Shown: positions 1 through 60,780 of the stretch, one piece after another
Position numbering within the stretch: position 1 is the stretch's first letter
How the letters are laid out: each line of letters opens with the position of its first letter
Source: a virus
Lineage: Duplodnaviria > Caudoviricetes
IMG/VR virus record: IMGVR_UViG_3300033273_000409
Span: 1 to 60,780 of that record
Direction: 5' to 3' (one strand)
Length of the DNA: 60,780 nucleotides
Position numbers and translations under genes: made by a program
The notes under the pieces: generated by a model
The model's database searches: none
The model's input: the letters and a program-made list of their open reading frames with translations, nothing else
What the model was told of the DNA's origin: nothing

Positions 1-783
1 CACTTATGTAAGAAGAGTATTCCTACGATTGTTGCTAAAGGTGAGGGTAAAGGTTCTGCAGGATTTTTATTCTGGGAGACTTCTGCTGGATATAATTTCA
101 AAGCAACAGATGAGGTTTTTGCTGGACCTAAGAAGTCAACAACTAGTCCATTCAAAGGTGCAGAAGAGAAAGAAACTTATTTTTGGAATGTGGCAAGAGA
201 GAATGATAGTAACGATCAAGCATCTGAGGCAAGAAATGTACTATCATTCAAACTCTTGTCAAATGACAACTCAGAAAAGGCAGCTATCCATGGTGGAAGA
301 TCTAATCTGATTGGATTTTTTGATGTAAGTTCTCTACAGTATAATGAGTCCATATATAAACTTGAGGACAACTTTGATAGTTTCGGTCATCTAGCAAAAG
401 GTCCTGTTCCTTACGGTAGTTCTGGCAATCCAACCAGAATTATGACTAAGATCTATAACAATGAAATGTATGAAAACAGTGACTCTAAAGCACAATCTGA
501 AAGTTATGATAAAATAAGGCAGTCTTTAGCGCAACAACTTATCAGGAAGAATCTTTCAAACAACAATAAAGTCGAAATAAATATCTACGGAAATACTAAC
601 TTACACGCAGGAGATAAGATCTACCTCGCGGTCTTGAAAGGTAAAAGTTCTGCTAATACAAAGGAGAACTATGATAAGAAGCAATCTGGATATTACACGA
701 TTGCTACACTGGTACATAGCATGCAACCACAAGGCATGAAAACATCTCTACTGCTACTTAGAGATATCAACAACGAGGAGTAA
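1..783 (+). CDS. Baseplate hub gp27-like protein (5'-truncated by window edge)
   Basis: Frame is open from base 1 (HLCKKSIP...GFLFWETSAGYNFK...) into track ORF 190-783. C-terminal GNTNLHAGDKI..SGYYTIATLVH resembles T4 gp27/phage hub proteins, and the gene lies just upstream of gp5. Confidence 0.55.
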   Translation, partial: HLCKKSIPTIVAKGEGKGSAGFLFWETSAGYNFKATDEVFAGPKKSTTSPFKGAEEKETYFWNVARENDSNDQASEARNVLSFKLLSNDNSEKAAIHGGRSNLIGFFDVSSLQYNESIYKLEDNFDSFGHLAKGPVPYGSSGNPTRIMTKIYNNEMYENSDSKAQSESYDKIRQSLAQQLIRKNLSNNNKVEINIYGNTNLHAGDKIYLAVLKGKSSANTKENYDKKQSGYYTIATLVHSMQPQGMKTSLLLLRDINNEE

Positions 784-786
784 ACC

Positions 787-999
787 ATGGAAAACATCGA
801 AGCACACATCAAAAAAGACAAAGAGATTCTTGAGAATCCAACAACTTCGCCACAGATGCGTCGTCATATTCAAGAAGAATTGCACGACCTAGAAGAATAC
901 AAAGAGCATCATCCTGGGGATGATCATGATCCCACACCTTTAGAACTATACTGCGATCAAAACCCATCAGAACCTGAGTGTCTGATTTACGACGATTGA
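787..999 (+). CDS. cp12: Cyanophage CP12 (Calvin cycle inhibitor, auxiliary metabolic gene)
   Basis: 70 aa ending in the CP12 signature TPLELYCDQNPSEPECLIYDD (C-terminal Cys pair); GAGGAG RBS upstream. Confidence 0.92.
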   Translation: MENIEAHIKKDKEILENPTTSPQMRRHIQEELHDLEEYKEHHPGDDHDPTPLELYCDQNPSEPECLIYDD

Positions 1000-1005
1000 T
1001 AATAA

Positions 1006-3693
1006 ATGGAACAATTAACGAGTCTAACAAAACCTAACTTTATCGGTAAAGACACATTCAACTGGTGGGTTGGGCAAGTCGAAAAATCTGTTGACACTGC
1101 TAAAAATTCTAACCGAGTCAAGGTTAGAATTGTTGGATATCATTCTGACAGGAATGATGTGAAAGCAGAGGACTTGCCATGGGCTCAGATACTTTATCCA
1201 CCGACTAACTCACAAATGAGTGGTCAGGGGACAAAATGTATGTTATTGCCTGGACAATGGTGTCTAGGATTCTTCCTTGATGGTGATGAACAACAGATCC
1301 CGATTGTATGGGGATTGTTAGGTGGAACTTCAAATACTGATGATAATTCTCAGGTTTCTGCAGAATCTTTTAGTAATCCACAGAACATCTGGAAGAAACC
1401 TGATTATGTAATGCCAGAGAACGCAGGCAAGAAACCTGGATCACCTTCAGCAGATAAAACCAACGATCAACCACATCTTGCACCAAAAGCAAAAGAAGAA
1501 GACGAGATTGCAGATGGTGGTGGTAGTCCAAGAAAGGTTGCAGAAGATGAATTAGGTAGTCAGGCGGATCAAAAACGCTCATCAGATGAAGCGTACAAAG
1601 TCAATAGAGGAGACGGAGTATGTGCATCTGAGGGTATGATGGATCAGATGGCTGCTAAACTTGAAGAGTTTAGTAATAAACTTGCAAACGTAACTAAGGC
1701 AGGTGAGAATTGGATTGACGAAAAAACTGGAACTGTCTTAGACATTCAGGCAGATGTCAATACATATTCTACTGTGTTGTCTGATATGATGAAGCATCCG
1801 CTGTCAGCAATCATTAGATTTACTGAGCAGCAAATTGCTAAAGCTTATCCTGCAATTTATGGTGCAGCAGCAAATCCTAAACCAAGTACACTAAGAGGAA
1901 TTAAGAAGACCCTTGATACTGCATTGAATACAATCAAATGTATTATGGAGACTGGTCTCTTAGAGGGACTATTCCCACAGTTCAATGATATGTTGAATGG
2001 TATTCTGGATCAAGTTACCAGTGCTCCCACAAAGTTCTTCCATCAGGCAAACTGTGCAATTCGCAAAGCGATGGGAGATATTCTCAACAGAGCATTGGAG
2101 TCTGTTACTAATGCACTCAACACTGTTGCTGATCTTCTTCTCGCTATTTTCTCTGATCTTGGATCACTTCTTGGTACTATCAATGGATTGATCAGTTCAG
2201 TTATTGGTTTTGCAAAATCAATTCTTGGTGTTCTTGGTTGTATTGATCCTGATCTTATCAAGTGTAACAGATCTTTTGTTTATGATACAAAGCAGGGATT
2301 CATGAGACCTCAGATGCCCGCTATCCCTTCATTTGGTAATACACAAACAGGAGCAGCATTAGAAGCAGCAAAGGCATTTATGGATAATCCTATTGCTGCT
2401 GATACTCTTGCAGAAGATGGTTGCGCTGATCCTGATGTCGGAACATATCCATCAGATAATAGACAACTATTAGTACCAGGATATACATCATCGAGTTTCA
2501 ATCAGGCATTGAATCCATTTATTGATCAGGATGAACTTATTGAAGGATTTATTTGTTCTGAGGTTATTGATGATGTCATTCAAGGTAACTTAGATATTGT
2601 CGCTGTTGCCACAGATGCTATTGCTGCTGGTCAAGATCCTACAATCCTACAGACAGCACAAACTGCTCAACTTGTACTTGCGTCTGGTGGTGGAACTGAG
2701 GCACAGATCTATCAAGCTTCTGTATTGATGAGAGATCTTGGTATTCTAGACAACTATCAAACTTGTGTTGCTGGTGAAGGACCAACATATGGAATCAATG
2801 GTACAGCATTGGGTTGGAATCCATCAGACAGAGAGATACTAATTGGGCAGTTAGATGCGCCTCTGATTGATGGAACCTGGGTCAGATATAAGAGAGATAG
2901 GAAGAAGAACATGAAGATTGCATCTTCACGGTTTATTCCTAGATCAGGTGATTTAGGTGGATCAGGTGCAAACATCATTCTACCAATTGATGGTAATGGT
3001 TATCCTGCACAGGATGGAATTGTTATTGATGGTGGATCTGGATATGGTAATGGTGCAAATGGAGCATGTGCTCCTGATCTATTTGTTGTCACACCAATGT
3101 ATGATCCTAATACAGGATTTGAAGTTGATGGACACTTCCTCAAAGGAACTGCATTTGTTAATGTAAATGGTGAGATTGTTGCAGCATCGTTTGAGAACAC
3201 TGAAGGATATGTATTCCGAGATAAACCTGTTGTTAGTATCAACATGTGTGGTGGTGAGTTTAGACAACCTGATGTTAGAGATGCTGTCAATGATCCAAAC
3301 ACGTTGACTAGTCAGACTGATACTACTGTTGTAATTGCAGCAGAATCTCCTGATGTGACTGGTATTCTTTTTGATATTGTCATGAGGAATGTTGGTGCTG
3401 GTTATATTGATCCAGTTGTTGAGATTTCGGGTGGTTGTTTTGGTCATGGTGCTGCAGCAGTTGTTGAACACTCACAAGGTAGAATTACTGCTATTAAACT
3501 AACTGATTCTGGTATTGACTATAATTGTATTCCACAAGTTATTATTCGTGATAATATTGTTGGTACAGGTAATAGAGTTGGTGGAAAGGGTGCTAAAGCA
3601 GTCGCCCGTGTTAGGTTTGTAAATAGAAACAACAGATCACTGCAAGAAAAACTTGCACAAAGACAACCAGTACAAGTAGTCGATTGCCCATAA
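1006..3693 (+). CDS. gp5: Baseplate hub/spike gp5-like protein, N-terminal OB-fold part
   Basis: WWVGQVE..RVKVRIVGYH..DLPWA..GQWCLGFFLDGDEQQIPIVWG is the gp5/VgrG OB-fold signature. C-terminal 'GxGY..P.V.I.GG' repeats are typical of cyanophage structural proteins. Confidence 0.85.
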   Translation: MEQLTSLTKPNFIGKDTFNWWVGQVEKSVDTAKNSNRVKVRIVGYHSDRNDVKAEDLPWAQILYPPTNSQMSGQGTKCMLLPGQWCLGFFLDGDEQQIPIVWGLLGGTSNTDDNSQVSAESFSNPQNIWKKPDYVMPENAGKKPGSPSADKTNDQPHLAPKAKEEDEIADGGGSPRKVAEDELGSQADQKRSSDEAYKVNRGDGVCASEGMMDQMAAKLEEFSNKLANVTKAGENWIDEKTGTVLDIQADVNTYSTVLSDMMKHPLSAIIRFTEQQIAKAYPAIYGAAANPKPSTLRGIKKTLDTALNTIKCIMETGLLEGLFPQFNDMLNGILDQVTSAPTKFFHQANCAIRKAMGDILNRALESVTNALNTVADLLLAIFSDLGSLLGTINGLISSVIGFAKSILGVLGCIDPDLIKCNRSFVYDTKQGFMRPQMPAIPSFGNTQTGAALEAAKAFMDNPIAADTLAEDGCADPDVGTYPSDNRQLLVPGYTSSSFNQALNPFIDQDELIEGFICSEVIDDVIQGNLDIVAVATDAIAAGQDPTILQTAQTAQLVLASGGGTEAQIYQASVLMRDLGILDNYQTCVAGEGPTYGINGTALGWNPSDREILIGQLDAPLIDGTWVRYKRDRKKNMKIASSRFIPRSGDLGGSGANIILPIDGNGYPAQDGIVIDGGSGYGNGANGACAPDLFVVTPMYDPNTGFEVDGHFLKGTAFVNVNGEIVAASFENTEGYVFRDKPVVSINMCGGEFRQPDVRDAVNDPNTLTSQTDTTVVIAAESPDVTGILFDIVMRNVGAGYIDPVVEISGGCFGHGAAAVVEHSQGRITAIKLTDSGIDYNCIPQVIIRDNIVGTGNRVGGKGAKAVARVRFVNRNNRSLQEKLAQRQPVQVVDCP

Positions 3694-3697
3694 GATT

Positions 3698-4369
3698 ATG
3701 TCTATTAGAGATACAAAAGCAAGTCCTGGGTATGTTCAGGGACAAACATTCTTCGATGGATCTGCACTAAGATTCAACACAACGCCAGGTGAGGAAACAT
3801 TTGAGTTTCTTCATAAATCTGGTAGTTCTATCAAATTTGATGCTGGTGGTAGTATTTCCATCATTGCAGAGAAAGATATCATGATCAGGGCAAAGAGTGG
3901 TGAGAACTCTCACATTCAAGTCAATGGTGATTTTGATATTGACATCTCAAAAGAGATGAAGATCAAAGCAAATAAGTTTGACCTTGATGGTGGTAAAGCA
4001 ATCCGCCAGTCTGCCAAAGTTGTTACAACAAAGGCAGAGAAAGAGCATGTTCTGAAGGGTGAAGCGTTTACGATTGAGGGATCTAATACAATCCACGTCG
4101 AGACTAATGCTATTAATACTGTGGTAAATACGATGGAACATCAGGTCAATGGTGTATTCATTATGGAAGCAGTCAACGGAATGGCAGTAACTCAACTCAA
4201 CCCAAAAGGTGGTATTGAGTTTACTAATGCTGGTTTCTGGACTAATGATACTGCAATGAGCATGTATACGACTGTAGGTTTAGAAAGAGCAGATACTACT
4301 GGATTGGCACATACTATCAGGGCAGGCGGCGTCCTGACCATGAGTGCGTTCAGAATTTATCTGAACTAG
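3698..4369 (+). CDS. gp5 C-terminal beta-helix (spike) like protein
   Basis: FNTTPGEETFEFLHKSGSSIKFD motif as in the gp5C/VgrG region, followed by short beta-repeats; directly after the gp5 N-part. Confidence 0.65.
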   Translation: MSIRDTKASPGYVQGQTFFDGSALRFNTTPGEETFEFLHKSGSSIKFDAGGSISIIAEKDIMIRAKSGENSHIQVNGDFDIDISKEMKIKANKFDLDGGKAIRQSAKVVTTKAEKEHVLKGEAFTIEGSNTIHVETNAINTVVNTMEHQVNGVFIMEAVNGMAVTQLNPKGGIEFTNAGFWTNDTAMSMYTTVGLERADTTGLAHTIRAGGVLTMSAFRIYLN

Positions 4370-4372
4370 GGG

Positions 4373-4402
4373 TTGACACGCCACCCAAAGGCGTGGTATA
4401 CT
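4373..4402 (+). promoter_or_regulatory. Sigma70-type promoter for small ORF and tRNAs
   Basis: TTGACA (4373-4378), N18, extended TGG-TATACT (4397-4402). Confidence 0.7.
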
Positions 4403-4426
4403 TACAAAGTAATCAGGAGACAACCG

Positions 4427-4606
4427 ATGGATCAAGACGTTCTGACGAGGGTCGTTGTTGACGTTGAGAAGCGTAAGTTTTATCTTTACTCTTTACAAGG
4501 TGACGAACGTATGGTAGAATGTGAATCACCCAACGAGTTCATGAACGTCTTGAAATTGTGTCGGGAAATGCTTGATGAAGACACCTTAGTATACGTTTCA
4601 CTCTGA
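4427..4606 (+). CDS. Hypothetical protein (59 aa)
   Basis: ATG at 4427 with AGGAG RBS, downstream of the promoter; MDQDVLTRVVVDVEKRKFYLYS... Confidence 0.75.
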   Translation: MDQDVLTRVVVDVEKRKFYLYSLQGDERMVECESPNEFMNVLKLCREMLDEDTLVYVSL

Positions 4607-4611
4607 ATGCT

Positions 4612-4696
4612 GGGAGTGTGGCGGAATAGGTAGACGCACCAGACTTAAAATCTGTTGGGCATTGTGCCCGTGAGAGTTCAAGTCTCTCCACTCCTA
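4612..4696 (+). tRNA. trnL: tRNA-Leu(TAA)
   Basis: Acceptor GGGAGTG/CACTCCT, D-arm GGCGGAATAGGTAGACGC, anticodon arm CAGA-CTTAAAA-TCTG, long variable arm, T-loop GTTCAAGTC; no encoded CCA. Confidence 0.95.
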
Positions 4697-4698
4697 TT

Positions 4699-4772
4699 GC
4701 CACTCTAGCTCAGCTGGATAGAGCAACGGTTTTGTAAACCGTAGGTCGTCGGTTCAAGTCCGACGAGTGGCT
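4699..4772 (+). tRNA. trnT: tRNA-Thr(TGT)
   Basis: Acceptor GCCACTC/GAGTGGC, D-arm GCTCAGCTGGATAGAGC, anticodon arm ACGGT-TTTGTAA-ACCGT, T-loop GTTCAAGTC; no encoded CCA. Confidence 0.95.
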
Positions 4773-4813
4773 TTGGCGATACTGTCGTCAGTGACCCCTT
4801 CCGTGTGACTTCA

Positions 4814-4837
4814 AAAACCCTCCTTCGGGAGGGTTTT
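4814..4837 (+). terminator. Intrinsic terminator after tRNAs
   Basis: AAAACCCTCC-TTCG-GGAGGGTTTT perfect hairpin with cUUCGg tetraloop and T-tail. Confidence 0.9.
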
Positions 4838-4843
4838 GTTGTT

Positions 4844-4851
4844 TATAAATA
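4844..4851 (+). promoter_or_regulatory. T4-type late promoter
   Basis: TATAAATA 33 nt upstream of the ATG of the structural gene at 4885. Confidence 0.8.
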
Positions 4852-4884
4852 TGCATATAGGATCCGTATGTCTAATAAAAGAGC

Positions 4885-7800
4885 ATGTCACTCACTCGCC
4901 TAACAAACCTGATTAGTTCTACTGAAGGTCGTTTTCTCTATGTTGATCCTAGTGAGTTCAACTCGTCAGACCTTATTTCAAATAGGGGCAACTCACCAAC
5001 AAGACCCTTCAAAACTATTCAGAGAGCACTACTTGAAGTTGCAAGATTTTCTTATGTCGCTGGTCCCGACAAAGGAAACGATAAGTATGATCAATACTCA
5101 ATTCTTCTATCACCAGGGGATCACTGGATTGATAACAGACCTGGATACTTTGTAGATTGGGATAAAGACACAAACTATTGGAATACTGATCAGGAGATCA
5201 ATGGGCAAGTTATTGTTCCTAAACTGACAGATGGATCCAACTTTAATATTTTTGATGACAACAACGACCTATTCAAGTTCAACTCCACTGAAGGTGGTGT
5301 AGTCATTCCTAGAGGTACTTCCATCATTGGTAGTGACCTCCGTAAAACGAGAATTAGACCTCGTTATGTTCCTGACCCAATGTATGCGGAGTATCTAGAC
5401 TCCAACAATATAGGATATGGTACGTCTGACTATAAGCAACCTGGAGCATATGTAGAGGAAGCATACAATCAGACTTTAGGAAGAACATCGTTCTTCAGAG
5501 TTACTGGTGCTTGTTACTTCTGGCAGTTCTCTATCTTTGATGCTGTTCCAACTAACACTGGTGGTATCTACAGATATGCAACTAATGACTTTGCAGATAT
5601 TGTCAAGTTCACTAAGTATTCTGCAAACTATGAGTGGAATCTATCTCAACAACCACTCACAACTGATGCCACAACTGGTCTAGGATCACACCACAAAATT
5701 ACTGGTTTTGAGTATGCCAATGGAATGTCAGTTGCTGACATTGTTTGCACTCAAGCAGTCAATGATCCCACTGCCACTGATATCTACCTCAACAAGATCA
5801 ACAGTGGTTCGCAGGCAAGAATCTTCATGGGAGATTACCTGCTGATTGATAATTCTACTGCCTCATCGAGAGAGGTTGTTAGAGTCAAGAAGGTATATCC
5901 TGAAGAGAGCAGAATCACTGTATATAGAAACCAGTTAGGTACAACAGCCCCTGCACTTCATGAAGCAAATACTAAGATCACTAAACTGAATGATCTTGGA
6001 CTGTATTATGCAAAGGTTGCTAGAGGTTTCTCTGACGCTGATATTATTGACCCTATTACTGATGCTGAAGGTGAGATTGAAGCAAGACAGCAGGAAAATA
6101 GAATTGTTGGTCCTCTGAACGTAGACAATAGAATTGAGTCTATTGCTATCAATCTGATTCAAGGATCGAGATATAGAATTAGTGTTACTACAAGAGGATC
6201 ACATGGTCTATTCAAGAACCAGATCGTTTCTTTGAAAGACCTGGATGTAACTGAAACCTCTCAAGGTACTGGATTTGGTGGTGACATCAACGGTACAGTC
6301 TTTGTTACTAGTGTTATTAATGCTAACACAATTCAATGTGAGAAGGTTCTTTCTTCCTCTACAATCCCACAGACATATAGTTTCAATACTACAGCAGCAG
6401 CAACACTGATTGCTGATATTGATACTGTTGACTCTGCATCACCATATATCTTCAACTGTTCGATTCGTTCAGTCTTTGGTATTTGTGGCATGTTGGCTGA
6501 TGGATCTAAGGCAACTGGATTCAAGTCAATGGTTGTTGCACAGTACACGGGTGTTTCGCTCCAGAAGGATGATAGAGCGTTCGTTCGTTACATGTATCAG
6601 ATCCAGAATAGAACTGATGCTGATGGCAACCCACTGAAAGATCCCGCATGGTTGACAGAATCGCAGGTAGGATTCACTCTACCATCTGACCAAGTATCGA
6701 CTACAGTTGCTACACTACACAGTGAAGGATCTGCACTCTATCGTGATGACTGGAGAACTTTCCACGTTCATATCACAAATGAGAGTTTGATTCAGGCAGT
6801 TTCTGTCTTCGCTGTTGGATTCTGTGATCACTTCTTGATTGAAGATGGTGGTGACATTTCTATTACCAACTCTAACTCTAACTTTGGTAATACAGCTCTG
6901 AGAGCGATTGGTTTCCGTGAGAAGTCATTCCCTCAGGATAAGTTTGGTAAGATCACTCACATCATTCCACCTAAGAAGATTGATGATACTGCTATTGATG
7001 AACTGTCCTGGTATCCATTTGATGTTGCAAAGGTACAATCATCTAATACAAATGCAACCAGAACCAAACTACATCTATTCAATGCTAAGACACCAAATAA
7101 GACACCAACTTATCTGTTTGACAACAAGTATGTTTTAGGTGGTAAGCAAGATGAAGACCTAGATGTTGAGATGACTCTAGGTGCTATCACTGTTGTCAAA
7201 AACGTACAACTAGCAACCAACGTAACTGGTTCTGGTTCATTCGAACACGTACAAGAGAAAGTATTTACAGTCAACCCAAATACTGACGTTTGTACTCTGT
7301 CTGGCGGTCAAACTCACCAGTGGAGAACTGGTACACCTGTCAGAATTGAATCTGAGATGGGTTACTTACCTGATGGTATTGAACCTAACACCACATACTA
7401 TATTATCTCAGAGAATGGTGGTAGATGGACAAGTTCTGGTCAAGGATGGAATGGACCAACTGGAACTATTACAAACAGAGATAGTCAGTTCAAACTTGCT
7501 AAGACTATTGAAGAAGCAAGAGCAGGTACTGCTATCGATGTTCGTACTGATAATCCACCCAAAACTGTCAATACACAGGGTGAAATTACGGCAACTGGTG
7601 AACTGAGGGTCATCCAAAGAACCTCAGACATGAGACCAACTCCTACATCATTTGAATTCATTACTAGTACAAACTCTAACGAGTTTATTACTGTTAATGA
7701 TGCAACTGCTTTGGGACCAACAGAAATTCCTCACGGATTTGATAAGGGACAGCCTATCTTCTTCGTGAAATCTTCTGCGACAGATACAATGCCATCTCTG

Positions 7801-10800
7801 TCGAGTGGTCCTCTGATTCAGACACAATTCTACTATGCATATCCAACTAGCACATCAAGATTCAAGATCGTTGCTACATTTGACGATGCAAATAATGATA
7901 GAAACCTGATTACTTTAGGTGCTATCGCTGCTGCTGGTTCCGTCAAAGTATTTGCTAACTCTGGTCAGTGGCAAGCTGCTCCATGGATTACAAGATGCCC
8001 ACTACAGTATGATCCTCTGAATCCACTGGGTGCCTCTAATCCTGTAGACACTGAAACAGGAACTGCTGGTAACTGGATTGTAACTACTAAGACAGCAAAC
8101 AACCAGGTTATTGATGCTCTTTTGAGTGAAGGGGACTTCCAAGGAGATCAAGCACCTAAAGCAACACAACCAGCAAAACTCAAGCGTCAGAGAGACGTTA
8201 GAACTAACTATGATAGAACATATAGATTCAGATATGTTCTACCTAAAGAGTTCAAGTCTGCTCGCCCACCATTCCTTGGTTATGTTGTAAAACTAAGAAC
8301 TAATGCTGATGGATATGTACCTGAGACATGGGATGGTGGTATTCCTGGAGACTATACTCAGTATGAAAGAACATATTACATCTATGACATCACTGAGGTT
8401 CAGGACTTTATTCCTGGAGTACAAGATGGTGTCTACTATCTGACACTGCTGCTTGCAGATATTCAGGTTGATCATGACAGAATGGTTCGTGGTGATGGTG
8501 GTTCTATCTCACAAAACTGGTTCAAGAAGTTCAAGTTTAGTCAGAGCACCGCTGAACTATATCCTTCATTGGATGCTGATAATCCTGTCAGTAATGCACC
8601 AGTCGCTAAATCAGTTGCAGACCATAGAATTCAAGGTTATGTTTACTCTGATTCTAGAAGTCATTCTATCACTAGAGAGGCAGCAGCTTCTTTCCTCAAT
8701 GATAACAACTATGCCACGGTTGCAATCTCTAACATTACTGTAGAACGTGAAGGTTCAGCAAGAAGAGGTAGAGAAGACCAGTCAAGAATCTTACCTGTTG
8801 GTTATCTGAGAAGTGGTTCTTCAAATAGAACTGAAGATGAGGGTATTCAGATTGAACTTCGTAGACCATCTTTGGTTAGATCTGGTAACCATACGTTTGA
8901 ATATGTTGGTTATGGTCCTGGTAACTACTCAACTGCTTTCCCTGCTAAGCAACAACGTGAACTGACAGATCGTGAGGTTGTTGTATCACAGGCGAAGAAA
9001 GAAGATGCGGGTGTTGTATTCTATTCTGGTCTGAACTCACAGGGTGATCTATATGTTGGTAACCAGAAGATTAATGCTGTTACTGGTGCAATCGAGATTA
9101 TTGATGAGGCAATTCTAGAGGTTTCTGCTGTACCTGCGGACAACATTCCTGTTGGTGATGAAGAAGGTGCAGATTCTGGAGATGATGTATTTGATCTTGT
9201 TGTCAAAGGATCACTAACTGTTGAGAACTCTGACCAAGATTCAGCTGCTAGACAGAAAGGATCTGTTAGGGGTCCAACTAAGTTTTTAGGTGGTGTTCAG
9301 TTCAATACACCTAAGGATGCTGGAACTAAGACCCAGAAAGTTACATTCTATGGTGCAGGTAATGGTTTCTCAGTAAGAGATACTGGTGATTATCGTGGTG
9401 TTCATGACCTATTCTCTACAAACAACGTAAGTTTGAGAGCAGTTGGTGTCGAAACTTCTGGTGGTGAAATTACATTTGAAACCTATGATACTGATTTAGC
9501 ACTAAGAAAGGACACTACACTTTGGGCGCTAACTACACGTCCACCAATGCATGCTGCTGGTGCTGGTGATAACATTGAGAACATGGTAAGTTCTGCTGGT
9601 CTACTAGTAGATGTTACCTGGGCTCATGGTCAAAGTTTTGGTGATGTTGCACACAAAGCATCTGCTGCATTGAGTGCTGATGCTACATCAAACAACCAAT
9701 CTTGGATCTTCTTACCTGATCCTGCTGGTCAAACTGATGGTGTCTGGTATCAAACAGGCATGACAAAGACTGGTGGTCTATATGCTTTTGAGGATAGAGA
9801 TACACCAACTGAAGGTAGACTAGGCATCAATGGTTACTATAGAAACTCTGCACGTACCTCTAACTTCTACATCAAAGCAGGATCTACACGTCCTAATGAT
9901 TGGTTGGTAGGTATTGATAAGTCTGATGGATCTCCTGTTATGTGGATCGATCAGTCACGTTCTGGTGCTTCTGGAGCACTGACACAACCATCAGTTGCAT
10001 ACTTCCAAGACGCTCCAAGAACAAGAATTACTGAACTTGGTGGTGGTGTTTATTCATTCGATGTTGCACCTGGATATGTTTCTGCGTTTGGTGATACTGT
10101 TGTAATGTCATCTGATCTATACCTAGAAGACGATATGTTCTTCCGTGGTCAGACTAGTGGCATCTCAATTCCTAACAGTCATGTGTGCTATTCATCTTTC
10201 CAAAATGACAATGATGAGAACTATTTCTTCAGAGTTAAGGAACCAACTAACACTAATAATGTCTATAGAAACTTCAGTCTAAACAACGGTTTCTCACAAC
10301 CTGCAGGTACACTCTTCTCACCAGAAATTCGTGATGATATTATGAACCAAGCACTACCTGTTGGTGCAGTTATCATGTGGTCTGGAACTAACTCTAACAT
10401 TCCGAGTGGATATGTTCTATGTGATGGTGGTACATACAACAACAGATTTGGTACGACAACAGTTGCACCAAACATGACAGATAAGTTTGTCAAGGGTATG
10501 TTGAGTGCTAATGGAACTGGTGGTCAACATACTCAATCAAGAACTATTTCAATCTCTGCTCACGAACTATCAAGACCAGAAATTCCTGCTCACACTCACG
10601 GTTTGAACGGTCAATACTTCGAACACAAACACAACTATACTAAAGCTTATACGTCAACGGAAGGCACTGAATTGGAGCAAGAAGGTGTGCCCGATGGTAG
10701 CAGATTGTCTTTCATGACTGATGCATTGACTAGTAATCCAGACTATGGAGATGGTGAGACCCAACCTGGACCTGATTTCCACAACGATGTAGGTGGTGGT

Positions 10801-11085
10801 AGAACTAACAGAACTGGTCCTGGTTCTGGTGGTAATCACTCACTTGATGGTGGAGTTAGTGATCCTAGAAGAGGTGACAGTAGTGGTTCTGGTAACTCTC
10901 TAGGTAATTCAAGTAACGGAAGAGCATACGCACACCATCACCCAATTCAAATTACTGGTACTGGACAAGGCGATTCTGGTAGTGTTAATGCCAATGACTA
11001 TGGTACTGGTGATTCAGATAGTGCAACTCTATCATGGGATAACCAACCAGAATGGGTCAGTCTTGTATTCATTATGAAAGTTTGA
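4885..11085 (+). CDS. Large tail-fibre-like virion protein with C-terminal tail-collar domain (2066 aa)
   Basis: Cyanophage-type N-terminus MSLTRLTNLISSTEGRFLYV; GNSPTRPFKTIQRA and IIGSDLRKTRIRP motifs; C-terminal LPVGAVIMWSG..IPSGYVLCDG collar plus His-rich HxH tip motifs; late promoter upstream. Confidence 0.8.
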   Translation: MSLTRLTNLISSTEGRFLYVDPSEFNSSDLISNRGNSPTRPFKTIQRALLEVARFSYVAGPDKGNDKYDQYSILLSPGDHWIDNRPGYFVDWDKDTNYWNTDQEINGQVIVPKLTDGSNFNIFDDNNDLFKFNSTEGGVVIPRGTSIIGSDLRKTRIRPRYVPDPMYAEYLDSNNIGYGTSDYKQPGAYVEEAYNQTLGRTSFFRVTGACYFWQFSIFDAVPTNTGGIYRYATNDFADIVKFTKYSANYEWNLSQQPLTTDATTGLGSHHKITGFEYANGMSVADIVCTQAVNDPTATDIYLNKINSGSQARIFMGDYLLIDNSTASSREVVRVKKVYPEESRITVYRNQLGTTAPALHEANTKITKLNDLGLYYAKVARGFSDADIIDPITDAEGEIEARQQENRIVGPLNVDNRIESIAINLIQGSRYRISVTTRGSHGLFKNQIVSLKDLDVTETSQGTGFGGDINGTVFVTSVINANTIQCEKVLSSSTIPQTYSFNTTAAATLIADIDTVDSASPYIFNCSIRSVFGICGMLADGSKATGFKSMVVAQYTGVSLQKDDRAFVRYMYQIQNRTDADGNPLKDPAWLTESQVGFTLPSDQVSTTVATLHSEGSALYRDDWRTFHVHITNESLIQAVSVFAVGFCDHFLIEDGGDISITNSNSNFGNTALRAIGFREKSFPQDKFGKITHIIPPKKIDDTAIDELSWYPFDVAKVQSSNTNATRTKLHLFNAKTPNKTPTYLFDNKYVLGGKQDEDLDVEMTLGAITVVKNVQLATNVTGSGSFEHVQEKVFTVNPNTDVCTLSGGQTHQWRTGTPVRIESEMGYLPDGIEPNTTYYIISENGGRWTSSGQGWNGPTGTITNRDSQFKLAKTIEEARAGTAIDVRTDNPPKTVNTQGEITATGELRVIQRTSDMRPTPTSFEFITSTNSNEFITVNDATALGPTEIPHGFDKGQPIFFVKSSATDTMPSLSSGPLIQTQFYYAYPTSTSRFKIVATFDDANNDRNLITLGAIAAAGSVKVFANSGQWQAAPWITRCPLQYDPLNPLGASNPVDTETGTAGNWIVTTKTANNQVIDALLSEGDFQGDQAPKATQPAKLKRQRDVRTNYDRTYRFRYVLPKEFKSARPPFLGYVVKLRTNADGYVPETWDGGIPGDYTQYERTYYIYDITEVQDFIPGVQDGVYYLTLLLADIQVDHDRMVRGDGGSISQNWFKKFKFSQSTAELYPSLDADNPVSNAPVAKSVADHRIQGYVYSDSRSHSITREAAASFLNDNNYATVAISNITVEREGSARRGREDQSRILPVGYLRSGSSNRTEDEGIQIELRRPSLVRSGNHTFEYVGYGPGNYSTAFPAKQQRELTDREVVVSQAKKEDAGVVFYSGLNSQGDLYVGNQKINAVTGAIEIIDEAILEVSAVPADNIPVGDEEGADSGDDVFDLVVKGSLTVENSDQDSAARQKGSVRGPTKFLGGVQFNTPKDAGTKTQKVTFYGAGNGFSVRDTGDYRGVHDLFSTNNVSLRAVGVETSGGEITFETYDTDLALRKDTTLWALTTRPPMHAAGAGDNIENMVSSAGLLVDVTWAHGQSFGDVAHKASAALSADATSNNQSWIFLPDPAGQTDGVWYQTGMTKTGGLYAFEDRDTPTEGRLGINGYYRNSARTSNFYIKAGSTRPNDWLVGIDKSDGSPVMWIDQSRSGASGALTQPSVAYFQDAPRTRITELGGGVYSFDVAPGYVSAFGDTVVMSSDLYLEDDMFFRGQTSGISIPNSHVCYSSFQNDNDENYFFRVKEPTNTNNVYRNFSLNNGFSQPAGTLFSPEIRDDIMNQALPVGAVIMWSGTNSNIPSGYVLCDGGTYNNRFGTTTVAPNMTDKFVKGMLSANGTGGQHTQSRTISISAHELSRPEIPAHTHGLNGQYFEHKHNYTKAYTSTEGTELEQEGVPDGSRLSFMTDALTSNPDYGDGETQPGPDFHNDVGGGRTNRTGPGSGGNHSLDGGVSDPRRGDSSGSGNSLGNSSNGRAYAHHHPIQITGTGQGDSGSVNANDYGTGDSDSATLSWDNQPEWVSLVFIMKV

Positions 11086-11115
11086 TATAATCACGTACAC
11101 ATATACCGTAGAAAA

Positions 11116-11361
11116 ATGACTAACAGAACATATGAATTTTTAGATCGATGGGGCGTAGCATTGTTTATTGATAACAATGGTGTGCTATGCATGTATCCAC
11201 TTGGCACTGAAGGTGTTATCGAGAACGACCGTTATTTGTCAGTAGTTAACTTTGACAATACACAATATGCTAGAGGTGAAGAGAAGGAAGGTTTTGCTGA
11301 TGATGCTAGAGCAGCACAAGTAAGACTGAGGAAGCGATGGCTCAGGGATAGACAGTCCTGA
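11116..11361 (+). CDS. Hypothetical protein (81 aa)
   Basis: ATG ORF filling the gap between the fibre gene and the first early promoter. Confidence 0.65.
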   Translation: MTNRTYEFLDRWGVALFIDNNGVLCMYPLGTEGVIENDRYLSVVNFDNTQYARGEEKEGFADDARAAQVRLRKRWLRDRQS

Positions 11362-11406
11362 TAGTGTCACACCCCCCTTGACGGATCCGTTGAGGGGGTT
11401 TATTAT
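11349..11406 (+). promoter_or_regulatory. Early promoter cassette (palindrome + sigma70 + stem-loop)
   Basis: TAGACAGT-N6-AGTGTCAC (11349-11370); TTGACG-N17-TATTAT; hairpin CCCC-TTGACGG..CCGTTGA-GGGG over the -35/spacer. Confidence 0.8.
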
Positions 11407-11430
11407 ATGAAGGTTCAAACGACGGAGCAC

Positions 11431-11583
11431 ATGTACGACGATCTTCAATACGAGCAAGACGTTTTTGATAAGTCTTTCGAGATGGAAGACTTCGATCCTT
11501 TCGAGGATGACAATGACTATTGGTCTGTAGGAATCAAGGACAACATTGATCCTGAGACTATCAAGATGCTAAACAAGTTCTGA
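11431..11583 (+). CDS. Small acidic hypothetical protein (50 aa, not in ORF track)
   Basis: GGAG RBS and ATG right after the promoter; MYDDLQYEQDVFDKSFEMEDFDPFEDDNDYWSVGIKDNIDPETIKMLNKF*. Confidence 0.75.
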   Translation: MYDDLQYEQDVFDKSFEMEDFDPFEDDNDYWSVGIKDNIDPETIKMLNKF

Positions 11584-11626
11584 TGTATAGTAACACTGAT
11601 CGTCTTCTGTTTGTTGGTTCGTTCTT

Positions 11627-12109
11627 ATGGATGCTACATTGGTCGGCAAGAGTATTCTCTGCCCTAGTGGATATGGTTATCGCAAACGGGAGTGCGAGAG
11701 TGTTGTATCCTGGTTTGTAGAAACTTATCTACCAAACTATCAACTCACGATTGATGTTGTTCATCGTGGTCTGAAGAAAGAATCTGTGGTTGGGTATTGT
11801 TCTACCGAGGACATTCCATCACGTCCTAGAACTTTTCTGATTGAACTTCAGACTTATATGGACAAGACTCTATATCGTACAACTCTTTTACATGAACTCT
11901 GGCACATGTTTCAGATGGTCAAAGGTGATCTCAAGCACAAGAATGGACACAAATACTGGAAAAGTGAGACCATTGACCATCTAGAATACTGTGATGATCC
12001 TTCCGAATTGGAAGCATATCGCATGGAAGAATTTCTATTGGAAGAGTATCAAATGCGTTGGAAAACCGTGACATTCTTCCCTAATAGGTTGACAGATTAT
12101 TCTGTCTAG
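11627..12109 (+). CDS. Putative zinc metallopeptidase (HEXXH)
   Basis: TTLLHELWHMFQ zincin motif with downstream PSELEAY (third ligand); start codon uncertain. Confidence 0.65.
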   Translation: MDATLVGKSILCPSGYGYRKRECESVVSWFVETYLPNYQLTIDVVHRGLKKESVVGYCSTEDIPSRPRTFLIELQTYMDKTLYRTTLLHELWHMFQMVKGDLKHKNGHKYWKSETIDHLEYCDDPSELEAYRMEEFLLEEYQMRWKTVTFFPNRLTDYSV

Positions 12110-12117
12110 TGTATACT
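12089..12117 (+). promoter_or_regulatory. Sigma70 promoter
   Basis: TTGACA-N17-TATACT, with hairpin GACAGA-TTAT-TCTGTC across the -35/spacer. Confidence 0.8.
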
Positions 12118-12144
12118 AAACAAGTTGTTAGTTAGGACTTACTT

Positions 12145-13215
12145 ATGTCTCTCAACGACGCATTCAATACTGAATCGTTTGTGAATAGTTACTGGGCAAA
12201 GGATCATTGTGATCCTGCAGTCTGGGACTATGTTCCCTCCACTTATGGGGTGGAAGGTGCAGAACTGGTTGGTGAAAAGCACATGAAGTTTTTCTCTGAT
12301 CTTAACAACTCCTGGAAGAATCCTGGACGAGTTAGCACTGACCCCAAGCGTGTTAGAGAACTAGTTACCGAGATTGTAGAGAACGGTATCAAGACCCAAG
12401 GTAGCGTAATTTATTATGATGTTGACACACTTGATCGTGTCAATGGTACACACCGCACAGAAGTTGCTGCCGAATTAGGTATCGACGGATGGATGATGCA
12501 GGCAATTCGCTTTACTAGTGAGCGAGCAAAGATCGAGTTTGCCACTCTGTCTAATAACAGAAAAGATCTCCTGCACCTGAATACTTCACCAACAGATGTA
12601 TTCGAAGCAGTGTGGGCTTTGAATAATCTTGATGATAACTTTGATGAGCAGCAGGTAAAAGCAGACGTACTTCGTCTGGGTTGGCACCTCACCAAGAAGC
12701 AGAAAGAGAGGATTTTTGATAATCTGATCATGAAGTTTCGATTGAGTGGTGCTGCTCCTACCCGCAAGTATGCTGATTATAATACTAATCAGTTCCACTC
12801 TTTGATGGCAGAGATGTCACACAGAGACCTCAATCCTACCTGGGTTGATATGTGGGAAGACGAGGATTGCATGACGTTGTATATCAACGCTAAGCAGTTT
12901 GAGTCTCGCGTTGGTACTATCATCAATGCAAATGTGCAAGCAATCAAGGCAAACAAACCGCTGCACATTATCTACAGTGTGTCAATTCCTGAGGGTGAAA
13001 AGAATACCCTACAGACCAATCGATTGTCTTTCTGGACTACACAGATGGCATCGATTGAGACTCGCATGATGGAATCATGTGGTCTTCAGGGTGATATGCA
13101 CCGCCGAATCTTTGCTTGGAATGATCCAAGATGTGAGCATCGTGCGGTTGCTCAAGATAACATTCAGGAGGATCAGTTTGACCTTATCAAGGTAAGAAAC
13201 CGAGACTTCAACTGA
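12145..13215 (+). CDS. ParB/Srx-like domain protein (356 aa)
   Basis: NPGR..VRELVTEIVENGI..IYYDVDTLDRVNGTHRTEVAAELG resembles the ParB-N 'L..SI...G...PI.V...i.dG.hR..Aa..lG' pattern. Confidence 0.6.
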   Translation: MSLNDAFNTESFVNSYWAKDHCDPAVWDYVPSTYGVEGAELVGEKHMKFFSDLNNSWKNPGRVSTDPKRVRELVTEIVENGIKTQGSVIYYDVDTLDRVNGTHRTEVAAELGIDGWMMQAIRFTSERAKIEFATLSNNRKDLLHLNTSPTDVFEAVWALNNLDDNFDEQQVKADVLRLGWHLTKKQKERIFDNLIMKFRLSGAAPTRKYADYNTNQFHSLMAEMSHRDLNPTWVDMWEDEDCMTLYINAKQFESRVGTIINANVQAIKANKPLHIIYSVSIPEGEKNTLQTNRLSFWTTQMASIETRMMESCGLQGDMHRRIFAWNDPRCEHRAVAQDNIQEDQFDLIKVRNRDFN

Positions 13216-13272
13216 AGACAGTCAGTGAACTGACACAGCCCCTTGACGGTTCGCCGTCAGGGGGTTTATACT
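13215..13272 (+). promoter_or_regulatory. Early promoter cassette (palindrome + sigma70 + terminator-like hairpin)
   Basis: AAGACAGT-N6-ACTGACAC; TTGACG-N18-TATACT; CCCCTTGACGG-TTCG-CCGTCAGGGG hairpin. Confidence 0.85.
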
Positions 13273-13295
13273 ATATGCATTGAAGCGAAACCAAC

Positions 13296-14537
13296 TTGAC
13301 CATCACTCTCCTTCCCCACCAGCAACGTGCTCTCGATTCTATGAGCAGTGCTGCTAAGGGTCAAGTGCTTGTCCCCACAGGCGGTGGCAAGACCATGATC
13401 ATGATCCGTCACGCGCTGCGTATGCTCGCTGATGGTCCCCGTACCATTGTTGTTGTTGCTCCTCGCATCCTGCTCGCTAACCAACTATGCGAGGAGTTTA
13501 TGCAACAAATTGACAGTAAGTATGTTCATGTTGCTCACTGCCACAGCGGTGAGACTCACTACTTCAGCAGCACTAAGTCTGAGAAGATTGCTCTGTTCAA
13601 TGATGTTGCCCGTACTGCCGATGAGTCCTGCATTATCTTCACTACCTATCATTCACTACGTCGTGTTGTTGACTCTGGTATTGACATCGACGTGGCTTAC
13701 TTTGACGAAGCGCACAATGCTTGCTCTAAGCAATTCTTTGTTCCTGTTGCTGCTTGCTCTAATTTTGCAGATCGTTCATTCTTCTTTACTGCTACTCCAC
13801 GTCAATCACGTCGGCATGATCGTGGCATGAACAACACCATGGTGTTTGGTAATGTTATCTGCAATGTTCCTGCACCTGAACTGATCAACAACGGTAGCAT
13901 CATTCCTCCTGTTGTTGTTGGCATTGAGACCAATGTTGATCGCACTAAGGATAGTGCTGCTCAGATCGACGCTGATACCGTCTCTAACATCATTGATAAC
14001 CTTGATGATAGTCAGGCAGCAAAGGTGTTGGTTGCAGCACCTTCCAGTCGCGTCCTGGGGCGTATGCTGGGGCAGTCTGATATGATTCAGCAACTCAAAG
14101 ACCGTGATTATCACGTCCTACATATTACTAGTAAGTTCGGTGCATATGTTGATGATCGTAAGGTCAACCGTGAAGAGTTTTTCAACACTCTGACCACTTG
14201 GGGTAGTGATCCTTCTAAGAAGTTTGTAGTCTTCCACTATTCTATTCTGTCCGAAGGTATCAACGTCCCTGGGTTGACTCACTGTATCCTTCTTCGCAAC
14301 CTGAATGTTGTTGAGATGGCACAGACTATCGGTCGTGTGATTCGTATTGATCGCAACGATGCTGCTGACATTGCCTCTGGCAAACTTATCCCTGGTCAGT
14401 GTCAGTTCTACCGCAAGTCTTGTGGATTTGTTTCAGTTCCTGTCCACAACAACTACGGTGCTGCTACAATCAAACGCCTTCAGAATGTAGTTGACGCTAT
14501 CTTCGTGAAAGGTATTCCGCCCCTCGCACTGGTGTAA
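13296..14537 (+). CDS. Superfamily 2 (DEAH-box, ResIII-like) helicase
   Basis: Q-motif LLPHQ, Walker A PTGGGKT, DEAH, TAT, LSEGINVP, QTIGRVIR; TTG start. Confidence 0.9.
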   Translation: MTITLLPHQQRALDSMSSAAKGQVLVPTGGGKTMIMIRHALRMLADGPRTIVVVAPRILLANQLCEEFMQQIDSKYVHVAHCHSGETHYFSSTKSEKIALFNDVARTADESCIIFTTYHSLRRVVDSGIDIDVAYFDEAHNACSKQFFVPVAACSNFADRSFFFTATPRQSRRHDRGMNNTMVFGNVICNVPAPELINNGSIIPPVVVGIETNVDRTKDSAAQIDADTVSNIIDNLDDSQAAKVLVAAPSSRVLGRMLGQSDMIQQLKDRDYHVLHITSKFGAYVDDRKVNREEFFNTLTTWGSDPSKKFVVFHYSILSEGINVPGLTHCILLRNLNVVEMAQTIGRVIRIDRNDAADIASGKLIPGQCQFYRKSCGFVSVPVHNNYGAATIKRLQNVVDAIFVKGIPPLALV

Positions 14538-14538
14538 T

Positions 14539-14910
14539 ATGGGAATGTTCGATTACTTCAAATCATCATATGATTTGGGTCCACAGTTTACAAAAGTACC
14601 ATGCCAAACTAAAGACATTGAGGACACTGGTGGTGGCACCATGTCCTTTTATTGGTTAAATCCACATGGTCAGTTATTTCGTGTTTCATACGATGGGACA
14701 CAAGATTTTGAGGAAGTTCCTGAAGGAGAGAGGAAATATAAATGGCAAATTTATCGTCCTGTTGCTAATGGTCAAAAGGGTAGAGTTGTCGCTGAGATGA
14801 TCAGTAAGAGCATTGTAATTGTCCCTGCAATGTGTGTTGAGAGCAGTCTCCCTAAGTTGCTAATAGACTTCAAATATGGTAGAATAACAGGGCATGAGCG
14901 AATAGGATGA
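14539..14910 (+). CDS. Hypothetical protein (123 aa)
   Basis: Tightly coupled ORF; MGMFDYFKSSYDLG..QTKDIE. Confidence 0.75.
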   Translation: MGMFDYFKSSYDLGPQFTKVPCQTKDIEDTGGGTMSFYWLNPHGQLFRVSYDGTQDFEEVPEGERKYKWQIYRPVANGQKGRVVAEMISKSIVIVPAMCVESSLPKLLIDFKYGRITGHERIG

Positions 14911-15155
14911 ACATTTACCATTGCCAAAAGATAGGTGACATTCACGTTGGGGATGTTGTCGAGTTCCTGGGATGTAGCAAGGAACAAATTAACTGGGGGA
15001 ACAATGATGATCCCTATATGTTAGAAAAAGGAAAATGCTACATCGTGGAGGAGGTCGAGGTCCATCGGTCCCACACGAAACTGAAATTGCAAGGAATTGA
15101 AGGAATGTTCAATAGTGTCTGTTTTATTGACATTGATGAACTATTAGATCTGTAA
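14907..15155 (+). CDS. Hypothetical protein (82 aa)
   Basis: ATGA overlap with upstream gene. Confidence 0.7.
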   Translation: MNIYHCQKIGDIHVGDVVEFLGCSKEQINWGNNDDPYMLEKGKCYIVEEVEVHRSHTKLKLQGIEGMFNSVCFIDIDELLDL

Positions 15156-15170
15156 ACAGGAGACAAACTT

Positions 15171-15314
15171 ATGACTAAACGCGAATTTGTGGACTCTAAA
15201 GGTAACACTTGGGAGTGGGATGAGACCGATGAGGTAAGAAAGGCAGTCGAACGTCTGCACCAGACCATCCGCGACCTGGAGGCAAAAAACGCCGAGGACG
15301 GTGGTGACAAATGA
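15171..15314 (+). CDS. Hypothetical protein (47 aa, not in ORF track)
   Basis: AGGAG RBS; MTKREFVDSKGNTWEWDETDEVRKAVERL...; ATGA overlap with next gene. Confidence 0.7.
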   Translation: MTKREFVDSKGNTWEWDETDEVRKAVERLHQTIRDLEAKNAEDGGDK

Positions 15315-15541
15315 AATTACTAACACTTGACGATTATATCAAAGCTGGTGAAACATTCTGGCCAAAGTATAATTATGTTGCCACTACACTTGGACCTGAT
15401 GCTAAACCAGAAGACATTCTGAAAGTAATGGAAGCAGTTGGTACTGTAGCACTCAAACTTGCACTCGAAGAAAAAGAAGGATCATTTGGATTTAACAAAC
15501 ATGACGGAAGAGACGAGGAAGAAGAAGAGAACTGTTCTTGA
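15311..15541 (+). CDS. Hypothetical protein (76 aa)
   Basis: Coupled ORF. Confidence 0.7.
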   Translation: MKLLTLDDYIKAGETFWPKYNYVATTLGPDAKPEDILKVMEAVGTVALKLALEEKEGSFGFNKHDGRDEEEEENCS

Positions 15542-15806
15542 TTCAATCAGTACTAACCCAACGATTGAGAAGGACATTCCTGAAGATCAGGTGTGGATTG
15601 ATGATGCTTTCTTTATCAAGAAGACACGCTTTGGTCTGTTTGTGAGTGTACTCAAAGAACCAATCTATGGGGCACAGTTTATCACTGGACCGACAGAAGA
15701 AGCAGTGTTACAAATTACACGTTGGCACCTCAAATGCTTGCAAGAAGGCTCACTTGATGAGTATACTAGGGTAGTAAATGATGGTTTTGTAGGCGGTAAA
15801 CTGTGA
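15501..15806 (+). CDS. Hypothetical protein
   Basis: ATG at 15501 within track ORF 15459-15806; WIDDAFFIKKTRFGL..GFVGGKL. Confidence 0.7.
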   Translation: MTEETRKKKRTVLDSISTNPTIEKDIPEDQVWIDDAFFIKKTRFGLFVSVLKEPIYGAQFITGPTEEAVLQITRWHLKCLQEGSLDEYTRVVNDGFVGGKL

Positions 15807-16330
15807 ACATCTTTGTATCTCATCCTGATCCATTTGTGTCAGCAAAGGTATTACCTGACAAGCACATTGTCAAGATGCCTTTAGAATGTTGTCAGATGTT
15901 GTCTATCATCTATAGCAAATGGTATTATGATTGGGGTCCACTACCCAAAAAAGATGGTGGTTATTATGCAACTACCAAGGGAGCATTTCGTAACCATCCA
16001 TGCACAATCTGGGCAGCACAGAATCACTACAATACTGCCTGGTTGATACAACACGGTCTCGCATTGTCTGCAGAGTATAAAGCACGGTACGATAAAGTAC
16101 ACTCATGCGCTGAGACATTGTGGGAGGCAAAAAAGATCTTCCATCGTAAGTCTGGCAAAGCAATTACATGCTACTGTATGGCAGATAACTTCGCTCGCGC
16201 TATGCCAGACAAGTTCAAATACGACACAAGCATAGATACTTTTACGGCATACAAAATGTATATTGCTAGTAAACCATGGGTATCTACCAATTACAATCGT
16301 ATACCAGAACGTAAACCAGAATGGATCTAA
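15803..16330 (+). CDS. Pyrimidine-dimer DNA glycosylase (DenV) family protein
   Basis: MNIF..DP..SA..LPDKHIVKMPLECCQMLS and NHPCTIWA motifs are characteristic of this family in cyanophages. Confidence 0.75.
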   Translation: MNIFVSHPDPFVSAKVLPDKHIVKMPLECCQMLSIIYSKWYYDWGPLPKKDGGYYATTKGAFRNHPCTIWAAQNHYNTAWLIQHGLALSAEYKARYDKVHSCAETLWEAKKIFHRKSGKAITCYCMADNFARAMPDKFKYDTSIDTFTAYKMYIASKPWVSTNYNRIPERKPEWI

Positions 16331-16331
16331 C

Positions 16332-16508
16332 ATGTACGAAGAACAAGACTCTTACGATAAAGCAGTACAACTATTTGGCACCCGTGTCAGTATGATTTGT
16401 GCAATGGAATTGGCAAAGAAAATTGATGCTGAGACTGCATATTCCAATATCAAAGCAGAACTAAAAGCACTAAAAGCAGTGAGGAAAGAATGGAAGAAGG
16501 ACCAGTAA
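16332..16508 (+). CDS. Hypothetical protein (58 aa)
   Basis: ATG overlapping the upstream stop region; MYEEQDSYDKAVQLFGTRV. Confidence 0.7.
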   Translation: MYEEQDSYDKAVQLFGTRVSMICAMELAKKIDAETAYSNIKAELKALKAVRKEWKKDQ

Positions 16509-16678
16509 CATCTAAAGACTCTCTATCAGTTAATATTACTGAAGACGGCAAAGTTGAACTTGATTGGGATCCAAATGATCCACGTTGGTCATGGTTGAAT
16601 GACTTGACAAATGAAGAAGTTCAGGCTATACTAACCACAGCAATCGAACATGCTACCGAAAAGGATTGGAAACTATGA
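16490..16678 (+). CDS. Hypothetical protein
   Basis: Coupled ORF; ELDWDPNDPRWSWLN. Confidence 0.65.
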   Translation: MEEGPVTSKDSLSVNITEDGKVELDWDPNDPRWSWLNDLTNEEVQAILTTAIEHATEKDWKL

Positions 16679-16968
16679 CTCTCGATTATGATAAAGTTTG
16701 GGAAGTGATGAATGATCTTGAAGAGATTCAAGAAAATGTATCACAGATTCGTGCAACATTATTGGCATCACTTGACTATGAAGATGAACAAACCAGTCGT
16801 AAACTTGTGGAGGCAAGCGTGACACAACTCAATCACTATCTAAATCTTTGGGAAACTAAGTTTCAACGTGCATGGAACAAAACTGTGCGTGAACTAAAGT
16901 ATCAAGACATTCAGAAGATGCGTCTCACTTCTGTTGGTGTAACGACTGATGAACACAATCAGAAGTAA
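16675..16968 (+). CDS. Hypothetical coiled-coil protein
   Basis: ATGA overlap; heptad-rich helical sequence. Confidence 0.65.
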   Translation: MTLDYDKVWEVMNDLEEIQENVSQIRATLLASLDYEDEQTSRKLVEASVTQLNHYLNLWETKFQRAWNKTVRELKYQDIQKMRLTSVGVTTDEHNQK

Positions 16969-17031
16969 ATGTGAAGATTTCACAATTTGTTTGGGATCAC
17001 TGTTATAATTAGTTGTACCAAAGGCAATTCT

Positions 17032-17196
17032 ATGACACTTCCAAAGGACGGCAGAAAACTTGACCAGAATGAGATCGACAGCATCGAAAATGCTGTAAAA
17101 GAGGCAGGAATCCAGCAGATTCACCCCGATAAGATGGAAGCATTTGCTGAGGAATTGGTTAGGCGATGGCGCAACGGCAGTCCGTTGTCCGAATGA
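17032..17196 (+). CDS. Hypothetical protein (54 aa)
   Basis: Extended -10 (TGTTATAAT, ~17001-17009) and AAAGG upstream of the ATG. Confidence 0.65.
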   Translation: MTLPKDGRKLDQNEIDSIENAVKEAGIQQIHPDKMEAFAEELVRRWRNGSPLSE

Positions 17197-17243
17197 TGAA
17201 GTGTCACAGGGGTCTTGACAGACCCCTTTTTTTGTGCCATAAT
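17186..17243 (+). promoter_or_regulatory. Early promoter cassette
   Basis: Degenerate palindrome ending AGTGTCAC; TTGACA-N17-CATAAT; hairpin GGGGTC-TTGACA-GACCCC plus T7 doubles as a terminator. Confidence 0.8.
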
Positions 17244-17249
17244 AACAGT

Positions 17250-18134
17250 ATGAAAAACACCCACCTGCAACACCCCGAAGATACCATCCTCACGGGTGAT
17301 CTTTCGGTCATCAATCTTTTCTACAACTTCAACACTGCCAGCGTCAAGATTGACGGTGCTCCTGCTATTGTGTGGGGCACAGATCCTGCCACTGGTACTA
17401 AGTTTGTTGGCACTAAGTCTGTCTTCAATAAGAAGAAGATCAAGATTAATCACTCCCATGATGAGATTGACATCAATCATGATGGTAAGGTAGCAGATAT
17501 ACTCCACGCCTGTTTTGACCTCCTTCCTGAGCATCCTGGCATCATTCAGGGTGACTTTATTGGTTTCGGTGGTACTGATACTTTCCGTCCCAATACTATT
17601 ACATACAAGTTCAATCGTATGATCAATCACCTCAAGATTGTGATTGCACCTCATACGATGTATGCAACTGATGATGAGATGAAGGATGCCTATGTAATTC
17701 AAGAGGCAGACATGGAGATCTTTGAAGATACCGAAGACGTTGTATTTGTGCAACCAACTGTTGACTGGATCTCTGCTAATGTTGATGCTCCTATCATCAA
17801 CACTGACAATGTTCAGTTCATGACTGATGCTGAAGCAGCAGATGCTATCAAGAAGATCAATGCATGTATTCGTGACGGTCTTGATCTTACTGATGACCTG
17901 CTGTTTGACATCTTTGGTTGCATCTATCTGACCAATCTGTATCAAATGGTGATTGAGATGAAAGAGGACATTATGGACAATTTCATTCTCTACAACTGCC
18001 CCAAAGCATACATCGGTGAGAAACAAATCAATCAAGAAGGATTTGTCATCTCTGGTGATTGTGGTATGATGGTCAAGTTGGTTGATCGTCCTACCTTCGC
18101 ACATGCAAACTTTACTCTTCCTAAGACATGGTAA
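17250..18134 (+). CDS. Putative ligase-fold nucleotidyltransferase (KxDG), 294 aa
   Basis: VKIDG, IQGDF, QEGFVI and VKL occur in the order of ligase motifs I, III, IV and V; the ATG is 7 nt after the -10, so the mRNA is probably leaderless. Confidence 0.5.
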   Translation: MKNTHLQHPEDTILTGDLSVINLFYNFNTASVKIDGAPAIVWGTDPATGTKFVGTKSVFNKKKIKINHSHDEIDINHDGKVADILHACFDLLPEHPGIIQGDFIGFGGTDTFRPNTITYKFNRMINHLKIVIAPHTMYATDDEMKDAYVIQEADMEIFEDTEDVVFVQPTVDWISANVDAPIINTDNVQFMTDAEAADAIKKINACIRDGLDLTDDLLFDIFGCIYLTNLYQMVIEMKEDIMDNFILYNCPKAYIGEKQINQEGFVISGDCGMMVKLVDRPTFAHANFTLPKTW

Positions 18135-18316
18135 GCAAATCTGAGTTGATTCATTACAAGATTCAGGCAGCATTGCGTGAGCATAATATACCTGAAACAG
18201 AAATAAAGTATATGGGAGAAGTAGTTGCAACTGGGCAGCATATGTACCTGATTGCAAATCAACATCTGGTAGAAGCATCAAATATAATGGAGTTTGAGCG
18301 GGTCGATGAAGATTGA
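18128..18316 (+). CDS. Hypothetical protein (62 aa)
   Basis: Overlapping coupled ORF. Confidence 0.65.
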   Translation: MVSKSELIHYKIQAALREHNIPETEIKYMGEVVATGQHMYLIANQHLVEASNIMEFERVDED

Positions 18317-18557
18317 ACTATCAACGAGTGAGGTACAATTTATCATGGATTTAATGATGGGTTGTCCACTTGGATTTACTAAAGATCATGCTATTCAAAA
18401 TAACATAGATGATTCTGCCCTGTTCAACCGTCTTGGTGTGGCACTTGAAAAGGTGGCACACCTGCCTGCTCAGCAGGGGGAGGGTGCTGCTATGATTGTT
18501 GTATCAACAAAGGAGACCGATGGATTCGAAACTCAAGCATCACCTCTCAATCCCTGA
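18306..18557 (+). CDS. Hypothetical protein (reads through next promoter cassette)
   Basis: ATG at 18306; the 3' half overlaps promoter 18438-18496. Confidence 0.5.
   Translation: MKIELSTSEVQFIMDLMMGCPLGFTKDHAIQNNIDDSALFNRLGVALEKVAHLPAQQGEGAAMIVVSTKETDGFETQASPLNP
18438..18496 (+). promoter_or_regulatory. Early promoter cassette lacking a good -35
   Basis: GTGGCACT-N6-GGTGGCAC, 31 nt, then TGC-TATGAT. Confidence 0.7.
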
Positions 18558-18684
18558 GAACCGTCTGAGGTATGCCTTTGACTTCCTGCTCAACCATGGT
18601 CCTGACTTCGTAGACTATCGCAAGTGCTATAATGCTATTGCTGAATGGTCTGACAAACTTGACACTTCTGAGGCACACTACTGA
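18520..18684 (+). CDS. Hypothetical protein (54 aa)
   Basis: AAGGAG RBS with ATG at 18520. Confidence 0.75.
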   Translation: MDSKLKHHLSIPENRLRYAFDFLLNHGPDFVDYRKCYNAIAEWSDKLDTSEAHY

Positions 18685-18887
18685 TGCAATTCCAAGTTAC
18701 TGACATTCACTTCGATTTTGGTGATAGTTTTGAACCAATTATCACCAAAGAGGAAATGGATGAGATTGTAGATGAAACCATTGGTACATTCTGGGAGGCA
18801 GAGGATGGTGATGATTTGATTGAAGAGATTACTGCTGCCACAGGATTTTGCGTCAATTCTATTGATTATCGTCACATTCTCAAATGA
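18684..18887 (+). CDS. Acidic hypothetical protein, paralog A
   Basis: TGATG coupling; WEAEDGDDLIEEITAATGFCVNSIDYRHILK is shared with 23867-24070. Confidence 0.8.
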   Translation: MQFQVTDIHFDFGDSFEPIITKEEMDEIVDETIGTFWEAEDGDDLIEEITAATGFCVNSIDYRHILK

Positions 18888-19063
18888 CAGCAACTTATCA
18901 GATCTCAGTAACACTTGACGAGGGCACATTGTCATTTTTGAAGACAATGCCCACACGCCCTAAGACACAAAAAGGTATCAAGACACGCAACACCAGACTG
19001 GAGAATTATGCTATGAATCGCTATCCTAATTGGAAAGAAATCGACATCAAACTGCTGCCATGA
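18884..19063 (+). CDS. Hypothetical protein (59 aa, not in ORF track)
   Basis: ATGA overlaps at both ends; MTATYQISVTLDEG..MPTRPKTQKGIK. Confidence 0.7.
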   Translation: MTATYQISVTLDEGTLSFLKTMPTRPKTQKGIKTRNTRLENYAMNRYPNWKEIDIKLLP

Positions 19064-19191
19064 TTACTGAAGCAACACCACAAGATTGGGAAGACTTTTG
19101 GTATTCCCCAGAAAAGTTCGGGACGTGGTATCCTGAAGACTTCTACAATTCTGAATCTGAAGGACGCGAATTTAAGGACAATGAGCAATGA
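19060..19191 (+). CDS. Small acidic/aromatic protein (43 aa, not in ORF track)
   Basis: MITEATPQDWEDFWYSPEKFGTWYPEDFYNSESEGREFKDNEQ*; coupled to neighbours. Confidence 0.6.
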   Translation: MITEATPQDWEDFWYSPEKFGTWYPEDFYNSESEGREFKDNEQ

Positions 19192-19468
19192 ATTACCAAC
19201 CTCCTTTCCTCACACGCCACCAAGCAATTACAGATATGAGCGTGTTCGCAAAACGTCTACTATTGATGCAATTTGGATTGTATCTAATCATCTTTTCCTT
19301 TACAGTGGGGCTAGTGCTCGTAGTATCTGGGGATTCTACAATCACAGAAAAGATCAATACTTCTCGCCCATCAATTCAAAGCGAGTCGGTGAAACGGTAG
19401 ACGTGAGCACCACCAGTCCCTGGACTGCTATGCCACTTCTCAAACTGGCACTGGACTCCACCGACTGA
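19181..19468 (+). CDS. Hypothetical protein (95 aa)
   Basis: AAGGA RBS; FPHTPP..SIWGFY..YFSPINSKRVG..TSPWTAM. Confidence 0.7.
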   Translation: MSNELPTSFPHTPPSNYRYERVRKTSTIDAIWIVSNHLFLYSGASARSIWGFYNHRKDQYFSPINSKRVGETVDVSTTSPWTAMPLLKLALDSTD

Positions 19469-19487
19469 CTCCATTTCACCCTATAAT
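19430..19487 (+). promoter_or_regulatory. Early promoter cassette
   Basis: ATGCCACT-N6-ACTGGCAC, 30 nt, then TATAAT; no consensus -35. Confidence 0.75.
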
Positions 19488-19513
19488 AACTTCAGTTCAA
19501 ACAAAGGCACTCC

Positions 19514-19942
19514 ATGGGCACTCGCTCCCTGATCGGCAAGCAACTCAACGATGGTAGCATCCTGGGCGTCTACTGCCACTATGATGGCTATCCTGAGTTC
19601 AATGGTCGCATCCTGCGTGACAACTTCGACACCGAAGATAAAGTTAACAAACTGATCGATGGTGGTGATATGTCCTGCACCTGGACTAATGCAGGTTGGA
19701 ATAATGAAACCCTGCCCGAAACTGGTCCTCTTTACTACACCATGCGTGGTGAATCTCTGGAGAACAATGCTCCTCAACTCTACAAAGATTTGAATGAGTT
19801 CCTCTGTGGTGCTGACGATTGTGGTGCAGAATATACCTATCACTTCGTTGATGGTGAGTGGACCTGCCACGATGTGCGTCCTAATCCTTACCTTCCTCAC
19901 AATGTGATGGAAGTGCCTATCCCTGCTGGTCCAGTTGCCTAA
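19514..19942 (+). CDS. Conserved phage hypothetical protein (YCHYDGYP motif)
   Basis: MGTRSLIG..GVYCHYDGYPE..G..L..GAEYTY.F motif. Confidence 0.8.
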   Translation: MGTRSLIGKQLNDGSILGVYCHYDGYPEFNGRILRDNFDTEDKVNKLIDGGDMSCTWTNAGWNNETLPETGPLYYTMRGESLENNAPQLYKDLNEFLCGADDCGAEYTYHFVDGEWTCHDVRPNPYLPHNVMEVPIPAGPVA

Positions 19943-19985
19943 GTGGCACAGGGGCGCTTGTAGCGCCCTCTCCATGCCCTATAAT
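19928..19985 (+). promoter_or_regulatory. Early promoter cassette
   Basis: GGTCCAGT-N6-AGTGGCAC, hairpin GGGCGCT..AGCGCCC, TATAAT 30 nt after the palindrome. Confidence 0.75.
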
Positions 19986-20006
19986 TACTACATCAGCAAA
20001 CGACCC

Positions 20007-20246
20007 ATGCGACTCCACACCTCTGCCACACAGATCGACTTCTATCCCATTGGTACTGGCAAGCGTTTCGTCAAGCGTGTCATCTGGCATCCTGGTGATG
20101 AGCAGACTGAGATGACCTCATTCTCCACCCGTAGCAAGACCGACATGGTGTATGATGTGAACTGCTACCTTGCTAACGGTGCTACTATCAGTGACTTTAA
20201 CACTGAAGAATACACTGGCACTGATTACTCTCCCGTCTACTGCTGA
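20007..20246 (+). CDS. Hypothetical protein (79 aa)
   Basis: ATG after the promoter leader. Confidence 0.75.
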   Translation: MRLHTSATQIDFYPIGTGKRFVKRVIWHPGDEQTEMTSFSTRSKTDMVYDVNCYLANGATISDFNTEEYTGTDYSPVYC

Positions 20247-20248
20247 TC

Positions 20249-20413
20249 ATGGATTTTTCTCTGACTTTTGAACAACTCATCGAACAAATGTGTGAAGACC
20301 CTATGTTCATCAAACAATGCGAGGAGAACAATCGTATGTGGGATGAGGAGGCAGCAGCAGAGCTGGAGGTGACAGTCGATGAACTGCACCACATGCTCGG
20401 CATCGGTGCCTGA
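20249..20413 (+). CDS. Acidic hypothetical protein (54 aa, not in ORF track)
   Basis: MDFSLTFEQLIEQMCEDPMFIKQCEENNRMWDEEAAAELEVTVDELHHMLGIGA*. Confidence 0.65.
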   Translation: MDFSLTFEQLIEQMCEDPMFIKQCEENNRMWDEEAAAELEVTVDELHHMLGIGA

Positions 20414-20426
20414 TCTACCCTATACT
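20369..20426 (+). promoter_or_regulatory. Early promoter cassette
   Basis: GTGACAGT-N6-ACTGCACC, 30 nt, then TATACT. Confidence 0.75.
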
Positions 20427-20447
20427 AACTTTAGTTCAAACAAAGAC

Positions 20448-20849
20448 ATGACCACCGCTTCCTTCGCTGACTTCTGTGCCACCGCTGACGCCCGCAACAC
20501 CATTGAGTTGAACATCCGCAAGTATTGCCTGATGCTGTGTGATGCTCTCGTGGACAACTTCAAGTCCCGTAACCATGGCAAGGTTGGTCGTTATGATGCC
20601 CCCGTCTACCAGTTCGTGATTGAGACTGGTCGCAAGTATCACAAGATCATCATGGTTATTCCCAACGATGGTCGCCCTGATTCTCGCTCTGTCCATGCAT
20701 TTGTGGACAAGAAGACTGGTGAAGTTTACAAACCTGCTTCTTTCAAAGCACCTGCTAAGGGTGTTCGTTACAATCTGCTGCTGATCAAAGATCGTGAATG
20801 GTTGTTAGAAAATGCTGATTGGGCTGGTGGTTATTTGTATGTCCGATGA
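20448..20849 (+). CDS. Conserved phage hypothetical protein (133 aa)
   Basis: GRKYHKII..SVHAFVDKKTGEVYKPASFKAPAKGVRYNL motif. Confidence 0.8.
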   Translation: MTTASFADFCATADARNTIELNIRKYCLMLCDALVDNFKSRNHGKVGRYDAPVYQFVIETGRKYHKIIMVIPNDGRPDSRSVHAFVDKKTGEVYKPASFKAPAKGVRYNLLLIKDREWLLENADWAGGYLYVR

Positions 20850-20979
20850 GTTGAAACCACCAGTTCCTAATTTGATCATGTTAGGTGTCCTGTTACTTTG
20901 TACCATTGGTATCATTGTTGCGGGATACTTTCATGGCAAAATGCATTTGCTCACCGTATTAAAGAACGCTGTTTCATGA
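20839..20979 (+). CDS. Small single-TM membrane protein (46 aa, not in ORF track)
   Basis: MSDELKPPVPNLIMLGVLLLCTIGIIVAGYFHGKMHLLTVLKNAVS*; ATGA overlap with next gene. Confidence 0.7.
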   Translation: MSDELKPPVPNLIMLGVLLLCTIGIIVAGYFHGKMHLLTVLKNAVS

Positions 20980-21134
20980 ATCTGAATTTGCAAGAAATCG
21001 ACCATTTGATCACTGCACTGCAACATATGTCATCACATGATGTTGCAAGAGCGAGAGAGATGATTACACCTGGTGTGACAAATCACAATGAGTTGATTCA
21101 AAAACTGAAAGACTATCGGATGAGATTGACATGA
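20976..21134 (+). CDS. Hypothetical protein (52 aa)
   Basis: ATGA coupling. Confidence 0.65.
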   Translation: MNLNLQEIDHLITALQHMSSHDVARAREMITPGVTNHNELIQKLKDYRMRLT

Positions 21135-21313
21135 ACTTTGAACTTGACATGGAGGATTTCACGATTATTCTCAACGCGCTTCATTACTATAAGAAAGTAG
21201 AGAAGCGAGGAGAGTTTGAGAATTACACGGACGAGCGAATCAATGCAGTCCGTGATAAACTGGTAGAGCAAATGGCACCCACTCCAAAATATGACTTCAC
21301 GCGGAAAGTATAG
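21131..21313 (+). CDS. Hypothetical protein (60 aa)
   Basis: ATGA coupling. Confidence 0.7.
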   Translation: MNFELDMEDFTIILNALHYYKKVEKRGEFENYTDERINAVRDKLVEQMAPTPKYDFTRKV

Positions 21314-21458
21314 TGTAAGAGGACCAGATTCACGCGGAAAGTATGCAATCATCTGGTTTCCTTCCAACTCATCCACACCAAGAGTTGTAGCAAAGTTCTC
21401 TGATGAATTTACTGCACATCGACATAAACGAGCCCTTGTCAAGTTCACCATCTCATAG
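21291..21458 (+). CDS. Basic hypothetical protein (55 aa) with SRGKY duplication
   Basis: MTSRGKYSVRGPDSRGKYAIIWFP...; explains the 16-bp direct repeat at 21296 and 21329. Confidence 0.55.
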   Translation: MTSRGKYSVRGPDSRGKYAIIWFPSNSSTPRVVAKFSDEFTAHRHKRALVKFTIS

Positions 21459-21464
21459 TATAAT
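21436..21464 (+). promoter_or_regulatory. Sigma70 promoter
   Basis: TTGTCA-N17-TATAAT. Confidence 0.65.
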
Positions 21465-21488
21465 ATGACCATCGATCATTCTTCTTTC

Positions 21489-21743
21489 ATGAACGTCTAC
21501 CCGCCCGACTTTTACGAACAAGTAGTACAAAGCATGCCGAAGATTGATCACAAAGTAGCAGAGTCTACCACAAAACAAACTCAAAGTGATGTGTTAGATC
21601 TGTCTCTACGACAGTTGGAATATCTTTCCATTCTGGTAAGGGGAAATGAATATGAACAGTATTTGATGAGTCATATTAATAGTGTAAAGGTCGAACTTCA
21701 GCGTCAGTACAATGTCATCAACAACATCAATGCTTATGTCTGA
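21489..21743 (+). CDS. Hypothetical protein
   Basis: First in-frame ATG downstream of the predicted +1, in track ORF 21465-21743. Confidence 0.65.
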   Translation: MNVYPPDFYEQVVQSMPKIDHKVAESTTKQTQSDVLDLSLRQLEYLSILVRGNEYEQYLMSHINSVKVELQRQYNVINNINAYV

Positions 21744-22080
21744 AGTTCCTCCTCTCAAAACATTAGTCCAATATAAAGAACATATTGGGCACATTGCATT
21801 TTATATGCCCCCCACTCATGATTCCCTAAATTATTATGAGGGGTGTATTACTATCGCAATTCCCCCATCTTACGTCCGTATTGTCGTCCCACCCTCTGAT
21901 TATTCTCTCATTCAACCTATAACTTTCATGGATAAGACCGTCTCCCTCACTCACGCTGAAATTGATATTCTCATTCAATGCATGTATCATATGAAGGATA
22001 CTCTCAAAGACATGACTGATATTGAAGATGACAAGAAAGACATACTCGCGTCGTGTTATCAAAAGTTAGTCAATGCATGA
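21736..22080 (+). CDS. Hypothetical protein
   Basis: Coupled ORF; may be two fused small genes (second ATG ~21928). Confidence 0.55.
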   Translation: MSEVPPLKTLVQYKEHIGHIAFYMPPTHDSLNYYEGCITIAIPPSYVRIVVPPSDYSLIQPITFMDKTVSLTHAEIDILIQCMYHMKDTLKDMTDIEDDKKDILASCYQKLVNA

Positions 22081-22276
22081 AAAGTACGAAGAACTACTCA
22101 CACGGTATACAAGAGAAGGATTACCTGAACAAGATGAATTAGTTGAATTGTTTCAATACTTGTTAGACACTGATAAAATAAAAGAAATGTCTCCACGTAT
22201 GCAACAGTATGCTAATTACTTACTGATGGAAGGTTTCCTATACAACGTACACACAGGAGAGAATGAGGAGTCTTAG
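22073..22276 (+). CDS. Hypothetical protein (67 aa)
   Basis: Coupled ORF followed by a terminator. Confidence 0.7.
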   Translation: MHEKYEELLTRYTREGLPEQDELVELFQYLLDTDKIKEMSPRMQQYANYLLMEGFLYNVHTGENEES

Positions 22277-22292
22277 TTACTCCTCTTTTTTT
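22265..22292 (+). terminator. Intrinsic terminator
   Basis: GAGGAGT-7nt-ACTCCTC followed by T7. Confidence 0.8.
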
Positions 22293-22299
22293 GTATTGA

Positions 22300-22542
22300 T
22301 TACTCCGTTTTTCTTGTACCCAACCCAGTCTCTCTTGCTTTATTCAATCTCCACCAATCTTCTGCTGTCTCATGTGATTCAAAGTATTTTACTTTTCCGT
22401 GCCAGAATAAAGTAAACTTATCAAGTAATGACTCATATGATATCATTGGAGCTTCCTCTGATTCATATACAATGTCATTCTCATAGCAATCATGGATGAA
22501 TTTTTCCATATCTGCCTTTTCTTCTTCAATCCATCTGTCCAT
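22300..22542 (-). CDS. Acidic hypothetical protein (80 aa); only credible minus-strand gene
   Basis: MDRWIEEEKADMEKFIHDCYEND...; converges on terminator 22265-22292, with a minus-strand promoter at 22722-22750. Confidence 0.6.
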   Translation of the reverse strand: MDRWIEEEKADMEKFIHDCYENDIVYESEEAPMISYESLLDKFTLFWHGKVKYFESHETAEDWWRLNKARETGLGTRKTE

Positions 22543-22600
22543 AGTAGTAAGTGCGGAGAATAAAAAAATGTATAATAAAATATGTATGTGTTGTTTATAG

Positions 22601-22654
22601 TTTTCCACAAGGATGTGGAAAAAGTGTTATAAACTGGGGAAAACATGTGGAATA
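22601..22654. promoter_or_regulatory. Left DnaA-box-like cluster
   Basis: TTTTCCACA 22601-22609 (+) and TGTGGAAAA 22614-22622 (-); 1-mismatch boxes TGGGGAAAA 22635-22643 and TGTGGAATA 22646-22654. Confidence 0.6.
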
Positions 22655-22667
22655 TGATCTTTTGTAA

Positions 22668-22716
22668 TCTTATGTCTTCTTATGTCTTCTTATGCCAAAT
22701 CTTATAGTCATCTTAG
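22668..22716. repeat. AT-rich 10-bp tandem repeat (TCTTATGTCT)
   Basis: TCTTATG at 22668, 22678 and 22688, then degenerate TCTTATAG and TCTTAG. Confidence 0.85.
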
Positions 22717-22721
22717 CGTGC

Positions 22722-22750
22722 ATGTTAACACAAAACTCCGAAAATGTCAA
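22722..22750 (-). promoter_or_regulatory. Leftward sigma70 promoter (divergent)
   Basis: Minus strand TTGACA (22750-22745), N17, extended TG-T-TAACAT (22727-22722). Confidence 0.6.
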
Positions 22751-22774
22751 GACCTCAAAAATCTAGTCTAGGGG

Positions 22775-22803
22775 TTGACAAAAATCTCGACTAGGGTTAT
22801 AAT
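22775..22803 (+). promoter_or_regulatory. Perfect-consensus sigma70 promoter facing the repeat array
   Basis: TTGACA (22775-22780), N17, TATAAT (22798-22803). Confidence 0.9.
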
Positions 22804-22809
22804 AACTCT

Positions 22810-23060
22810 ACTAGATTCAACTAGATTTCATATAATCTCGACTAGATCATATATCTCTACTAGATCTCTACTAGACCCTTCTAGAATCGTCTATAACACG
22901 TCTAGAACTAGATCTCTACTAGATCTACTAGATTCTTCGTAATTCATAACTAGATGCACTAGATCATGTACACATATACGTACTAGATCATAACTAGATC
23001 ATGCGTGTATATGTGTACTAGATGAGCGAGAATGCGTGTACTAGATGTACGTGTACTAGA
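22810..23060 (+). repeat. Array of 17 co-oriented CTAGA (mostly ACTAGA[T]) repeats; non-coding
   Basis: CTAG starts at 22811, 22821, 22842, 22860, 22871, 22881, 22902, 22908, 22919, 22928, 22950, 22959, 22983, 22994, 23018, 23041 and 23056. Confidence 0.95.
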
Positions 23061-23155
23061 CGCACATACGCTCACCCCACTCACCCCTACCCACACCATT
23101 TGTGCGTGTTATGTGTTATAATGTGTGTGTATGTGTTAGGTATAGTGGGGGCACG

Positions 23156-23239
23156 TATTCCACAGATATTCTGTCTCAAGGGGGGAAAAACGATGAAATT
23201 TGTATAGTTTTCCACAAATATTTGAGAATCTGTGGAAAA
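23156..23239. promoter_or_regulatory. Right DnaA-box-like cluster
   Basis: TATTCCACA 23156-23164, TTTTCCACA 23208-23216 (+), TGTGGAAAA 23231-23239 (-). Confidence 0.6.
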
Positions 23240-23296
23240 CGTTTGTTTTGCTAATATTATTGATATCACGTGTACACTACGTGATCAAGTACTGTT

Positions 23297-23356
23297 GTGA
23301 CAGTTTCTGAACTGTCCACTAATTGCCCCATTCGTCCTCGGATGGGGTATTATAAT
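23297..23356 (+). promoter_or_regulatory. Early promoter cassette
   Basis: GTGACAGT-N6-ACTGTCCA; hairpin CCCCAT..ATGGGG; TATTAT/TATAAT. Confidence 0.75.
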
Positions 23357-23374
23357 ATCAATCGCAACCACTTC

Positions 23375-23575
23375 ATGGCAGATCGTATCATTGATCGTGA
23401 TTCTCTGCAGGAAAATTACATCGAAGCAATCATCGATGGAATGGATCACAAGTCCTTGTGGGCGTTCGTTTATGATAACCTGAACGATCATTTGGATAAG
23501 TATAGTGTCAATGAGTTGATTCAGGAAGTTGAAGAGTATTATCCTGAACTTCTTGAAGAAAGTGAGGCTAACTGA
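23375..23575 (+). CDS. Acidic hypothetical protein (66 aa)
   Basis: ATG after the promoter leader; IIDGMD..EVEEYYPELLEE. Confidence 0.75.
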   Translation: MADRIIDRDSLQENYIEAIIDGMDHKSLWAFVYDNLNDHLDKYSVNELIQEVEEYYPELLEESEAN

Positions 23576-23611
23576 ATCAGTGAGTTATTAACACTAACTG
23601 GGGCAGCTGCT

Positions 23612-23669
23612 CGACCAGTTGACAAGGTGGACTAGGGGGGGTTGATTCTCCCCCGATCCCGTGTATTGT
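23612..23669 (+). promoter_or_regulatory. Early promoter cassette
   Basis: CGACCAGT-N6-GGTGGACT; TTGATT; TATTGT 30 nt after the palindrome. Confidence 0.7.
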
Positions 23670-23697
23670 ACCTTTGTCATTCGGAACCAACACTTTT

Positions 23698-23862
23698 ATG
23701 ATGGACCAACTCGAAATGTTATCCCAACGTGAACAACTCATGTGGGATATTGATGGAATTGTTGAAGAGTTTGCCTGCAACAATAACATCAGCGAAGATG
23801 ACATGGAAGATCTAATTCGTGTCCTTTGTGATTCCGTCTGCAAAAACTTTCCTGCTAACTGA
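23698..23862 (+). CDS. Acidic hypothetical protein (54 aa)
   Basis: MMDQLEMLSQREQLMWDIDGIVEEF..LCDSVCKNFP. Confidence 0.75.
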   Translation: MMDQLEMLSQREQLMWDIDGIVEEFACNNNISEDDMEDLIRVLCDSVCKNFPAN

Positions 23863-23866
23863 AACC

Positions 23867-24070
23867 ATGCTATTCCAAGTCACACAGATTGAGTTCGACT
23901 TTGAAGATTCTGCGTCCTATGATAAGGAACCAGGATATTTTCAGAGTATTATTGATGAAACATTAGAAGGAGTTTGGGAGGCAGAGGATGGTGATGATCT
24001 CATCGAAGAGATAACATGCGCCACAGGATGGTGTGTAAAATCTATAGATTATCGTCACGTCCTTAAATGA
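23867..24070 (+). CDS. Acidic hypothetical protein, paralog B
   Basis: Clear paralog of 18684-18887. Confidence 0.8.
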   Translation: MLFQVTQIEFDFEDSASYDKEPGYFQSIIDETLEGVWEAEDGDDLIEEITCATGWCVKSIDYRHVLK

Positions 24071-24219
24071 ACATGAACACCGAACCTTGCCGCTATTGTG
24101 GTGGAAACTGTCCCCAAGATGAAGAATATGCTTGCGACGGATACTTAGGGGACATTGATGAACTCTACTCTTCTGAGGGGTCGCCCAACCAGTTGACAAG
24201 GTGGCACACAACCCCTTGA
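24067..24219 (+). CDS. Small Cys-rich protein (50 aa, not in ORF track)
   Basis: CRYCGGNCPQDEEYACDGYLGDIDELY; ATGA coupling. Confidence 0.65.
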   Translation: MNMNTEPCRYCGGNCPQDEEYACDGYLGDIDELYSSEGSPNQLTRWHTTP

Positions 24220-24244
24220 TTTTTGCCCGATTCTGTGCCATGAT
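24186..24244 (+). promoter_or_regulatory. Early promoter cassette
   Basis: CAACCAGT-N6-GGTGGCAC; TTGATT-N17-CATGAT; ATG 7 nt downstream (leaderless). Confidence 0.75.
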
Positions 24245-24250
24245 ACCATC

Positions 24251-24418
24251 ATGAACAAAACAACTTCCAACCCCTACGAAACCTACATCCTGTCCAAGGG
24301 TCGCGATCTGCCCAAGGCACAACCCAGCACGGGTAAGGTGCCTGCTCGCTTCGCTGACCGCTTCGCCACCTACGAAGCATACCAGGAAGCGATGGCAGAC
24401 TTCCTCAACGGTCTGTGA
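24251..24418 (+). CDS. Hypothetical protein (55 aa, not in ORF track)
   Basis: MNKTTSNPYETYILSKGRDLP..RFATYEAYQEAMADFLNGL*; high-GC codon usage. Confidence 0.75.
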   Translation: MNKTTSNPYETYILSKGRDLPKAQPSTGKVPARFADRFATYEAYQEAMADFLNGL

Positions 24419-24472
24419 CAGTCGGGGTACTGTCCCCAACCTATTGACTTTCCACCTGATCTCTGCAATCAT
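24415..24472 (+). promoter_or_regulatory. Early promoter cassette
   Basis: GTGACAGT-N6-ACTGTCCC; TTGACT; weak -10. Confidence 0.65.
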
Positions 24473-24478
24473 ACATAC

Positions 24479-24649
24479 ATGGCACAAACATCATTCCGAA
24501 ACGGCGACTCCTACGGGATATCCGACCGCTACACTACACGCGAAGATGGGGACTGGGATGATATCATCTCCCCCGACGATTATGAAGAAATTCTTGATCG
24601 TAAACGCTTCAATCAATCAATGGGTTACAATGCATGGAGGGGAATCTGA
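24479..24649 (+). CDS. Hypothetical protein (56 aa, not in ORF track)
   Basis: MAQTSFRNGDSYGISDRYTTREDGDWDDIISPDDYEEILDRKRF...; TGATG coupling. Confidence 0.65.
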   Translation: MAQTSFRNGDSYGISDRYTTREDGDWDDIISPDDYEEILDRKRFNQSMGYNAWRGI

Positions 24650-24771
24650 TGTGGGATGAAATTCAAGACATGCCAGGCGAAATTTTTGACCTGGACATTG
24701 ATGATCGGGAATTGATGCCACCCGACATGCAAGAGGACATTGAGAAGGAAGACCCGTTGCTGGACGATTGA
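24649..24771 (+). CDS. Extremely acidic peptide (40 aa, not in ORF track)
   Basis: GGAGG RBS; MWDEIQDMPGEIFDLDIDDRELMPPDMQEDIEKEDPLLDD*. Confidence 0.7.
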   Translation: MWDEIQDMPGEIFDLDIDDRELMPPDMQEDIEKEDPLLDD

Positions 24772-24818
24772 GCAACTGTCCACCATTGTCCTCAAACCCC
24801 TCCACGGGGTGCCATACT
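24761..24818 (+). promoter_or_regulatory. Early promoter cassette
   Basis: TGGACGAT-N6-ACTGTCCA, 30 nt, then TGC-CATACT. Confidence 0.7.
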
Positions 24819-24842
24819 AAGATCAATCAAACGAACCACACC

Positions 24843-25091
24843 ATGAACGGATTCACCAACTACGAAACCTGGAACGCTGCTCTCTGGATCGGCAACGATG
24901 AGTTTCTCTACAACACCGCTAAGGCATGCGTTGAGTTCTGCGATGTTACAGAGACCCCTTGGCAGAAGTTCGTCCGCTGCATGACTGACGGCGTGGTCGG
25001 TCGGTTCATCGGTGAGACGGGCGACGGCGTGCGTTGGGATGATCCTGCCATCGACGCTGCAGAGATGGAGGAAATGCTGTGCGATCTGTGA
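24843..25091 (+). CDS. Conserved phage hypothetical protein (82 aa)
   Basis: NGFTNYETWNAALWIGNDE..TGDGVRWDD motif. Confidence 0.8.
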   Translation: MNGFTNYETWNAALWIGNDEFLYNTAKACVEFCDVTETPWQKFVRCMTDGVVGRFIGETGDGVRWDDPAIDAAEMEEMLCDL

Positions 25092-25138
25092 TCTCTGCCC
25101 TTACCAAACCCCGATCCCCATCCTACCATCGTCGCACC

Positions 25139-25294
25139 ATGCTTAAGTTGATCGTTGCCGCTGGTCTGCTCTATCTGCTGTGGGAACCGATCAAACCCGT
25201 CCGCAGTGTGACAGCTGAGATACTGTACCAAGCGGGAGATCTGATCAAAGCAGACTCCCTTATGATTGATCACGAACCACAGCAGAGACCATGA
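25139..25294 (+). CDS. Small protein with N-terminal hydrophobic helix
   Basis: MLKLIVAAGLLYLLWEPIKPVRSVTAE. Confidence 0.6.
   Translation: MLKLIVAAGLLYLLWEPIKPVRSVTAEILYQAGDLIKADSLMIDHEPQQRP
25208..25266 (+). promoter_or_regulatory. Early promoter cassette (within CDS)
   Basis: GTGACAGC-N6-ACTGTACC, 31 nt, then TATGAT. Confidence 0.65.
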
Positions 25295-25539
25295 CCGACC
25301 TTCCGACCTTCGCCGTCCAACCCGCCGCCTGGGAGACCTTGGACACCTACGGATGCGACTGGGCGATCGACATGTCCCACGCCTATAAGATCGCAGCGAT
25401 CTGGCAGGAGATGAACGACGGCGGCGATATGATGATCTGGCGCGTGACCCCTGGCGGTGATCCGATCCGCTGGGTTCGGGTTTATGAGTATGAGTCCGTC
25501 GATGTTGTGGCAGATGACGCACTGGCACTCCTCTCTTGA
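25291..25539 (+). CDS. Hypothetical protein (82 aa)
   Basis: ATG after the promoter leader; GC-rich codons. Confidence 0.75.
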   Translation: MTDLPTFAVQPAAWETLDTYGCDWAIDMSHAYKIAAIWQEMNDGGDMMIWRVTPGGDPIRWVRVYEYESVDVVADDALALLS

Positions 25540-25564
25540 CCTGACCGCCAATCCGCTGTATCCT
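25507..25564 (+). promoter_or_regulatory. Early promoter cassette
   Basis: GTGGCAGA-N6-ACTGGCAC; TTGACC-N17-TATCCT. Confidence 0.75.
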
Positions 25565-25592
25565 TAAGAAGTCAACCGCACAACACCCGAAC

Positions 25593-25919
25593 ATGCGTAA
25601 GATCGAACGACTCATGAACGATGCCATCTCCAACGGCACCGATTGGCAGAGCGCCAACACCAGCGTGACCCATACCGATGACGTGGCACAGGTCCGACTC
25701 CATGGTAACCTGATCGCTGAGATCGGTGACAACTTCATCCGCCTGTTCGATGGTGGGTGGCAGTCCAATACCACCAAGTCCCGCCTGAATGCCATCCTGG
25801 CAGAGCATGGCGAGCAGGGTGACGGCGTTTTCCAGAAGGACTGGCAATGGTTCGTCCAGATGAACACCGCCCAAGGTCTGACCGTCGTCCCGTTCTTCTC
25901 CTCCATGCGCCTGGGGTGA
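25593..25919 (+). CDS. Conserved cyanophage-type hypothetical protein (108 aa)
   Basis: MRKIE..LHGNLIA..DGGWQSNTTKSRLNAIL motif. Confidence 0.8.
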   Translation: MRKIERLMNDAISNGTDWQSANTSVTHTDDVAQVRLHGNLIAEIGDNFIRLFDGGWQSNTTKSRLNAILAEHGEQGDGVFQKDWQWFVQMNTAQGLTVVPFFSSMRLG

Positions 25920-26018
25920 TCCCCCCCACCGAGCTCTGAGATTCTGAAGAAATGTTACTGCCCCTGGATTCTGCCGCCTGATGCTGTAGGATACGGGGGA
26001 ACCAATCAAAGGACACCT

Positions 26019-26228
26019 ATGCGTTTTCTGAACACCTGGATCGATTGGCAGAACGTCCCCAGCAGTGCCGTCGCCTCTATGCGAATCCGCCCCCGTCGTC
26101 GGTCGGTCACCATTGAATGGCGATCGGGGCACTACAGCACCCACACCGTGCGCCGCCGCGATATGATCCGCCTGCTGGATCCCCGCCAATCGGTCGGGCA
26201 GTGGGTGAATTGCTTCGCCCTGGGGTGA
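26019..26228 (+). CDS. KTSC-domain-like small basic protein
   Basis: SSAVAS..VTIEWRSG..Y..V..SVGQWVN resembles the KTSC pattern; AAGGA RBS; extended -10 TGTAGGAT upstream. Confidence 0.5.
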   Translation: MRFLNTWIDWQNVPSSAVASMRIRPRRRSVTIEWRSGHYSTHTVRRRDMIRLLDPRQSVGQWVNCFALG

Positions 26229-26231
26229 GGG

Positions 26232-26259
26232 TTGACCCCCTCCCCCGATCTGCTACAAT
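26232..26259 (+). promoter_or_regulatory. Sigma70 promoter
   Basis: TTGACC-N16-TACAAT with extended TG. Confidence 0.65.
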
Positions 26260-26286
26260 ATCCCTAACGATCCAAACCAACGGACC

Positions 26287-26784
26287 ATGACCCACACCGC
26301 ACTCATCGAATCCCTCCCCATCTATCAGAAGTGGGAGAGCAGCAAACAGTCCATCTGGGAGGGCAGCAAGTTCCAGTCCTTCCGCAACATCCCCTCCCCC
26401 AAGTCCAAAGGCGCTCAGGGTGAGCGTCTGGTTCAGCAGGTGATGGAGGCGCTCGGGCATCGTGTCGAGCGTCCTGAGAATTCTGATCATGATCGGATCA
26501 TCGACGGATGGAAGACTGAGATTAAGGTCAGCACCACCTGGAACGAAACCCTGGACAACTGGACCTGGCAGCAGATCAGGGAGCAGGATTATGATCGGAT
26601 CATCTTCGTGGGCATCAACCCCAACGACGTGAGCATCTGGTGGGCGACCAAGGAGGACCTTCGTCAGTTCGTGCTGGGTCGTGATGAGATGCGCCAGCAT
26701 GCTGGCAAGGACGGCGGTCAGGAGTTGTACTGGATTCAGGGCAGCGGCAAGCGCCCCTGGTTTCGTGATCTGGCAGACTTCTGA
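26287..26784 (+). CDS. Putative PD-(D/E)XK (restriction-like) endonuclease
   Basis: KGAQGERLV (helix E)..DHDRIIDGWKTEIKVST..QQIREQDYD; D-x(8-10)-E-I-K catalytic spacing. Confidence 0.65.
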   Translation: MTHTALIESLPIYQKWESSKQSIWEGSKFQSFRNIPSPKSKGAQGERLVQQVMEALGHRVERPENSDHDRIIDGWKTEIKVSTTWNETLDNWTWQQIREQDYDRIIFVGINPNDVSIWWATKEDLRQFVLGRDEMRQHAGKDGGQELYWIQGSGKRPWFRDLADF

Positions 26785-26793
26785 TCCTACCAC

Positions 26794-26821
26794 GGCGGGG
26801 CGGGTGCCTCGCCTTTTTTTG
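26794..26821 (+). terminator. Intrinsic terminator ending the early region
   Basis: GGCGGGGC-GGGT-GCCTCGCC followed by T7. Confidence 0.85.
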
Positions 26822-27027
26822 TAAAAACAGAAAAGGTGTTTCGACAGTGTTATTGAGAACGGTGGGGTCTTATTGCGAAAGCCCCGTATATTAATTCTAT
26901 GGGTCCCTCTAACCTACAAAACTTTGAAAACGAGCGATAAGTATTCTGTTTTCGAATTCGCAAAAGGGGAACCTAGTGATCAAAAAAATTTTCCGTGGTA
27001 TAATACATACTATAGGTCATTCAAATT

Positions 27028-27222
27028 ATGGACAATTACAACATCTATTGCCGAGGTCGCCGTATTTACACCGAGGTTTCTGAAGACGACATGTTGGATA
27101 TTCTCGCAGAATTCGCAGAGGACTTTCATAGTACGGGCGAGCCTGACCCTGACGAAATCGCTGTAGAATTGATAGAAAACAATGGAAAAGCAAGATATCT
27201 CACACAACCCCCCAAAGATTGA
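27028..27222 (+). CDS. Hypothetical protein (64 aa)
   Basis: Extended -10 TGGTATAAT at ~26996-27004 upstream. Confidence 0.7.
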   Translation: MDNYNIYCRGRRIYTEVSEDDMLDILAEFAEDFHSTGEPDPDEIAVELIENNGKARYLTQPPKD

Positions 27223-27370
27223 ATTATACTACCGCGCCCCACTACGCACGGATCATGTATTATTGAATGAAGCATTAGATGAATTATACAAAAAAATTGC
27301 TGTACTAGAAAAGAAAGTCGATGAGTTATCACGGAAATCTACCACTGACGACGGGTTACACCCTAGTTGA
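27182..27370 (+). CDS. Hypothetical protein (62 aa)
   Basis: Overlapping ORF with coiled-coil C-terminus. Confidence 0.5.
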   Translation: MEKQDISHNPPKIELYYRAPLRTDHVLLNEALDELYKKIAVLEKKVDELSRKSTTDDGLHPS

Positions 27371-28181
27371 CAAGAACGTTCTGAATACTGTTAGGATTCA
27401 TGATTCCTGGAGCGACAGTATTGTTGTTTCTATTGCAACAGATTCAAATGGAAGACCCTATCCGATTACAATTACCGAATGTAGGGTAGAGTTTGACAAT
27501 GAAGCGAGAACAGTGCTCAGAGCGCCTGGTAGCGGGCAGCCAGGGGACTGTAAGGCATGGAAGGAAGGATCTGTCAAGATTCTATCAAAAGAGATGAAAA
27601 TCCTAGATCTTGAGAATGACTCTACGAAAGTGATTGATGGTATTACATATCCATTGATTAATTCTGCTGGTACGATGACTTTCAGTGGACAGTATACGAA
27701 AGTAGTATTTCCATGTGATCGTATTGGATATCTTGATGATTTCAAGAGTGATGAGAACGTAGTAACTTCACATCCATATGCTGATGAACAGGGTACTGAG
27801 AGTTTGTATGTTGAGAAGTTACCGAGTGAATGGGATCATCTAACAGAGTTTCGACCTGATCCTACACATGACTGTACTTTGACATATCATATTCATGTGA
27901 TCTACACTGGTGGATCGTATGCGAATATACCAGACGATCCAAATACACCAGAGGATGAAACAATTCCTGGATATACTATTTCTGACGGGTATGAGATTCA
28001 CACGATTACGCAGAAGATACTAAATAATCACGACGATAATATCAAAATTATGCGTCATTTGCTCTCGAAAGAACGTGGGCAAGATGCTATGCAGGAAAAA
28101 TATAAGTATAGCAACACGCATTCAGACTACGAGCAATACGATACTGAGTTAGCAGATAAACAATATGCCAGCAGCGACTAG
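27321..28181 (+). CDS. Hypothetical protein (286 aa) upstream of PAAR
   Basis: Long ORF coupled to the PAAR gene. Confidence 0.75.
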   Translation: MSYHGNLPLTTGYTLVDKNVLNTVRIHDSWSDSIVVSIATDSNGRPYPITITECRVEFDNEARTVLRAPGSGQPGDCKAWKEGSVKILSKEMKILDLENDSTKVIDGITYPLINSAGTMTFSGQYTKVVFPCDRIGYLDDFKSDENVVTSHPYADEQGTESLYVEKLPSEWDHLTEFRPDPTHDCTLTYHIHVIYTGGSYANIPDDPNTPEDETIPGYTISDGYEIHTITQKILNNHDDNIKIMRHLLSKERGQDAMQEKYKYSNTHSDYEQYDTELADKQYASSD

Positions 28182-28509
28182 GATTGGAGACGCAGATTTA
28201 CCACATTGCTCTGGAATGGTCAGAGCAAAGGGATCGATCAACGTGTTTGTGAACGGAATCTCTTGGAGTTTACAGACACATCCAAATACAGGACACTTAC
28301 TTCCTGGCAATCCATGCCCAGGACACGCTGCACCAATCTCTGCAGGCGCACCAACAGTCTATGTGAACGGATTACAAGTCGGACGTATCGGAGATCCGAC
28401 GTGTACCGCAGTAGCAAGAGGTTCAATTAATGTATTTGCAGGATCTGGTGCGAGTACAGTGGCAGCACCTGCCTCTATTACACTATCCACAGCGGCAGTA
28501 ACGGTGTGA
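28165..28509 (+). CDS. PAAR-repeat spike tip protein (gp5.4-like)
   Basis: MPAATRIGD..H-C..GSINVFVNG..H..H..GAPTVYVNG..GRIGD..C..GSINVFAG. Confidence 0.9.
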   Translation: MPAATRIGDADLPHCSGMVRAKGSINVFVNGISWSLQTHPNTGHLLPGNPCPGHAAPISAGAPTVYVNGLQVGRIGDPTCTAVARGSINVFAGSGASTVAAPASITLSTAAVTV

Positions 28510-28510
28510 T

Positions 28511-31486
28511 ATGGTACAAAAGACGCAGTATACCTTTGCAATTGGGTCGATCTTTACGCCTCAAGCGTTTGATGAGACGATAAACCACGTCGCAACGTCG
28601 TGGCAGGTGTCTGATCAACCAGAATTTGGCGATGATGGGCGCGTCGAAGACCGCAGTTTTATCATTTATGAGTCATTAGTTGATACCACCGCGTTAAAGA
28701 CTCTAAAGTTCTTTGCAGAAGATGTTCTACTACCCTTTAGAGACTATTATTTACGCGCAAAATTCCATTCTGACCTCTCTGCAGGCATAAAATTAGACCC
28801 TCTGGTGCTCAAATGCACTGCAGGGTCTAATGTTGTAGACATTCGTGGGCGTCAAAACATAGTTACGAAGCAAGTAGAAGCGGATACTGGCGCAATTAAT
28901 GAAATTTTGTTCGGAATGAGAGTGAATTATGTCACTAATTTACTCGGACTTGCTGGTGGAAACATGTTTTCTAAACCTGCAGTCATAAAAAGTATTGATT
29001 ATACGAACCAACAACTAACATTATCACAGAATTGCCTCTTCAATGGGTCATATATCTTCGATTTAGAGCAAACTTACGAAAGTGAGTGGAGTCCAGCGAT
29101 CAGATTTGACTCTACAGAAGGATTTTGGGCAACTATCGAGTTCATTACTCAACCTGTGGACATCTCTATACCGCTTACTCAGTCTGGTTCGCTCACTGTT
29201 TTGGCGCAAATGTCAGATTCTACCGCAATTTCTTATCAGTGGCAGATCAGAAACGCTCAAAATCAGTTCCAAGACGTTCCTGGGGAGACTTCTACAACTC
29301 TAACCATCTCAAATGTTGCTCTAACTCAGGATGGTAGCGTATATCGTGTCAAAGCAACGTCAATTTACGGTCAACAGATCATTTCGAATGAGGTAACACT
29401 CACTGTTATCCCAATTACGATCACAATTCTCAGAGATCCAAGAGACACTGCGTTTGTTCAAGGTGGAGCTGCAACGTTTGACGTGGTTGCTACTCTTGTT
29501 GGTAGCGCAAACCTTACATATCAATGGCAGAAGCAAGAAGCAGTTGATGACCAGTGGGTAGATATTAGCGGAGCAACTAGTGTCACATATACAACTGGTG
29601 CTCTTAATACTACAAATGACCTTGGAGATAAGTATCGTGTCAAGGTTAGTAATGATGTAGCACCAGGAATTGTTGTAATATCTAATTTTGGTACTCTAGT
29701 TGCACAACCATTCGATCTTACTCTTGTCTATCCAAACAATACATCACGAAACTGGACATTTGAAATTGATGGTCCAGTAATTTGTGATAGCAGTGTCGGT
29801 CAAACATGGAACGTAATTCCGTATTCACCACTGAGTGTTGATGTTAAGATGTGGGGTAAGAGTACGACTAATCAATATGCTGGATACACTGAAGGAAGAA
29901 TTTCTTTAGCACAAGATAATGACTATAGAATTTACACTGACGTTGGTGGAGCAGCCCCAGGTACTAGTTATGGTTGGGTTACGGGTGAAAAGGGTGGTGG
30001 ATATACGGGCATTTTCAATGGTCTAAACGCATCACAATCATCGGCAATTATGATTGCAGGTGGATCTGGTGGTAGAGGTTATGGTCATGGATCATCTGCT
30101 GGTGGTCTTGGCGGTGGTACTAGTGGTACTGCAGGTGCAAACTCTAACGACACCCAAATTGGATCTACTGGCGGTGGACCAGGTACTCAAACTGGTGCTG
30201 GCGGTGGCGGCAGTGCTGGTGGATCAGCAGGAAGCGCCCTCCAAGGTGGTAGAGGTGGTAATGGATCCCTAAGTGGTTACCCCAACGCTGGAGGCGGTGG
30301 AGGAGGCGGTGGAGGTTACTACGGCGGCGGTGGCGGCGGTGGTGGTAACGACTATGGTCAGACTACTCGTAATGCATCTGGTGGTGGCGGTGGATCAGGA
30401 TATTTTGATTCATCAATCGTTACTAGTGGACTTACTACTACTGGGGCATCTCTTAAATCAACAGGTGGTACTTGGGATGATGAAGATCCAAACCGTAACG
30501 GCGCAGGATATAACTCTGATGGATCTGCTCGTCTTGTTATGACTACAGTTCTGGGTCAATATTATACCGATCCTCTTGGAAGATACCTTATCTTCTCAAA
30601 CTGCACTTACATGACTCCACCATCTTCGATGCAGAAGACATTTGGTACTGTATACCCAGGAGATACTAAGTGTATTGATAATGCAAGATGGCAGAGTATT
30701 CGTAACTCTGCTGGTAATACTGCGGCTTCAAACTTCCGTATTCAATATACAATGGGTGGATCCAAGAAACCATTCCCTTCACTCAGTCCTACTGACTACA
30801 ATCTTCATAAGATGAAGAATGCAAATGTCATAGCATTGACAAATGATTTGACTCAATGGCAACGGTATCCATCGCCTTATGAATCATCCTCATATGAGGG
30901 CATTGTACATTTTGCTTGGCATGAAGATGCTCTTGATAGTTATGCTGGACAGTTTTGGGGATATGGACTAGACTATACTGGTTTGACGTACAGTGACTAC
31001 AACATTTCACCAAATTATAGACAACCTGGAGAGAGTCTGTTCTATCAATCAATTAATTCATCAGTGCCTACATTTACTGGTAGTGGTGGTGACACAACAC
31101 TTTCAATGTGGATTATTCCCCCAGGAGTAGCACCAATCACAGGAACTAGTAGATCTGCAACAGCTAGTGTATATGAAAACCCAGCATGTAATCCTTCGTC
31201 ATATGGAAGTGGATGGTATCACAGAAGTGGTAGTGCAGAGAATACTCCTAGGATCGGAAGACAACTCGTTATCCTTTGGGATGGTGTTGTTATTTTGAAC
31301 ACTAAGACTGACACTGGTGTTACTCAAAATCCATTTGATGGCACGGTTACTTTTAATGGATGGACTTATGAAGCAACTACTCATAGGGGATCAGTTTATG
31401 GTTGGGCTTCGAATGGAACATCTTGTGGTCAGCAGAGCAGTCCGCAAGGAGACTACTGCAACTCCTTTGACATTATCAGATATTGA
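28511..31486 (+). CDS. Virion structural/fibre protein with two Ig-like domains and a glycine-rich domain
   Basis: FITQP..SYQWQ..DG..YRV Ig motifs (twice), poly-Gly GGGGGGYYGGGGG segment. Confidence 0.75.
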   Translation: MVQKTQYTFAIGSIFTPQAFDETINHVATSWQVSDQPEFGDDGRVEDRSFIIYESLVDTTALKTLKFFAEDVLLPFRDYYLRAKFHSDLSAGIKLDPLVLKCTAGSNVVDIRGRQNIVTKQVEADTGAINEILFGMRVNYVTNLLGLAGGNMFSKPAVIKSIDYTNQQLTLSQNCLFNGSYIFDLEQTYESEWSPAIRFDSTEGFWATIEFITQPVDISIPLTQSGSLTVLAQMSDSTAISYQWQIRNAQNQFQDVPGETSTTLTISNVALTQDGSVYRVKATSIYGQQIISNEVTLTVIPITITILRDPRDTAFVQGGAATFDVVATLVGSANLTYQWQKQEAVDDQWVDISGATSVTYTTGALNTTNDLGDKYRVKVSNDVAPGIVVISNFGTLVAQPFDLTLVYPNNTSRNWTFEIDGPVICDSSVGQTWNVIPYSPLSVDVKMWGKSTTNQYAGYTEGRISLAQDNDYRIYTDVGGAAPGTSYGWVTGEKGGGYTGIFNGLNASQSSAIMIAGGSGGRGYGHGSSAGGLGGGTSGTAGANSNDTQIGSTGGGPGTQTGAGGGGSAGGSAGSALQGGRGGNGSLSGYPNAGGGGGGGGGYYGGGGGGGGNDYGQTTRNASGGGGGSGYFDSSIVTSGLTTTGASLKSTGGTWDDEDPNRNGAGYNSDGSARLVMTTVLGQYYTDPLGRYLIFSNCTYMTPPSSMQKTFGTVYPGDTKCIDNARWQSIRNSAGNTAASNFRIQYTMGGSKKPFPSLSPTDYNLHKMKNANVIALTNDLTQWQRYPSPYESSSYEGIVHFAWHEDALDSYAGQFWGYGLDYTGLTYSDYNISPNYRQPGESLFYQSINSSVPTFTGSGGDTTLSMWIIPPGVAPITGTSRSATASVYENPACNPSSYGSGWYHRSGSAENTPRIGRQLVILWDGVVILNTKTDTGVTQNPFDGTVTFNGWTYEATTHRGSVYGWASNGTSCGQQSSPQGDYCNSFDIIRY

Positions 31487-31495
31487 TGCTATACT
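31467..31495 (+). promoter_or_regulatory. Sigma70 promoter
   Basis: TTGACA-N17-TATACT with extended TG. Confidence 0.75.
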
Positions 31496-31519
31496 AATGT
31501 TTTCATACGAGTCACTCTA

Positions 31520-31669
31520 ATGGCAAAGGCAAAAGTCGGTCTGAATAAAGATGGTTACGTTCCTGGTAAACCCAAGATGACCCGTCAAGGACGCTCTGCT
31601 AATACCAAAGTTTCTGCAACTTCCCGTAACGGTCGTCGTAAAGTTTATCGCGGACAAGGTAATAAATAA
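31520..31669 (+). CDS. Small highly basic protein (49 aa, not in ORF track)
   Basis: MAKAKVGLNKDGYVPGKPKMTRQGRSANTKVSATSRNGRRKVYRGQGNK*; has its own promoter. Confidence 0.75.
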   Translation: MAKAKVGLNKDGYVPGKPKMTRQGRSANTKVSATSRNGRRKVYRGQGNK

Positions 31670-31682
31670 TTTAGGAGATAGT

Positions 31683-31723
31683 AACCTCCTAAAAAGTTCT
31701 TATGGACTTTTAGGAGGTTTTTT
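31683..31723 (+). terminator. Long hairpin/terminator overlapping the next gene's RBS
   Basis: AACCTCCTAAAA(A)GTTC..GGACTTTTAGGAGGTT plus T-run. Confidence 0.75.
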
Positions 31724-31724
31724 C

Positions 31725-31928
31725 ATGGGCAATCATCACGTAGATAAAAGTGAAGAATTTATAAAGGAAGGTATGACTCTCATCACAGAGGTAGAGTCAG
31801 AAAAGTGGATAAAATTGCATCAAGAAAACAAGAAGAGAGAAGCAACAAAACCACCAGAGGACAGACTTTCAAGACCATGTGGTGGTCAGGGTGGTTTTGA
31901 CGACTTTGTAGAAAGGTGGTCTCAGTGA
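31725..31928 (+). CDS. Hypothetical protein (67 aa)
   Basis: AGGAGG RBS. Confidence 0.7.
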   Translation: MGNHHVDKSEEFIKEGMTLITEVESEKWIKLHQENKKREATKPPEDRLSRPCGGQGGFDDFVERWSQ

Positions 31929-31966
31929 CAGTCTAAATAAATATAAGACGATGTTATTAGTGCCTC

Positions 31967-32362
31967 ATGGCGCAACAAAAATCCAGGTCATTCAAAGATA
32001 TAGCATTTTCTTTTGATAGGCATCCTAAAACAAAGGATATCCTTATCAAAAAGAATGAGCAGGCTATTGTGTCTGCAGTGAAGCACTTGATTTTGACTAA
32101 TAAAGGTGAAAGACCATTTCAACCGAATTTAGGTACAGATATCAACCGTTTATTATTTGAAAATATTGACGTTGGTATCGCGGCAAGGTTATCTGAAGAA
32201 ATTGAGTTTTTGATAAAGGGTTATGAGCCAAGGGTAGAACTAGACTCTGTAACTGTTACTCCAGATTATGATAATAATGGTTTTTCTGCCGAGATCAATT
32301 TTTATATTATCGGTATACCATATCTTCAAACTGTAGACATGTTTTTAGAGAGCACTAGGTAA
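31967..32362 (+). CDS. gp25: Baseplate wedge subunit gp25
   Basis: FKDI..F..HP..D..NEQAI..LILTNKGERPFQPNLG..LLFE..YEPRV; late-promoter-like TAAATA at 31932-31943. Confidence 0.92.
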   Translation: MAQQKSRSFKDIAFSFDRHPKTKDILIKKNEQAIVSAVKHLILTNKGERPFQPNLGTDINRLLFENIDVGIAARLSEEIEFLIKGYEPRVELDSVTVTPDYDNNGFSAEINFYIIGIPYLQTVDMFLESTR

Positions 32363-34239
32363 TGGCAAATACAAAATTAACAAGTTTAGATTTTGACCAG
32401 ATAAAGGCAACGCTAAAGGATTATCTAAAGAATAATACCGATTTTAGCGATTATGACTTTGAAGGATCTGCCTTATCTAATATTGTAGACCTTCTGGCAT
32501 ATAACACATCATTTCAGGCATTTATGTCTAATATGGTGGCAAACGAGTCGTTTCTGAGTTCATCTGTTCTCAGAGACAACATCGTTCTGCATGCCAGAAA
32601 TCTAGGATATCTACCAAGATCTGCAAAATCATCAAGTGCATCATTTACATTCAGTGTTTTCTCTACATTTGATGGATTGGTAGGAAGTGCTCCAGCATCT
32701 CTGACTATTAGATCTGGATCAGTATTTACTGCAGTAAAAGACAACAATTCATACACATTTTCGACTCCAACCGACATTACCACTCCTTTGGTATATGTTG
32801 ATCCTCAGTCCCCTTCTCTAGGTGCTACAGCGTCTTTCTCGGGAGTCTCACTGTACGAAGGAACATACCTCACATCTGTCTTTGATGTTTCAAGACAAGA
32901 CTTAGATCAGAGATTTATTCTTGAAAACCCAGGTATTGACCTTGATACATTGGTTATCAATGTTGCACCAGACAGAAACAGCACAGAAAACGTTCTTTAC
33001 GTCAGATCTACTAATATTACGCAACTGACATCAGAATCAAAAGTATATTTTGTCCAAGAAATTGAAGACGAACGCTACGAACTGATTTTTGGTGATGGTG
33101 TCATTGGTGAACAACTACCCGATGGTTCTAGAATTACTGCATCATACATTATTTCGAATGGAAGTGATGCCAATGGTATTCAGGGTAATGAAAACTTTGT
33201 ATTCTCTGGAAATGTAACCAACAATGCTGGGGCAGTACCCAGTCTTCAAACAATTACAATTTCAAACTCTCCAGTTACTGAAGGTGGTGCAGAAATTGAG
33301 TCAATTGACTCAATTAAGTTCCAAGCACCCAGATTCTATTCTACCCAGAATAGAGCGGTGACCGCCTCTGACTATGAAACGATTACCAGACTTGTTTATC
33401 CTAACGTTGATGACCTATTTGCATTTGGTGGTGAGGAATCTTCACCCCCAGAGTATGGAAGGGTCAAAATTGTCGTAAAACCAAAATCTGGTGATAAATT
33501 ATCTGGAAGTTCTAAGAGTTTCATCAAACAGAAACTACAAAAGTATAAAGTAGCATCTCTGTCGGTTGACATTATCGATCCAGCAGTTGTTTATCCTGTT
33601 ATTGACTCTACGGTTTACTACAATGCAGATCAGACTACATCAACTGCAGCAGAGATCAAGAGTTTGGTAGAAACTGCAATTGATTTGCATGAGGCATCAA
33701 CAGCATTGAGTAAATTTGGTGGAAAATTAAAATATAGTAAATTAGTTTCAGTGATTGACGACGCTGACATTTCTATTAGCAGAAATGACACTAAGATTTT
33801 TATGAGAAGAGATTTACAGGCAGTTTTGAATACAAATGCATCTTATGAACTATGTTATGTAAATGCTTTTGAAATTGACACTGATGCACCTGTCTTATCT
33901 TCAACAGGATTCAATATTCAGGGTTATGATGATACCCTATTCCTCGAAGATGACTTCTCAGGATCCTTTGTAAATAGTAAGAGAACTACAAAAAACGTTC
34001 GTGCATATTATCTGAACAATTCTATCAAAACTTACCTAGGTGAACCGCTTGGTACTATTGATTATGAAACTGGTGAGATTTTATTGGGTCAGAAATCATC
34101 TTTGGTCATCACAGGTACATCAGAACCTGGTTCGGTTGTGAAAATTACAGTAAAACCAAGAAGTAACGATATCTTCGCAAGAAGAGAAGTATTTTTATCC
34201 TTAGTTAAGAGAAGCATTCAAGTTTTAGCGGAGTCGTAA
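32362..34239 (+). CDS. gp6: Baseplate wedge subunit gp6
   Basis: LDFDQIK..DYDFEGS..LAYNT..NESFL; FGDG..G; QNRAVTASDY; follows gp25. Confidence 0.92.
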   Translation: MANTKLTSLDFDQIKATLKDYLKNNTDFSDYDFEGSALSNIVDLLAYNTSFQAFMSNMVANESFLSSSVLRDNIVLHARNLGYLPRSAKSSSASFTFSVFSTFDGLVGSAPASLTIRSGSVFTAVKDNNSYTFSTPTDITTPLVYVDPQSPSLGATASFSGVSLYEGTYLTSVFDVSRQDLDQRFILENPGIDLDTLVINVAPDRNSTENVLYVRSTNITQLTSESKVYFVQEIEDERYELIFGDGVIGEQLPDGSRITASYIISNGSDANGIQGNENFVFSGNVTNNAGAVPSLQTITISNSPVTEGGAEIESIDSIKFQAPRFYSTQNRAVTASDYETITRLVYPNVDDLFAFGGEESSPPEYGRVKIVVKPKSGDKLSGSSKSFIKQKLQKYKVASLSVDIIDPAVVYPVIDSTVYYNADQTTSTAAEIKSLVETAIDLHEASTALSKFGGKLKYSKLVSVIDDADISISRNDTKIFMRRDLQAVLNTNASYELCYVNAFEIDTDAPVLSSTGFNIQGYDDTLFLEDDFSGSFVNSKRTTKNVRAYYLNNSIKTYLGEPLGTIDYETGEILLGQKSSLVITGTSEPGSVVKITVKPRSNDIFARREVFLSLVKRSIQVLAES

Positions 34240-34242
34240 AGA

Positions 34243-37200
34243 ATGACCAACATTTCTCAATTAGTCGATAACCAACTACCTGAGTTTTTCGTTCAGGAAT
34301 ATCCGCTATTTGTTGATTTTTTCAAACAGTATTACAGATATACTGAAATTGATAATTCATCATCATCCATTCTGAAGAAAATTCAGACTTATCAGGGTGC
34401 AGATTTTTATAAAGATGGTATTATCCTAGAAACCATCCTTGCTTCTGACGTTAGTGCGACAGATACTCAAATCACCCTTTCTAGTGACGTAAACAAGGAT
34501 AAAGCAGTAGATAAGAATGATGTACCCATTTTTAGGAGATTTCCTAAAGAGGGATTGCTTCTCCTGAAATCAAGTAATGGTGATGAGATTGTACAATATA
34601 AGTCATACGATAAAAATACAGGTGTTTTTAGTCACCTAAAGAGAGGTGCTGCAGGTACAGTTAAATTAGGTGACCTTTTATTAGAATCTGACTCATATAC
34701 TAGTACAGATGCAGTCGCGCATAGTGCATCTGATACTACAGTAACTAATATTACTCATTTGTTCTTGGCATCTCTGTTCAAGAACCTAAAAACACAATAT
34801 TTCTCTGGTCTACCAGTAGAAAGACTAAACGAGAGTGTAAATGTACCGACTGTACTAAAATACATCAAAGATTTTTACAGATCTAAGGGTACAAGTCCTG
34901 CTGTAGAATTTTTATTCAGAAGTTCGTTCAATGACGAGAAGATTCTCGTTAGATATCCAAACGAGCAACTCATCAAAGCTTCTGAATCAACTTGGTCTAT
35001 TGATACTATTGTTCAGGGAGACTTAGTAACTCTTAAATCTGGATATACTATTGATGATCTCTCAGGATTAGTTCTAAAACAGTCAACATATGCTTATGAT
35101 CCTTCTATTATAGAAGCATCTGCATCTATTGAAAGAATTGTTGCTGTAAAGAGTGGTGACAGGCAATTATATAGAATTTTTGTCAATAGTGAAAGTACAA
35201 CAGGAACTTTCTCTCCAATAAACCAAACTCTAAGTAGAGTAAACTTTTCTTTTGGTCAAAAATCTCTAGTTGTTGATTCTACTGTAGGATTCCCAGAAAT
35301 TAATGGGATATTCTACATTGATGGAGTTGTAGATCAAAATGGAGATGCTGTTGCCTTTACATATGCAGAAAAAACTGGAACTGAGTTTTATGGTATTGAA
35401 AGTAACGCTCTAGGGTTCACTACAGCACAAAAGAATACAAGAGTTTATAGTGGAAATATTGTAAGTGTAGTAGAAGATGTTACTTCTTCTATGAATTCTG
35501 CTTTTGCTGAATTTAGACCAACAGGAGTTATTACAGACTTCAATATTGTAAATAGTGGTTTATTATTATCTGAAGGTGATAAATTTGACTTTGTTCAGTC
35601 TGGTATTGAAGGTACTACGCCAATTGAAACCTCCTGGTCACAGAATGTACCAGGAAATGAGGCAAATGTGAATTTGGTAAGTGTTTCTGGTCAGATGGAT
35701 GCAACTTATCTGCAAGGAAACTATAGAGTTACTAAGGGTGTAAACGGTGTATATGATGATGGCGATTACGTATACGTCTCTTCCAACGGATTTCCAGATG
35801 TAATTGGATCAATTGGTAATATCAATGGTGGTCCTAATGCGTTACTTAGACCAGCTTCGCAAAGACATCTGAAAAAGATTCCTAAGCAACTAAGTTTTGC
35901 ACAAACATTATATGCTCTCCCAGATGATAATACGGTTGCAGTATCTGTTGATGGTGTACCTATTATCTCCCCAACAGGAACAAATGAAATAATAACTAAT
36001 AGAGAATTGGTAACTCAAGGTGAAGTTACCAAAATCAATGTTACCAATGGGGGATCTGGTTACTCTGCAGCACCTAGGGTAACGATTAGTGGTGTTGGTG
36101 GAGCAGCAGGAACTGCAACCATCTCAAATGGTAGTGTTATTGGAATCACTATTACTTCTGCGGGTCAGGGTTATACTTATAGACCAGAAATTACTATCTC
36201 CACTGGATCTGGAGCAGTTTTACAGGCAAATTTTGGATCAAATAATAAACTAGGGGATATTCAATCTTTAGATATTGTAAACAGTGGATCTTTCTATACT
36301 CAGACACCAGATATCGAAGTTGTAGACGAATCTGGGAGGGGTAGAGGTGCTAAATTTATTGTTGAGAATATTGATCCAGTAAACGGTAATATTACATCAA
36401 TCAAGAAAGTTTCTGGTGGTTTTGACTATGATCAGTCTAAAACCAAGATTTATGTAGTATCTACTGGCACTGGAGCAACAGCAGAAGCAGAAATCAGAAG
36501 CTGGCATAGAGATAACTATGCGGCATATACACAGTTTGCTGATGATGCAAATGGATATCCTTTCCAAGGAAGATTGCCAGAATATAATGATGCATATTAT
36601 TATGTTGGTAACCCTAGAGGTTATAGAATTACTAAAAATGATAATATTACTCCTAGTGGAGTTGAATTGCCATCTGATCTCTCACACTCGCCAATTGTTG
36701 CTTGGTCTTATGATGGAGTACCAATTTACGGTCCAGTCGGATATTCAGATCCAATGGATTCCACATCTGATCTAAAGAGAGTAGAATCTTCATATTATCT
36801 GAAAGAAAATAGAGGTGTAAATGGTCCCACTGCAGTGGAATTTACTATGGGCACCTTTGTAGAGGATTATGAGTATAAACCAGAAGGAAATGCTCTACAT
36901 AAAGACTTAGATAAGCATAATGGTCGATTCTGTGTTACTCCAGATTTCCCAGAAGGTAGATATTGCTATTTCTTGACGATTCATACTAGTGATGATGTCA
37001 ATCAAAAGAATAGACAGGATGCTAGACCAAGATATCCTTATATGATTGGTCCAACATATAAGTTCAATCCCGAAGACTCTAATTTTACAACAGAATCGAT
37101 TCTATCATCTTTACCTTCTAACGCAATTAGAATTAGAGATGTAAATGATAATGTTCCTAATTTTGGAGTTAATTTAGAAGCAACTGTAACTGCAGTTTCT

Positions 37201-40200
37201 TCTGGAACTGTAGATTCTGTAATTATCGAAAATCCAGGAAACAATTACTCAATTGGAACAGATAATTATTATCCACGATTTGTTGCTGGGGATAAACTTT
37301 TTGTAGATGATACAAATACTGAGGGTGTAGGATTTTCTGGTAAGGTTGCTTCTATTATTGCAAAAAATGATTCTGGATCGGATATTGGTGTATCTTCTAT
37401 TTCATATTCATCAATTACTGGAAATTTAGACGTTAGAAAGCAAATTCTAAATATTGCTCCACCAACATTTGATGGTACAAATTTCCAGTATAATAAAATC
37501 TTTGAAAGTGATACTATTGTAGATACATCTAAGACTGTATATAATCTTGAAACTGCAATTCCATGTTCCGCTACAGATACTGTACTTAGATTTAGAGAAG
37601 CGAACACTTCCAATGTAAATATTGGAGATACTGTTGGTATTCAATCAGAAAGCATTTATATCAGTAGTGCATTCACTAATAGTGTTCAATATGCATATTT
37701 AAGTGTAGCAACTACCCAAACACAAGATCCAGTTTCACCACAGACTGACCGAGGATTCTTCTGCAAGTATGAGGGTGGTAAAGCACTGTTTGATGAAATT
37801 TATGTAGATTCTGGAGAAAATTCAACTAAAATCGGTAAAATCCTAGAAATCAATACAGTAGCAAATGTATTGAAGGTTGAGATGTATATTGATCCAGATA
37901 CACAAAATTATTATTCATTCCCAGCGTTGGGAACTGGCATTTCAAACCAAATTCAGACCGAACCTCGATATAGTCAGAATGTTAGTGCTATTGAATATGT
38001 ACAAGAAGTTACTGTTGTTAGAGGATACGATGGATCCAATGAATCCAAGCATCCTTCTGGTGTAAAATGCCCAACCCAAGTTCCTACTGCAACTATTGAC
38101 GATTATAAGGTAAGACTTCAATTTACTGGTGCTGATCCATCTTTATTTGTTCCTGGAGTTTACATTAAGGGTCAAAACTCAGATACTACCGCACGTATTG
38201 AACTGGTAGAAACCATTTCTGCAACTTCAGGATATTTGTATCTAACTGATGTAAAAGAAGGACCAAATGCTGCTGATGTTCCTAGATTTGGTATTTACAA
38301 TAATGGATCATTCAATCCAGAAACTATCAATGAAATTGGTGCTGGTGTATCAACAACACTTACAGAATCTGTTGATGGGGATGACACAGTACTAAAAGTT
38401 GTCAATAGCGATCTTTTCTATGTCAATCGTTATGTCAACGTTGGTTCCGAACTAATGAGAATCACTGACAAACAACCAGGTCAGTTGACAGTTGCTAGAG
38501 CACAGGGTGGTACTCCTGCAGATGACCATTCAGTAAATGCCACTGTAAGTATTGCAAACCATACTGCTACAACAGCAGGTGATACATATCAACTCACAGT
38601 TTCTTTGGAAAACGCACAAAGATTCTCTAATACTAGCACATTCAATGATAACAATGGTGATAGCATTGCGATCGATACTGTTGCTGATGGTAAATTATTA
38701 GGAGAGGAGAATACTTTAACTATTGATGCTCAAAATTATGACAGGTTCGCTCTCGGTGATATAATCAAGATTGGAACGGAGCAAATTAGAATTGATAGTA
38801 AGAGAACTAATCTTCTAAGAGTTACAAGAGGATTCAATCAAACTACTGCAATCAATCACAACCATAATCTCTCTGTAGAAAATGTTAGTAAGTACGATGC
38901 ACTCGTAACTACAAATACTCCTCATGATTTGATTGATAGTGATCTCATAGAAATTACTGGAGATCCTTCATTAGAGACAGTTCAAGAGACTGGTATTGCT
39001 GTTAGAATTTCAAACGGTCAGTTTGAATTCAATAGTGTTCATACTAATGGAAATTATCAGCAAAATCCGTCATTGACTTTAGTTTATGGTCATAAGTATG
39101 TTTTTGATGTCTCAGATTCATCTAATACAAATACTACTCTTGGATTGTATTCTGATAAAGACTTCAATAATGAAATTTCTGTAGAAAGAATTGGTGTCCC
39201 TGGTTCATTGAACTCTAAAGTTATTTTGAAGAATACCAATAGAGACAATACTAATATTTACTACAATAATCCCAATGCTCTTATTTCTAGCCTAACAAGT
39301 AGACTTACATTTATTGATGATCCATATAATGTTTCTTTGACTGGGGTATTTGATCTGACCACCACAACATTCAAGTATCTTGTCAGATCTAGACCAGAAG
39401 GGAATGCTAGAGGAACTAAGACACTTGCACTGCAAAGTCATAGGTATTCTGGCAAGATTAATAGAATTTCTATTACAGATAGTGGTGATGGATATCAGTC
39501 ACTGCCAGTTATCAAGGGTATCTATTTTAGAGAAGAGGATGCATTCAGAGGCACCGTTATTACTGATGATGATGGTACAATTCAAAGAGTAGATATTGAT
39601 TTTGGTGGAACAAGATATATTTCACCAAAAGTATATGTCATTGGTAATGGAAGTGGCGCATCAATGACTGCTGATGTTCTTGACAATAGTGTCAGACGAA
39701 TCACCATTAATAATGGTGGTTTTGGGTATGATAAAGACACTCAATTAGTCTTAGTTGAAGAAGATGCTAGAACAGCAAGAATTCTTCCTCAAACTAAAAC
39801 CATTGGTAAGATTTCAGCATTCAGTATCAAGAATCCTGGACTTGATCTGACAAGTAACTATACGATGGCACCTCAGGTCAGAATTCCGACCACTATCCAA
39901 GTTACTAACATCAATGGTGAATATAGGAAGGGTGAGACTGCATATCAAGGAAACGTAAATAATCCATCAGGAAAGGGTATTGTTGAAAGTTTTGATACTA
40001 AGATCAATGTTCTAAAACTTGTCGGCGTCACAGGTCGCTTTGTTGATGGAGAAACTGTTGTTGGATATACGTCTTCAGCAACTAGTAATGCAAATAAAGT
40101 AAACCTGTCTAAGGTTTCTGCAACTGTAGGTGCTCTAACTACAGTTGAAGGCGTATTTACCGATGAATTCGGTAAAATGAATACTGCATCTCAAAAGATT

Positions 40201-43200
40201 CAGGATTCTTACTTCTACCAAGACTTCTCTTATGTAATTAGATCTTCGATTCCAGTCTCTGATTGGAGACAAACTATCAAGACATCAACCCACCCCGCAG
40301 GTTTTGTTGTATTTGGTGAGGTCATTATTGACTCTTCCCAAAGTGTAGCAATGCTACCTGTTCTAGGTGAGGTCAAGTGTCCTGCAAATGACGTTACTTC
40401 TTCTTGGAAATTTGATACTAGAACGGAGATTTCAAATACTGGTGATACTGCAGGTGCTCTATATCTTAGAAATGCATTTGGTGTTCAGGTTGGGGATGCT
40501 CTGAAATATCGTTCTACAAGTCAAGATGAAGTTATTTCTTGGAATGCTACAAATCTTGCAGGGGATCAGATAACAGGAAGACTGGTTCATGATCGTATTT
40601 ACCATGTGCTAGAAATTACTGCTACCGATCAATATGGAACTTGGGTCAAAGTGGGTCAATATCATCCATCAGATAAATTTGCTGATGTTGCTCACAACAA
40701 AGAAAATTACATTTATAATTTAGTACCAACTGATATTTCATATAAGCATGAGTTTAGATGTGATAGTCAAAATCCAAAGACTCTAATTACAATCAACGTT
40801 ATCAAAAAGTTTGTTGAGATTGAAGATACTAGAGCACAATTAGGACCATCACTCAAAACTATTCAAATTAATAAGTTCTTCCAATTCAATAGGAAGCGTG
40901 GTATTGGTTCTCTTATTGTATCTGAAGGATCTGTTGCGGTTGATCTCAAGCAAATTGATGATCTAACTCCAACCTTCGTAGAAGGTGTGAAGATGTATGA
41001 TTTGAGAAGTCTTGGAACTAATTTTATCCCTTACAATGAAAATACTCTAATTATTACTCTTGATGGTGTTGTTCAAGAACCAGGAAAATCATTCAGTATT
41101 ATTAACGATAGAAAGTTAGATGAACTAGAAATTACAACAACTGGTGCAGGAGAACTTGAATTTGATTCTTGGAGAGTCACTAATATCTCAACTAATGCAG
41201 GTATTGCTGATATCAGAACTGTGTATAATGATCTGGATTTTGTTTACATCAAGGCAGAAAGTTTACCATCATATACTACTGAATTTTCAGGATATACAAC
41301 AGCACCGTCTGCACAAGGGTTTATTAGAAGATTCCCCAAAAAACCATTTGCTCCTGTCCAAAAAACCAGAAAACCCTTAGGTACTTTTGGTACTTTTGTG
41401 AATGGTGTTCAGATTTATAATGTTCTGCAAGGAGATAGTTATAAAAATGGGGGTTATTGGAATATCAACCATGGAAACTGGTCTGGAAATGAGGATACTT
41501 ACAATGGTTTAGTTGACTCTGCTGGTACATATTTTCACTATAACAATCCAATTGAACTAAGAAGACAACTATCTGATAATATTTCTCCTTCTGGTACATA
41601 TACTGAAGCAACTTCATTATCTCACTCACCAATTCTTGGTTGGGCATATGATGGTACTCCCATCTATGGTCCATATGGATATTCAAATCCAGATGAAGTT
41701 TCTTCTATTGTAAAGATTGATAGTAGTTATTCTAAGAGATCTATTGCTACAAGAAATGTTCTTCCTGACGGAACTATTCTTCCAGATGCTGAAGTTGGAC
41801 CCCCAGTCAACTCGGTAGAGTTTACTGTAACTGCTTTTGTAGATTTTACTGGATCGACCGCAGCGTTTGAGCAAGACCAGAATATATTACAAGTCAATAG
41901 TGGAACGAATAGTGATGTAATTGCAGGAGTTTCTGGAACGGTTGTTTCTTATGATTCAACTACAAGATTGATGCTTTTGAATAATGTTACTGGAACATTT
42001 GCTGATGGTATGTGGATCAAGTCTCAGACTGGATGGGCACAAATCAATAGCGCACCTGTTCGATATAATCTTGGATATTTTGCTGAAGATTATGTCTATA
42101 TTGATGGATCGGGACATCTTGATCAATATAATGGCAGATTCTGTGTAACTCCAGAATTCCCAGAAGGAAGATATTGTTACTTTAGCACTATCGAGTCAAC
42201 AACTCCCACATATGGCGGAGCAAATAATGGCGCATATCCATATATTGCTGGTGTTGACATGTATCATAGATTTTATGAGGAAAACCGCCTCAGAGCATCT
42301 GAGCTGAAAGATAAGATTATCTTCAATGATCCTCCTCTAAAATATACTGATCCAATTAATGGACAAGTAAATGTACAGAGATTCCAAGGAAGACTGTTCA
42401 GTTTTGTTGATGATAACAATAACCAAGAGTATACTAAAAAATATAAGGATATCTCTTCACAGTTTGATGGAAATAAGACAACTTTCAATCTAGAACTTAC
42501 TCACGGTCAAGCACTGTATGCACCTGATGATGCGGCAGAGGCAAATGAATATGCATTTGTTTGTATTGATGGTGTTCCTCAGGTATATGGTGAAGCGTAT
42601 ACCATCAATGAAGCGGGCAATACAATCACATTTACCACTCCACCAAAAAGAATTGGTAAAGTGATCAATATGAGTGAAGTTACTAATATTTCCCAATTTG
42701 CTGATAGTGAAATTGTTGTTGGTCAAACCACACAAGCACAAGGAAAGGTTCTATCAAGAACACCATCTGGTTATGAAGGTAAGGGTATTATGAAGGTTGA
42801 GGTTATCCGTGGTGACTTCCAAAATGAAAACATTGTTGGTCAAACATCAAATACTACAGGTTCTATCAAACTGACTGGAACTATTACTACGGGTAAAGAT
42901 AGATTCCTTGATGCTGCCAATTTGATTGAAGCAAACAAGGAATTGATTGCTAATGAGGCAGTTGATATTATGTTGAATTATACTGCCTATACAGGATTCT
43001 CCGTACCAGGAGGAACTCAAAATTGCGTTGATGATGTCAAAGACGTTATTGGTGCAGTGGTCAATAACTTAAGATTTGGTGGTAATGATTATACCTGGGA
43101 TGCAGCAAATCTATATGCAACTGGTGGAGCACTTCAACATCTTGTAGGTGAAGAGGAACAATCTAAACTAGTATTCAGATGGGCAAAAGACCTATGTATT

Positions 43201-46200
43201 CTTGCAATGCAGAATAAACTTGGTTATAACCCCGTTGATGGTGCAGGATATCCAACAAATCCAGTTGAAGATAGATTTGTTGATGCAGCAAATTTGATCA
43301 CAAGCAATAGAGACTTTATTGCAAATGAGGCTGTTCAGAGAATGCTTCTTGATCCAGCAAATTCTGGATTCTCAGTTCCTGGTGGAACTGTAAATTGTGT
43401 TGATGATGTCAAAGATGTCCTAGATTCTATGGCATTCAATATGAGATATGGTGGAAATAGTAAGGTTTGGGATTCAGCAAACTTTTATGCCACTACAGAT
43501 AATCTTTTGGATGAAGAAGATGAATCGATTGAGGTTTTCAACCATGCTAGAGCAATCGCTATTGAGGTAATTAATAACATTGCAGTAACTGTTCAAGGAA
43601 CACATGGTTTGACACAAACGTTTGACAATACCATTACTGTTGATGCTGGGGGATGTGCAAATGTACAATCAGCGATTACTACGTATATTGGTATTATTAC
43701 AAGCACAATTAGTGATAATACGTATTTGAATGGTGTGACCAGAACATCACCTAAAGCATATCCAATCACATATAATGGTCAGATCAACCCAGTTACTGAT
43801 GATACAATTATCGTTGATGGTGCGAGTTACACTGGATCATGTGCAAATATTGAATCTGCAATCTATACACTATTTGATATTGTAATCAATACAATCACTA
43901 ATCCTACAAGTCTATCTGCTATTACTAGAACATCGGGTAAAGGGTATGTAGAGAAAGTTGGATTCCCACAAGAATTCTTCGCATTTGCCAATGGTAAGTA
44001 TTCTGTTCTTGATTCTTTTGATACCTCACTTCAAGACAACACAACGTTCTTGCTGAAGAGATCTGGAGAACTTATTGTACCAACCAGTTCTCTTCAAGTT
44101 ATTATGATGGTTGATGGTGTGATTCAGGAATTTGGTAAATCATATGTCTTGAATGAGGCATTGGTTGAATTCTATGAACCAGTAAGAAAGGGATCTAAAG
44201 TCGTTGCACTTTACTGGTATGGTAAGGATCTTGAGAAGATTCTTCAGGGTTATAATATGCCTCTATATGAACCAAACTTCATCAAGAGAAACCTTATCAC
44301 TGGTACTCCAATCACATATACCGATCCAGGTGGATTCACTACGAATAAACTGATCAGATCAATTAAACCTGAGGATGTGCCTGTATTTGAATATCTTGAT
44401 ACTTCGAAAAAAGTCCAAATTGATGGTGAGGCACAACCAAGAACTATCTTTAGTGTTTCTGATAGAGACATTATTCAATGGGAGACTGATGATACTGAGA
44501 GCAACACCTACTCGTTTGATGCAGCAAACATCAATACTGTATTCCGTAAAGTATATCTTGATGAATATACTGGAACAGCACAAACTTCTGATGTTATTGA
44601 ACCTGGCACAAGAGTAACATACAATAACAATGGCAATCCAGATGTTCCTGGGTTGACTGGTGGTCAGCAGTATTATGTTGGATATCGTTATCCTGAAAGA
44701 GCAGTTCTGTTCTACAATGATTATCAAACATCACTCTCATCTGACGAGACTTATTCTATTGCAATTGGAACCAGTACGGGTGTTCATAGCATTACTATTC
44801 CATCAGATCTATATGGTCTGAGACAAGCAAATATCACTACCAGTGATTATGGTGGTATTACTAGAGGACAGGGTGCAGATCTTGTTGCTAGAGTTAGATG
44901 GACCGCAACTGTTGCAAGTACTGCATCATATGCAGTAGACACATTGCTATTTGCTGGTGGTGAAACTGTCGCTAAAGTAATCCAGGTAATTTCGCCAACT
45001 GAGGTCGAAATTCAAATGTTCCCAGATAGGGCAATTGCACTAAACTCTGTTGTTACGACTGACCTTGGTGGATCTAATCCACAAACAGTTACTGGAAGAG
45101 TCAATGGTAGAGTTGTTGCTATTGAACCTGTTCAGGGATCGTTCCCAATCGGATCAGATTATGAGACCGCTCCAGTAATTATTATTAGACCAGCTAAAAA
45201 TGATTCTGGTAGATATGCACGTGCATATTCTCAGATCAATAGAAATAATCAACTTGAAAATTGTGTTGTAACTAGTGAGGGTGAAGAGTATTACGAAGTT
45301 CCTGATGTACTCGTCAGTAGAGAATATGATGTTATTACTCCAGTATATCCAACTGTCAAGACTGCAGGATATCTAAACTTCTGGACATCACAAAACACTC
45401 AAATTTCTGTCAGCACCCTTATTGATGCTAGATCTGAAGTTGAGGTTGAAATTCTAAGGAATATTGATGTTGGTTTAGATGAACCAGTTGATGATCAAGT
45501 AATTACTATAAATCTTGAACCAAAGATTCTTGATGATTTTATTACCACACCAGGAAAAACTTATTCATACAATGGTGCGGCACCATTTGAAGAAGATTTG
45601 GCAGATGCAGTCCCAGCAACAGTCACTTCTGTTGGACTATTGAGACTGACACCAACATTCAGTCTCCTTGAGGAAGATAGATTTGCTCTTGAGACATCGT
45701 TTGAGATTGGTAGTTTGGATCAGTTCCAAGACTTAACTATTGGAACGGTAAGTGATAGATACTATTCTTCGATCTATAAAGATCTAAATAACCGCGTGAC
45801 CAGATATAATATGTCACCAATTACATCAACTGTTGATGCTGTGGCAACAGTGACATCTAACTATTCAACCACAGACACTTCACTTTATATTTCTAGTGTA
45901 GCTGGTTTCAATCGACTTTACGTTGAGGGAACAACTTTCTGGATTTATCCTGGTGCAGAGATTTACAATGAAGTTTCCACTGAAATGATTGGTAGAGTTG
46001 AGAGAATTATTGATTCAAATACTTGGATAATTCAATTAGAAAGAGGCAAACAACTTACACTTGGTCAAGGATTGACATATGCCAAGAATACTGTGAAGGT
46101 AACAGAAGTTGCCGATAGATATGGATATGTTCAATTTGCTGAAACTAATAGAATGGAAGTTATTAGATATGGAACTGTGAATTGGACTAATAACTCATTG

Positions 46201-46269
46201 GATGGAATGCAAATCTCAACGTATGCACACAACACTGGTGTCGAAGTAAAATCTATTTTTCAGCACTAA
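34243..46269 (+). CDS. gp7: Baseplate wedge initiator gp7 (giant cyanophage form, 4008 aa)
   Basis: QLPEF..YPLFVDF..YY; IKDFYRSKGT; IQDSYFYQDFSYVIRS..HPAGF; located between gp6 and gp8. Confidence 0.85.
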   Translation: MTNISQLVDNQLPEFFVQEYPLFVDFFKQYYRYTEIDNSSSSILKKIQTYQGADFYKDGIILETILASDVSATDTQITLSSDVNKDKAVDKNDVPIFRRFPKEGLLLLKSSNGDEIVQYKSYDKNTGVFSHLKRGAAGTVKLGDLLLESDSYTSTDAVAHSASDTTVTNITHLFLASLFKNLKTQYFSGLPVERLNESVNVPTVLKYIKDFYRSKGTSPAVEFLFRSSFNDEKILVRYPNEQLIKASESTWSIDTIVQGDLVTLKSGYTIDDLSGLVLKQSTYAYDPSIIEASASIERIVAVKSGDRQLYRIFVNSESTTGTFSPINQTLSRVNFSFGQKSLVVDSTVGFPEINGIFYIDGVVDQNGDAVAFTYAEKTGTEFYGIESNALGFTTAQKNTRVYSGNIVSVVEDVTSSMNSAFAEFRPTGVITDFNIVNSGLLLSEGDKFDFVQSGIEGTTPIETSWSQNVPGNEANVNLVSVSGQMDATYLQGNYRVTKGVNGVYDDGDYVYVSSNGFPDVIGSIGNINGGPNALLRPASQRHLKKIPKQLSFAQTLYALPDDNTVAVSVDGVPIISPTGTNEIITNRELVTQGEVTKINVTNGGSGYSAAPRVTISGVGGAAGTATISNGSVIGITITSAGQGYTYRPEITISTGSGAVLQANFGSNNKLGDIQSLDIVNSGSFYTQTPDIEVVDESGRGRGAKFIVENIDPVNGNITSIKKVSGGFDYDQSKTKIYVVSTGTGATAEAEIRSWHRDNYAAYTQFADDANGYPFQGRLPEYNDAYYYVGNPRGYRITKNDNITPSGVELPSDLSHSPIVAWSYDGVPIYGPVGYSDPMDSTSDLKRVESSYYLKENRGVNGPTAVEFTMGTFVEDYEYKPEGNALHKDLDKHNGRFCVTPDFPEGRYCYFLTIHTSDDVNQKNRQDARPRYPYMIGPTYKFNPEDSNFTTESILSSLPSNAIRIRDVNDNVPNFGVNLEATVTAVSSGTVDSVIIENPGNNYSIGTDNYYPRFVAGDKLFVDDTNTEGVGFSGKVASIIAKNDSGSDIGVSSISYSSITGNLDVRKQILNIAPPTFDGTNFQYNKIFESDTIVDTSKTVYNLETAIPCSATDTVLRFREANTSNVNIGDTVGIQSESIYISSAFTNSVQYAYLSVATTQTQDPVSPQTDRGFFCKYEGGKALFDEIYVDSGENSTKIGKILEINTVANVLKVEMYIDPDTQNYYSFPALGTGISNQIQTEPRYSQNVSAIEYVQEVTVVRGYDGSNESKHPSGVKCPTQVPTATIDDYKVRLQFTGADPSLFVPGVYIKGQNSDTTARIELVETISATSGYLYLTDVKEGPNAADVPRFGIYNNGSFNPETINEIGAGVSTTLTESVDGDDTVLKVVNSDLFYVNRYVNVGSELMRITDKQPGQLTVARAQGGTPADDHSVNATVSIANHTATTAGDTYQLTVSLENAQRFSNTSTFNDNNGDSIAIDTVADGKLLGEENTLTIDAQNYDRFALGDIIKIGTEQIRIDSKRTNLLRVTRGFNQTTAINHNHNLSVENVSKYDALVTTNTPHDLIDSDLIEITGDPSLETVQETGIAVRISNGQFEFNSVHTNGNYQQNPSLTLVYGHKYVFDVSDSSNTNTTLGLYSDKDFNNEISVERIGVPGSLNSKVILKNTNRDNTNIYYNNPNALISSLTSRLTFIDDPYNVSLTGVFDLTTTTFKYLVRSRPEGNARGTKTLALQSHRYSGKINRISITDSGDGYQSLPVIKGIYFREEDAFRGTVITDDDGTIQRVDIDFGGTRYISPKVYVIGNGSGASMTADVLDNSVRRITINNGGFGYDKDTQLVLVEEDARTARILPQTKTIGKISAFSIKNPGLDLTSNYTMAPQVRIPTTIQVTNINGEYRKGETAYQGNVNNPSGKGIVESFDTKINVLKLVGVTGRFVDGETVVGYTSSATSNANKVNLSKVSATVGALTTVEGVFTDEFGKMNTASQKIQDSYFYQDFSYVIRSSIPVSDWRQTIKTSTHPAGFVVFGEVIIDSSQSVAMLPVLGEVKCPANDVTSSWKFDTRTEISNTGDTAGALYLRNAFGVQVGDALKYRSTSQDEVISWNATNLAGDQITGRLVHDRIYHVLEITATDQYGTWVKVGQYHPSDKFADVAHNKENYIYNLVPTDISYKHEFRCDSQNPKTLITINVIKKFVEIEDTRAQLGPSLKTIQINKFFQFNRKRGIGSLIVSEGSVAVDLKQIDDLTPTFVEGVKMYDLRSLGTNFIPYNENTLIITLDGVVQEPGKSFSIINDRKLDELEITTTGAGELEFDSWRVTNISTNAGIADIRTVYNDLDFVYIKAESLPSYTTEFSGYTTAPSAQGFIRRFPKKPFAPVQKTRKPLGTFGTFVNGVQIYNVLQGDSYKNGGYWNINHGNWSGNEDTYNGLVDSAGTYFHYNNPIELRRQLSDNISPSGTYTEATSLSHSPILGWAYDGTPIYGPYGYSNPDEVSSIVKIDSSYSKRSIATRNVLPDGTILPDAEVGPPVNSVEFTVTAFVDFTGSTAAFEQDQNILQVNSGTNSDVIAGVSGTVVSYDSTTRLMLLNNVTGTFADGMWIKSQTGWAQINSAPVRYNLGYFAEDYVYIDGSGHLDQYNGRFCVTPEFPEGRYCYFSTIESTTPTYGGANNGAYPYIAGVDMYHRFYEENRLRASELKDKIIFNDPPLKYTDPINGQVNVQRFQGRLFSFVDDNNNQEYTKKYKDISSQFDGNKTTFNLELTHGQALYAPDDAAEANEYAFVCIDGVPQVYGEAYTINEAGNTITFTTPPKRIGKVINMSEVTNISQFADSEIVVGQTTQAQGKVLSRTPSGYEGKGIMKVEVIRGDFQNENIVGQTSNTTGSIKLTGTITTGKDRFLDAANLIEANKELIANEAVDIMLNYTAYTGFSVPGGTQNCVDDVKDVIGAVVNNLRFGGNDYTWDAANLYATGGALQHLVGEEEQSKLVFRWAKDLCILAMQNKLGYNPVDGAGYPTNPVEDRFVDAANLITSNRDFIANEAVQRMLLDPANSGFSVPGGTVNCVDDVKDVLDSMAFNMRYGGNSKVWDSANFYATTDNLLDEEDESIEVFNHARAIAIEVINNIAVTVQGTHGLTQTFDNTITVDAGGCANVQSAITTYIGIITSTISDNTYLNGVTRTSPKAYPITYNGQINPVTDDTIIVDGASYTGSCANIESAIYTLFDIVINTITNPTSLSAITRTSGKGYVEKVGFPQEFFAFANGKYSVLDSFDTSLQDNTTFLLKRSGELIVPTSSLQVIMMVDGVIQEFGKSYVLNEALVEFYEPVRKGSKVVALYWYGKDLEKILQGYNMPLYEPNFIKRNLITGTPITYTDPGGFTTNKLIRSIKPEDVPVFEYLDTSKKVQIDGEAQPRTIFSVSDRDIIQWETDDTESNTYSFDAANINTVFRKVYLDEYTGTAQTSDVIEPGTRVTYNNNGNPDVPGLTGGQQYYVGYRYPERAVLFYNDYQTSLSSDETYSIAIGTSTGVHSITIPSDLYGLRQANITTSDYGGITRGQGADLVARVRWTATVASTASYAVDTLLFAGGETVAKVIQVISPTEVEIQMFPDRAIALNSVVTTDLGGSNPQTVTGRVNGRVVAIEPVQGSFPIGSDYETAPVIIIRPAKNDSGRYARAYSQINRNNQLENCVVTSEGEEYYEVPDVLVSREYDVITPVYPTVKTAGYLNFWTSQNTQISVSTLIDARSEVEVEILRNIDVGLDEPVDDQVITINLEPKILDDFITTPGKTYSYNGAAPFEEDLADAVPATVTSVGLLRLTPTFSLLEEDRFALETSFEIGSLDQFQDLTIGTVSDRYYSSIYKDLNNRVTRYNMSPITSTVDAVATVTSNYSTTDTSLYISSVAGFNRLYVEGTTFWIYPGAEIYNEVSTEMIGRVERIIDSNTWIIQLERGKQLTLGQGLTYAKNTVKVTEVADRYGYVQFAETNRMEVIRYGTVNWTNNSLDGMQISTYAHNTGVEVKSIFQH

Positions 46270-46277
46270 TCACCCAC

Positions 46278-46291
46278 TATAAATATAAATA
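46278..46291 (+). promoter_or_regulatory. T4-type late promoter (two overlapping)
   Basis: TATAAATA at 46278 and 46284. Confidence 0.8.
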
Positions 46292-46328
46292 ATCGAAGGA
46301 CTTAGACCCTTACTCTAGAGATATAACA

Positions 46329-47990
46329 ATGTCAAGCAGCATCATTACTGAACAGTTTAGAGTGCATAATGCCGACAAATTTGTTAAGTCGTTTGATGTC
46401 ACCAACAGTGGCACAAACTCTAACAATATGTACTTCTTTATCGGAAGACATCGTGCATGGTACTCAACCGTAGCAACCAACTCAAACTATGGCACGTCAA
46501 CGACTCCTACCCTAGACGAGGGTAACGTTCCTGTACCATATGATAATAACGACTTCTACAGCGAAGTTTACGATGATATCCTCTCTCTAAAGAAGATTGG
46601 ATTTTCTAACGTAAGAAAGGTTGTTAGAAGATATAATTGGCAGCAAGGTAAGAAATTTACCATGTATCGCCCAAACTACAGTGTACAGAATCAGACTGCG
46701 ACTGGTACGTCAAGTCTATTCGACTCTGAGTTTTATGTAATGAATCCAGATACCTATGAGGTATTCAAAGTTCTAAACAATGGTGTAAGTCCTACCAACC
46801 CCACTGGAACTTCGACTGGTTCAGTTGCTCCAACCGCTGCTGTTGCTGACTCAAATAACATCGTTGATTTTACCTCAACTGATGGTTATGTTTATCAATA
46901 TCTCTATAAGCTAGAGACGAACGATGTTCTCTTCTTCACCACTACTGATTTTATTCCTGTGAAGGACACCAGTTATGCTGGTTCAGTAGTTAATGGAGCA
47001 ATTGATATTGCTCTTCTCAAGAGTGCTGGGTCTGGAATGCCAGTTAGCACAAACCTATATTTCCGTATCTATGGTGACGGTGATGATGCTACTAATGGTT
47101 TCTCTGTACTAAAACTAACCACCGATGCTGGTGGTACTTGTACTGCTGCAGAAATCACCACAAGAGGTAGAAACTACACTTATGGTGTTATTGATCTTAC
47201 TGCATCTGCAACTTATTACGCTTCTGAGGCAGATCTCAGAGAAGGTACATCACCACTGACACTACCAAGCAGTGGATATACTGCACCTGACGTTGAAATT
47301 GTTATTGCTCCTCAGGGTGGACATGGTTCTGATACGGCACTAGAGATGGGTGCTAAGAGAGTCATGCTCAATACTCGCCTTGTTTATGGTAACAGGTCAA
47401 CTGCTGCAGATAAGACATCTGACTTCTATGTCGATCAGGACTTCAGAAGAATTGGAATCGTCAAAGATCCCCTAAACACTTCTGGTGCTGCACTGACCAC
47501 CGATACTGCTAGTGGAACGCATGCGATTATTATTGATACTTCCAGCGGTAGTGGAATCTTCTCTAGGGACGAAGTTATTACTCAAACTTATACAGTTACC
47601 AGAGGTACTGCAAGTTTGACTGTTACTGCAAAGGGTAGAGTTGTTGATTACAACCAATACGATACATCAAATAATCTTGCTATTCTTCGTTATACCCAAG
47701 CACCGAATGACTATGAACTAAGAGATACAGACGGTTCTATTTGGCCATTCTTCACAGCAGCGACTGGTGGCGGAACTGTAAATAACATCAATGGTGCAGC
47801 GTCATCTTCTGACAGACCAATCAATAGAGGTAGTCAAGGTGTTATTGAAAACCAAGGTACGTTTGTGAATGGCATTTGCCCACCTGAGTATGAAAAGTAT
47901 AGTGGTGAAGTTATCTATGTTGAGAACAGAAGAGTCATCACAAGAGCTGCTGACCAAATCGAAGACGTAAAACTCGTTATTGAGTTCTGA
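46329..47990 (+). CDS. gp8: Baseplate wedge subunit gp8
   Basis: IITEQFRVHNA..YFFIGR..RRYNW..DGYVYQYLY..GGHG..YSGEVIYVENR..QIEDVKLVIEF. Confidence 0.9.
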   Translation: MSSSIITEQFRVHNADKFVKSFDVTNSGTNSNNMYFFIGRHRAWYSTVATNSNYGTSTTPTLDEGNVPVPYDNNDFYSEVYDDILSLKKIGFSNVRKVVRRYNWQQGKKFTMYRPNYSVQNQTATGTSSLFDSEFYVMNPDTYEVFKVLNNGVSPTNPTGTSTGSVAPTAAVADSNNIVDFTSTDGYVYQYLYKLETNDVLFFTTTDFIPVKDTSYAGSVVNGAIDIALLKSAGSGMPVSTNLYFRIYGDGDDATNGFSVLKLTTDAGGTCTAAEITTRGRNYTYGVIDLTASATYYASEADLREGTSPLTLPSSGYTAPDVEIVIAPQGGHGSDTALEMGAKRVMLNTRLVYGNRSTAADKTSDFYVDQDFRRIGIVKDPLNTSGAALTTDTASGTHAIIIDTSSGSGIFSRDEVITQTYTVTRGTASLTVTAKGRVVDYNQYDTSNNLAILRYTQAPNDYELRDTDGSIWPFFTAATGGGTVNNINGAASSSDRPINRGSQGVIENQGTFVNGICPPEYEKYSGEVIYVENRRVITRAADQIEDVKLVIEF

Positions 47991-48023
47991 TTCCACTTAT
48001 CTAAGCATCGGGAAGAATAGACA

Positions 48024-51000
48024 ATGCCACAGAGTACTAATTTAAACGTATCTCCTTACTATGACGATTTTGATGTAAATAAAGATTTTTATAGAGTATT
48101 ATTCAGACCTGGATATTCTATTCAGTCAAGAGAACTAACTACTCTACAATCTATTCTCCAAAATCAAGTTGAGAGTATTGGTAAGAATATTGTAAAAGAG
48201 GGGTCCATGGTGGTCCCTGGTGAAGTTTCTTACAACAGCTCATACAATTACATCAAACTTTCAAGTTTCTCCCAAGGATTTGCACTTTCCCAATTTATTG
48301 GGGCAACTCTAACAGGGGAAACTACTGGTGTAACTGCTAAGGTTATTAATACTTCCGATGAAACATCGGATGATGCTGTCACTTTATATGTCAACTACGT
48401 TTCTAGTGGTACATCAAATACTAATAGGGTTTTCCAAGAAGGTGAAATTCTATCTACTGATATTGTCGGCGCTCCAACTGCTGTCGTTGGTATTACTGGC
48501 AGTACAAAACCAACTGTTTATAGACCTGTCGGTTCGAGTGCAGAACTGGCACAAAATTCCGCTGTAGGTAAAGGTTCTGCGGTATTCGTACAAGAAGGCA
48601 TTTACTTTACAAACGGACATTATGTCCGTAATGCTACGCAAACACTTATCATTGATAAGTATTCAACCACACCAACCTGTAGGGTTGGTTTTCTGGTACA
48701 AGAGGAAGTTGTCACTCCAGAAGAAGATGAATCTCTGAATGATAACGCTGCTGGTTATAGCAACTATGCAGCTCCTGGTGGTCATCGTCTAAAGATTACT
48801 CTAACTCTAGCATCTAGAGAAATTGACTCTGTAGTTGAGAGTAACTTTATTGAACTTCTTAGAATTCGCAATGGTATTATTGAAAGAAAGATCGAAAAGA
48901 AAACCTGGTCAGATTTAGAAGAAATTCTCGCCAGAAGAACATACGATGAGTCTGGAGACTATATCGTAAAGAATTATACTGTCGATCTGAAAGAGCATAA
49001 GAACGACGGAGACAATAATGGTTTCTATAGTTTAGATCCCGATGATAATCTATATGATGGTTTGACATCAGAAGAGTCTGATGATTCTATGGTTGCTGCC
49101 ATTAGTCCTGGTAAAGCATATGTTCGTGGTTATGAAATTGAGAACGTTGGAACTAAGTTCAAAACTTTATCAAAATCTAGAGATACTTTTGTAAAAGAAA
49201 AATCTTCACTTACGGTTCCTACAGGATCATTCCTAAACCTTCAGAACGTTTATGGATCTATTGATGTATCAAACGTTTCTACAAGTGGAGTTACTACAGA
49301 AACTTCTGAGCAAGTAATTTTCTATAACTCATTTACAGATAGTTATCTTGGTGATACTAAGATTGGTAGGGGTGATGCACCTCAAACCAGATATCTTGTC
49401 CAAATTGAAAATCTTGCTGCACAAGCAACATATGATTGGACTAGTAGTGTTGTTGGAATGGATTCTGCATCCTACCCATCAGGTGCTTTTGGTGGAACTA
49501 TTAATAAAATCAATAAACTCGGTTATATTGCACCAACAGGAACAATCCAAAATGGTGTAGCGTCAACCGCTGATTGTGATACCTTCTTAGCTTTAGTTAC
49601 TCTTGGTTCAGGATCATTCTTACCAGTTGCTGGTCAGACTATTGAGGATGCAGATGTAAACTTGAACGGTAGTGGAACGGCAAGAGCAATTATTAGAAGA
49701 GTTTGGGAACTACCAGGTAGACCAGTTGGATGTGCTCATCCAAAGTATATGGGACTTTCTAATGGTGTTGTTGATGCCAATGGAAAACTAGCAGGTAATG
49801 AAAATCTAGATTCTGTTTTTAGATTAGGTTTATTTGATACTTCAACGTTTACAACGATCAAATGCTTTGGTACTGCTCCTGTTGGTAACTTTACCAATGG
49901 CATCAAAACTCTTGGAGCAAGACTGACTGGTTCTTCTAGTGGAGCAACTGGTATTGTCGAATCATCATATGATGGTGATGGATATGATGAAGTTTTCCTA
50001 TCAAATGTTAGAGGGACTTTCATTGAAGGTGAGGTTCTCGTAACTGATCCAGATTATGGTAATGATGGTAAGAGAGCACAAGGAACCATCATTAAGAGTG
50101 GAACAATCAAAAAAGTCCATATTACTGATCCTGGAACAGGTTATTCGACATCATCCAATCCTGCAGCAGCAGTAGCACTATCTATCAATGGTGAGCAAGT
50201 AAGAGTAACTAGAACATTAGGTAATGATGTATATGCTTTCCAATTGACTGCAGATACTAATGGTGGTGTTTATGCACTACCTATTGATGACGGTACTAAT
50301 ACTGCTTCTGTATTCCCCAATAAGTGGAGCTACAAGAGTCCTAATGCTACTGTATATACAAAGACTCCTACAGCAACAATTCTTGCTAATACTGGATTTG
50401 TTGCAGCAACTCTTGAGGTTGAACTTTGGGGCGAGACAATTACTACCAATTCAGTTACCGACTTCAAGTCTGTAACCGTTCCTGGTGGCAATAAGTTTAG
50501 TGGTGATGTAGTATCCGATTCTGTAGCATTTACTAATTTAGTTGAGGTATGCCAAGTTTCTGCTGCACCAGGAAATGATTATGTTGAAGTTACTTCTCTA
50601 GACAAAGATCCTCGTATTCTCCTGAATAACAATGATGTAATCAAAGTTGTTGATGATAGTGGAGCGGAAAGAAGATACTTAGTTTACAGAGTAGAGAAGA
50701 GTGATATTCTTTCTAGATCTAGAATTTATATTGCAGGAACTATTACTTCACAAATCACCAATGCACAACTTTATAAAGTAGAGTCACTATTTGGTGGTTT
50801 TGGTCAGAATAGTCTGGTTATCCCAATGCCAGATTCTACTATCAAAACTGTTGCTAGAGATAAGAATAAGACTAAGTTTAGTCTAAAAGCACAGAGACAA
50901 CTTGTATCCACTATTGGTAACGATGGAACAGTGTCTTTCAACCTTAGTGGTGTTGATGAAGACTTCCAAGATTTCTCAGAGCAACGTTTTACTGCAGTTG

Positions 51001-54000
51001 TAGCAGATCCTAGTTCTGCTTCTGGTTTAGAGCAAGGTGATATTATTGATCTTGCTAGATATCAGGTACAGAGAGTATCTGCAACTGCTGGTGTAAACGC
51101 ATCTATTTCTTTCTCTGGATTGCCTGCTGGTTTCTATGGTGGAAAAATTAAGTTGACTGCTGCAGTCATCTTGAATAATGCAAAACCAAGAACTAAAATT
51201 CTTAGAAACGTTCAGGTACAAGTTTCTACTTACAATAAGAAAGATATTATCAGTTTAGGTAAAACTGACGGATTTAGATTGAATGCAGTTTATATGTCTG
51301 CTGACCCAGACGCTGCAGCAACAGTAACTGATATTGATATCAAAGATAGATTCTACTTTGATGATGGTCAAAGAGACAACCTCTATGATATCGCAAGAAT
51401 TATTAGAGGAAAGAATACAGAAGAACCATCAGGACAACTTCTTGTAGATTTTGATTATTTTGATCATACATCAAATGATGGTGATTATTTCTCTGTAGAC
51501 TCTTATATCAATCCAAATAACTTGAGTCTAACCTATGGTGATATTCCAGAATATCGTTCAGAAAAGTATGGAATCATTGATCTTAGAGATGCATTGGATT
51601 TCCGTTTATCTGCAGATACTGGATTTGCAAGCACAAATGTAGGTAAGGTTGCTGGTGCAGAAGACAAGAGAGAAATTGGTGCGCTTACATTCCAATCAAT
51701 CAATAACGTAATTCCAACGCCAGGTGATAGTGTGGAATATGAGTGTGAATTCTATCTAGCAAGAAGAGACAGCATTTATCTATCCAAGAGTGGTGCTTTT
51801 GAAATTGTTAGTGGAAAGCCTTCAACAAATCCACAATATCCAAAACCACTTGATGATGCACTGAGATTATTTGATCTGGACATACCTGCTTATACATTTA
51901 GTCCAAAGGACGTACAAGTACAAACATATAATTACAGACGTTATACAATGTCTGATCTTCGTACTCTTGAGAAGAGAGTTGAGAAGATTGAGTATTATAC
52001 TCAATTGAGTATGCTTGAGCAAGACACCCTAAACACGTCAATCAAAGACGCTGTAACAGGTCTTGATAGATTTAAGAGTGGTATTCTTGTAGATAATTTT
52101 GCTGGGCATAATGTTGGTGATTCACTATCCAATGATTATCGTTGTGCAGTTGATATGCAGTCTCAGCAATTGAGACCAAGACATTTCACTGATCAAATTG
52201 AACTTGAGGAAAGTGTTACTGATGATGCATCTAGAGCATCTCTTGGTTACAGAAGGAGTGGCAGTATTGTTACTCTTGACTTTAGTCCAGAAGAATTTGT
52301 TTCTAACAAGTTTGCTACTAAGACTATCAACCTAAACCCATTCCTACAGTTCCAATATAAAGGTGTGCTGCAAATTTCACCTGAAATGGATGAATGGAAA
52401 GATACTGAGTCAAGACCAGATTTGGTTGTTCAAAATAATGCACTTTTTGACACCATCTCTAACATGGCTGACGAAAGAGGCGTTCTAGGCACCATTTGGA
52501 ACGAGTGGCAGACTTCTTGGAGTGGATCTGAGGTTATTGCTTCTGATCAAACAATTATCGATTCCAGAACTGGTAGACGAGTAATTGGTAGAAGTTCCTC
52601 ACGAACAACTCAAAGAGAAAGAGGTGGTCCAAGGGGAAGAGTTAGAAACAGAACAACAACTCGCACAACGACAACCTTCCAGAACTTCCGCGATGATGAT
52701 ATTTTAACCACCGCTATTACTGCTCGTACAAGAACCAGAACAAGAACTGGAACTCAAAATCAGTTGACTGGTTTTGATACGGTCAATCAGGCATTTGGTA
52801 ATAGAGTTGTTGGGGTAAACTTTATCCCATTCATGAGAACTAGAGCGGTTGGATGGAGAATCACTGGTCTAAAACCAAATACAAGAGTCTATGCATTTTT
52901 TGATGGAATTGATGTTAATGCTTGGGTATGTCCAGACTCCACATACACTGGAGAGCCTGAAAGTTCACCAAAAGGATTTGGTCAACCAATTATTAGTGAT
53001 TCTGAGGGTAGTGTCAGTGGTATCTTTATTGTTCCTAATGGATTCCCACCCATCGATGTTTTTGATGACAATGTTGTAACTGAACTTGCTTCTAGAGGAA
53101 TTGGTGGTGATGATCTAAACAGAAGAAGAGTAAGTCAAAGTTCTTCTACTGCAGATTTCAACAAGCAGAAGTTTACTGGCATTGTAGAAGATATTATCTA
53201 TAATTCTGAAGGGGATTTTAGACAATTTAGAGTTGGTGAAAGTGTTCTTAGATTTACTTCTAGTGCTAAGAATTCTTCAAGAGAAGATGAGGTTGATACT
53301 TTCGCAGAGAAAGAGTATTTTGCAATTGGTCTCATGGAGACTCAAGAAAATACTATTATGTCAACAAGAGTCCCAACCATTGCACAAAGAACTGTAACTG
53401 ATCAAGATACTGCTCAATTTGTTGATGGTGTTAGAACTAACGTTGACACAAGAAGAACCGATACAAATAGATCTACAGCAACTAGTACAAATACTGCAGT
53501 AGGTAACTGGTTTGACCCAGTTGCTCAGACTTTCTTGGTTGAGGGATATAATGAAGGTGTCTTCATGACAGAACTTGATGTCTTCTTCAAGACTAAGAGT
53601 GATGTTACTCCTACTGAGTGCTATCTAACAGAAACTAAGATTGGTACTCCTGGCAAGAAGATCATTCCATTTAGTAATGTACAAGTACAACCAGATACTA
53701 AACTTAGAATTGTTAGTGATTCTGCTATCAGTTTTATTGATGGTGAAAGTGTTGTTGGTGTTACCTCTGGTGCTTCTGGAACGGTCAAAACTGATTTAGA
53801 TATTGCAGGTTTGACTGCTAATACTAACTTCTCAAATAATGTATATACTCTTGTCTTAGATAATCATAACGGCACAGAGTTCTTGGCTGGTGAGGAGATC
53901 AAGATTCAGAGATTCCCAGCACCAACTGCAGTTATTAATATTGCAGAACAATCATATGCTGTCAAGGATGGATTTATGAAGACTGGTGGTACGGGATATA

Positions 54001-56711
54001 CCAACGCTACAGTCACAATCTCAGCACCACAACAAGTTGGTGGTGTTCAGGCAACAGCAACTGCTGCTGTTTCTAATGATGGTTCTATCAACCACATCAC
54101 GATTACTAACCCTGGTTCTGGATATACCTCAGAGCCTTCAATCAACATTCAGGGTGATGGTGCAGGAGCTACCGCAGTAACCAGTATCAGACTGGTACAA
54201 AATCCAGTATCTATGGGTGTTGCAACATCAGAGGATGCTAGTGCTGCAACCAAGTTCAAGTTTGATGCTCCAGTATTCCTAGAGAATAATAGAGAGTATG
54301 CTTTTGTTGTTCTATCAAATAGTCTAGATTACAACATGTATGTTTCTAGACTTGGTGATACTGAAATTGGAACTACACAAAGAGTTTCACAACAACCTCT
54401 ACTTGGTTCTCTATTCAAGTCTCAAAACTCTACTGTTTGGACTGCAGACCAGTTTGAAGATGTCAAGTTTACTCTTTATAGGGCAAAGTTTGATACCAGT
54501 TCTACTGCTGTTGTAGAATTTAGCAATAAGTCACTTCCTATGAAGCGTCTTGAGAATAGACCTATTGAGACTAATAAACTTGCATATAGAGGTGGTACTG
54601 CAATTGGTGAAAGTATCTACACCTCATCTTCTGCACCAACTACTTACTCGGATTCTGTATTTGGTGGTAACCCAAGAATTGTAAGAGTTCATCATTACAA
54701 TCATGGTATGAATGAAGGTGATTATGTGGTTATAAATGGTCTTACTGGTGTTGGTACTGGTGATCCACTAGCAAATGGTATTGGTATTTCCAAGTTGAAT
54801 ACTCTTCACCAGATTGAGAATGTAAGTCATAACACTTATGAGGTTCTGGTTCCTAAGGATTCAGGATCAGTCAATGACCAAGCAACTGAAAGTGGTAGAG
54901 TTGGTGGTAACTTTGGATTTGCATCACAAAACCAACAGTTCCAAGTTATTCAACCTCAAGTTGGATTAATGCAATTTGCTGGAACTCAAGTTGGTCATTC
55001 CGTAAGTGCTCTGAGAGCATCTTCAATTGACTATTCAAATCCCTCTGCATATAGTGTTGGACAGTTCTCGGTAACTCCTGGATCAAACACTTACTTGACA
55101 GATAACTATCAGATTCTTTCTGAGATCAATGAAGTCAAGAAAAACAATGGTGATAAATCATTCAAGTATGCAGTATCTATGAGTACGTCTGATGATGCAG
55201 TATCTCCAGTGATTGACTTGGATAGAGTCAATATGTTCGTCACAATGAATCTAATTGATGATCCAAAACCAAATGCATCTAGATTTGGTTATAAAATTTA
55301 TAGAATCTATCCATTCAATGCTGCACCTAACAGTGGTGGAGAACCAACTACAACAGGTCTTGCACTAGGAGCACTAATCCAACAAGTCTACAAAGTAGAT
55401 TCTAATGGTAATAGAAACTTCCTAACAGGAAGTGTTGAGTCATTGTCTTCTGTACATATTCAAGCAGAGGTTGTTGGCATCAATACTACTGAAAATTATA
55501 TTGATATCCGCTATCTGAAGGTTCCAACTGCTAATGTCAATGCACAGTCAGGTATCAAGATTCTAAATGCACAACAGAGATTTGAACCACAAGATCCATC
55601 AAACCCTGCTCTAACTTCTTATGTTTTCCAAGTCGCTGGAGCATCAACAGATTACTACTTACATACGCCCGCAGTTGATCTTGGTGGATATCTTTATAGA
55701 GATGAAACTGAAAGTGAAATGGGATCTTTCGCTGCTAAGTATCAGACTAAGACAATCAAACTGGAAAACCCAGCGACAAATATTGACGTTAGATTGACTG
55801 CTAATCTGTTTGATAATAAGGATATACAAGTTCTCTACAAGATCAAACCAACCACTTCTGACAAGGCGATGAATCAACAACCTTGGAGATATTTCAATCC
55901 CAAGACTGTTGCTACTTCATCCCTAAAAGAGATCAAAGTTCTTGATGGGGGAGCTGGATATAGTAGTGCTCCAAACATCACTTTGAATCCACAGAATGGA
56001 GTTGAACTAACACCAGTTATCAATACTGGAACTGGTGTACTTGAGAAAGTTCTTATTACCAATAGAGGTTCAGGTTTTATATCTGCACCAGAAGTTGTAA
56101 TTGATGCTGCCAGTGGTGGTGCAGGTAATGCAATTAGTGCAAGATCAGTTACTGGACCTGGTTCTGGATATTCGCCTGCTGTAGGATCTCAAACATATCA
56201 GAATATTGCAGCAATTTATGATGCATCATCTCCAGTAAACTTCCCATCTGCTGGTTCTGGTGCTACATTCGATATTACAGTTAATAATGGTGCTGTTAGT
56301 GCTGCAACGGTAAATGGTACAGGTTCTGGATATACTGTTGGAGAAATTCTTACAGTAAATCCAAACTTTGATGGTGCTGGTGCAGGATCTGGTTTGACTA
56401 TTGAGGTTACAGGAGTAACTGCCGCAGGTGCTCCAACTGATCTTGCAATTGCGGAAGCAGTTATCTTCCCAGTAGATTTTGATGAGCGTGAGAGTGGATT
56501 TGCCGATAATATTGGTGATGTACAAATTGAAAATTCTGATATCTTAGATCCAGCACTGGAAGACCCCAATGCATTCAAGGAATATAGATATACTGTAGAG
56601 GATCTTCAGGAGTTTGATTCTTTTGCAGTCAAGGTTCTGATGAGAGTCAATAGCAATGGTCCCGCTTTTGCACCTAAGATTGAGGACCTCAGAGCAATCG
56701 CAAATATCTGA
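48024..56711 (+). CDS. Large virion structural protein (DUF4815/VrlC-like, 2895 aa)
   Basis: NLNVSPYYDDF..VLFRPG..QSRELTTLQSILQNQ; LARRTYDESGDY; RFKSGILVDNF; DPVAQTF; GSLFKSQN..W. Confidence 0.85.
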   Translation: MPQSTNLNVSPYYDDFDVNKDFYRVLFRPGYSIQSRELTTLQSILQNQVESIGKNIVKEGSMVVPGEVSYNSSYNYIKLSSFSQGFALSQFIGATLTGETTGVTAKVINTSDETSDDAVTLYVNYVSSGTSNTNRVFQEGEILSTDIVGAPTAVVGITGSTKPTVYRPVGSSAELAQNSAVGKGSAVFVQEGIYFTNGHYVRNATQTLIIDKYSTTPTCRVGFLVQEEVVTPEEDESLNDNAAGYSNYAAPGGHRLKITLTLASREIDSVVESNFIELLRIRNGIIERKIEKKTWSDLEEILARRTYDESGDYIVKNYTVDLKEHKNDGDNNGFYSLDPDDNLYDGLTSEESDDSMVAAISPGKAYVRGYEIENVGTKFKTLSKSRDTFVKEKSSLTVPTGSFLNLQNVYGSIDVSNVSTSGVTTETSEQVIFYNSFTDSYLGDTKIGRGDAPQTRYLVQIENLAAQATYDWTSSVVGMDSASYPSGAFGGTINKINKLGYIAPTGTIQNGVASTADCDTFLALVTLGSGSFLPVAGQTIEDADVNLNGSGTARAIIRRVWELPGRPVGCAHPKYMGLSNGVVDANGKLAGNENLDSVFRLGLFDTSTFTTIKCFGTAPVGNFTNGIKTLGARLTGSSSGATGIVESSYDGDGYDEVFLSNVRGTFIEGEVLVTDPDYGNDGKRAQGTIIKSGTIKKVHITDPGTGYSTSSNPAAAVALSINGEQVRVTRTLGNDVYAFQLTADTNGGVYALPIDDGTNTASVFPNKWSYKSPNATVYTKTPTATILANTGFVAATLEVELWGETITTNSVTDFKSVTVPGGNKFSGDVVSDSVAFTNLVEVCQVSAAPGNDYVEVTSLDKDPRILLNNNDVIKVVDDSGAERRYLVYRVEKSDILSRSRIYIAGTITSQITNAQLYKVESLFGGFGQNSLVIPMPDSTIKTVARDKNKTKFSLKAQRQLVSTIGNDGTVSFNLSGVDEDFQDFSEQRFTAVVADPSSASGLEQGDIIDLARYQVQRVSATAGVNASISFSGLPAGFYGGKIKLTAAVILNNAKPRTKILRNVQVQVSTYNKKDIISLGKTDGFRLNAVYMSADPDAAATVTDIDIKDRFYFDDGQRDNLYDIARIIRGKNTEEPSGQLLVDFDYFDHTSNDGDYFSVDSYINPNNLSLTYGDIPEYRSEKYGIIDLRDALDFRLSADTGFASTNVGKVAGAEDKREIGALTFQSINNVIPTPGDSVEYECEFYLARRDSIYLSKSGAFEIVSGKPSTNPQYPKPLDDALRLFDLDIPAYTFSPKDVQVQTYNYRRYTMSDLRTLEKRVEKIEYYTQLSMLEQDTLNTSIKDAVTGLDRFKSGILVDNFAGHNVGDSLSNDYRCAVDMQSQQLRPRHFTDQIELEESVTDDASRASLGYRRSGSIVTLDFSPEEFVSNKFATKTINLNPFLQFQYKGVLQISPEMDEWKDTESRPDLVVQNNALFDTISNMADERGVLGTIWNEWQTSWSGSEVIASDQTIIDSRTGRRVIGRSSSRTTQRERGGPRGRVRNRTTTRTTTTFQNFRDDDILTTAITARTRTRTRTGTQNQLTGFDTVNQAFGNRVVGVNFIPFMRTRAVGWRITGLKPNTRVYAFFDGIDVNAWVCPDSTYTGEPESSPKGFGQPIISDSEGSVSGIFIVPNGFPPIDVFDDNVVTELASRGIGGDDLNRRRVSQSSSTADFNKQKFTGIVEDIIYNSEGDFRQFRVGESVLRFTSSAKNSSREDEVDTFAEKEYFAIGLMETQENTIMSTRVPTIAQRTVTDQDTAQFVDGVRTNVDTRRTDTNRSTATSTNTAVGNWFDPVAQTFLVEGYNEGVFMTELDVFFKTKSDVTPTECYLTETKIGTPGKKIIPFSNVQVQPDTKLRIVSDSAISFIDGESVVGVTSGASGTVKTDLDIAGLTANTNFSNNVYTLVLDNHNGTEFLAGEEIKIQRFPAPTAVINIAEQSYAVKDGFMKTGGTGYTNATVTISAPQQVGGVQATATAAVSNDGSINHITITNPGSGYTSEPSINIQGDGAGATAVTSIRLVQNPVSMGVATSEDASAATKFKFDAPVFLENNREYAFVVLSNSLDYNMYVSRLGDTEIGTTQRVSQQPLLGSLFKSQNSTVWTADQFEDVKFTLYRAKFDTSSTAVVEFSNKSLPMKRLENRPIETNKLAYRGGTAIGESIYTSSSAPTTYSDSVFGGNPRIVRVHHYNHGMNEGDYVVINGLTGVGTGDPLANGIGISKLNTLHQIENVSHNTYEVLVPKDSGSVNDQATESGRVGGNFGFASQNQQFQVIQPQVGLMQFAGTQVGHSVSALRASSIDYSNPSAYSVGQFSVTPGSNTYLTDNYQILSEINEVKKNNGDKSFKYAVSMSTSDDAVSPVIDLDRVNMFVTMNLIDDPKPNASRFGYKIYRIYPFNAAPNSGGEPTTTGLALGALIQQVYKVDSNGNRNFLTGSVESLSSVHIQAEVVGINTTENYIDIRYLKVPTANVNAQSGIKILNAQQRFEPQDPSNPALTSYVFQVAGASTDYYLHTPAVDLGGYLYRDETESEMGSFAAKYQTKTIKLENPATNIDVRLTANLFDNKDIQVLYKIKPTTSDKAMNQQPWRYFNPKTVATSSLKEIKVLDGGAGYSSAPNITLNPQNGVELTPVINTGTGVLEKVLITNRGSGFISAPEVVIDAASGGAGNAISARSVTGPGSGYSPAVGSQTYQNIAAIYDASSPVNFPSAGSGATFDITVNNGAVSAATVNGTGSGYTVGEILTVNPNFDGAGAGSGLTIEVTGVTAAGAPTDLAIAEAVIFPVDFDERESGFADNIGDVQIENSDILDPALEDPNAFKEYRYTVEDLQEFDSFAVKVLMRVNSNGPAFAPKIEDLRAIANI

Positions 56712-56712
56712 T

Positions 56713-56928
56713 ATGGATGAAGTAAAAATTGAAGGACACTCGAATCTAAGTAAAAACTTGGATTCGGGTGCTGTTGTCAACACAGACAAAGTAGCATATC
56801 AACGCTATCTACAATCAAAAAAGAATATGAAAGAAATGCAGGACACTGTGAGCGATATAAATAAAATGAAGGAAGAGATGTCTGAAATCAAAACTCTACT
56901 GAAGGAATTGCTAAAGAAGAATGTCTAA
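56713..56928 (+). CDS. Small coiled-coil hypothetical protein
   Basis: KIEGHSNL..SGAVVNTD..EIKTLLKELL. Confidence 0.75.
   Translation: MDEVKIEGHSNLSKNLDSGAVVNTDKVAYQRYLQSKKNMKEMQDTVSDINKMKEEMSEIKTLLKELLKKNV
56856..56863 (+). promoter_or_regulatory. T4-type late promoter
   Basis: TATAAATA upstream of the ATG at 56921. Confidence 0.7.
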
Positions 56929-59900
56929 TAAAGTTCTCTTACAGAAATCAAAACTTTCTGGACTAAGTTTACAACAAATCGCTGAAGATGTTTCTTCAAA
57001 GGTATCTGTAGATAGTTACAAGATACTAAAGAATCAAAATATGATCATCTTTGATGGAGATGATCAAAATGAACTGTATATAGAGATCCAAGCATTAGAC
57101 CACGGAAAGGTCACTAAAGATCATAGCAATTTTGAGTTTCATGCTCAGAGATCAACTATTGCTCCAGGAACAACCAATAGATATTGGCACCTGGATGCAA
57201 TTACAAGACTAGATTATACTCATAATGCTCCTTCAGGCAACGGCACATTCTCAACCATTAATAATGGTGAAGATATTGACATCTACATTGTTGACTCTGG
57301 TGTTCAGGGTGCGAGTAGACCTACAGGAACAAATGCGGCACTCCACCCAGAACTATTTGATCCTCAGTATGTCACTGATTTGAATGGTGCAACTGAACAA
57401 GCATTCTATAGAGTATACGAACTTCCAACATCTCTTTATAACCCAGGAACTACTCTTGGCAATGACCCACAATCTACTGGTGATATTGGTAAAGATGGTC
57501 ATGGTACACATGCTGCTATCATGGCAGCAGGTAGATATGCTGGTGTAGCTAACAAAGCCAAAATCTATTCTGTTAGAATTACAGACGACTCTGGAGTAAT
57601 TTTTCTCTCCAAGATGGTTGAGGCATATGAGGCAATCTATCGTCATAACGATCCAGACGACTCTGCATATAAGGGTAATACTCTAGATGGTAATACAAGA
57701 CCTAGACCCTCAGTTGTAAACGTCAGTATTGGTGCAACCGCTCCAAACCCAAAAGCACCATATATTGATAGAAACGAAAATTATACTGGTAATGCTGTTG
57801 CACTAACAGCCTCTGCATCTAGTAGTACCGATTATACTATTAGTGGAACTGATGCTGCCACTACACACACCAATGCATTAGATCCAACGATCACTGTCAA
57901 TGCAGGTGATACTCTGACTATTACAACATCAGCGGGTGAATCACACCCAATGTCGATTTGTGTTGAGGGTACGACCACATATAGTGAGAGTGCTCGCGTT
58001 GCTTCTGGTGTCACTGGTCAAGGTCAAACTAATGGTGACATTGTAATTGATACGACAGCACTACTAGCAGGAGAAAGAACTGGTAGTTTTGTTTATATCT
58101 GTCAGTCCCACGATGCGATGAGAGGGACAATTACTGTCAATGATGCCAATTCTCCAACAGCATCTAATGTAAATGAAATCCTAGATGATGGAGAATTCAT
58201 TCTTTCTACACAGAAGGGTGTTGCTGTTACCCGCTCTGCTGGTAATGGTATGGTGTTTATTGACCCAGACATTGATCCAGATAATGCAGTTGATTATGGT
58301 CCACAAAATACCAAGATTACCTATGGTTCCAGAAACGCAGGTAAGCCATCACTCCTAGATCCAGAGATCAGCATTACACCAGAACATAATAGAAATAATC
58401 TAAACAACGCAGATAAGTTCGTTGTTGGTGCTACCAAGATTGGTTCAGATAATAAACAAACCTTTGCTGACTTTACAAACTACGGTGAAGCAGTAACATG
58501 TTATGCACCAGGTCAAGGAATTCTGTGTCCAAGGTATGATTGGGATAGTGGAGATGATTATACCGCTCCCCATCTTAATATTAGCGGTACATCATTCTCA
58601 GCACCTCTGGTTGCAGGTATGCTTGCCGTTTGGAAGCAAGTTCATGATGGACCTATGTGGTCCACAAGTTTACACAATGCATCTCTTGCCACTGAGAGAA
58701 AATATAGATTCTCTGACTATACAAGTTCTAGCGTAATTACTCAAGGAGCAGTTGGTAACTTCCAAAATCCAACTAGTGCATCTGCTGGATCTGCTGTAAC
58801 AAGATATGGATCTACCTCATCAGGTGCAACCTGGTATAGATTCTCAACAACATCAGCATCAAATGCTGTTGTTATGCAACTTACTGACGCTGAGTATACT
58901 GCACTATCTCCTGCTCAGAACGATGTATTTGAATTTGAATTCCCAAGAATTCAAGAAAATAACACTACTGGTGCAAATGGACTTGCAACGGAATATATCC
59001 GCGATGCAATGCACTTGAGTGAAAGAAGAGATTATAACGTTACTGTAGCATCGGGTGCCTATGAACTTGCTAGAGTTCAAAATGGTATTGCAGGAACAGC
59101 AACTGCTCAACCAGCTCTTCAATTAGATGATGGTGTTGTCTACCGCTTTGATCAGTCGGATGCATCAAACCAAACACATCCTATTGCAATTTCAAATACT
59201 GGTGATGGTACTCATGTTGGTGGAGTTAATTTCCAGACCTATGTTTCTCAACTTGCTGGACAATTAGCAGAATCTTACAAGAAAAACCTAAGATTCTTCA
59301 AGGATGAAGGAACTGGTCCCGTAGAGATTGACCAGGATGCATATAATGGTCTTGTAGGTCAAGGACCAGCAATCAAAGCTTGGATTGAATGGATCAATCC
59401 ACATAGAGACACTCATCCAAAAGTAGATAGTTCTATCTATGATGCACTGTTCCATTATTATTGTGTCAACCACCCAAACATGGGTTCGTCTATAGCATCA
59501 ACTGGAGTCATTCCATCTACTGCAAGTATTGGTGGTATTGATATGAGAGAATTCTCCAAAAAGTGGAGAAAGGTCCAGTCAGTAGATGCAGTAAATAAAA
59601 CCATCACTTTTCATGCAGATTCAAATGCAACAGGAACTGAAGTAGGTGGTGGTGGTGCATTTGCACAAGCAGATGAAATTACCGATCAAGGTGCTTGGCC
59701 AAGATATCCAATGAGATTTACTAAGATCACTGGAACTTGGTTTGCTAATGATGCTGTTTGGAACTGGACTGAAAATCATTCAACAGTTCTATATCCTTTT
59801 ACTAAGTATAGTGGTGGTTCTTTTGCTGCAGGTGAATTCTATGCACAGTTAGAGTCAGAAGAAGGTGTTTCTGACGGTGAACTGGTCGAGTATTTCCCAA

Positions 59901-60780
59901 TTCCAAAGGGAAGACTAGTCAGAGAAGGTGTTGCTGGTGGTAATGAGCAGGCAACTCAGGCACTTCAGGTGGGTGCTCGCTGGGGTACTGGTACATCTGC
60001 AGAACCAAGACTATACACACCACTGCCAGCAGGTCAATCATCTGTTACCTACGATGGTGGGCAGGGCGTTTACTTCCCATTTGTTGACCTTACTGCAACT
60101 TGGTCTGATGCTGATGGGTCTTCAATCGGAACGTTTGCACACAATGAAGTAGTGAATAGAACAGTTGGTGTTTCTACAGTATCTACATTTGCTGGAGATG
60201 TAATTGCTGCAGCAGATCGTGAGGAAAACTATGAGTTAGTTTCAGGTGGATCTAATAGTGCATTTACTCAAAATGGTAACGTATACACGATTACTGGTAG
60301 TGGACTGCAGTACAATGCATCAACTGGAACATTATCTGGTACTACAACTGGAACTAATAATGCAGCAAGTTATCAGATTACCCTAAAAGAAACAACCTCA
60401 CAAGCAACGGTTACTTATAACTTTACTGTAAACGCTGCTCCAGCATCATCAACAATTTCAATTACAACTCAACCACCCGCAACATTTACTGGTGATGCAT
60501 CATTCCCAGTAGATCAAGAACTTATTAATATTGCGGTTGTTGCATCAGATTCACTGAGCAGTACCATTACATATCAGTGGCAAGTTGCAGCAGATCTGGA
60601 TGCAGTAAATGCAAACAACTGGACTGACGTGACTGATAGTGATGGATTTACTGGATCCACTACAACTTCATTGAATATCCCAGATAAGGCGGAGCATGAT
60701 GGTAAGTATTATCGTTGTAAGTTAGATTCTAGCACTGCTCCATCTTCAGTATACACAGATAACTCTCTAGCAGTTATTGA
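56921..60780 (+). CDS. Subtilisin-family (S8) peptidase-containing structural protein with two cupredoxin-like domains and Ig repeats (3'-truncated; missing from ORF track)
   Basis: Frame open from ATG 56921 to the window end. Triad IVDSG (D 57293), HGTH (H 57500), GTSFSAP (S 58592), oxyanion AGN (58244). HP..CQSHDAM and HP..CVNHPNM copper-type motifs; TYQWQ..YYRC Ig domain. Confidence 0.85.
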   Translation, partial: MSNKVLLQKSKLSGLSLQQIAEDVSSKVSVDSYKILKNQNMIIFDGDDQNELYIEIQALDHGKVTKDHSNFEFHAQRSTIAPGTTNRYWHLDAITRLDYTHNAPSGNGTFSTINNGEDIDIYIVDSGVQGASRPTGTNAALHPELFDPQYVTDLNGATEQAFYRVYELPTSLYNPGTTLGNDPQSTGDIGKDGHGTHAAIMAAGRYAGVANKAKIYSVRITDDSGVIFLSKMVEAYEAIYRHNDPDDSAYKGNTLDGNTRPRPSVVNVSIGATAPNPKAPYIDRNENYTGNAVALTASASSSTDYTISGTDAATTHTNALDPTITVNAGDTLTITTSAGESHPMSICVEGTTTYSESARVASGVTGQGQTNGDIVIDTTALLAGERTGSFVYICQSHDAMRGTITVNDANSPTASNVNEILDDGEFILSTQKGVAVTRSAGNGMVFIDPDIDPDNAVDYGPQNTKITYGSRNAGKPSLLDPEISITPEHNRNNLNNADKFVVGATKIGSDNKQTFADFTNYGEAVTCYAPGQGILCPRYDWDSGDDYTAPHLNISGTSFSAPLVAGMLAVWKQVHDGPMWSTSLHNASLATERKYRFSDYTSSSVITQGAVGNFQNPTSASAGSAVTRYGSTSSGATWYRFSTTSASNAVVMQLTDAEYTALSPAQNDVFEFEFPRIQENNTTGANGLATEYIRDAMHLSERRDYNVTVASGAYELARVQNGIAGTATAQPALQLDDGVVYRFDQSDASNQTHPIAISNTGDGTHVGGVNFQTYVSQLAGQLAESYKKNLRFFKDEGTGPVEIDQDAYNGLVGQGPAIKAWIEWINPHRDTHPKVDSSIYDALFHYYCVNHPNMGSSIASTGVIPSTASIGGIDMREFSKKWRKVQSVDAVNKTITFHADSNATGTEVGGGGAFAQADEITDQGAWPRYPMRFTKITGTWFANDAVWNWTENHSTVLYPFTKYSGGSFAAGEFYAQLESEEGVSDGELVEYFPIPKGRLVREGVAGGNEQATQALQVGARWGTGTSAEPRLYTPLPAGQSSVTYDGGQGVYFPFVDLTATWSDADGSSIGTFAHNEVVNRTVGVSTVSTFAGDVIAAADREENYELVSGGSNSAFTQNGNVYTITGSGLQYNASTGTLSGTTTGTNNAASYQITLKETTSQATVTYNFTVNAAPASSTISITTQPPATFTGDASFPVDQELINIAVVASDSLSSTITYQWQVAADLDAVNANNWTDVTDSDGFTGSTTTSLNIPDKAEHDGKYYRCKLDSSTAPSSVYTDNSLAVI

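Follow-up and report, generated by a model that had tools for sequence, protein, structure and literature searches.

Does a T4-like marine cyanophage carry, between two small genes, a replication origin that enlists the DnaA protein of its host? The question arises at a 799-bp gap (22543-23341) in a viral DNA record of 60,780 bp, the whole of which was analysed (the window; all genome-wide counts refer to that record). A preliminary description of this region had proposed either a hybrid origin that co-opts host DnaA or a sponge that titrates it. It had also called the region gene-free, and the small ORFs inside the gap indeed have no family match above the cut-off. To judge from comparison with related phages, T4-like cyanomyoviruses have a composite, non-coding module in a single copy, and this locus is an instance of it: DnaA-type boxes accompany an AT-rich tract, a block of ~80 bp that is conserved, lineage-variable short repeat arrays and a rightward consensus promoter. 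In the window, the module and its neighbours are laid out as follows:

22300..22542, minus strand: left flanking gene, 80 aa, with its ATG at the gap's left edge; no PHROG or Pfam family
22559..22599, no strand: AT-rich tract, candidate unwinding element, containing a conserved AAATGTAT..AAAA motif
22596..22654, no strand: left DnaA-box cluster; 22601(+)/22614(-) perfect, head-to-head, 4 bp apart; 22635(-) and 22646(-) with one mismatch
22668-22694, no strand: 10-bp tandem repeat TCTTATGTCT, 2.7 copies
22694..22774, minus strand: conserved block of ~80 bp, with a leftward promoter-like site and a conserved GCTAAGAT(G/C)AC motif; nhmmer E 7e-14
22750-22722, minus strand: leftward promoter-like site; -35 TTGACA at 22750-22745, 17-bp spacer, -10 TAACAT at 22727-22722; 10/12 matches
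22761..23060, plus strand: CTAG(A) repeat array, unit ~(A)TCTCTACTAGATC, 20 CTAG; lineage-specific
22775..22803, plus strand: rightward consensus sigma70-type promoter, TTGACA-17-TATAAT, 12/12 matches
23073..23098, plus strand: C-rich conserved stretch CACCCCACTCACCCCTACCCACACCA, read from the sequence; same in L026 and L028
23156..23239, no strand: right DnaA-box cluster; 23156(+) with one mismatch; 23208(+)/23231(-) perfect, head-to-head, 14 bp apart
23342..23575, plus strand: right flanking gene, DUF7326 / phrog_1352, by family match

The boxes are concentrated at this locus. All four perfect matches to TTTTCCACA in the window lie within 22601-23239, as against a mean of 0.98 per whole window in shuffled sequence, and the probability that all four fall within 639 bp is 4.6e-6 if a uniform spread is assumed. 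With up to one mismatch allowed, 7 of the window's 25 boxes fall in 22543-23341, where 0.33 would be expected; the 799 bp hold four perfect and three one-mismatch copies, a cluster of host-consensus DnaA 9-mers as in oriC-type origins. Our scan recovered the inverted perfect pairs reported at both ends (22601/22614 and 23208/23231), the three one-mismatch boxes (22635, 22646 and 23156) and the 15-mer common to both ends (22596 and 23203), which turned out to be part of a 22-nt repeat, and the genome-wide count found clustering within the window only here, as had been anticipated. The 9-mer had been taken for the typical cyanobacterial DnaA box, and it is an exact match to the cyanobacterial consensus published in PMC4674748. 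The earlier count of seven GATC sites was too low: we counted nine in 22560-23290, of which six belong to CTAGATC units, at a density just twice the window mean, and these sites are mostly a by-product of the CTAGATC repeat.

In their helical spacing, phage box pairs match those of bacterial genomes. Head-to-head spacings in phages peak at 3-5 bp (33/131), 14-15 bp (53/131) and 24-25 bp (12/131), and in bacteria at 2-5 bp (51/126) and 13-16 bp (36/126), and boxes from both sources have similar flank preferences, for A at -2 and for G, not A, at -1. Direct box pairs are also found, so the 9-mer, and not a hairpin, is the unit. Five small genomes were rejected as host-oriC comparators, since their low GC and TTTTCTACA boxes mark them as probably not picocyanobacteria, and replacements were chosen by PsbA identity; five genomes with a PsbA 98-99% identical to phage PsbA keep conserved clusters of perfect boxes. 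Cyanobacterial genomes seldom have perfect head-to-head pairs (5/251). The host box clusters that we found have neither dnaN nor dnaA adjacent, so the arrangement in the phage does not reproduce any recognised host oriC.

Adjoining the left cluster, the tract at 22559-22599 is the least stable 40-bp duplex among the 60,740 windows of that size compared by nearest-neighbour energy. An AT-rich candidate unwinding element beside the boxes, as expected of an oriC-type origin, is thus present in this phage, and the picture in other genomes is mixed: among distinct sites, the equivalent tract ranks 3rd in S-PM2, 4th in S-BM3 and 6th in P-SSM4, and is unexceptional in S-RSM4 (44th), Syn9 (106th) and S-CREM1 (188th). 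No TAG/TAA-type trinucleotide run resembling a DnaA-trio was seen by eye beside the boxes on either strand of 22655-22700, which is a weak test. The AT-rich 10-bp tandem repeat noted previously was confirmed, and other lineages carry different short repeats at its position.

The block alignment was built from 59 distinct instances. An exact TTGACA serves as the -35 in 112/169 distinct blocks and a full sigma70-like site is present in 68/169; the leftward -10 of the short type is atypical (TAAGAC, without the final T). The divergent sigma70 promoters of the preliminary description are there as promoter-like sites on the plus (12/12) and minus (10/12) strands; over the scanned stretch such matches total 6, equal to the 5.9 in shuffled sequence. 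Promoters equivalent to the rightward one stand right of the block in Syn9, L012, P-SSM4 and S-BM3. Two other readings were dropped, a sigma54-like one of CTGGCACA because the spacing is wrong for sigma54, which cyanobacteria are not known to possess, and NtcA or IHF sites in the block because of consensus mismatch by eye. The AT-rich tract is ~115-155 bp downstream of the predicted start of the leftward site, a greater distance than the roughly 100 bp of minimal T4 origins (PMC3016281). Taken together, the boxes, the least stable duplex and the divergent promoter-like sites form what looks, at the level of sequence, like the layout of an origin.

The CTAGA array reported between the clusters comprises 20 CTAG in 22763-23059, and 14 of the 16 ACTAGAT copies in the window fall in 22761-23046, 13 of these 14 on one strand. 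As in iteron-type origins, the DnaA boxes and the AT-rich region thus have direct repeats close by, both the 10-bp tandem repeat and the CTAG array. Regular helical spacing of the kind that iterons show was not found for the array, since the phasing of its CTAG sites is not significant (best Rayleigh R 0.44 for periods of 10-11 bp, reached by 536/5000 random placements). The array seems to be transcribed. Contigs from two RNA libraries span it: in one small library a 2.2-kb stretch has just two contigs, both in 22825-23185 at a depth of ~17, and in the second the array has a depth of 11.3 versus 2.3-3.9 on its flanks, figures that come from strandless contigs with possible DNA carry-over, in which uncovered parts are no evidence. 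At most 39% of the words were present in any sequencing run, and all were contigs. One RNA contig runs on from the array into the downstream gene, and the array may therefore be merely a long leader. Rfam covariance models gave no match in 22543-23341 and a single weak chance hit elsewhere (E 0.59). Folding z-scores of -2.66 for the array and -3.64 for the leftward RNA arise from the array palindromes and the box pair and are uninformative on function. We also considered ToxI-like antitoxin repeats, and dropped them because the repeat unit is too short.

Which of these parts do relatives share? The block HMM gives one clear match per genome in S-BM3 (E 3.5e-15), Syn9 (1e-8), S-PM2 (2.5e-8) and S-RSM4 (7e-7), and the module lies at 52.6 kb in Syn9, 19.3 kb in S-PM2 and 6.7 kb in S-BM3. 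Box clusters directly adjoin the block in Syn9 (52.57 kb) and S-PM2 (19.23 kb), the left cluster is conserved in S-BM3 and L007, and S-CREM1 (178 kb) has 5/6 perfect boxes inside 650 bp and a pair similar to the head-to-head pair of the right cluster. Conservation in the equivalent region, proposed earlier as a check, therefore holds in part: clusters occur in S-BM3, Syn9, S-PM2, S-CREM1 and dozens of IMG/VR contigs, but perfect boxes are absent from 14/45 long-type modules, and S-RSM4 and P-SSM4 have the block but neither perfect boxes nor a box cluster, with other inverted repeats at that place in S-RSM4. Pattern scans with the 15-mer and with a 14-mer block core yielded many chance matches and were filtered by the block HMM; left unfiltered, the block-core scan overstates the share of box-less loci. 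Among loci retrieved solely by the head-to-head pair, the block is present in 68/122 viral versus 0/121 bacterial ones. Conversely, at least two perfect boxes accompany 56/75 distinct true-block loci retrieved by the block core (short type 30/30, long type 26/45), against 1/75 for a control motif, and the boxes lie mainly 50-200 bp from the block, on one side. The right-hand cluster and the CTAGA array differ from lineage to lineage, the array being common only to S-BM3, L007, L026 and L028 besides the window, and phages with CTAGA repeats in common differ in their flanking genes. Box clusters bracketing an array, as first described, are accordingly real in this phage, but the conserved core is boxes, AT-rich tract and promoter block. 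A megablast search against phages returned a flanking-gene match only, and in the papers searched we came across no account of this module.

S-BM3 and L007 have, in the corresponding position, a homologue of the 80-aa left gene, into which the leftward promoter would read. Transcription diverges locally at the module in the window and in S-BM3, and does not in Syn9 and S-PM2; the Syn9 annotation calls two small ORFs, gp86 and gp87, across the module. PHROG and Pfam replication-initiator families identified no Rep-like initiator gene among the 15-18 ORFs neighbouring the arrays, and no DnaA DNA-binding domain (domain IV) was found in Syn9, S-PM2, S-BM3, S-CREM1 or the window. Across six complete genomes the raw cumulative GC skew is monotonic; after detrending, its extreme lies within ~1-13 kb of the block in Syn9, P-SSM4, S-BM3 and S-CREM1 and far from it in S-PM2 and S-RSM4, and with extremes so inconsistent the skew supports neither side.

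What the sequences show is the features themselves, how they cluster, how far relatives keep them and keep them together, and how unstable the duplex is; that DnaA binds, that the promoters fire, that an R-loop or primer forms and that replication starts here we infer. Our leading reading, to which we give a little short of an even chance, is that the module is an early-acting replication origin opened by transcription with the help of host DnaA. Host RNA polymerase would fire from the conserved leftward sigma70-type promoter within the block, and the transcript would pass the short repeats and then the DnaA boxes into the AT-rich tract. Host DnaA on the box pairs would help to open this tract or keep it open, and might also stall the leftward transcript there, after which the phage helicase loader and replisome would assemble as at the promoter/R-loop origins of T4. 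The strong rightward promoter would drive early genes and, in this lineage, also a CTAGA-repeat leader. Weighing against this reading are the box-less modules, the unexceptional AT tracts of Syn9, S-CREM1 and S-RSM4, the atypical -10 of the short type and the full sigma70-like site in just 68/169 blocks, the lack of a Rep-like gene beside the arrays, the scarcity of perfect head-to-head pairs in cyanobacteria and the DnaA-independence of T4.

Such an origin would have parallels in several systems. T4 itself needs no DnaA, and its origins have no common motif and no DnaA boxes, with MotA-dependent promoters at oriF and oriG; T4 also has at least five origins, whereas the cyanophage module is single-copy. 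In PMC3016281, oriF and oriG are described as a promoter plus an A+T-rich unwinding element, oriE as early-promoter-dependent and endowed with iterons, and T4 origins as sitting at points of transcriptional divergence. The module belongs to the same broad phage group and has, like these origins, a promoter-like site directed towards AT-rich DNA that should melt easily, with short direct repeats close at hand; in the window and S-BM3 it also lies at a local divergence of transcription, and its predicted promoter is of the early sigma70 type, as at oriE (PMC3016281). By analogy, it appears to resemble T4 oriE/oriF with features of oriC or iteron plasmids added. A review remarks that a single theta origin is predicted for Syn9 (PMC2984593).

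The module has the same set of elements in one short stretch as the iteron origins P1 oriR, F oriS, RK2 oriV and pSC101. Those origins combine DnaA boxes (in P1 at both ends), iterons, an AT-rich region and GATC sites within a few hundred bp, but they need an adjacent Rep gene, which was not found here, and the module's repeats are lineage-variable and unevenly phased, and the T4-like phage that carries them is lytic and brings a replisome of its own. With bacterial oriC it shares a consensus box cluster, helical spacing, an unwinding-prone AT tract and the box sequence of cyanobacterial oriC; unlike oriC, it has no dnaA/dnaN neighbour, no DnaA-trio by eye, strong predicted divergent promoters, phage-specific repeats and perfect head-to-head pairs of a kind rare in cyanobacteria. 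In lambda, host DnaA boxes lie near a promoter, and DnaA-stimulated pR transcription activates ori-lambda. A phage origin switched on through transcription, with host DnaA boxes near the promoter, is what we propose for the module, although the lambda initiator O binds iterons inside the O gene, host DnaB is used and the sequences are unrelated.

DnaA is a transcription factor in bacteria, and the stimulation of lambda pR lends weight to an alternative that we consider unlikely, namely that the module is an early-transcription switch with no origin function. From a position downstream of the leftward promoter and upstream of its rightward counterpart, host DnaA would act as transcription factor or roadblock and tie early expression to host DnaA or growth state. 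The module does have the form of a divergent promoter pair, its boxes stand 50-200 bp from the block on the side that the leftward promoter would transcribe, RNA-library contigs are deeper to the right of the block than over the flanking genes, and some lineages have other, operator-like palindromes at similar places (TGTGCCA-N10-12-TGGCACA, TTCTCAATAA). A switch would not account for the position of the window's least stable duplex right beside the boxes, nor for the leftward promoter that Syn9 and S-PM2 keep without a leftward gene for it to serve. Since transcription activates origins in T4, switch and origin are compatible. It is improbable, in turn, that the 9-mer is bound by a phage-encoded protein and matches the host box by coincidence or mimicry. 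Different repeats at the same place in S-RSM4, L582 and L602 suggest exchangeable pairs of binder and site, and most of the small neighbouring proteins have no known family, but the 9-mer equals the consensus published in PMC4674748, shares spacing and flank preferences with bacterial boxes and recurs across very divergent phages, whereas truly lineage-specific repeats differ. The four complete genomes searched have no homologue of DnaA domain IV, leaving an unrelated fold as the possible binder.

We regard it as quite improbable that the main product of the locus in this lineage is an abundant non-coding RNA that starts from the consensus promoter, contains 13-17 CUAGA(U) motifs and would sequester an RNA-binding protein or nuclease as a decoy or sponge. 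A perfect promoter does stand directly upstream of the array, the array contigs of both RNA libraries (depth ~17 in one, 11.3 over flanks of 2.3-3.9 in the other) agree with such a product, and 13 of 14 ACTAGAT share a strand; yet the contigs are strandless and may include DNA carry-over, most relatives have other repeats in place of the array, Rfam gives no match and the fold z-score of -2.66 is due to array palindromes. In E. coli, datA and DARS are groups of 3-5 DnaA boxes outside the origin whose effect comes from the DnaA that they bind, and the phage module shares with them a cluster of DnaA boxes. That its accumulating copies mainly titrate or recycle host DnaA and so disturb host chromosome initiation strikes us as very improbable. 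Perfect, well-spaced box clusters are far denser in phages than in hosts, the window has two of them, and three-box layouts (two direct plus one inverted) resemble DARS cores, but a genome has just 4-7 boxes, about a quarter of modules lack them, and the promoter block and AT tract, which a sponge would not need, are the best conserved parts. datA and DARS are moreover chromosomal and depend on IHF and on a specific orientation of their boxes; neither has an unwinding element or a block with a promoter. The initial origin-or-sponge reading is thus partly supported, and sequence evidence does not separate an origin from a DnaA sponge.

Cyanomyoviruses rank with the most abundant viruses of the oceans. 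For the site and manner in which they start replication, a conserved single-copy module with host DnaA boxes offers a precise, testable origin candidate, and a practical landmark for annotating cyanomyovirus genomes. A bolder proposal, which we hold to be rather doubtful, is that T4-like cyanomyoviruses, unlike T4, use one defined origin that requires host DnaA and early transcription, so that the onset of replication would be gated by the state of host DnaA (growth, light, cell cycle) and the boxes, multiplied with the phage copies, would draw DnaA off the host chromosome. Should the module prove to be an origin, a T4-like phage would for the first time be seen to enlist the host initiator, and phage replication would be linked to host physiology.

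The record, all of which the window covers, belongs to a T4-like cyanomyovirus and is fragmentary (about 32% complete); it has genes for a baseplate hub/lysozyme and a helicase as well as giant structural ORFs, and its closest named relative is the Synechococcus phage S-BM3 (Kyanoviridae). Three giant + strand ORFs (4885-11085, 2066 aa; 34243-46269, 4008 aa; 48024-56711, 2895 aa) presumably encode structural or fibre proteins. The locus considered here comprises the following:

22543-23341, 799 bp: gap between an 80-aa gene (- strand) and a DUF7326 gene (+ strand)
22601 (+), 22614 (-), 23208 (+), 23231 (-): perfect TTTTCCACA sites (boxes), all four of the record
22750-22722, - strand: leftward promoter-like site, 10/12 matches
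22775-22803, + strand: rightward promoter, perfect TTGACA-17-TATAAT

The four perfect boxes fall within 639 bp (P = 4.6e-6 under uniform spread), and 7 of the window's 25 sites with at most one mismatch lie inside the gap, against 0.33 expected, which bears out the clustering of DnaA boxes claimed in the preliminary description. Its gene-free region likewise holds, as the small ORFs within the gap gave no family match above the cut-off, and so do its sequence common to both ends (a 22-nt repeat), its AT-rich 10-bp tandem repeat, its divergent promoters, taken as promoter-like sites, and its CTAGA array, which contains 20 CTAG and most ACTAGAT copies of the window (14/16); its seven GATC sites, however, number nine, mostly part of CTAGATC. 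Immediately 5' of the DUF7326 gene, a small hairpin (GACAGTTtctgAACTGTC) and leader (23297-23341) show 87-95% identity to S-WAM2, S-H9-1 and S-RSM4, where they are annotated within hypothetical proteins.

The locus is real and conserved. At the orthologous position, S-BM3 has the same layout: an AT-rich tract, TATAGTTTTCCACAAGG and weaker boxes, then a conserved block followed by a CTAGA array and a promoter of TTGACA/TATAAT type. Scans for the 15-mer and for head-to-head box pairs recovered the same architecture, with different sequence, from many divergent viral contigs. The window locus is one copy of a conserved module, whose parts, in block orientation, are:

Part 1: cluster of TTTTCCACA boxes
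Part 2: AT-rich AAATGTATTAAAAAACATAGG-like motif, on either side of the boxes by subgroup
Part 3: short tandem repeats, different in each lineage
Part 4: block of ~80 bp, consensus ..TAAATGT..TTGT(A/G)NTCTTAGC(A/G)NGC...TGTCAA(G/C)-CCCC
Part 5: consensus promoter pointing right, in many cases accompanied by more repeat arrays or another box cluster

A block profile made from 59 distinct instances found a single clear match per genome in S-BM3, Syn9 (52,648-52,715), S-PM2 (19,299-19,359) and S-RSM4, and only weak matches in P-SSM4 and S-CREM1, the latter within the S-CREM1 box cluster. In Syn9 (DQ149023, 52,477-52,797) the small ORFs gp86 and gp87 are annotated over box cluster, AT tract, block and consensus promoter, and are probably not genes.

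Boxes and block also recover one another. Among viral loci fetched by the box pair alone, 68 of 122 hold the block (E < 1e-3), 51 of these 68 encoding proteins known from reference cyanomyoviruses; the same pattern gave 121 loci in bacteria, none of them with the block. Conversely, two exact block cores served to fetch loci, which were kept only if they passed the block profile, because many 14-mer core matches are chance hits in unrelated genes. This left 75 distinct loci with both flanks. At least 2 perfect boxes within 450 bp are present in every one of the 30 short-type loci and in 26 of the 45 long-type loci; a reversed control motif gave 1 of 75. Perfect boxes are absent from 14 long-type modules, S-RSM4 and P-SSM4, so that the boxes are frequent and not obligatory. 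TTCTCAATAA/TTATTGAGAA inverted repeats replace them in S-RSM4 (140,300-140,380, - strand) and in three fetched loci (L171, L582, L602), which suggests an exchangeable binding-site module. Many modules (among them L146, L187, L159, L228 and L185) carry, right of the block and just past the leftward promoter's -35 box, a palindrome TGTGCCA-N10-12-TGGCACA that probably binds an additional protein; in the window this position is taken by CTAG repeats.

The most economical binder of the boxes would be host DnaA, because they match the cyanobacterial consensus, resemble bacterial boxes in spacing and flanks, occur in phage genomes in which no DnaA domain IV was found and have counterparts in box clusters of probable hosts. 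TTTTCCACA is the cyanobacterial DnaA-box consensus, which Cyanothece DnaA binds in vitro (PMC4674748). Head-to-head pairs peak at spacings of 3-5 bp (33/131), 14-15 bp (53/131) and 24-25 bp (12/131) in phages and of 2-5 bp (51/126) and 13-16 bp (36/126) in bacterial genomes, so that both have the pair geometry and its helical repeat in common; flank preferences are similar as well, with A at -2 and G, almost never A, at -1. Pairs in direct orientation with a 2-3 bp gap are frequent too, and the 9-mer, rather than an RNA hairpin, is therefore the unit. DnaA domain IV is not encoded in the window or in four complete cyanomyovirus genomes. Within the cyanobacterial phylum, few genomes (5/251) have a perfect head-to-head pair. 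Five genomes (G358, G228, G308, G364, G366) are probably marine Synechococcus, given their PsbA, 98-99% identical to that of Syn9, and their size of 2.3-2.9 Mb, and they contain these sites:

G358:C1:1486953-1487263 (L672 2454-2764), same layout in the other four: perfect TTTTCCACA boxes clustered at a conserved intergenic site, with a single + box and, ~290 bp further on, one - box or two spaced by 11 bp
G358:C1:1554809-1554862 (L673 2310-2363), also in G308 and G364: second conserved site, a head-to-head perfect pair, box starts 44-45 bp apart, between DUF2811 and DUF1818 genes

The first cluster is flanked by a GNAT acetyltransferase gene and an ORF of no assigned function, at a distance from both dnaN and dnaA; it may represent the true oriC of these hosts or a datA/DARS-like site. 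Two low-GC genomes of the phylum (L374, L375), probably non-photosynthetic as they have no psbA match, carry 6-8 TTTTCTACA boxes in arrays upstream of dnaN, a variant DnaA-box consensus.

The CTAGA array begins at the consensus promoter, with one CTAG within the promoter spacer, and is common to the S-BM3 group only; other lineages have, for instance, AAATCTCAAAA/GATTTCTTAA repeats (S-PM2, S-RSM4) or ATTATAGTGTATTA repeats (L009). Helical phasing of the CTAG sites was not found, nor was a Rep-like gene alongside the repeats. Metatranscriptome contigs from two libraries of different studies cover the array, one at depth 11.3 (22715-23056) against 2.3-3.9 on flanking genes, the other with its only two contigs on a 2.2-kb stretch (22825-22975 and 23038-23185, depth about 17); these contigs, which are strandless and may reflect DNA carry-over, are at most a hint of transcription. 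Its role may be that of a long leader, of an array that binds protein or of a repeat RNA. At the end of the array, a C-rich stretch (23073-23098, CACCCCACTCACCCCTACCCACACCA) is identical in L026 and L028 despite differing surroundings.

Other features of the module resemble those of an origin. Of the record's 60,740 windows, the least stable duplex is the 40-mer at 22559-22599, which adjoins the first box on its left; the equivalent tract ranks 3rd in S-PM2, 4th in S-BM3 and 6th in P-SSM4, and is unremarkable in Syn9, S-CREM1 and S-RSM4. On the block's minus strand, 112 of 169 distinct blocks have an exact TTGACA, followed in 68 of these after 16-18 bp by a -10-like hexamer, which in the short type is TAAGAC, without the usual final T. 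In Syn9 and S-PM2 no leftward gene lies downstream, so the promoter has arguably been retained for a purpose other than mRNA; its transcript would cross the lineage-specific repeats and then the boxes into the AT tract. A DnaA sponge, as proposed earlier, is possible but leaves the conserved block and the AT tract unexplained. The main rival, that DnaA controls the divergent promoter pair as an early transcription switch, seems to us less likely than an origin, and a purely regulatory role is compatible with most of the same facts. Set against an origin, or neutral towards it, are also the GC skew, which is dominated by gene orientation and inconsistent, the dispensability of the boxes in some lineages, the unphased CTAG sites and the lack of a Rep-like gene beside the repeats.

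The papers searched on cyanophage DnaA boxes and on replication origins of cyanophages, Syn9 included, yielded no description of the module; an earlier mention may exist elsewhere. For Syn9, a review gives a single theta origin as predicted (PMC2984593). T4 oriF and oriG are described as a promoter with a downstream A+T-rich unwinding element, where the transcript is the R-loop primer, oriE as early-promoter-dependent with evenly spaced iterons, and T4 origins as sitting near transcription-direction switches (PMC3016281). The module resembles such origins with added DnaA boxes of the kind found in oriC or iteron plasmids. Our best reading, held tentatively and short of even confidence, is that it may be a DnaA-assisted, transcription-activated origin of cyanomyoviruses.

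Follow-up and report, generated by a model that had tools for sequence, protein, structure and literature searches.

The stretch of DNA analysed here (the window) is a viral fragment of 60,780 bases from IMG/VR, with an estimated completeness of 32%. Its proteins are T4-like, including a gp5 OB domain, a UvsW-type helicase, gp6, gp8 and giant structural proteins, and the window is a fragment of a marine T4-like cyanomyovirus, for which the closest public record is Synechococcus phage S-BM3 (Kyanoviridae; 75.7% identity across 42% of positions 22300-23600). The features listed in Table 1 lie in and around an intergenic region of 830 bp. This region belongs to an island of small ORFs, with the UvsW helicase on one side and the gp25/gp6 baseplate genes on the other, and such an island is also found in other cyanomyoviruses.

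To the left, the intergenic region is bordered by a leftward gene, P0001, homologues of which occupy the matching position in S-BM3 and in the related contigs L156, L157 and L169. P0001 received no assignment from Pfam, PHROGs or the ESM Atlas (best ESM Atlas score at most 0.79), and a search for related loci with P0001 as the query found none. The conserved neighbour on the right is P0002. When the ten neighbouring ORFs were compared with Pfam and PHROGs, neither a DNA-binding domain nor a Rep-like domain was detected.

Two divergent promoters are predicted between these genes. The rightward one, P_R, is the sole perfect sigma70 consensus in the 60,780 bases when both strands are scanned, and its predicted start is the A of the first ACTAGA of a repeat array. 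The initial annotation of this DNA had claimed such a promoter at this position, and the claim is borne out by the score of 12/12 and by conservation in relatives: S-BM3, L156, L157 and L169 all retain P_R in perfect form, its +1 coinciding with an ACTAGA. The start of the leftward transcript, from P_L, shows a 22-nt leader pattern that was found in 20 viral contigs as well as in S-BM3 and S-SM2.

Promoters and array are flanked by two clusters of TTTTCCACA sites, four of them exact and three with one mismatch, and no exact copy occurs elsewhere in the window. TTTTCCACA is given as a species-specific DnaA box of cyanobacteria in the accessible text of PMC4674748, and judged by their sequence the sites are cyanobacterial-type DnaA boxes. 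The right boxes are invariant between the window and its relative L168, and the 14-nt spacer between them diverges. Beyond the array and a C-rich block lies a terminator-like hairpin, likely the 3' end of the P_R transcript; S-BM3 has a hairpin at the equivalent place with another stem sequence (-17.3 kcal/mol). The dyad nature of the repeat described below, P_L, the flanking TTTTCCACA boxes, the AT-rich stretch and the hairpin were absent from the initial annotation.

Table 1. Features in and around the intergenic region (positions in the window).
Feature	Position	Strand	Basis and details
P0001, leftward gene, 80 aa, acidic, basic C-terminal tail	22300-22542	-	Translation; ATG at 22542; P_L-driven
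AT-rich stretch, 58 bp, 24% GC	22543-22600		Composition; adjoins left DnaA-type boxes
Left DnaA-type box cluster	22601-22654	both	Motif scan; exact TTTTCCACA at 22601 (+) and 22614 (-); one mismatch at 22635 (-) and 22646 (-)
10-bp-period repeat, 2.7 copies	22668-22694		TRF
P_L	22710-22750	-	TTGACA-N17-TAACAT, 10/12 with TG; -35 at 22750-22745, -10 (TAACAT) at 22727-22722, +1 at ~22715
Three dyad sites bracketing P_R	22761-22773, 22784-22796, 22804-22816	+	Centres at ~-43, -20 and +1
P_R	-35 at 22775-22780, -10 at 22798-22803, +1 at ~22810	+	TTGACA-N17-TATAAT, 12/12
Array, 17 CTAGA units	22810-23061 (CTAGA starts 22811-23056)	+	Motif scan
C-rich block, 25 nt	23073-23097	+	Conservation in relatives
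Right DnaA-type box cluster	23156-23239	both	Motif scan; one mismatch at 23156 (+); exact TTTTCCACA at 23208 (+) and 23231 (-)
Terminator-like hairpin, -18.1 kcal/mol, U/A-rich tail	23324-23358 (stem-loop 23324-23349)	+	Folding
P0002, 66 aa, DUF7326 / phrog_1352, conserved right-hand neighbour	23375-23575	+	Pfam, PHROGs

Repeat units and their dyad form

The 17 CTAGA units of one orientation that had been reported within 250 nt were all located, at 22811-23060; 15 of them are ACTAGA, as reported, and those at 22880 and 22901 read TCTAGA. This density far exceeds the background rate (Poisson P ~5e-26), and no other 7-mer of the window is as clustered as ACTAGAT, 14 of whose 16 copies lie at 22761-23046 (13 on the plus strand and one on the minus strand). 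The array has a GC content of 36%; its left part consists of degenerate dyads, ATCTC(G/T)-A-CTAGAT, and its right part of half-sites only. The spacing had also been described as roughly helical, which holds for neighbouring units: 13 of the 16 gaps are 9-11 or 21-24 nt, and eight differ by at most 1 nt from a multiple of 10.5, a set fixed a priori, where 3.4 would be expected (p = 0.01). It does not hold over the length of the array, and long-range helical phasing was rejected (p = 0.23 for periods of 10-11.5, p = 0.59 for any period of 5-16). TRF detected one 48-nt duplication in the array and a period of 11 nt that is degenerate (61% matches, 22% indels), and no exact tandem units of the ToxI-like kind, tens of nucleotides long. 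That no credible ORF covers the array can also be upheld, because the sole ORF across it (22775-22942, with a TTG start within the -35 box) is frameshifted by indels in L168, a contig 92% identical to the window. The two arrays differ by the replacement of one unit, the loss of another and the gain of a 22-nt duplication, with the motif kept.

By its sequence, the ACTAGA(T) unit represents one half-site of a dyad that spans 13 bp, ATCT(A/C)G-N-C(T/G)AGAT. When left and right half-sites were paired in 21 non-redundant array-bearing loci, an offset of 7 nt occurred 31 times and an offset of 2 nt 22 times, against 0-2 times for most other offsets. Perfect 13-mer dyads are present in S-BM3, L072, L122 and L087. 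The arrays of S-BM3, L156, L157 and L169 have another arrangement than that of the window, with perfect palindromes ATCTAG-N-CTAGAT, and in more distant contigs the dyad takes the form ATCTCG-N-CGAGAT. The dyad, with its exact 1-nt spacer, persists in lineages whose arrays cannot otherwise be aligned. The same is seen at the promoter, where three dyads are centred at ~-43, -20 and +1 in the window and L168, and at ~-42, -22 and +1 in S-BM3, L156 and L169; this layout is common to both lineages, and the arrays beyond it are rearranged. The repeat unit of the initial annotation thus does recur in related phages, but what is conserved is the dyad and not an ACTAGA of single orientation.

Single half-sites point the same way. 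The ratio of right-only to left-only half-sites is 12:2 in the window, 4:15 in L166 and 7:17 in L181 (159:213 in total), so that the orientation flips between lineages although the promoters share a strand. One family of DNA half-sites explains this flip, and one RNA motif does not. In L104, there are only half-sites, all in a single orientation.

Clusters of at least eight half-sites in 400 bp were found in 25 of the 57 related loci that measured 3 kb or more, and the remaining 32 have three or fewer, with none intermediate; array status follows phylogeny, and these counts are of non-independent events. Dyads with no more than one mismatch occur in the early island alone, where they form one to three clusters per record. 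For example, a record of 174.7 kb has seven dyads in three clusters within 6.4 kb and none elsewhere, and other records have two, three, one and one clusters. By record, the array locus is single in the window, S-BM3, G002 and G003, and there are two or three clusters in G001, G004 and G005. The 169-kb genome of S-BM3 has its five best sites together at the syntenic spot (6486-6649), and no clusters were found in five more distant phage genomes. A scan of viral contigs for triple ACTAGAT returned at least 119 loci, mostly unrelated, and among the matches listed five also encode a P0002 homologue. In 251 cyanobacterial genomes, which may not include marine Synechococcus, there are 0-7 dyads each, compared with 0-9 for the reversed control, and therefore no host regulon is visible in them.

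A putative operator array and its alternatives

We hypothesize that the locus is an operator array for a probably phage-encoded DNA-binding protein controlling immediate-early transcription, a reading to which we assign a probability of roughly 0.45. It is suggested by the dyad form, the overlap with the promoter, the widespread but lineage-restricted occurrence of the clusters, their confinement to the island, the flip of orientation at the DNA level, the lack of a visible host regulon and the turnover of units with the motif kept. In particular, the spacing between half-sites is fixed and sites overlap the core promoter, both of which are features of dyad operators. In this model, a sequence-specific protein, probably dimeric and phage-encoded, would read the dyad on double-stranded DNA. 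On entry, the host sigma70-type RNA polymerase would fire P_R and the divergent P_L; once accumulated, the binder would occupy the promoter dyads and the downstream array of half-sites, where the bound protein could occlude P_R and act as a roadblock to elongation. By such occlusion and blocking, early transcription of the hyperplastic island would be shut off or timed, and the large array may also buffer the concentration of free binder. The proposal of the initial annotation that DNA iterons bind a protein agrees with these data.

Several observations fit this operator array less well. Runs of half-sites in one orientation, as in the right half of the window's array and in all of L104, are not what a simple dimer would be expected to bind. 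Further, in 13 of the 21 array loci, a promoter scoring at least 11/12 would transcribe most sites of a cluster, which leaves room for a role linked to the transcript; the remaining clusters are located upstream of their promoter or lack one within 200 bp, L104 being among such cases. A further main weakness is that no candidate for the binder was recognised among the ten neighbouring ORFs or among the protein families that track the array, which are acidic. The best tracker, an acidic peptide of 41-51 amino acids (24634-24771 in the window; 21 of 25 loci with an array and 2 of 32 without), was considered and dropped because the co-occurrence labels follow kinship; it is also present in S-RIM32, where no array was found in the 14 kb fetched.

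Alternatively, although we consider this unlikely, the locus might be a replication origin at which an early transcript runs through an iteron-like array accompanied by DnaA boxes and an AT-rich stretch, the dyads serving as an autoregulatory operator, and which works in the manner of an iteron plasmid or P1 origin, or of T4 oriE. Were this the case, the array, boxes, AT-rich stretch and divergent promoters would together make up the first defined origin of a T4-like cyanophage, plasmid-style and activated by transcription, an outcome for which we see rather low odds. The seven exact or near-exact boxes on both sides of the array, the AT-rich stretch right beside the left ones, the single array locus in the window and S-BM3 and the divergence of P_L and P_R would all suit an origin, as would the combination of inverted repeats at the promoter with direct repeats beyond it, which resembles the operator-plus-iteron logic of iteron plasmids. 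The initial annotation had proposed an origin R-loop transcript, and a promoter for one is present; against it, the P_R transcript is C-rich at the conserved block, and purine-poor RNA disfavours stable R-loops. On the RNA-like strand, the zone 23063-23100 contains 21 C and one G, followed by a G/T-rich zone (23101-23150). The block itself is identical in L168, L156 and L157, has one substitution in the distant L122, and in these four contigs is always on the same strand and at the distal end of the array.

Several properties of the repeats and boxes also speak against an origin. The units are 7-13 bp long with irregular gaps of 6-24 nt, as opposed to the regular iterons of 17-22 bp, there is no Rep-like gene among the ten neighbouring ORFs, and relatives carry one to three clusters within ~6 kb. 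Boxes and arrays are also separable. The box module recurs in S-BM3, S-SM2, S-CAM1, S-8S29, S-RIM32 and viral contigs, but it was not found in the fetched parts of five contigs with arrays (L072, L122, L104, L087 and L026), and of the 20 contigs in which the P_L leader pattern was found 11 have boxes and none has an array. In other lineages, different repeated motifs occupy the position of the boxes, which would not be predicted if the universal host DnaA were the ligand. A scan of genome contigs for triple DnaA boxes returned many phyla, and no marine Synechococcus, among the matches listed.

With respect to T4, the accessible text of PMC3016281 describes oriE as requiring an early promoter and containing iteron-like repeats, and it places the T4 origins close to sites where transcription diverges; these likenesses speak for an origin here. 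The architecture differs, however, since oriE is located inside T4 gene 5, and synteny with oriE was rejected for this reason.

It is also conceivable, but improbable in our estimate, that the array acts as a DNA decoy, titrating a host DNA-binding protein such as a regulator or a defence sensor, with replication multiplying the sites. The number of sites far exceeds what promoter control would need, runs of half-sites without dyads occur in the window and L104, and no phage binder emerged among the neighbours or the array-tracking families. Against a host target, there is no dyad enrichment, and hence no obvious host regulon, in the 251 cyanobacterial genomes (with the same reservation about marine Synechococcus), and the half-site variant (ATCTAG or ATCTCG) changes between phage lineages, suggesting that the partner varies together with the phage.

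Equally doubtful is a recombination or shuffling cassette, or else neutral repeat expansion, in a PeSL-like hyperplastic region, with no dedicated binder. The locus lies within a small-ORF island, and near-perfect sigma70 promoters with stem-loops are ordinary in, and mark, the hyperplastic regions of T4-like phages, as described in the accessible text of PMC4122927. Units turn over by duplication and loss, and nearby, at 22655-22700, contigs from DNA metagenomes (runs X1/X4) carry indels, the 10-bp-period repeat varying in length. Against both, one dyad with an exact 1-nt spacer is preserved in arrays that cannot be aligned, and so is the placement of dyads on the core promoter.

Predicted transcript of the array region

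Transcription of the array region is plausible. Contigs from RNA libraries of two studies cover 22825-22975 and 23038-23185 in one library (X20), and 22715-23056 and 23158-23400 in the other (X19); neither strand nor ends nor level can be read from such contigs, and DNA may be present in RNA libraries. In X20, no contig lies on 21800-24200 outside 22825-23185, the uncovered parts carrying no evidential weight, and in X19 the flanking genes have lower depth. Together with the conserved promoter and the hairpin, these contigs support a promoter-driven non-coding transcript with a predicted length of ~540 nt; the initial annotation had proposed one of ~250-350 nt. A stretch of 551 nt folds better than its shuffles (z = -4.46), with palindromic elements in its 3' part, and no Rfam match was obtained for 22000-24000 at E-values up to 1.

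It had been further proposed that this RNA is a sponge or decoy, an abundant transcript whose many copies of ACUAGA(U) would titrate an RNA-binding protein or endoribonuclease. Several observations would agree with such a role: a perfect promoter feeds the array, with +1 on the first ACTAGA in both lineages; there is no conserved ORF before the hairpin in the lineage of the window; contigs from both RNA libraries lie on the array; all 17 units of the window share one orientation; and in the 13 of 21 loci mentioned above most sites would be transcribed. However, the conserved form is a DNA dyad, and the half-site on the transcribed strand varies between lineages, being of the CTAGAT type (CUAGAU) in the window and of the ATCTCG type (AUCUCG) in L166 and L181. 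Some clusters lie upstream of promoters or far from them, and in the predicted ensemble the motif bases are less unpaired than the linkers (mean P(unpaired) 0.33 vs. 0.46). Neither a match in Rfam nor exact tandem units are found, and, apart from the lack of strand and ends in the RNA-library contigs, one of them reaches back to 95 nt upstream of the P_R start. Given the conserved dyad, the orientation flips, the clusters without promoters, the more paired motif and the absence of ToxI-like units, the sponge proposal is not supported, and it is the least probable of the functions considered here.

Implications and comparison with known systems

T4-like cyanophages are not known to have the MotA/AsiA switch of T4. 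The conserved set of dyads on the strongest early promoter points to a sequence-specific regulator that could be retrieved with the 13-bp dyad as bait. In addition, exact cyanobacterial DnaA boxes recur at this control region in several genera of Kyanoviridae, and a link between the replication state of the host and early events of the phage is testable in cultured pairs, for example S-BM3 with Synechococcus WH7803. If the locus were an origin, a lytic myovirus would recruit or titrate the host initiator DnaA, and the promoter dyads would couple early transcription to initiation. Literature searches for the motif, the dyad strings, cyanophage DnaA boxes or origins, early-promoter motifs and TSS or ncRNA studies, with supplementary tables (which may hold promoter or TSS data) outside their scope, returned nothing relevant, and the papers that contain the dyad strings treat unrelated subjects according to their titles and the openings of their abstracts. 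Operators or iterons in clusters at early promoters of phages are already known as a general kind of arrangement.

Among RNA systems, the CsrB/RsmZ sponges and ToxI-like RNAs likewise involve a non-coding transcript with many copies of a short motif. By contrast, the motif here is not preferentially unpaired and its orientation relative to transcription is not conserved, which distinguishes it from CsrB/RsmZ, and there are no exact tandem units of the 36-nt type, as in ToxI-like RNAs. CsrA is not known from cyanobacteria, and no cognate RNA-binding protein is known for the array motif.

The PeSLs of T4-like phages share with the locus a near-perfect TTGACA-N17-TATAAT promoter, a hyperplastic region and a stem-loop before the next small gene (PMC4122927). 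PeSLs are described in the accessible text of that paper as compact promoter-plus-hairpin units present in many copies, whereas here 540 nt, with the array, the C-rich block and the boxes, separate promoter and hairpin, and it is the dyad that is repeated and not the promoter.

T4 oriE, which runs antisense inside gene 5, has evenly spaced 12-nt repeats (accessible text of PMC3016281; T4 record), whereas the array described here is intergenic and irregular and lies ~19 kb downstream of gene 5. P1 oriR, RK2 oriV and F ori2 resemble the locus in having direct repeats, DnaA-type boxes, an AT-rich stretch and inverted copies on a promoter. Their iterons, however, are 17-22 bp long and repeat at ~22-bp intervals, unlike the irregular units of 7-13 bp seen here, for which no Rep gene was recognised among the neighbouring ORFs; further, more than one cluster is present in relatives of the window, and boxes can occur without arrays and arrays without boxes.

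Similar in the design of the repeats are R1 parC, pB171 parC1/2 and the omega sites of pSM19035, where 10-18 repeats of 6-11 bp, direct and inverted, are arranged around a promoter and bound cooperatively by a small repressor. The phage is lytic, in contrast to these plasmids, and neither a partition ATPase nor a ribbon-helix-helix gene was recognised at the locus. The layout on the promoter itself can be compared with OR/OL of lambda and Arc/Mnt of P22, in which dyads are likewise placed about two helical turns apart over the -35, spacer and start of a strong early promoter beside a divergent one. The cyanophage is, unlike these, a lytic T4-like virus without a known repressor, its binder being putative, and its array adds to the promoter dyads fourteen further sites that extend 250 bp into the transcript, many of them half-sites of one orientation.

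Leftward transcript and DnaA-type boxes

The leftward promoter and a 22-nt conserved transcript start are common to 20 viral contigs, S-BM3 (the nearest public record) and S-SM2. In S-SM2-like phages, the leftward transcript of about 180 nt ends at a bidirectional terminator and contains no ORF, and it is therefore a candidate conserved small RNA. The transcript includes a repeated motif of 8–11 bp that differs from lineage to lineage, the commonest being the DnaA-type box (11 of the 20 contigs).

The exact cyanobacterial-type DnaA box, TTTTCCACA, is found repeatedly at the same early control region across several genera of Kyanoviridae, in layouts that are direct, with a period of 12 or 21 bp, as well as inverted. 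Two of the three exact boxes in the whole genome of S-SM2 and three of the five in that of S-8S29 lie at this region; the whole genome of Bellamy contains none.

Features of the window and of related viral loci (L-numbers; coordinates within each locus)
Feature	Sequence	Coordinates	Strand
Leftward promoter/transcript	window	22543-22731	-
Leftward promoter/transcript	L130	7780-8010	
Leftward promoter/transcript	L134-L153		
DnaA-type boxes	window	22601-22654, 23156-23239	
DnaA-type boxes	L130	7916-7945	
DnaA-type boxes	L129	5266-5286	
DnaA-type boxes	L132	6482-6742	
DnaA-type boxes	L306	5666-5700, 6718-6739	
DnaA-type boxes	L142		
Asp/Tyr-rich ORF	L182	2657-2797	
Asp/Tyr-rich ORF	L072	275-421	
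Asp/Tyr-rich ORF	L166	1401-1583	
Asp/Tyr-rich ORF	14 more loci		
Very acidic ORF (45 aa, conserved N-terminal motif)	window	24634-24771	
Giant ORF (2066 aa)	window	4885-11085	
Giant ORF (4008 aa)	window	34243-46269	
Giant ORF (2895 aa)	window	48024-56711	

Sequences flanking the array

To the left of the array of CTAGA half-sites, DNA metagenome contigs of close relatives (sequencing runs X1 and X4) lack 23 nt at window position 22291. The same contigs show several small deletions within the zone of 10-bp repeats (22655-22700), which is naturally polymorphic in length. A C-rich block of 25 nt (window 23073-23097), which always lies at the array's distal end, is identical in three related loci (L168, L156 and L157) and differs by one change in the distant L122; in L168, an imperfect inverted copy with five substitutions follows about 80 nt downstream.

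Small ORFs tracking the array

A conserved Asp/Tyr-rich ORF of 46–62 aa overlaps the array in 17 of the 25 array-bearing loci and in none of the 32 others. It is the dyad half-sites that encode the Asp-Leu-Asp(-Glu) repeats of this ORF, which is missing from the lineage of the window. The very acidic ORF was found in 21 of the 25 array-bearing loci as opposed to 2 of the 32 others. It is also present, at 92% identity, in S-RIM32, in which no array was found within the 14 kb examined.

Other features of the window

Three giant ORFs lie amid the baseplate genes, of which the 2066-aa one has no Pfam match. A tRNA-Leu(TAA) gene adjoins a tRNA-Thr(TGT) gene at 4611-4772. A patch at 24900-26900 has 55–57% GC, compared with about 40% for the genome, and within it lies a phrog_6927 gene annotated as 'restriction endonuclease' (26287-26784), which is shared with the S-BM3-like lineage only.
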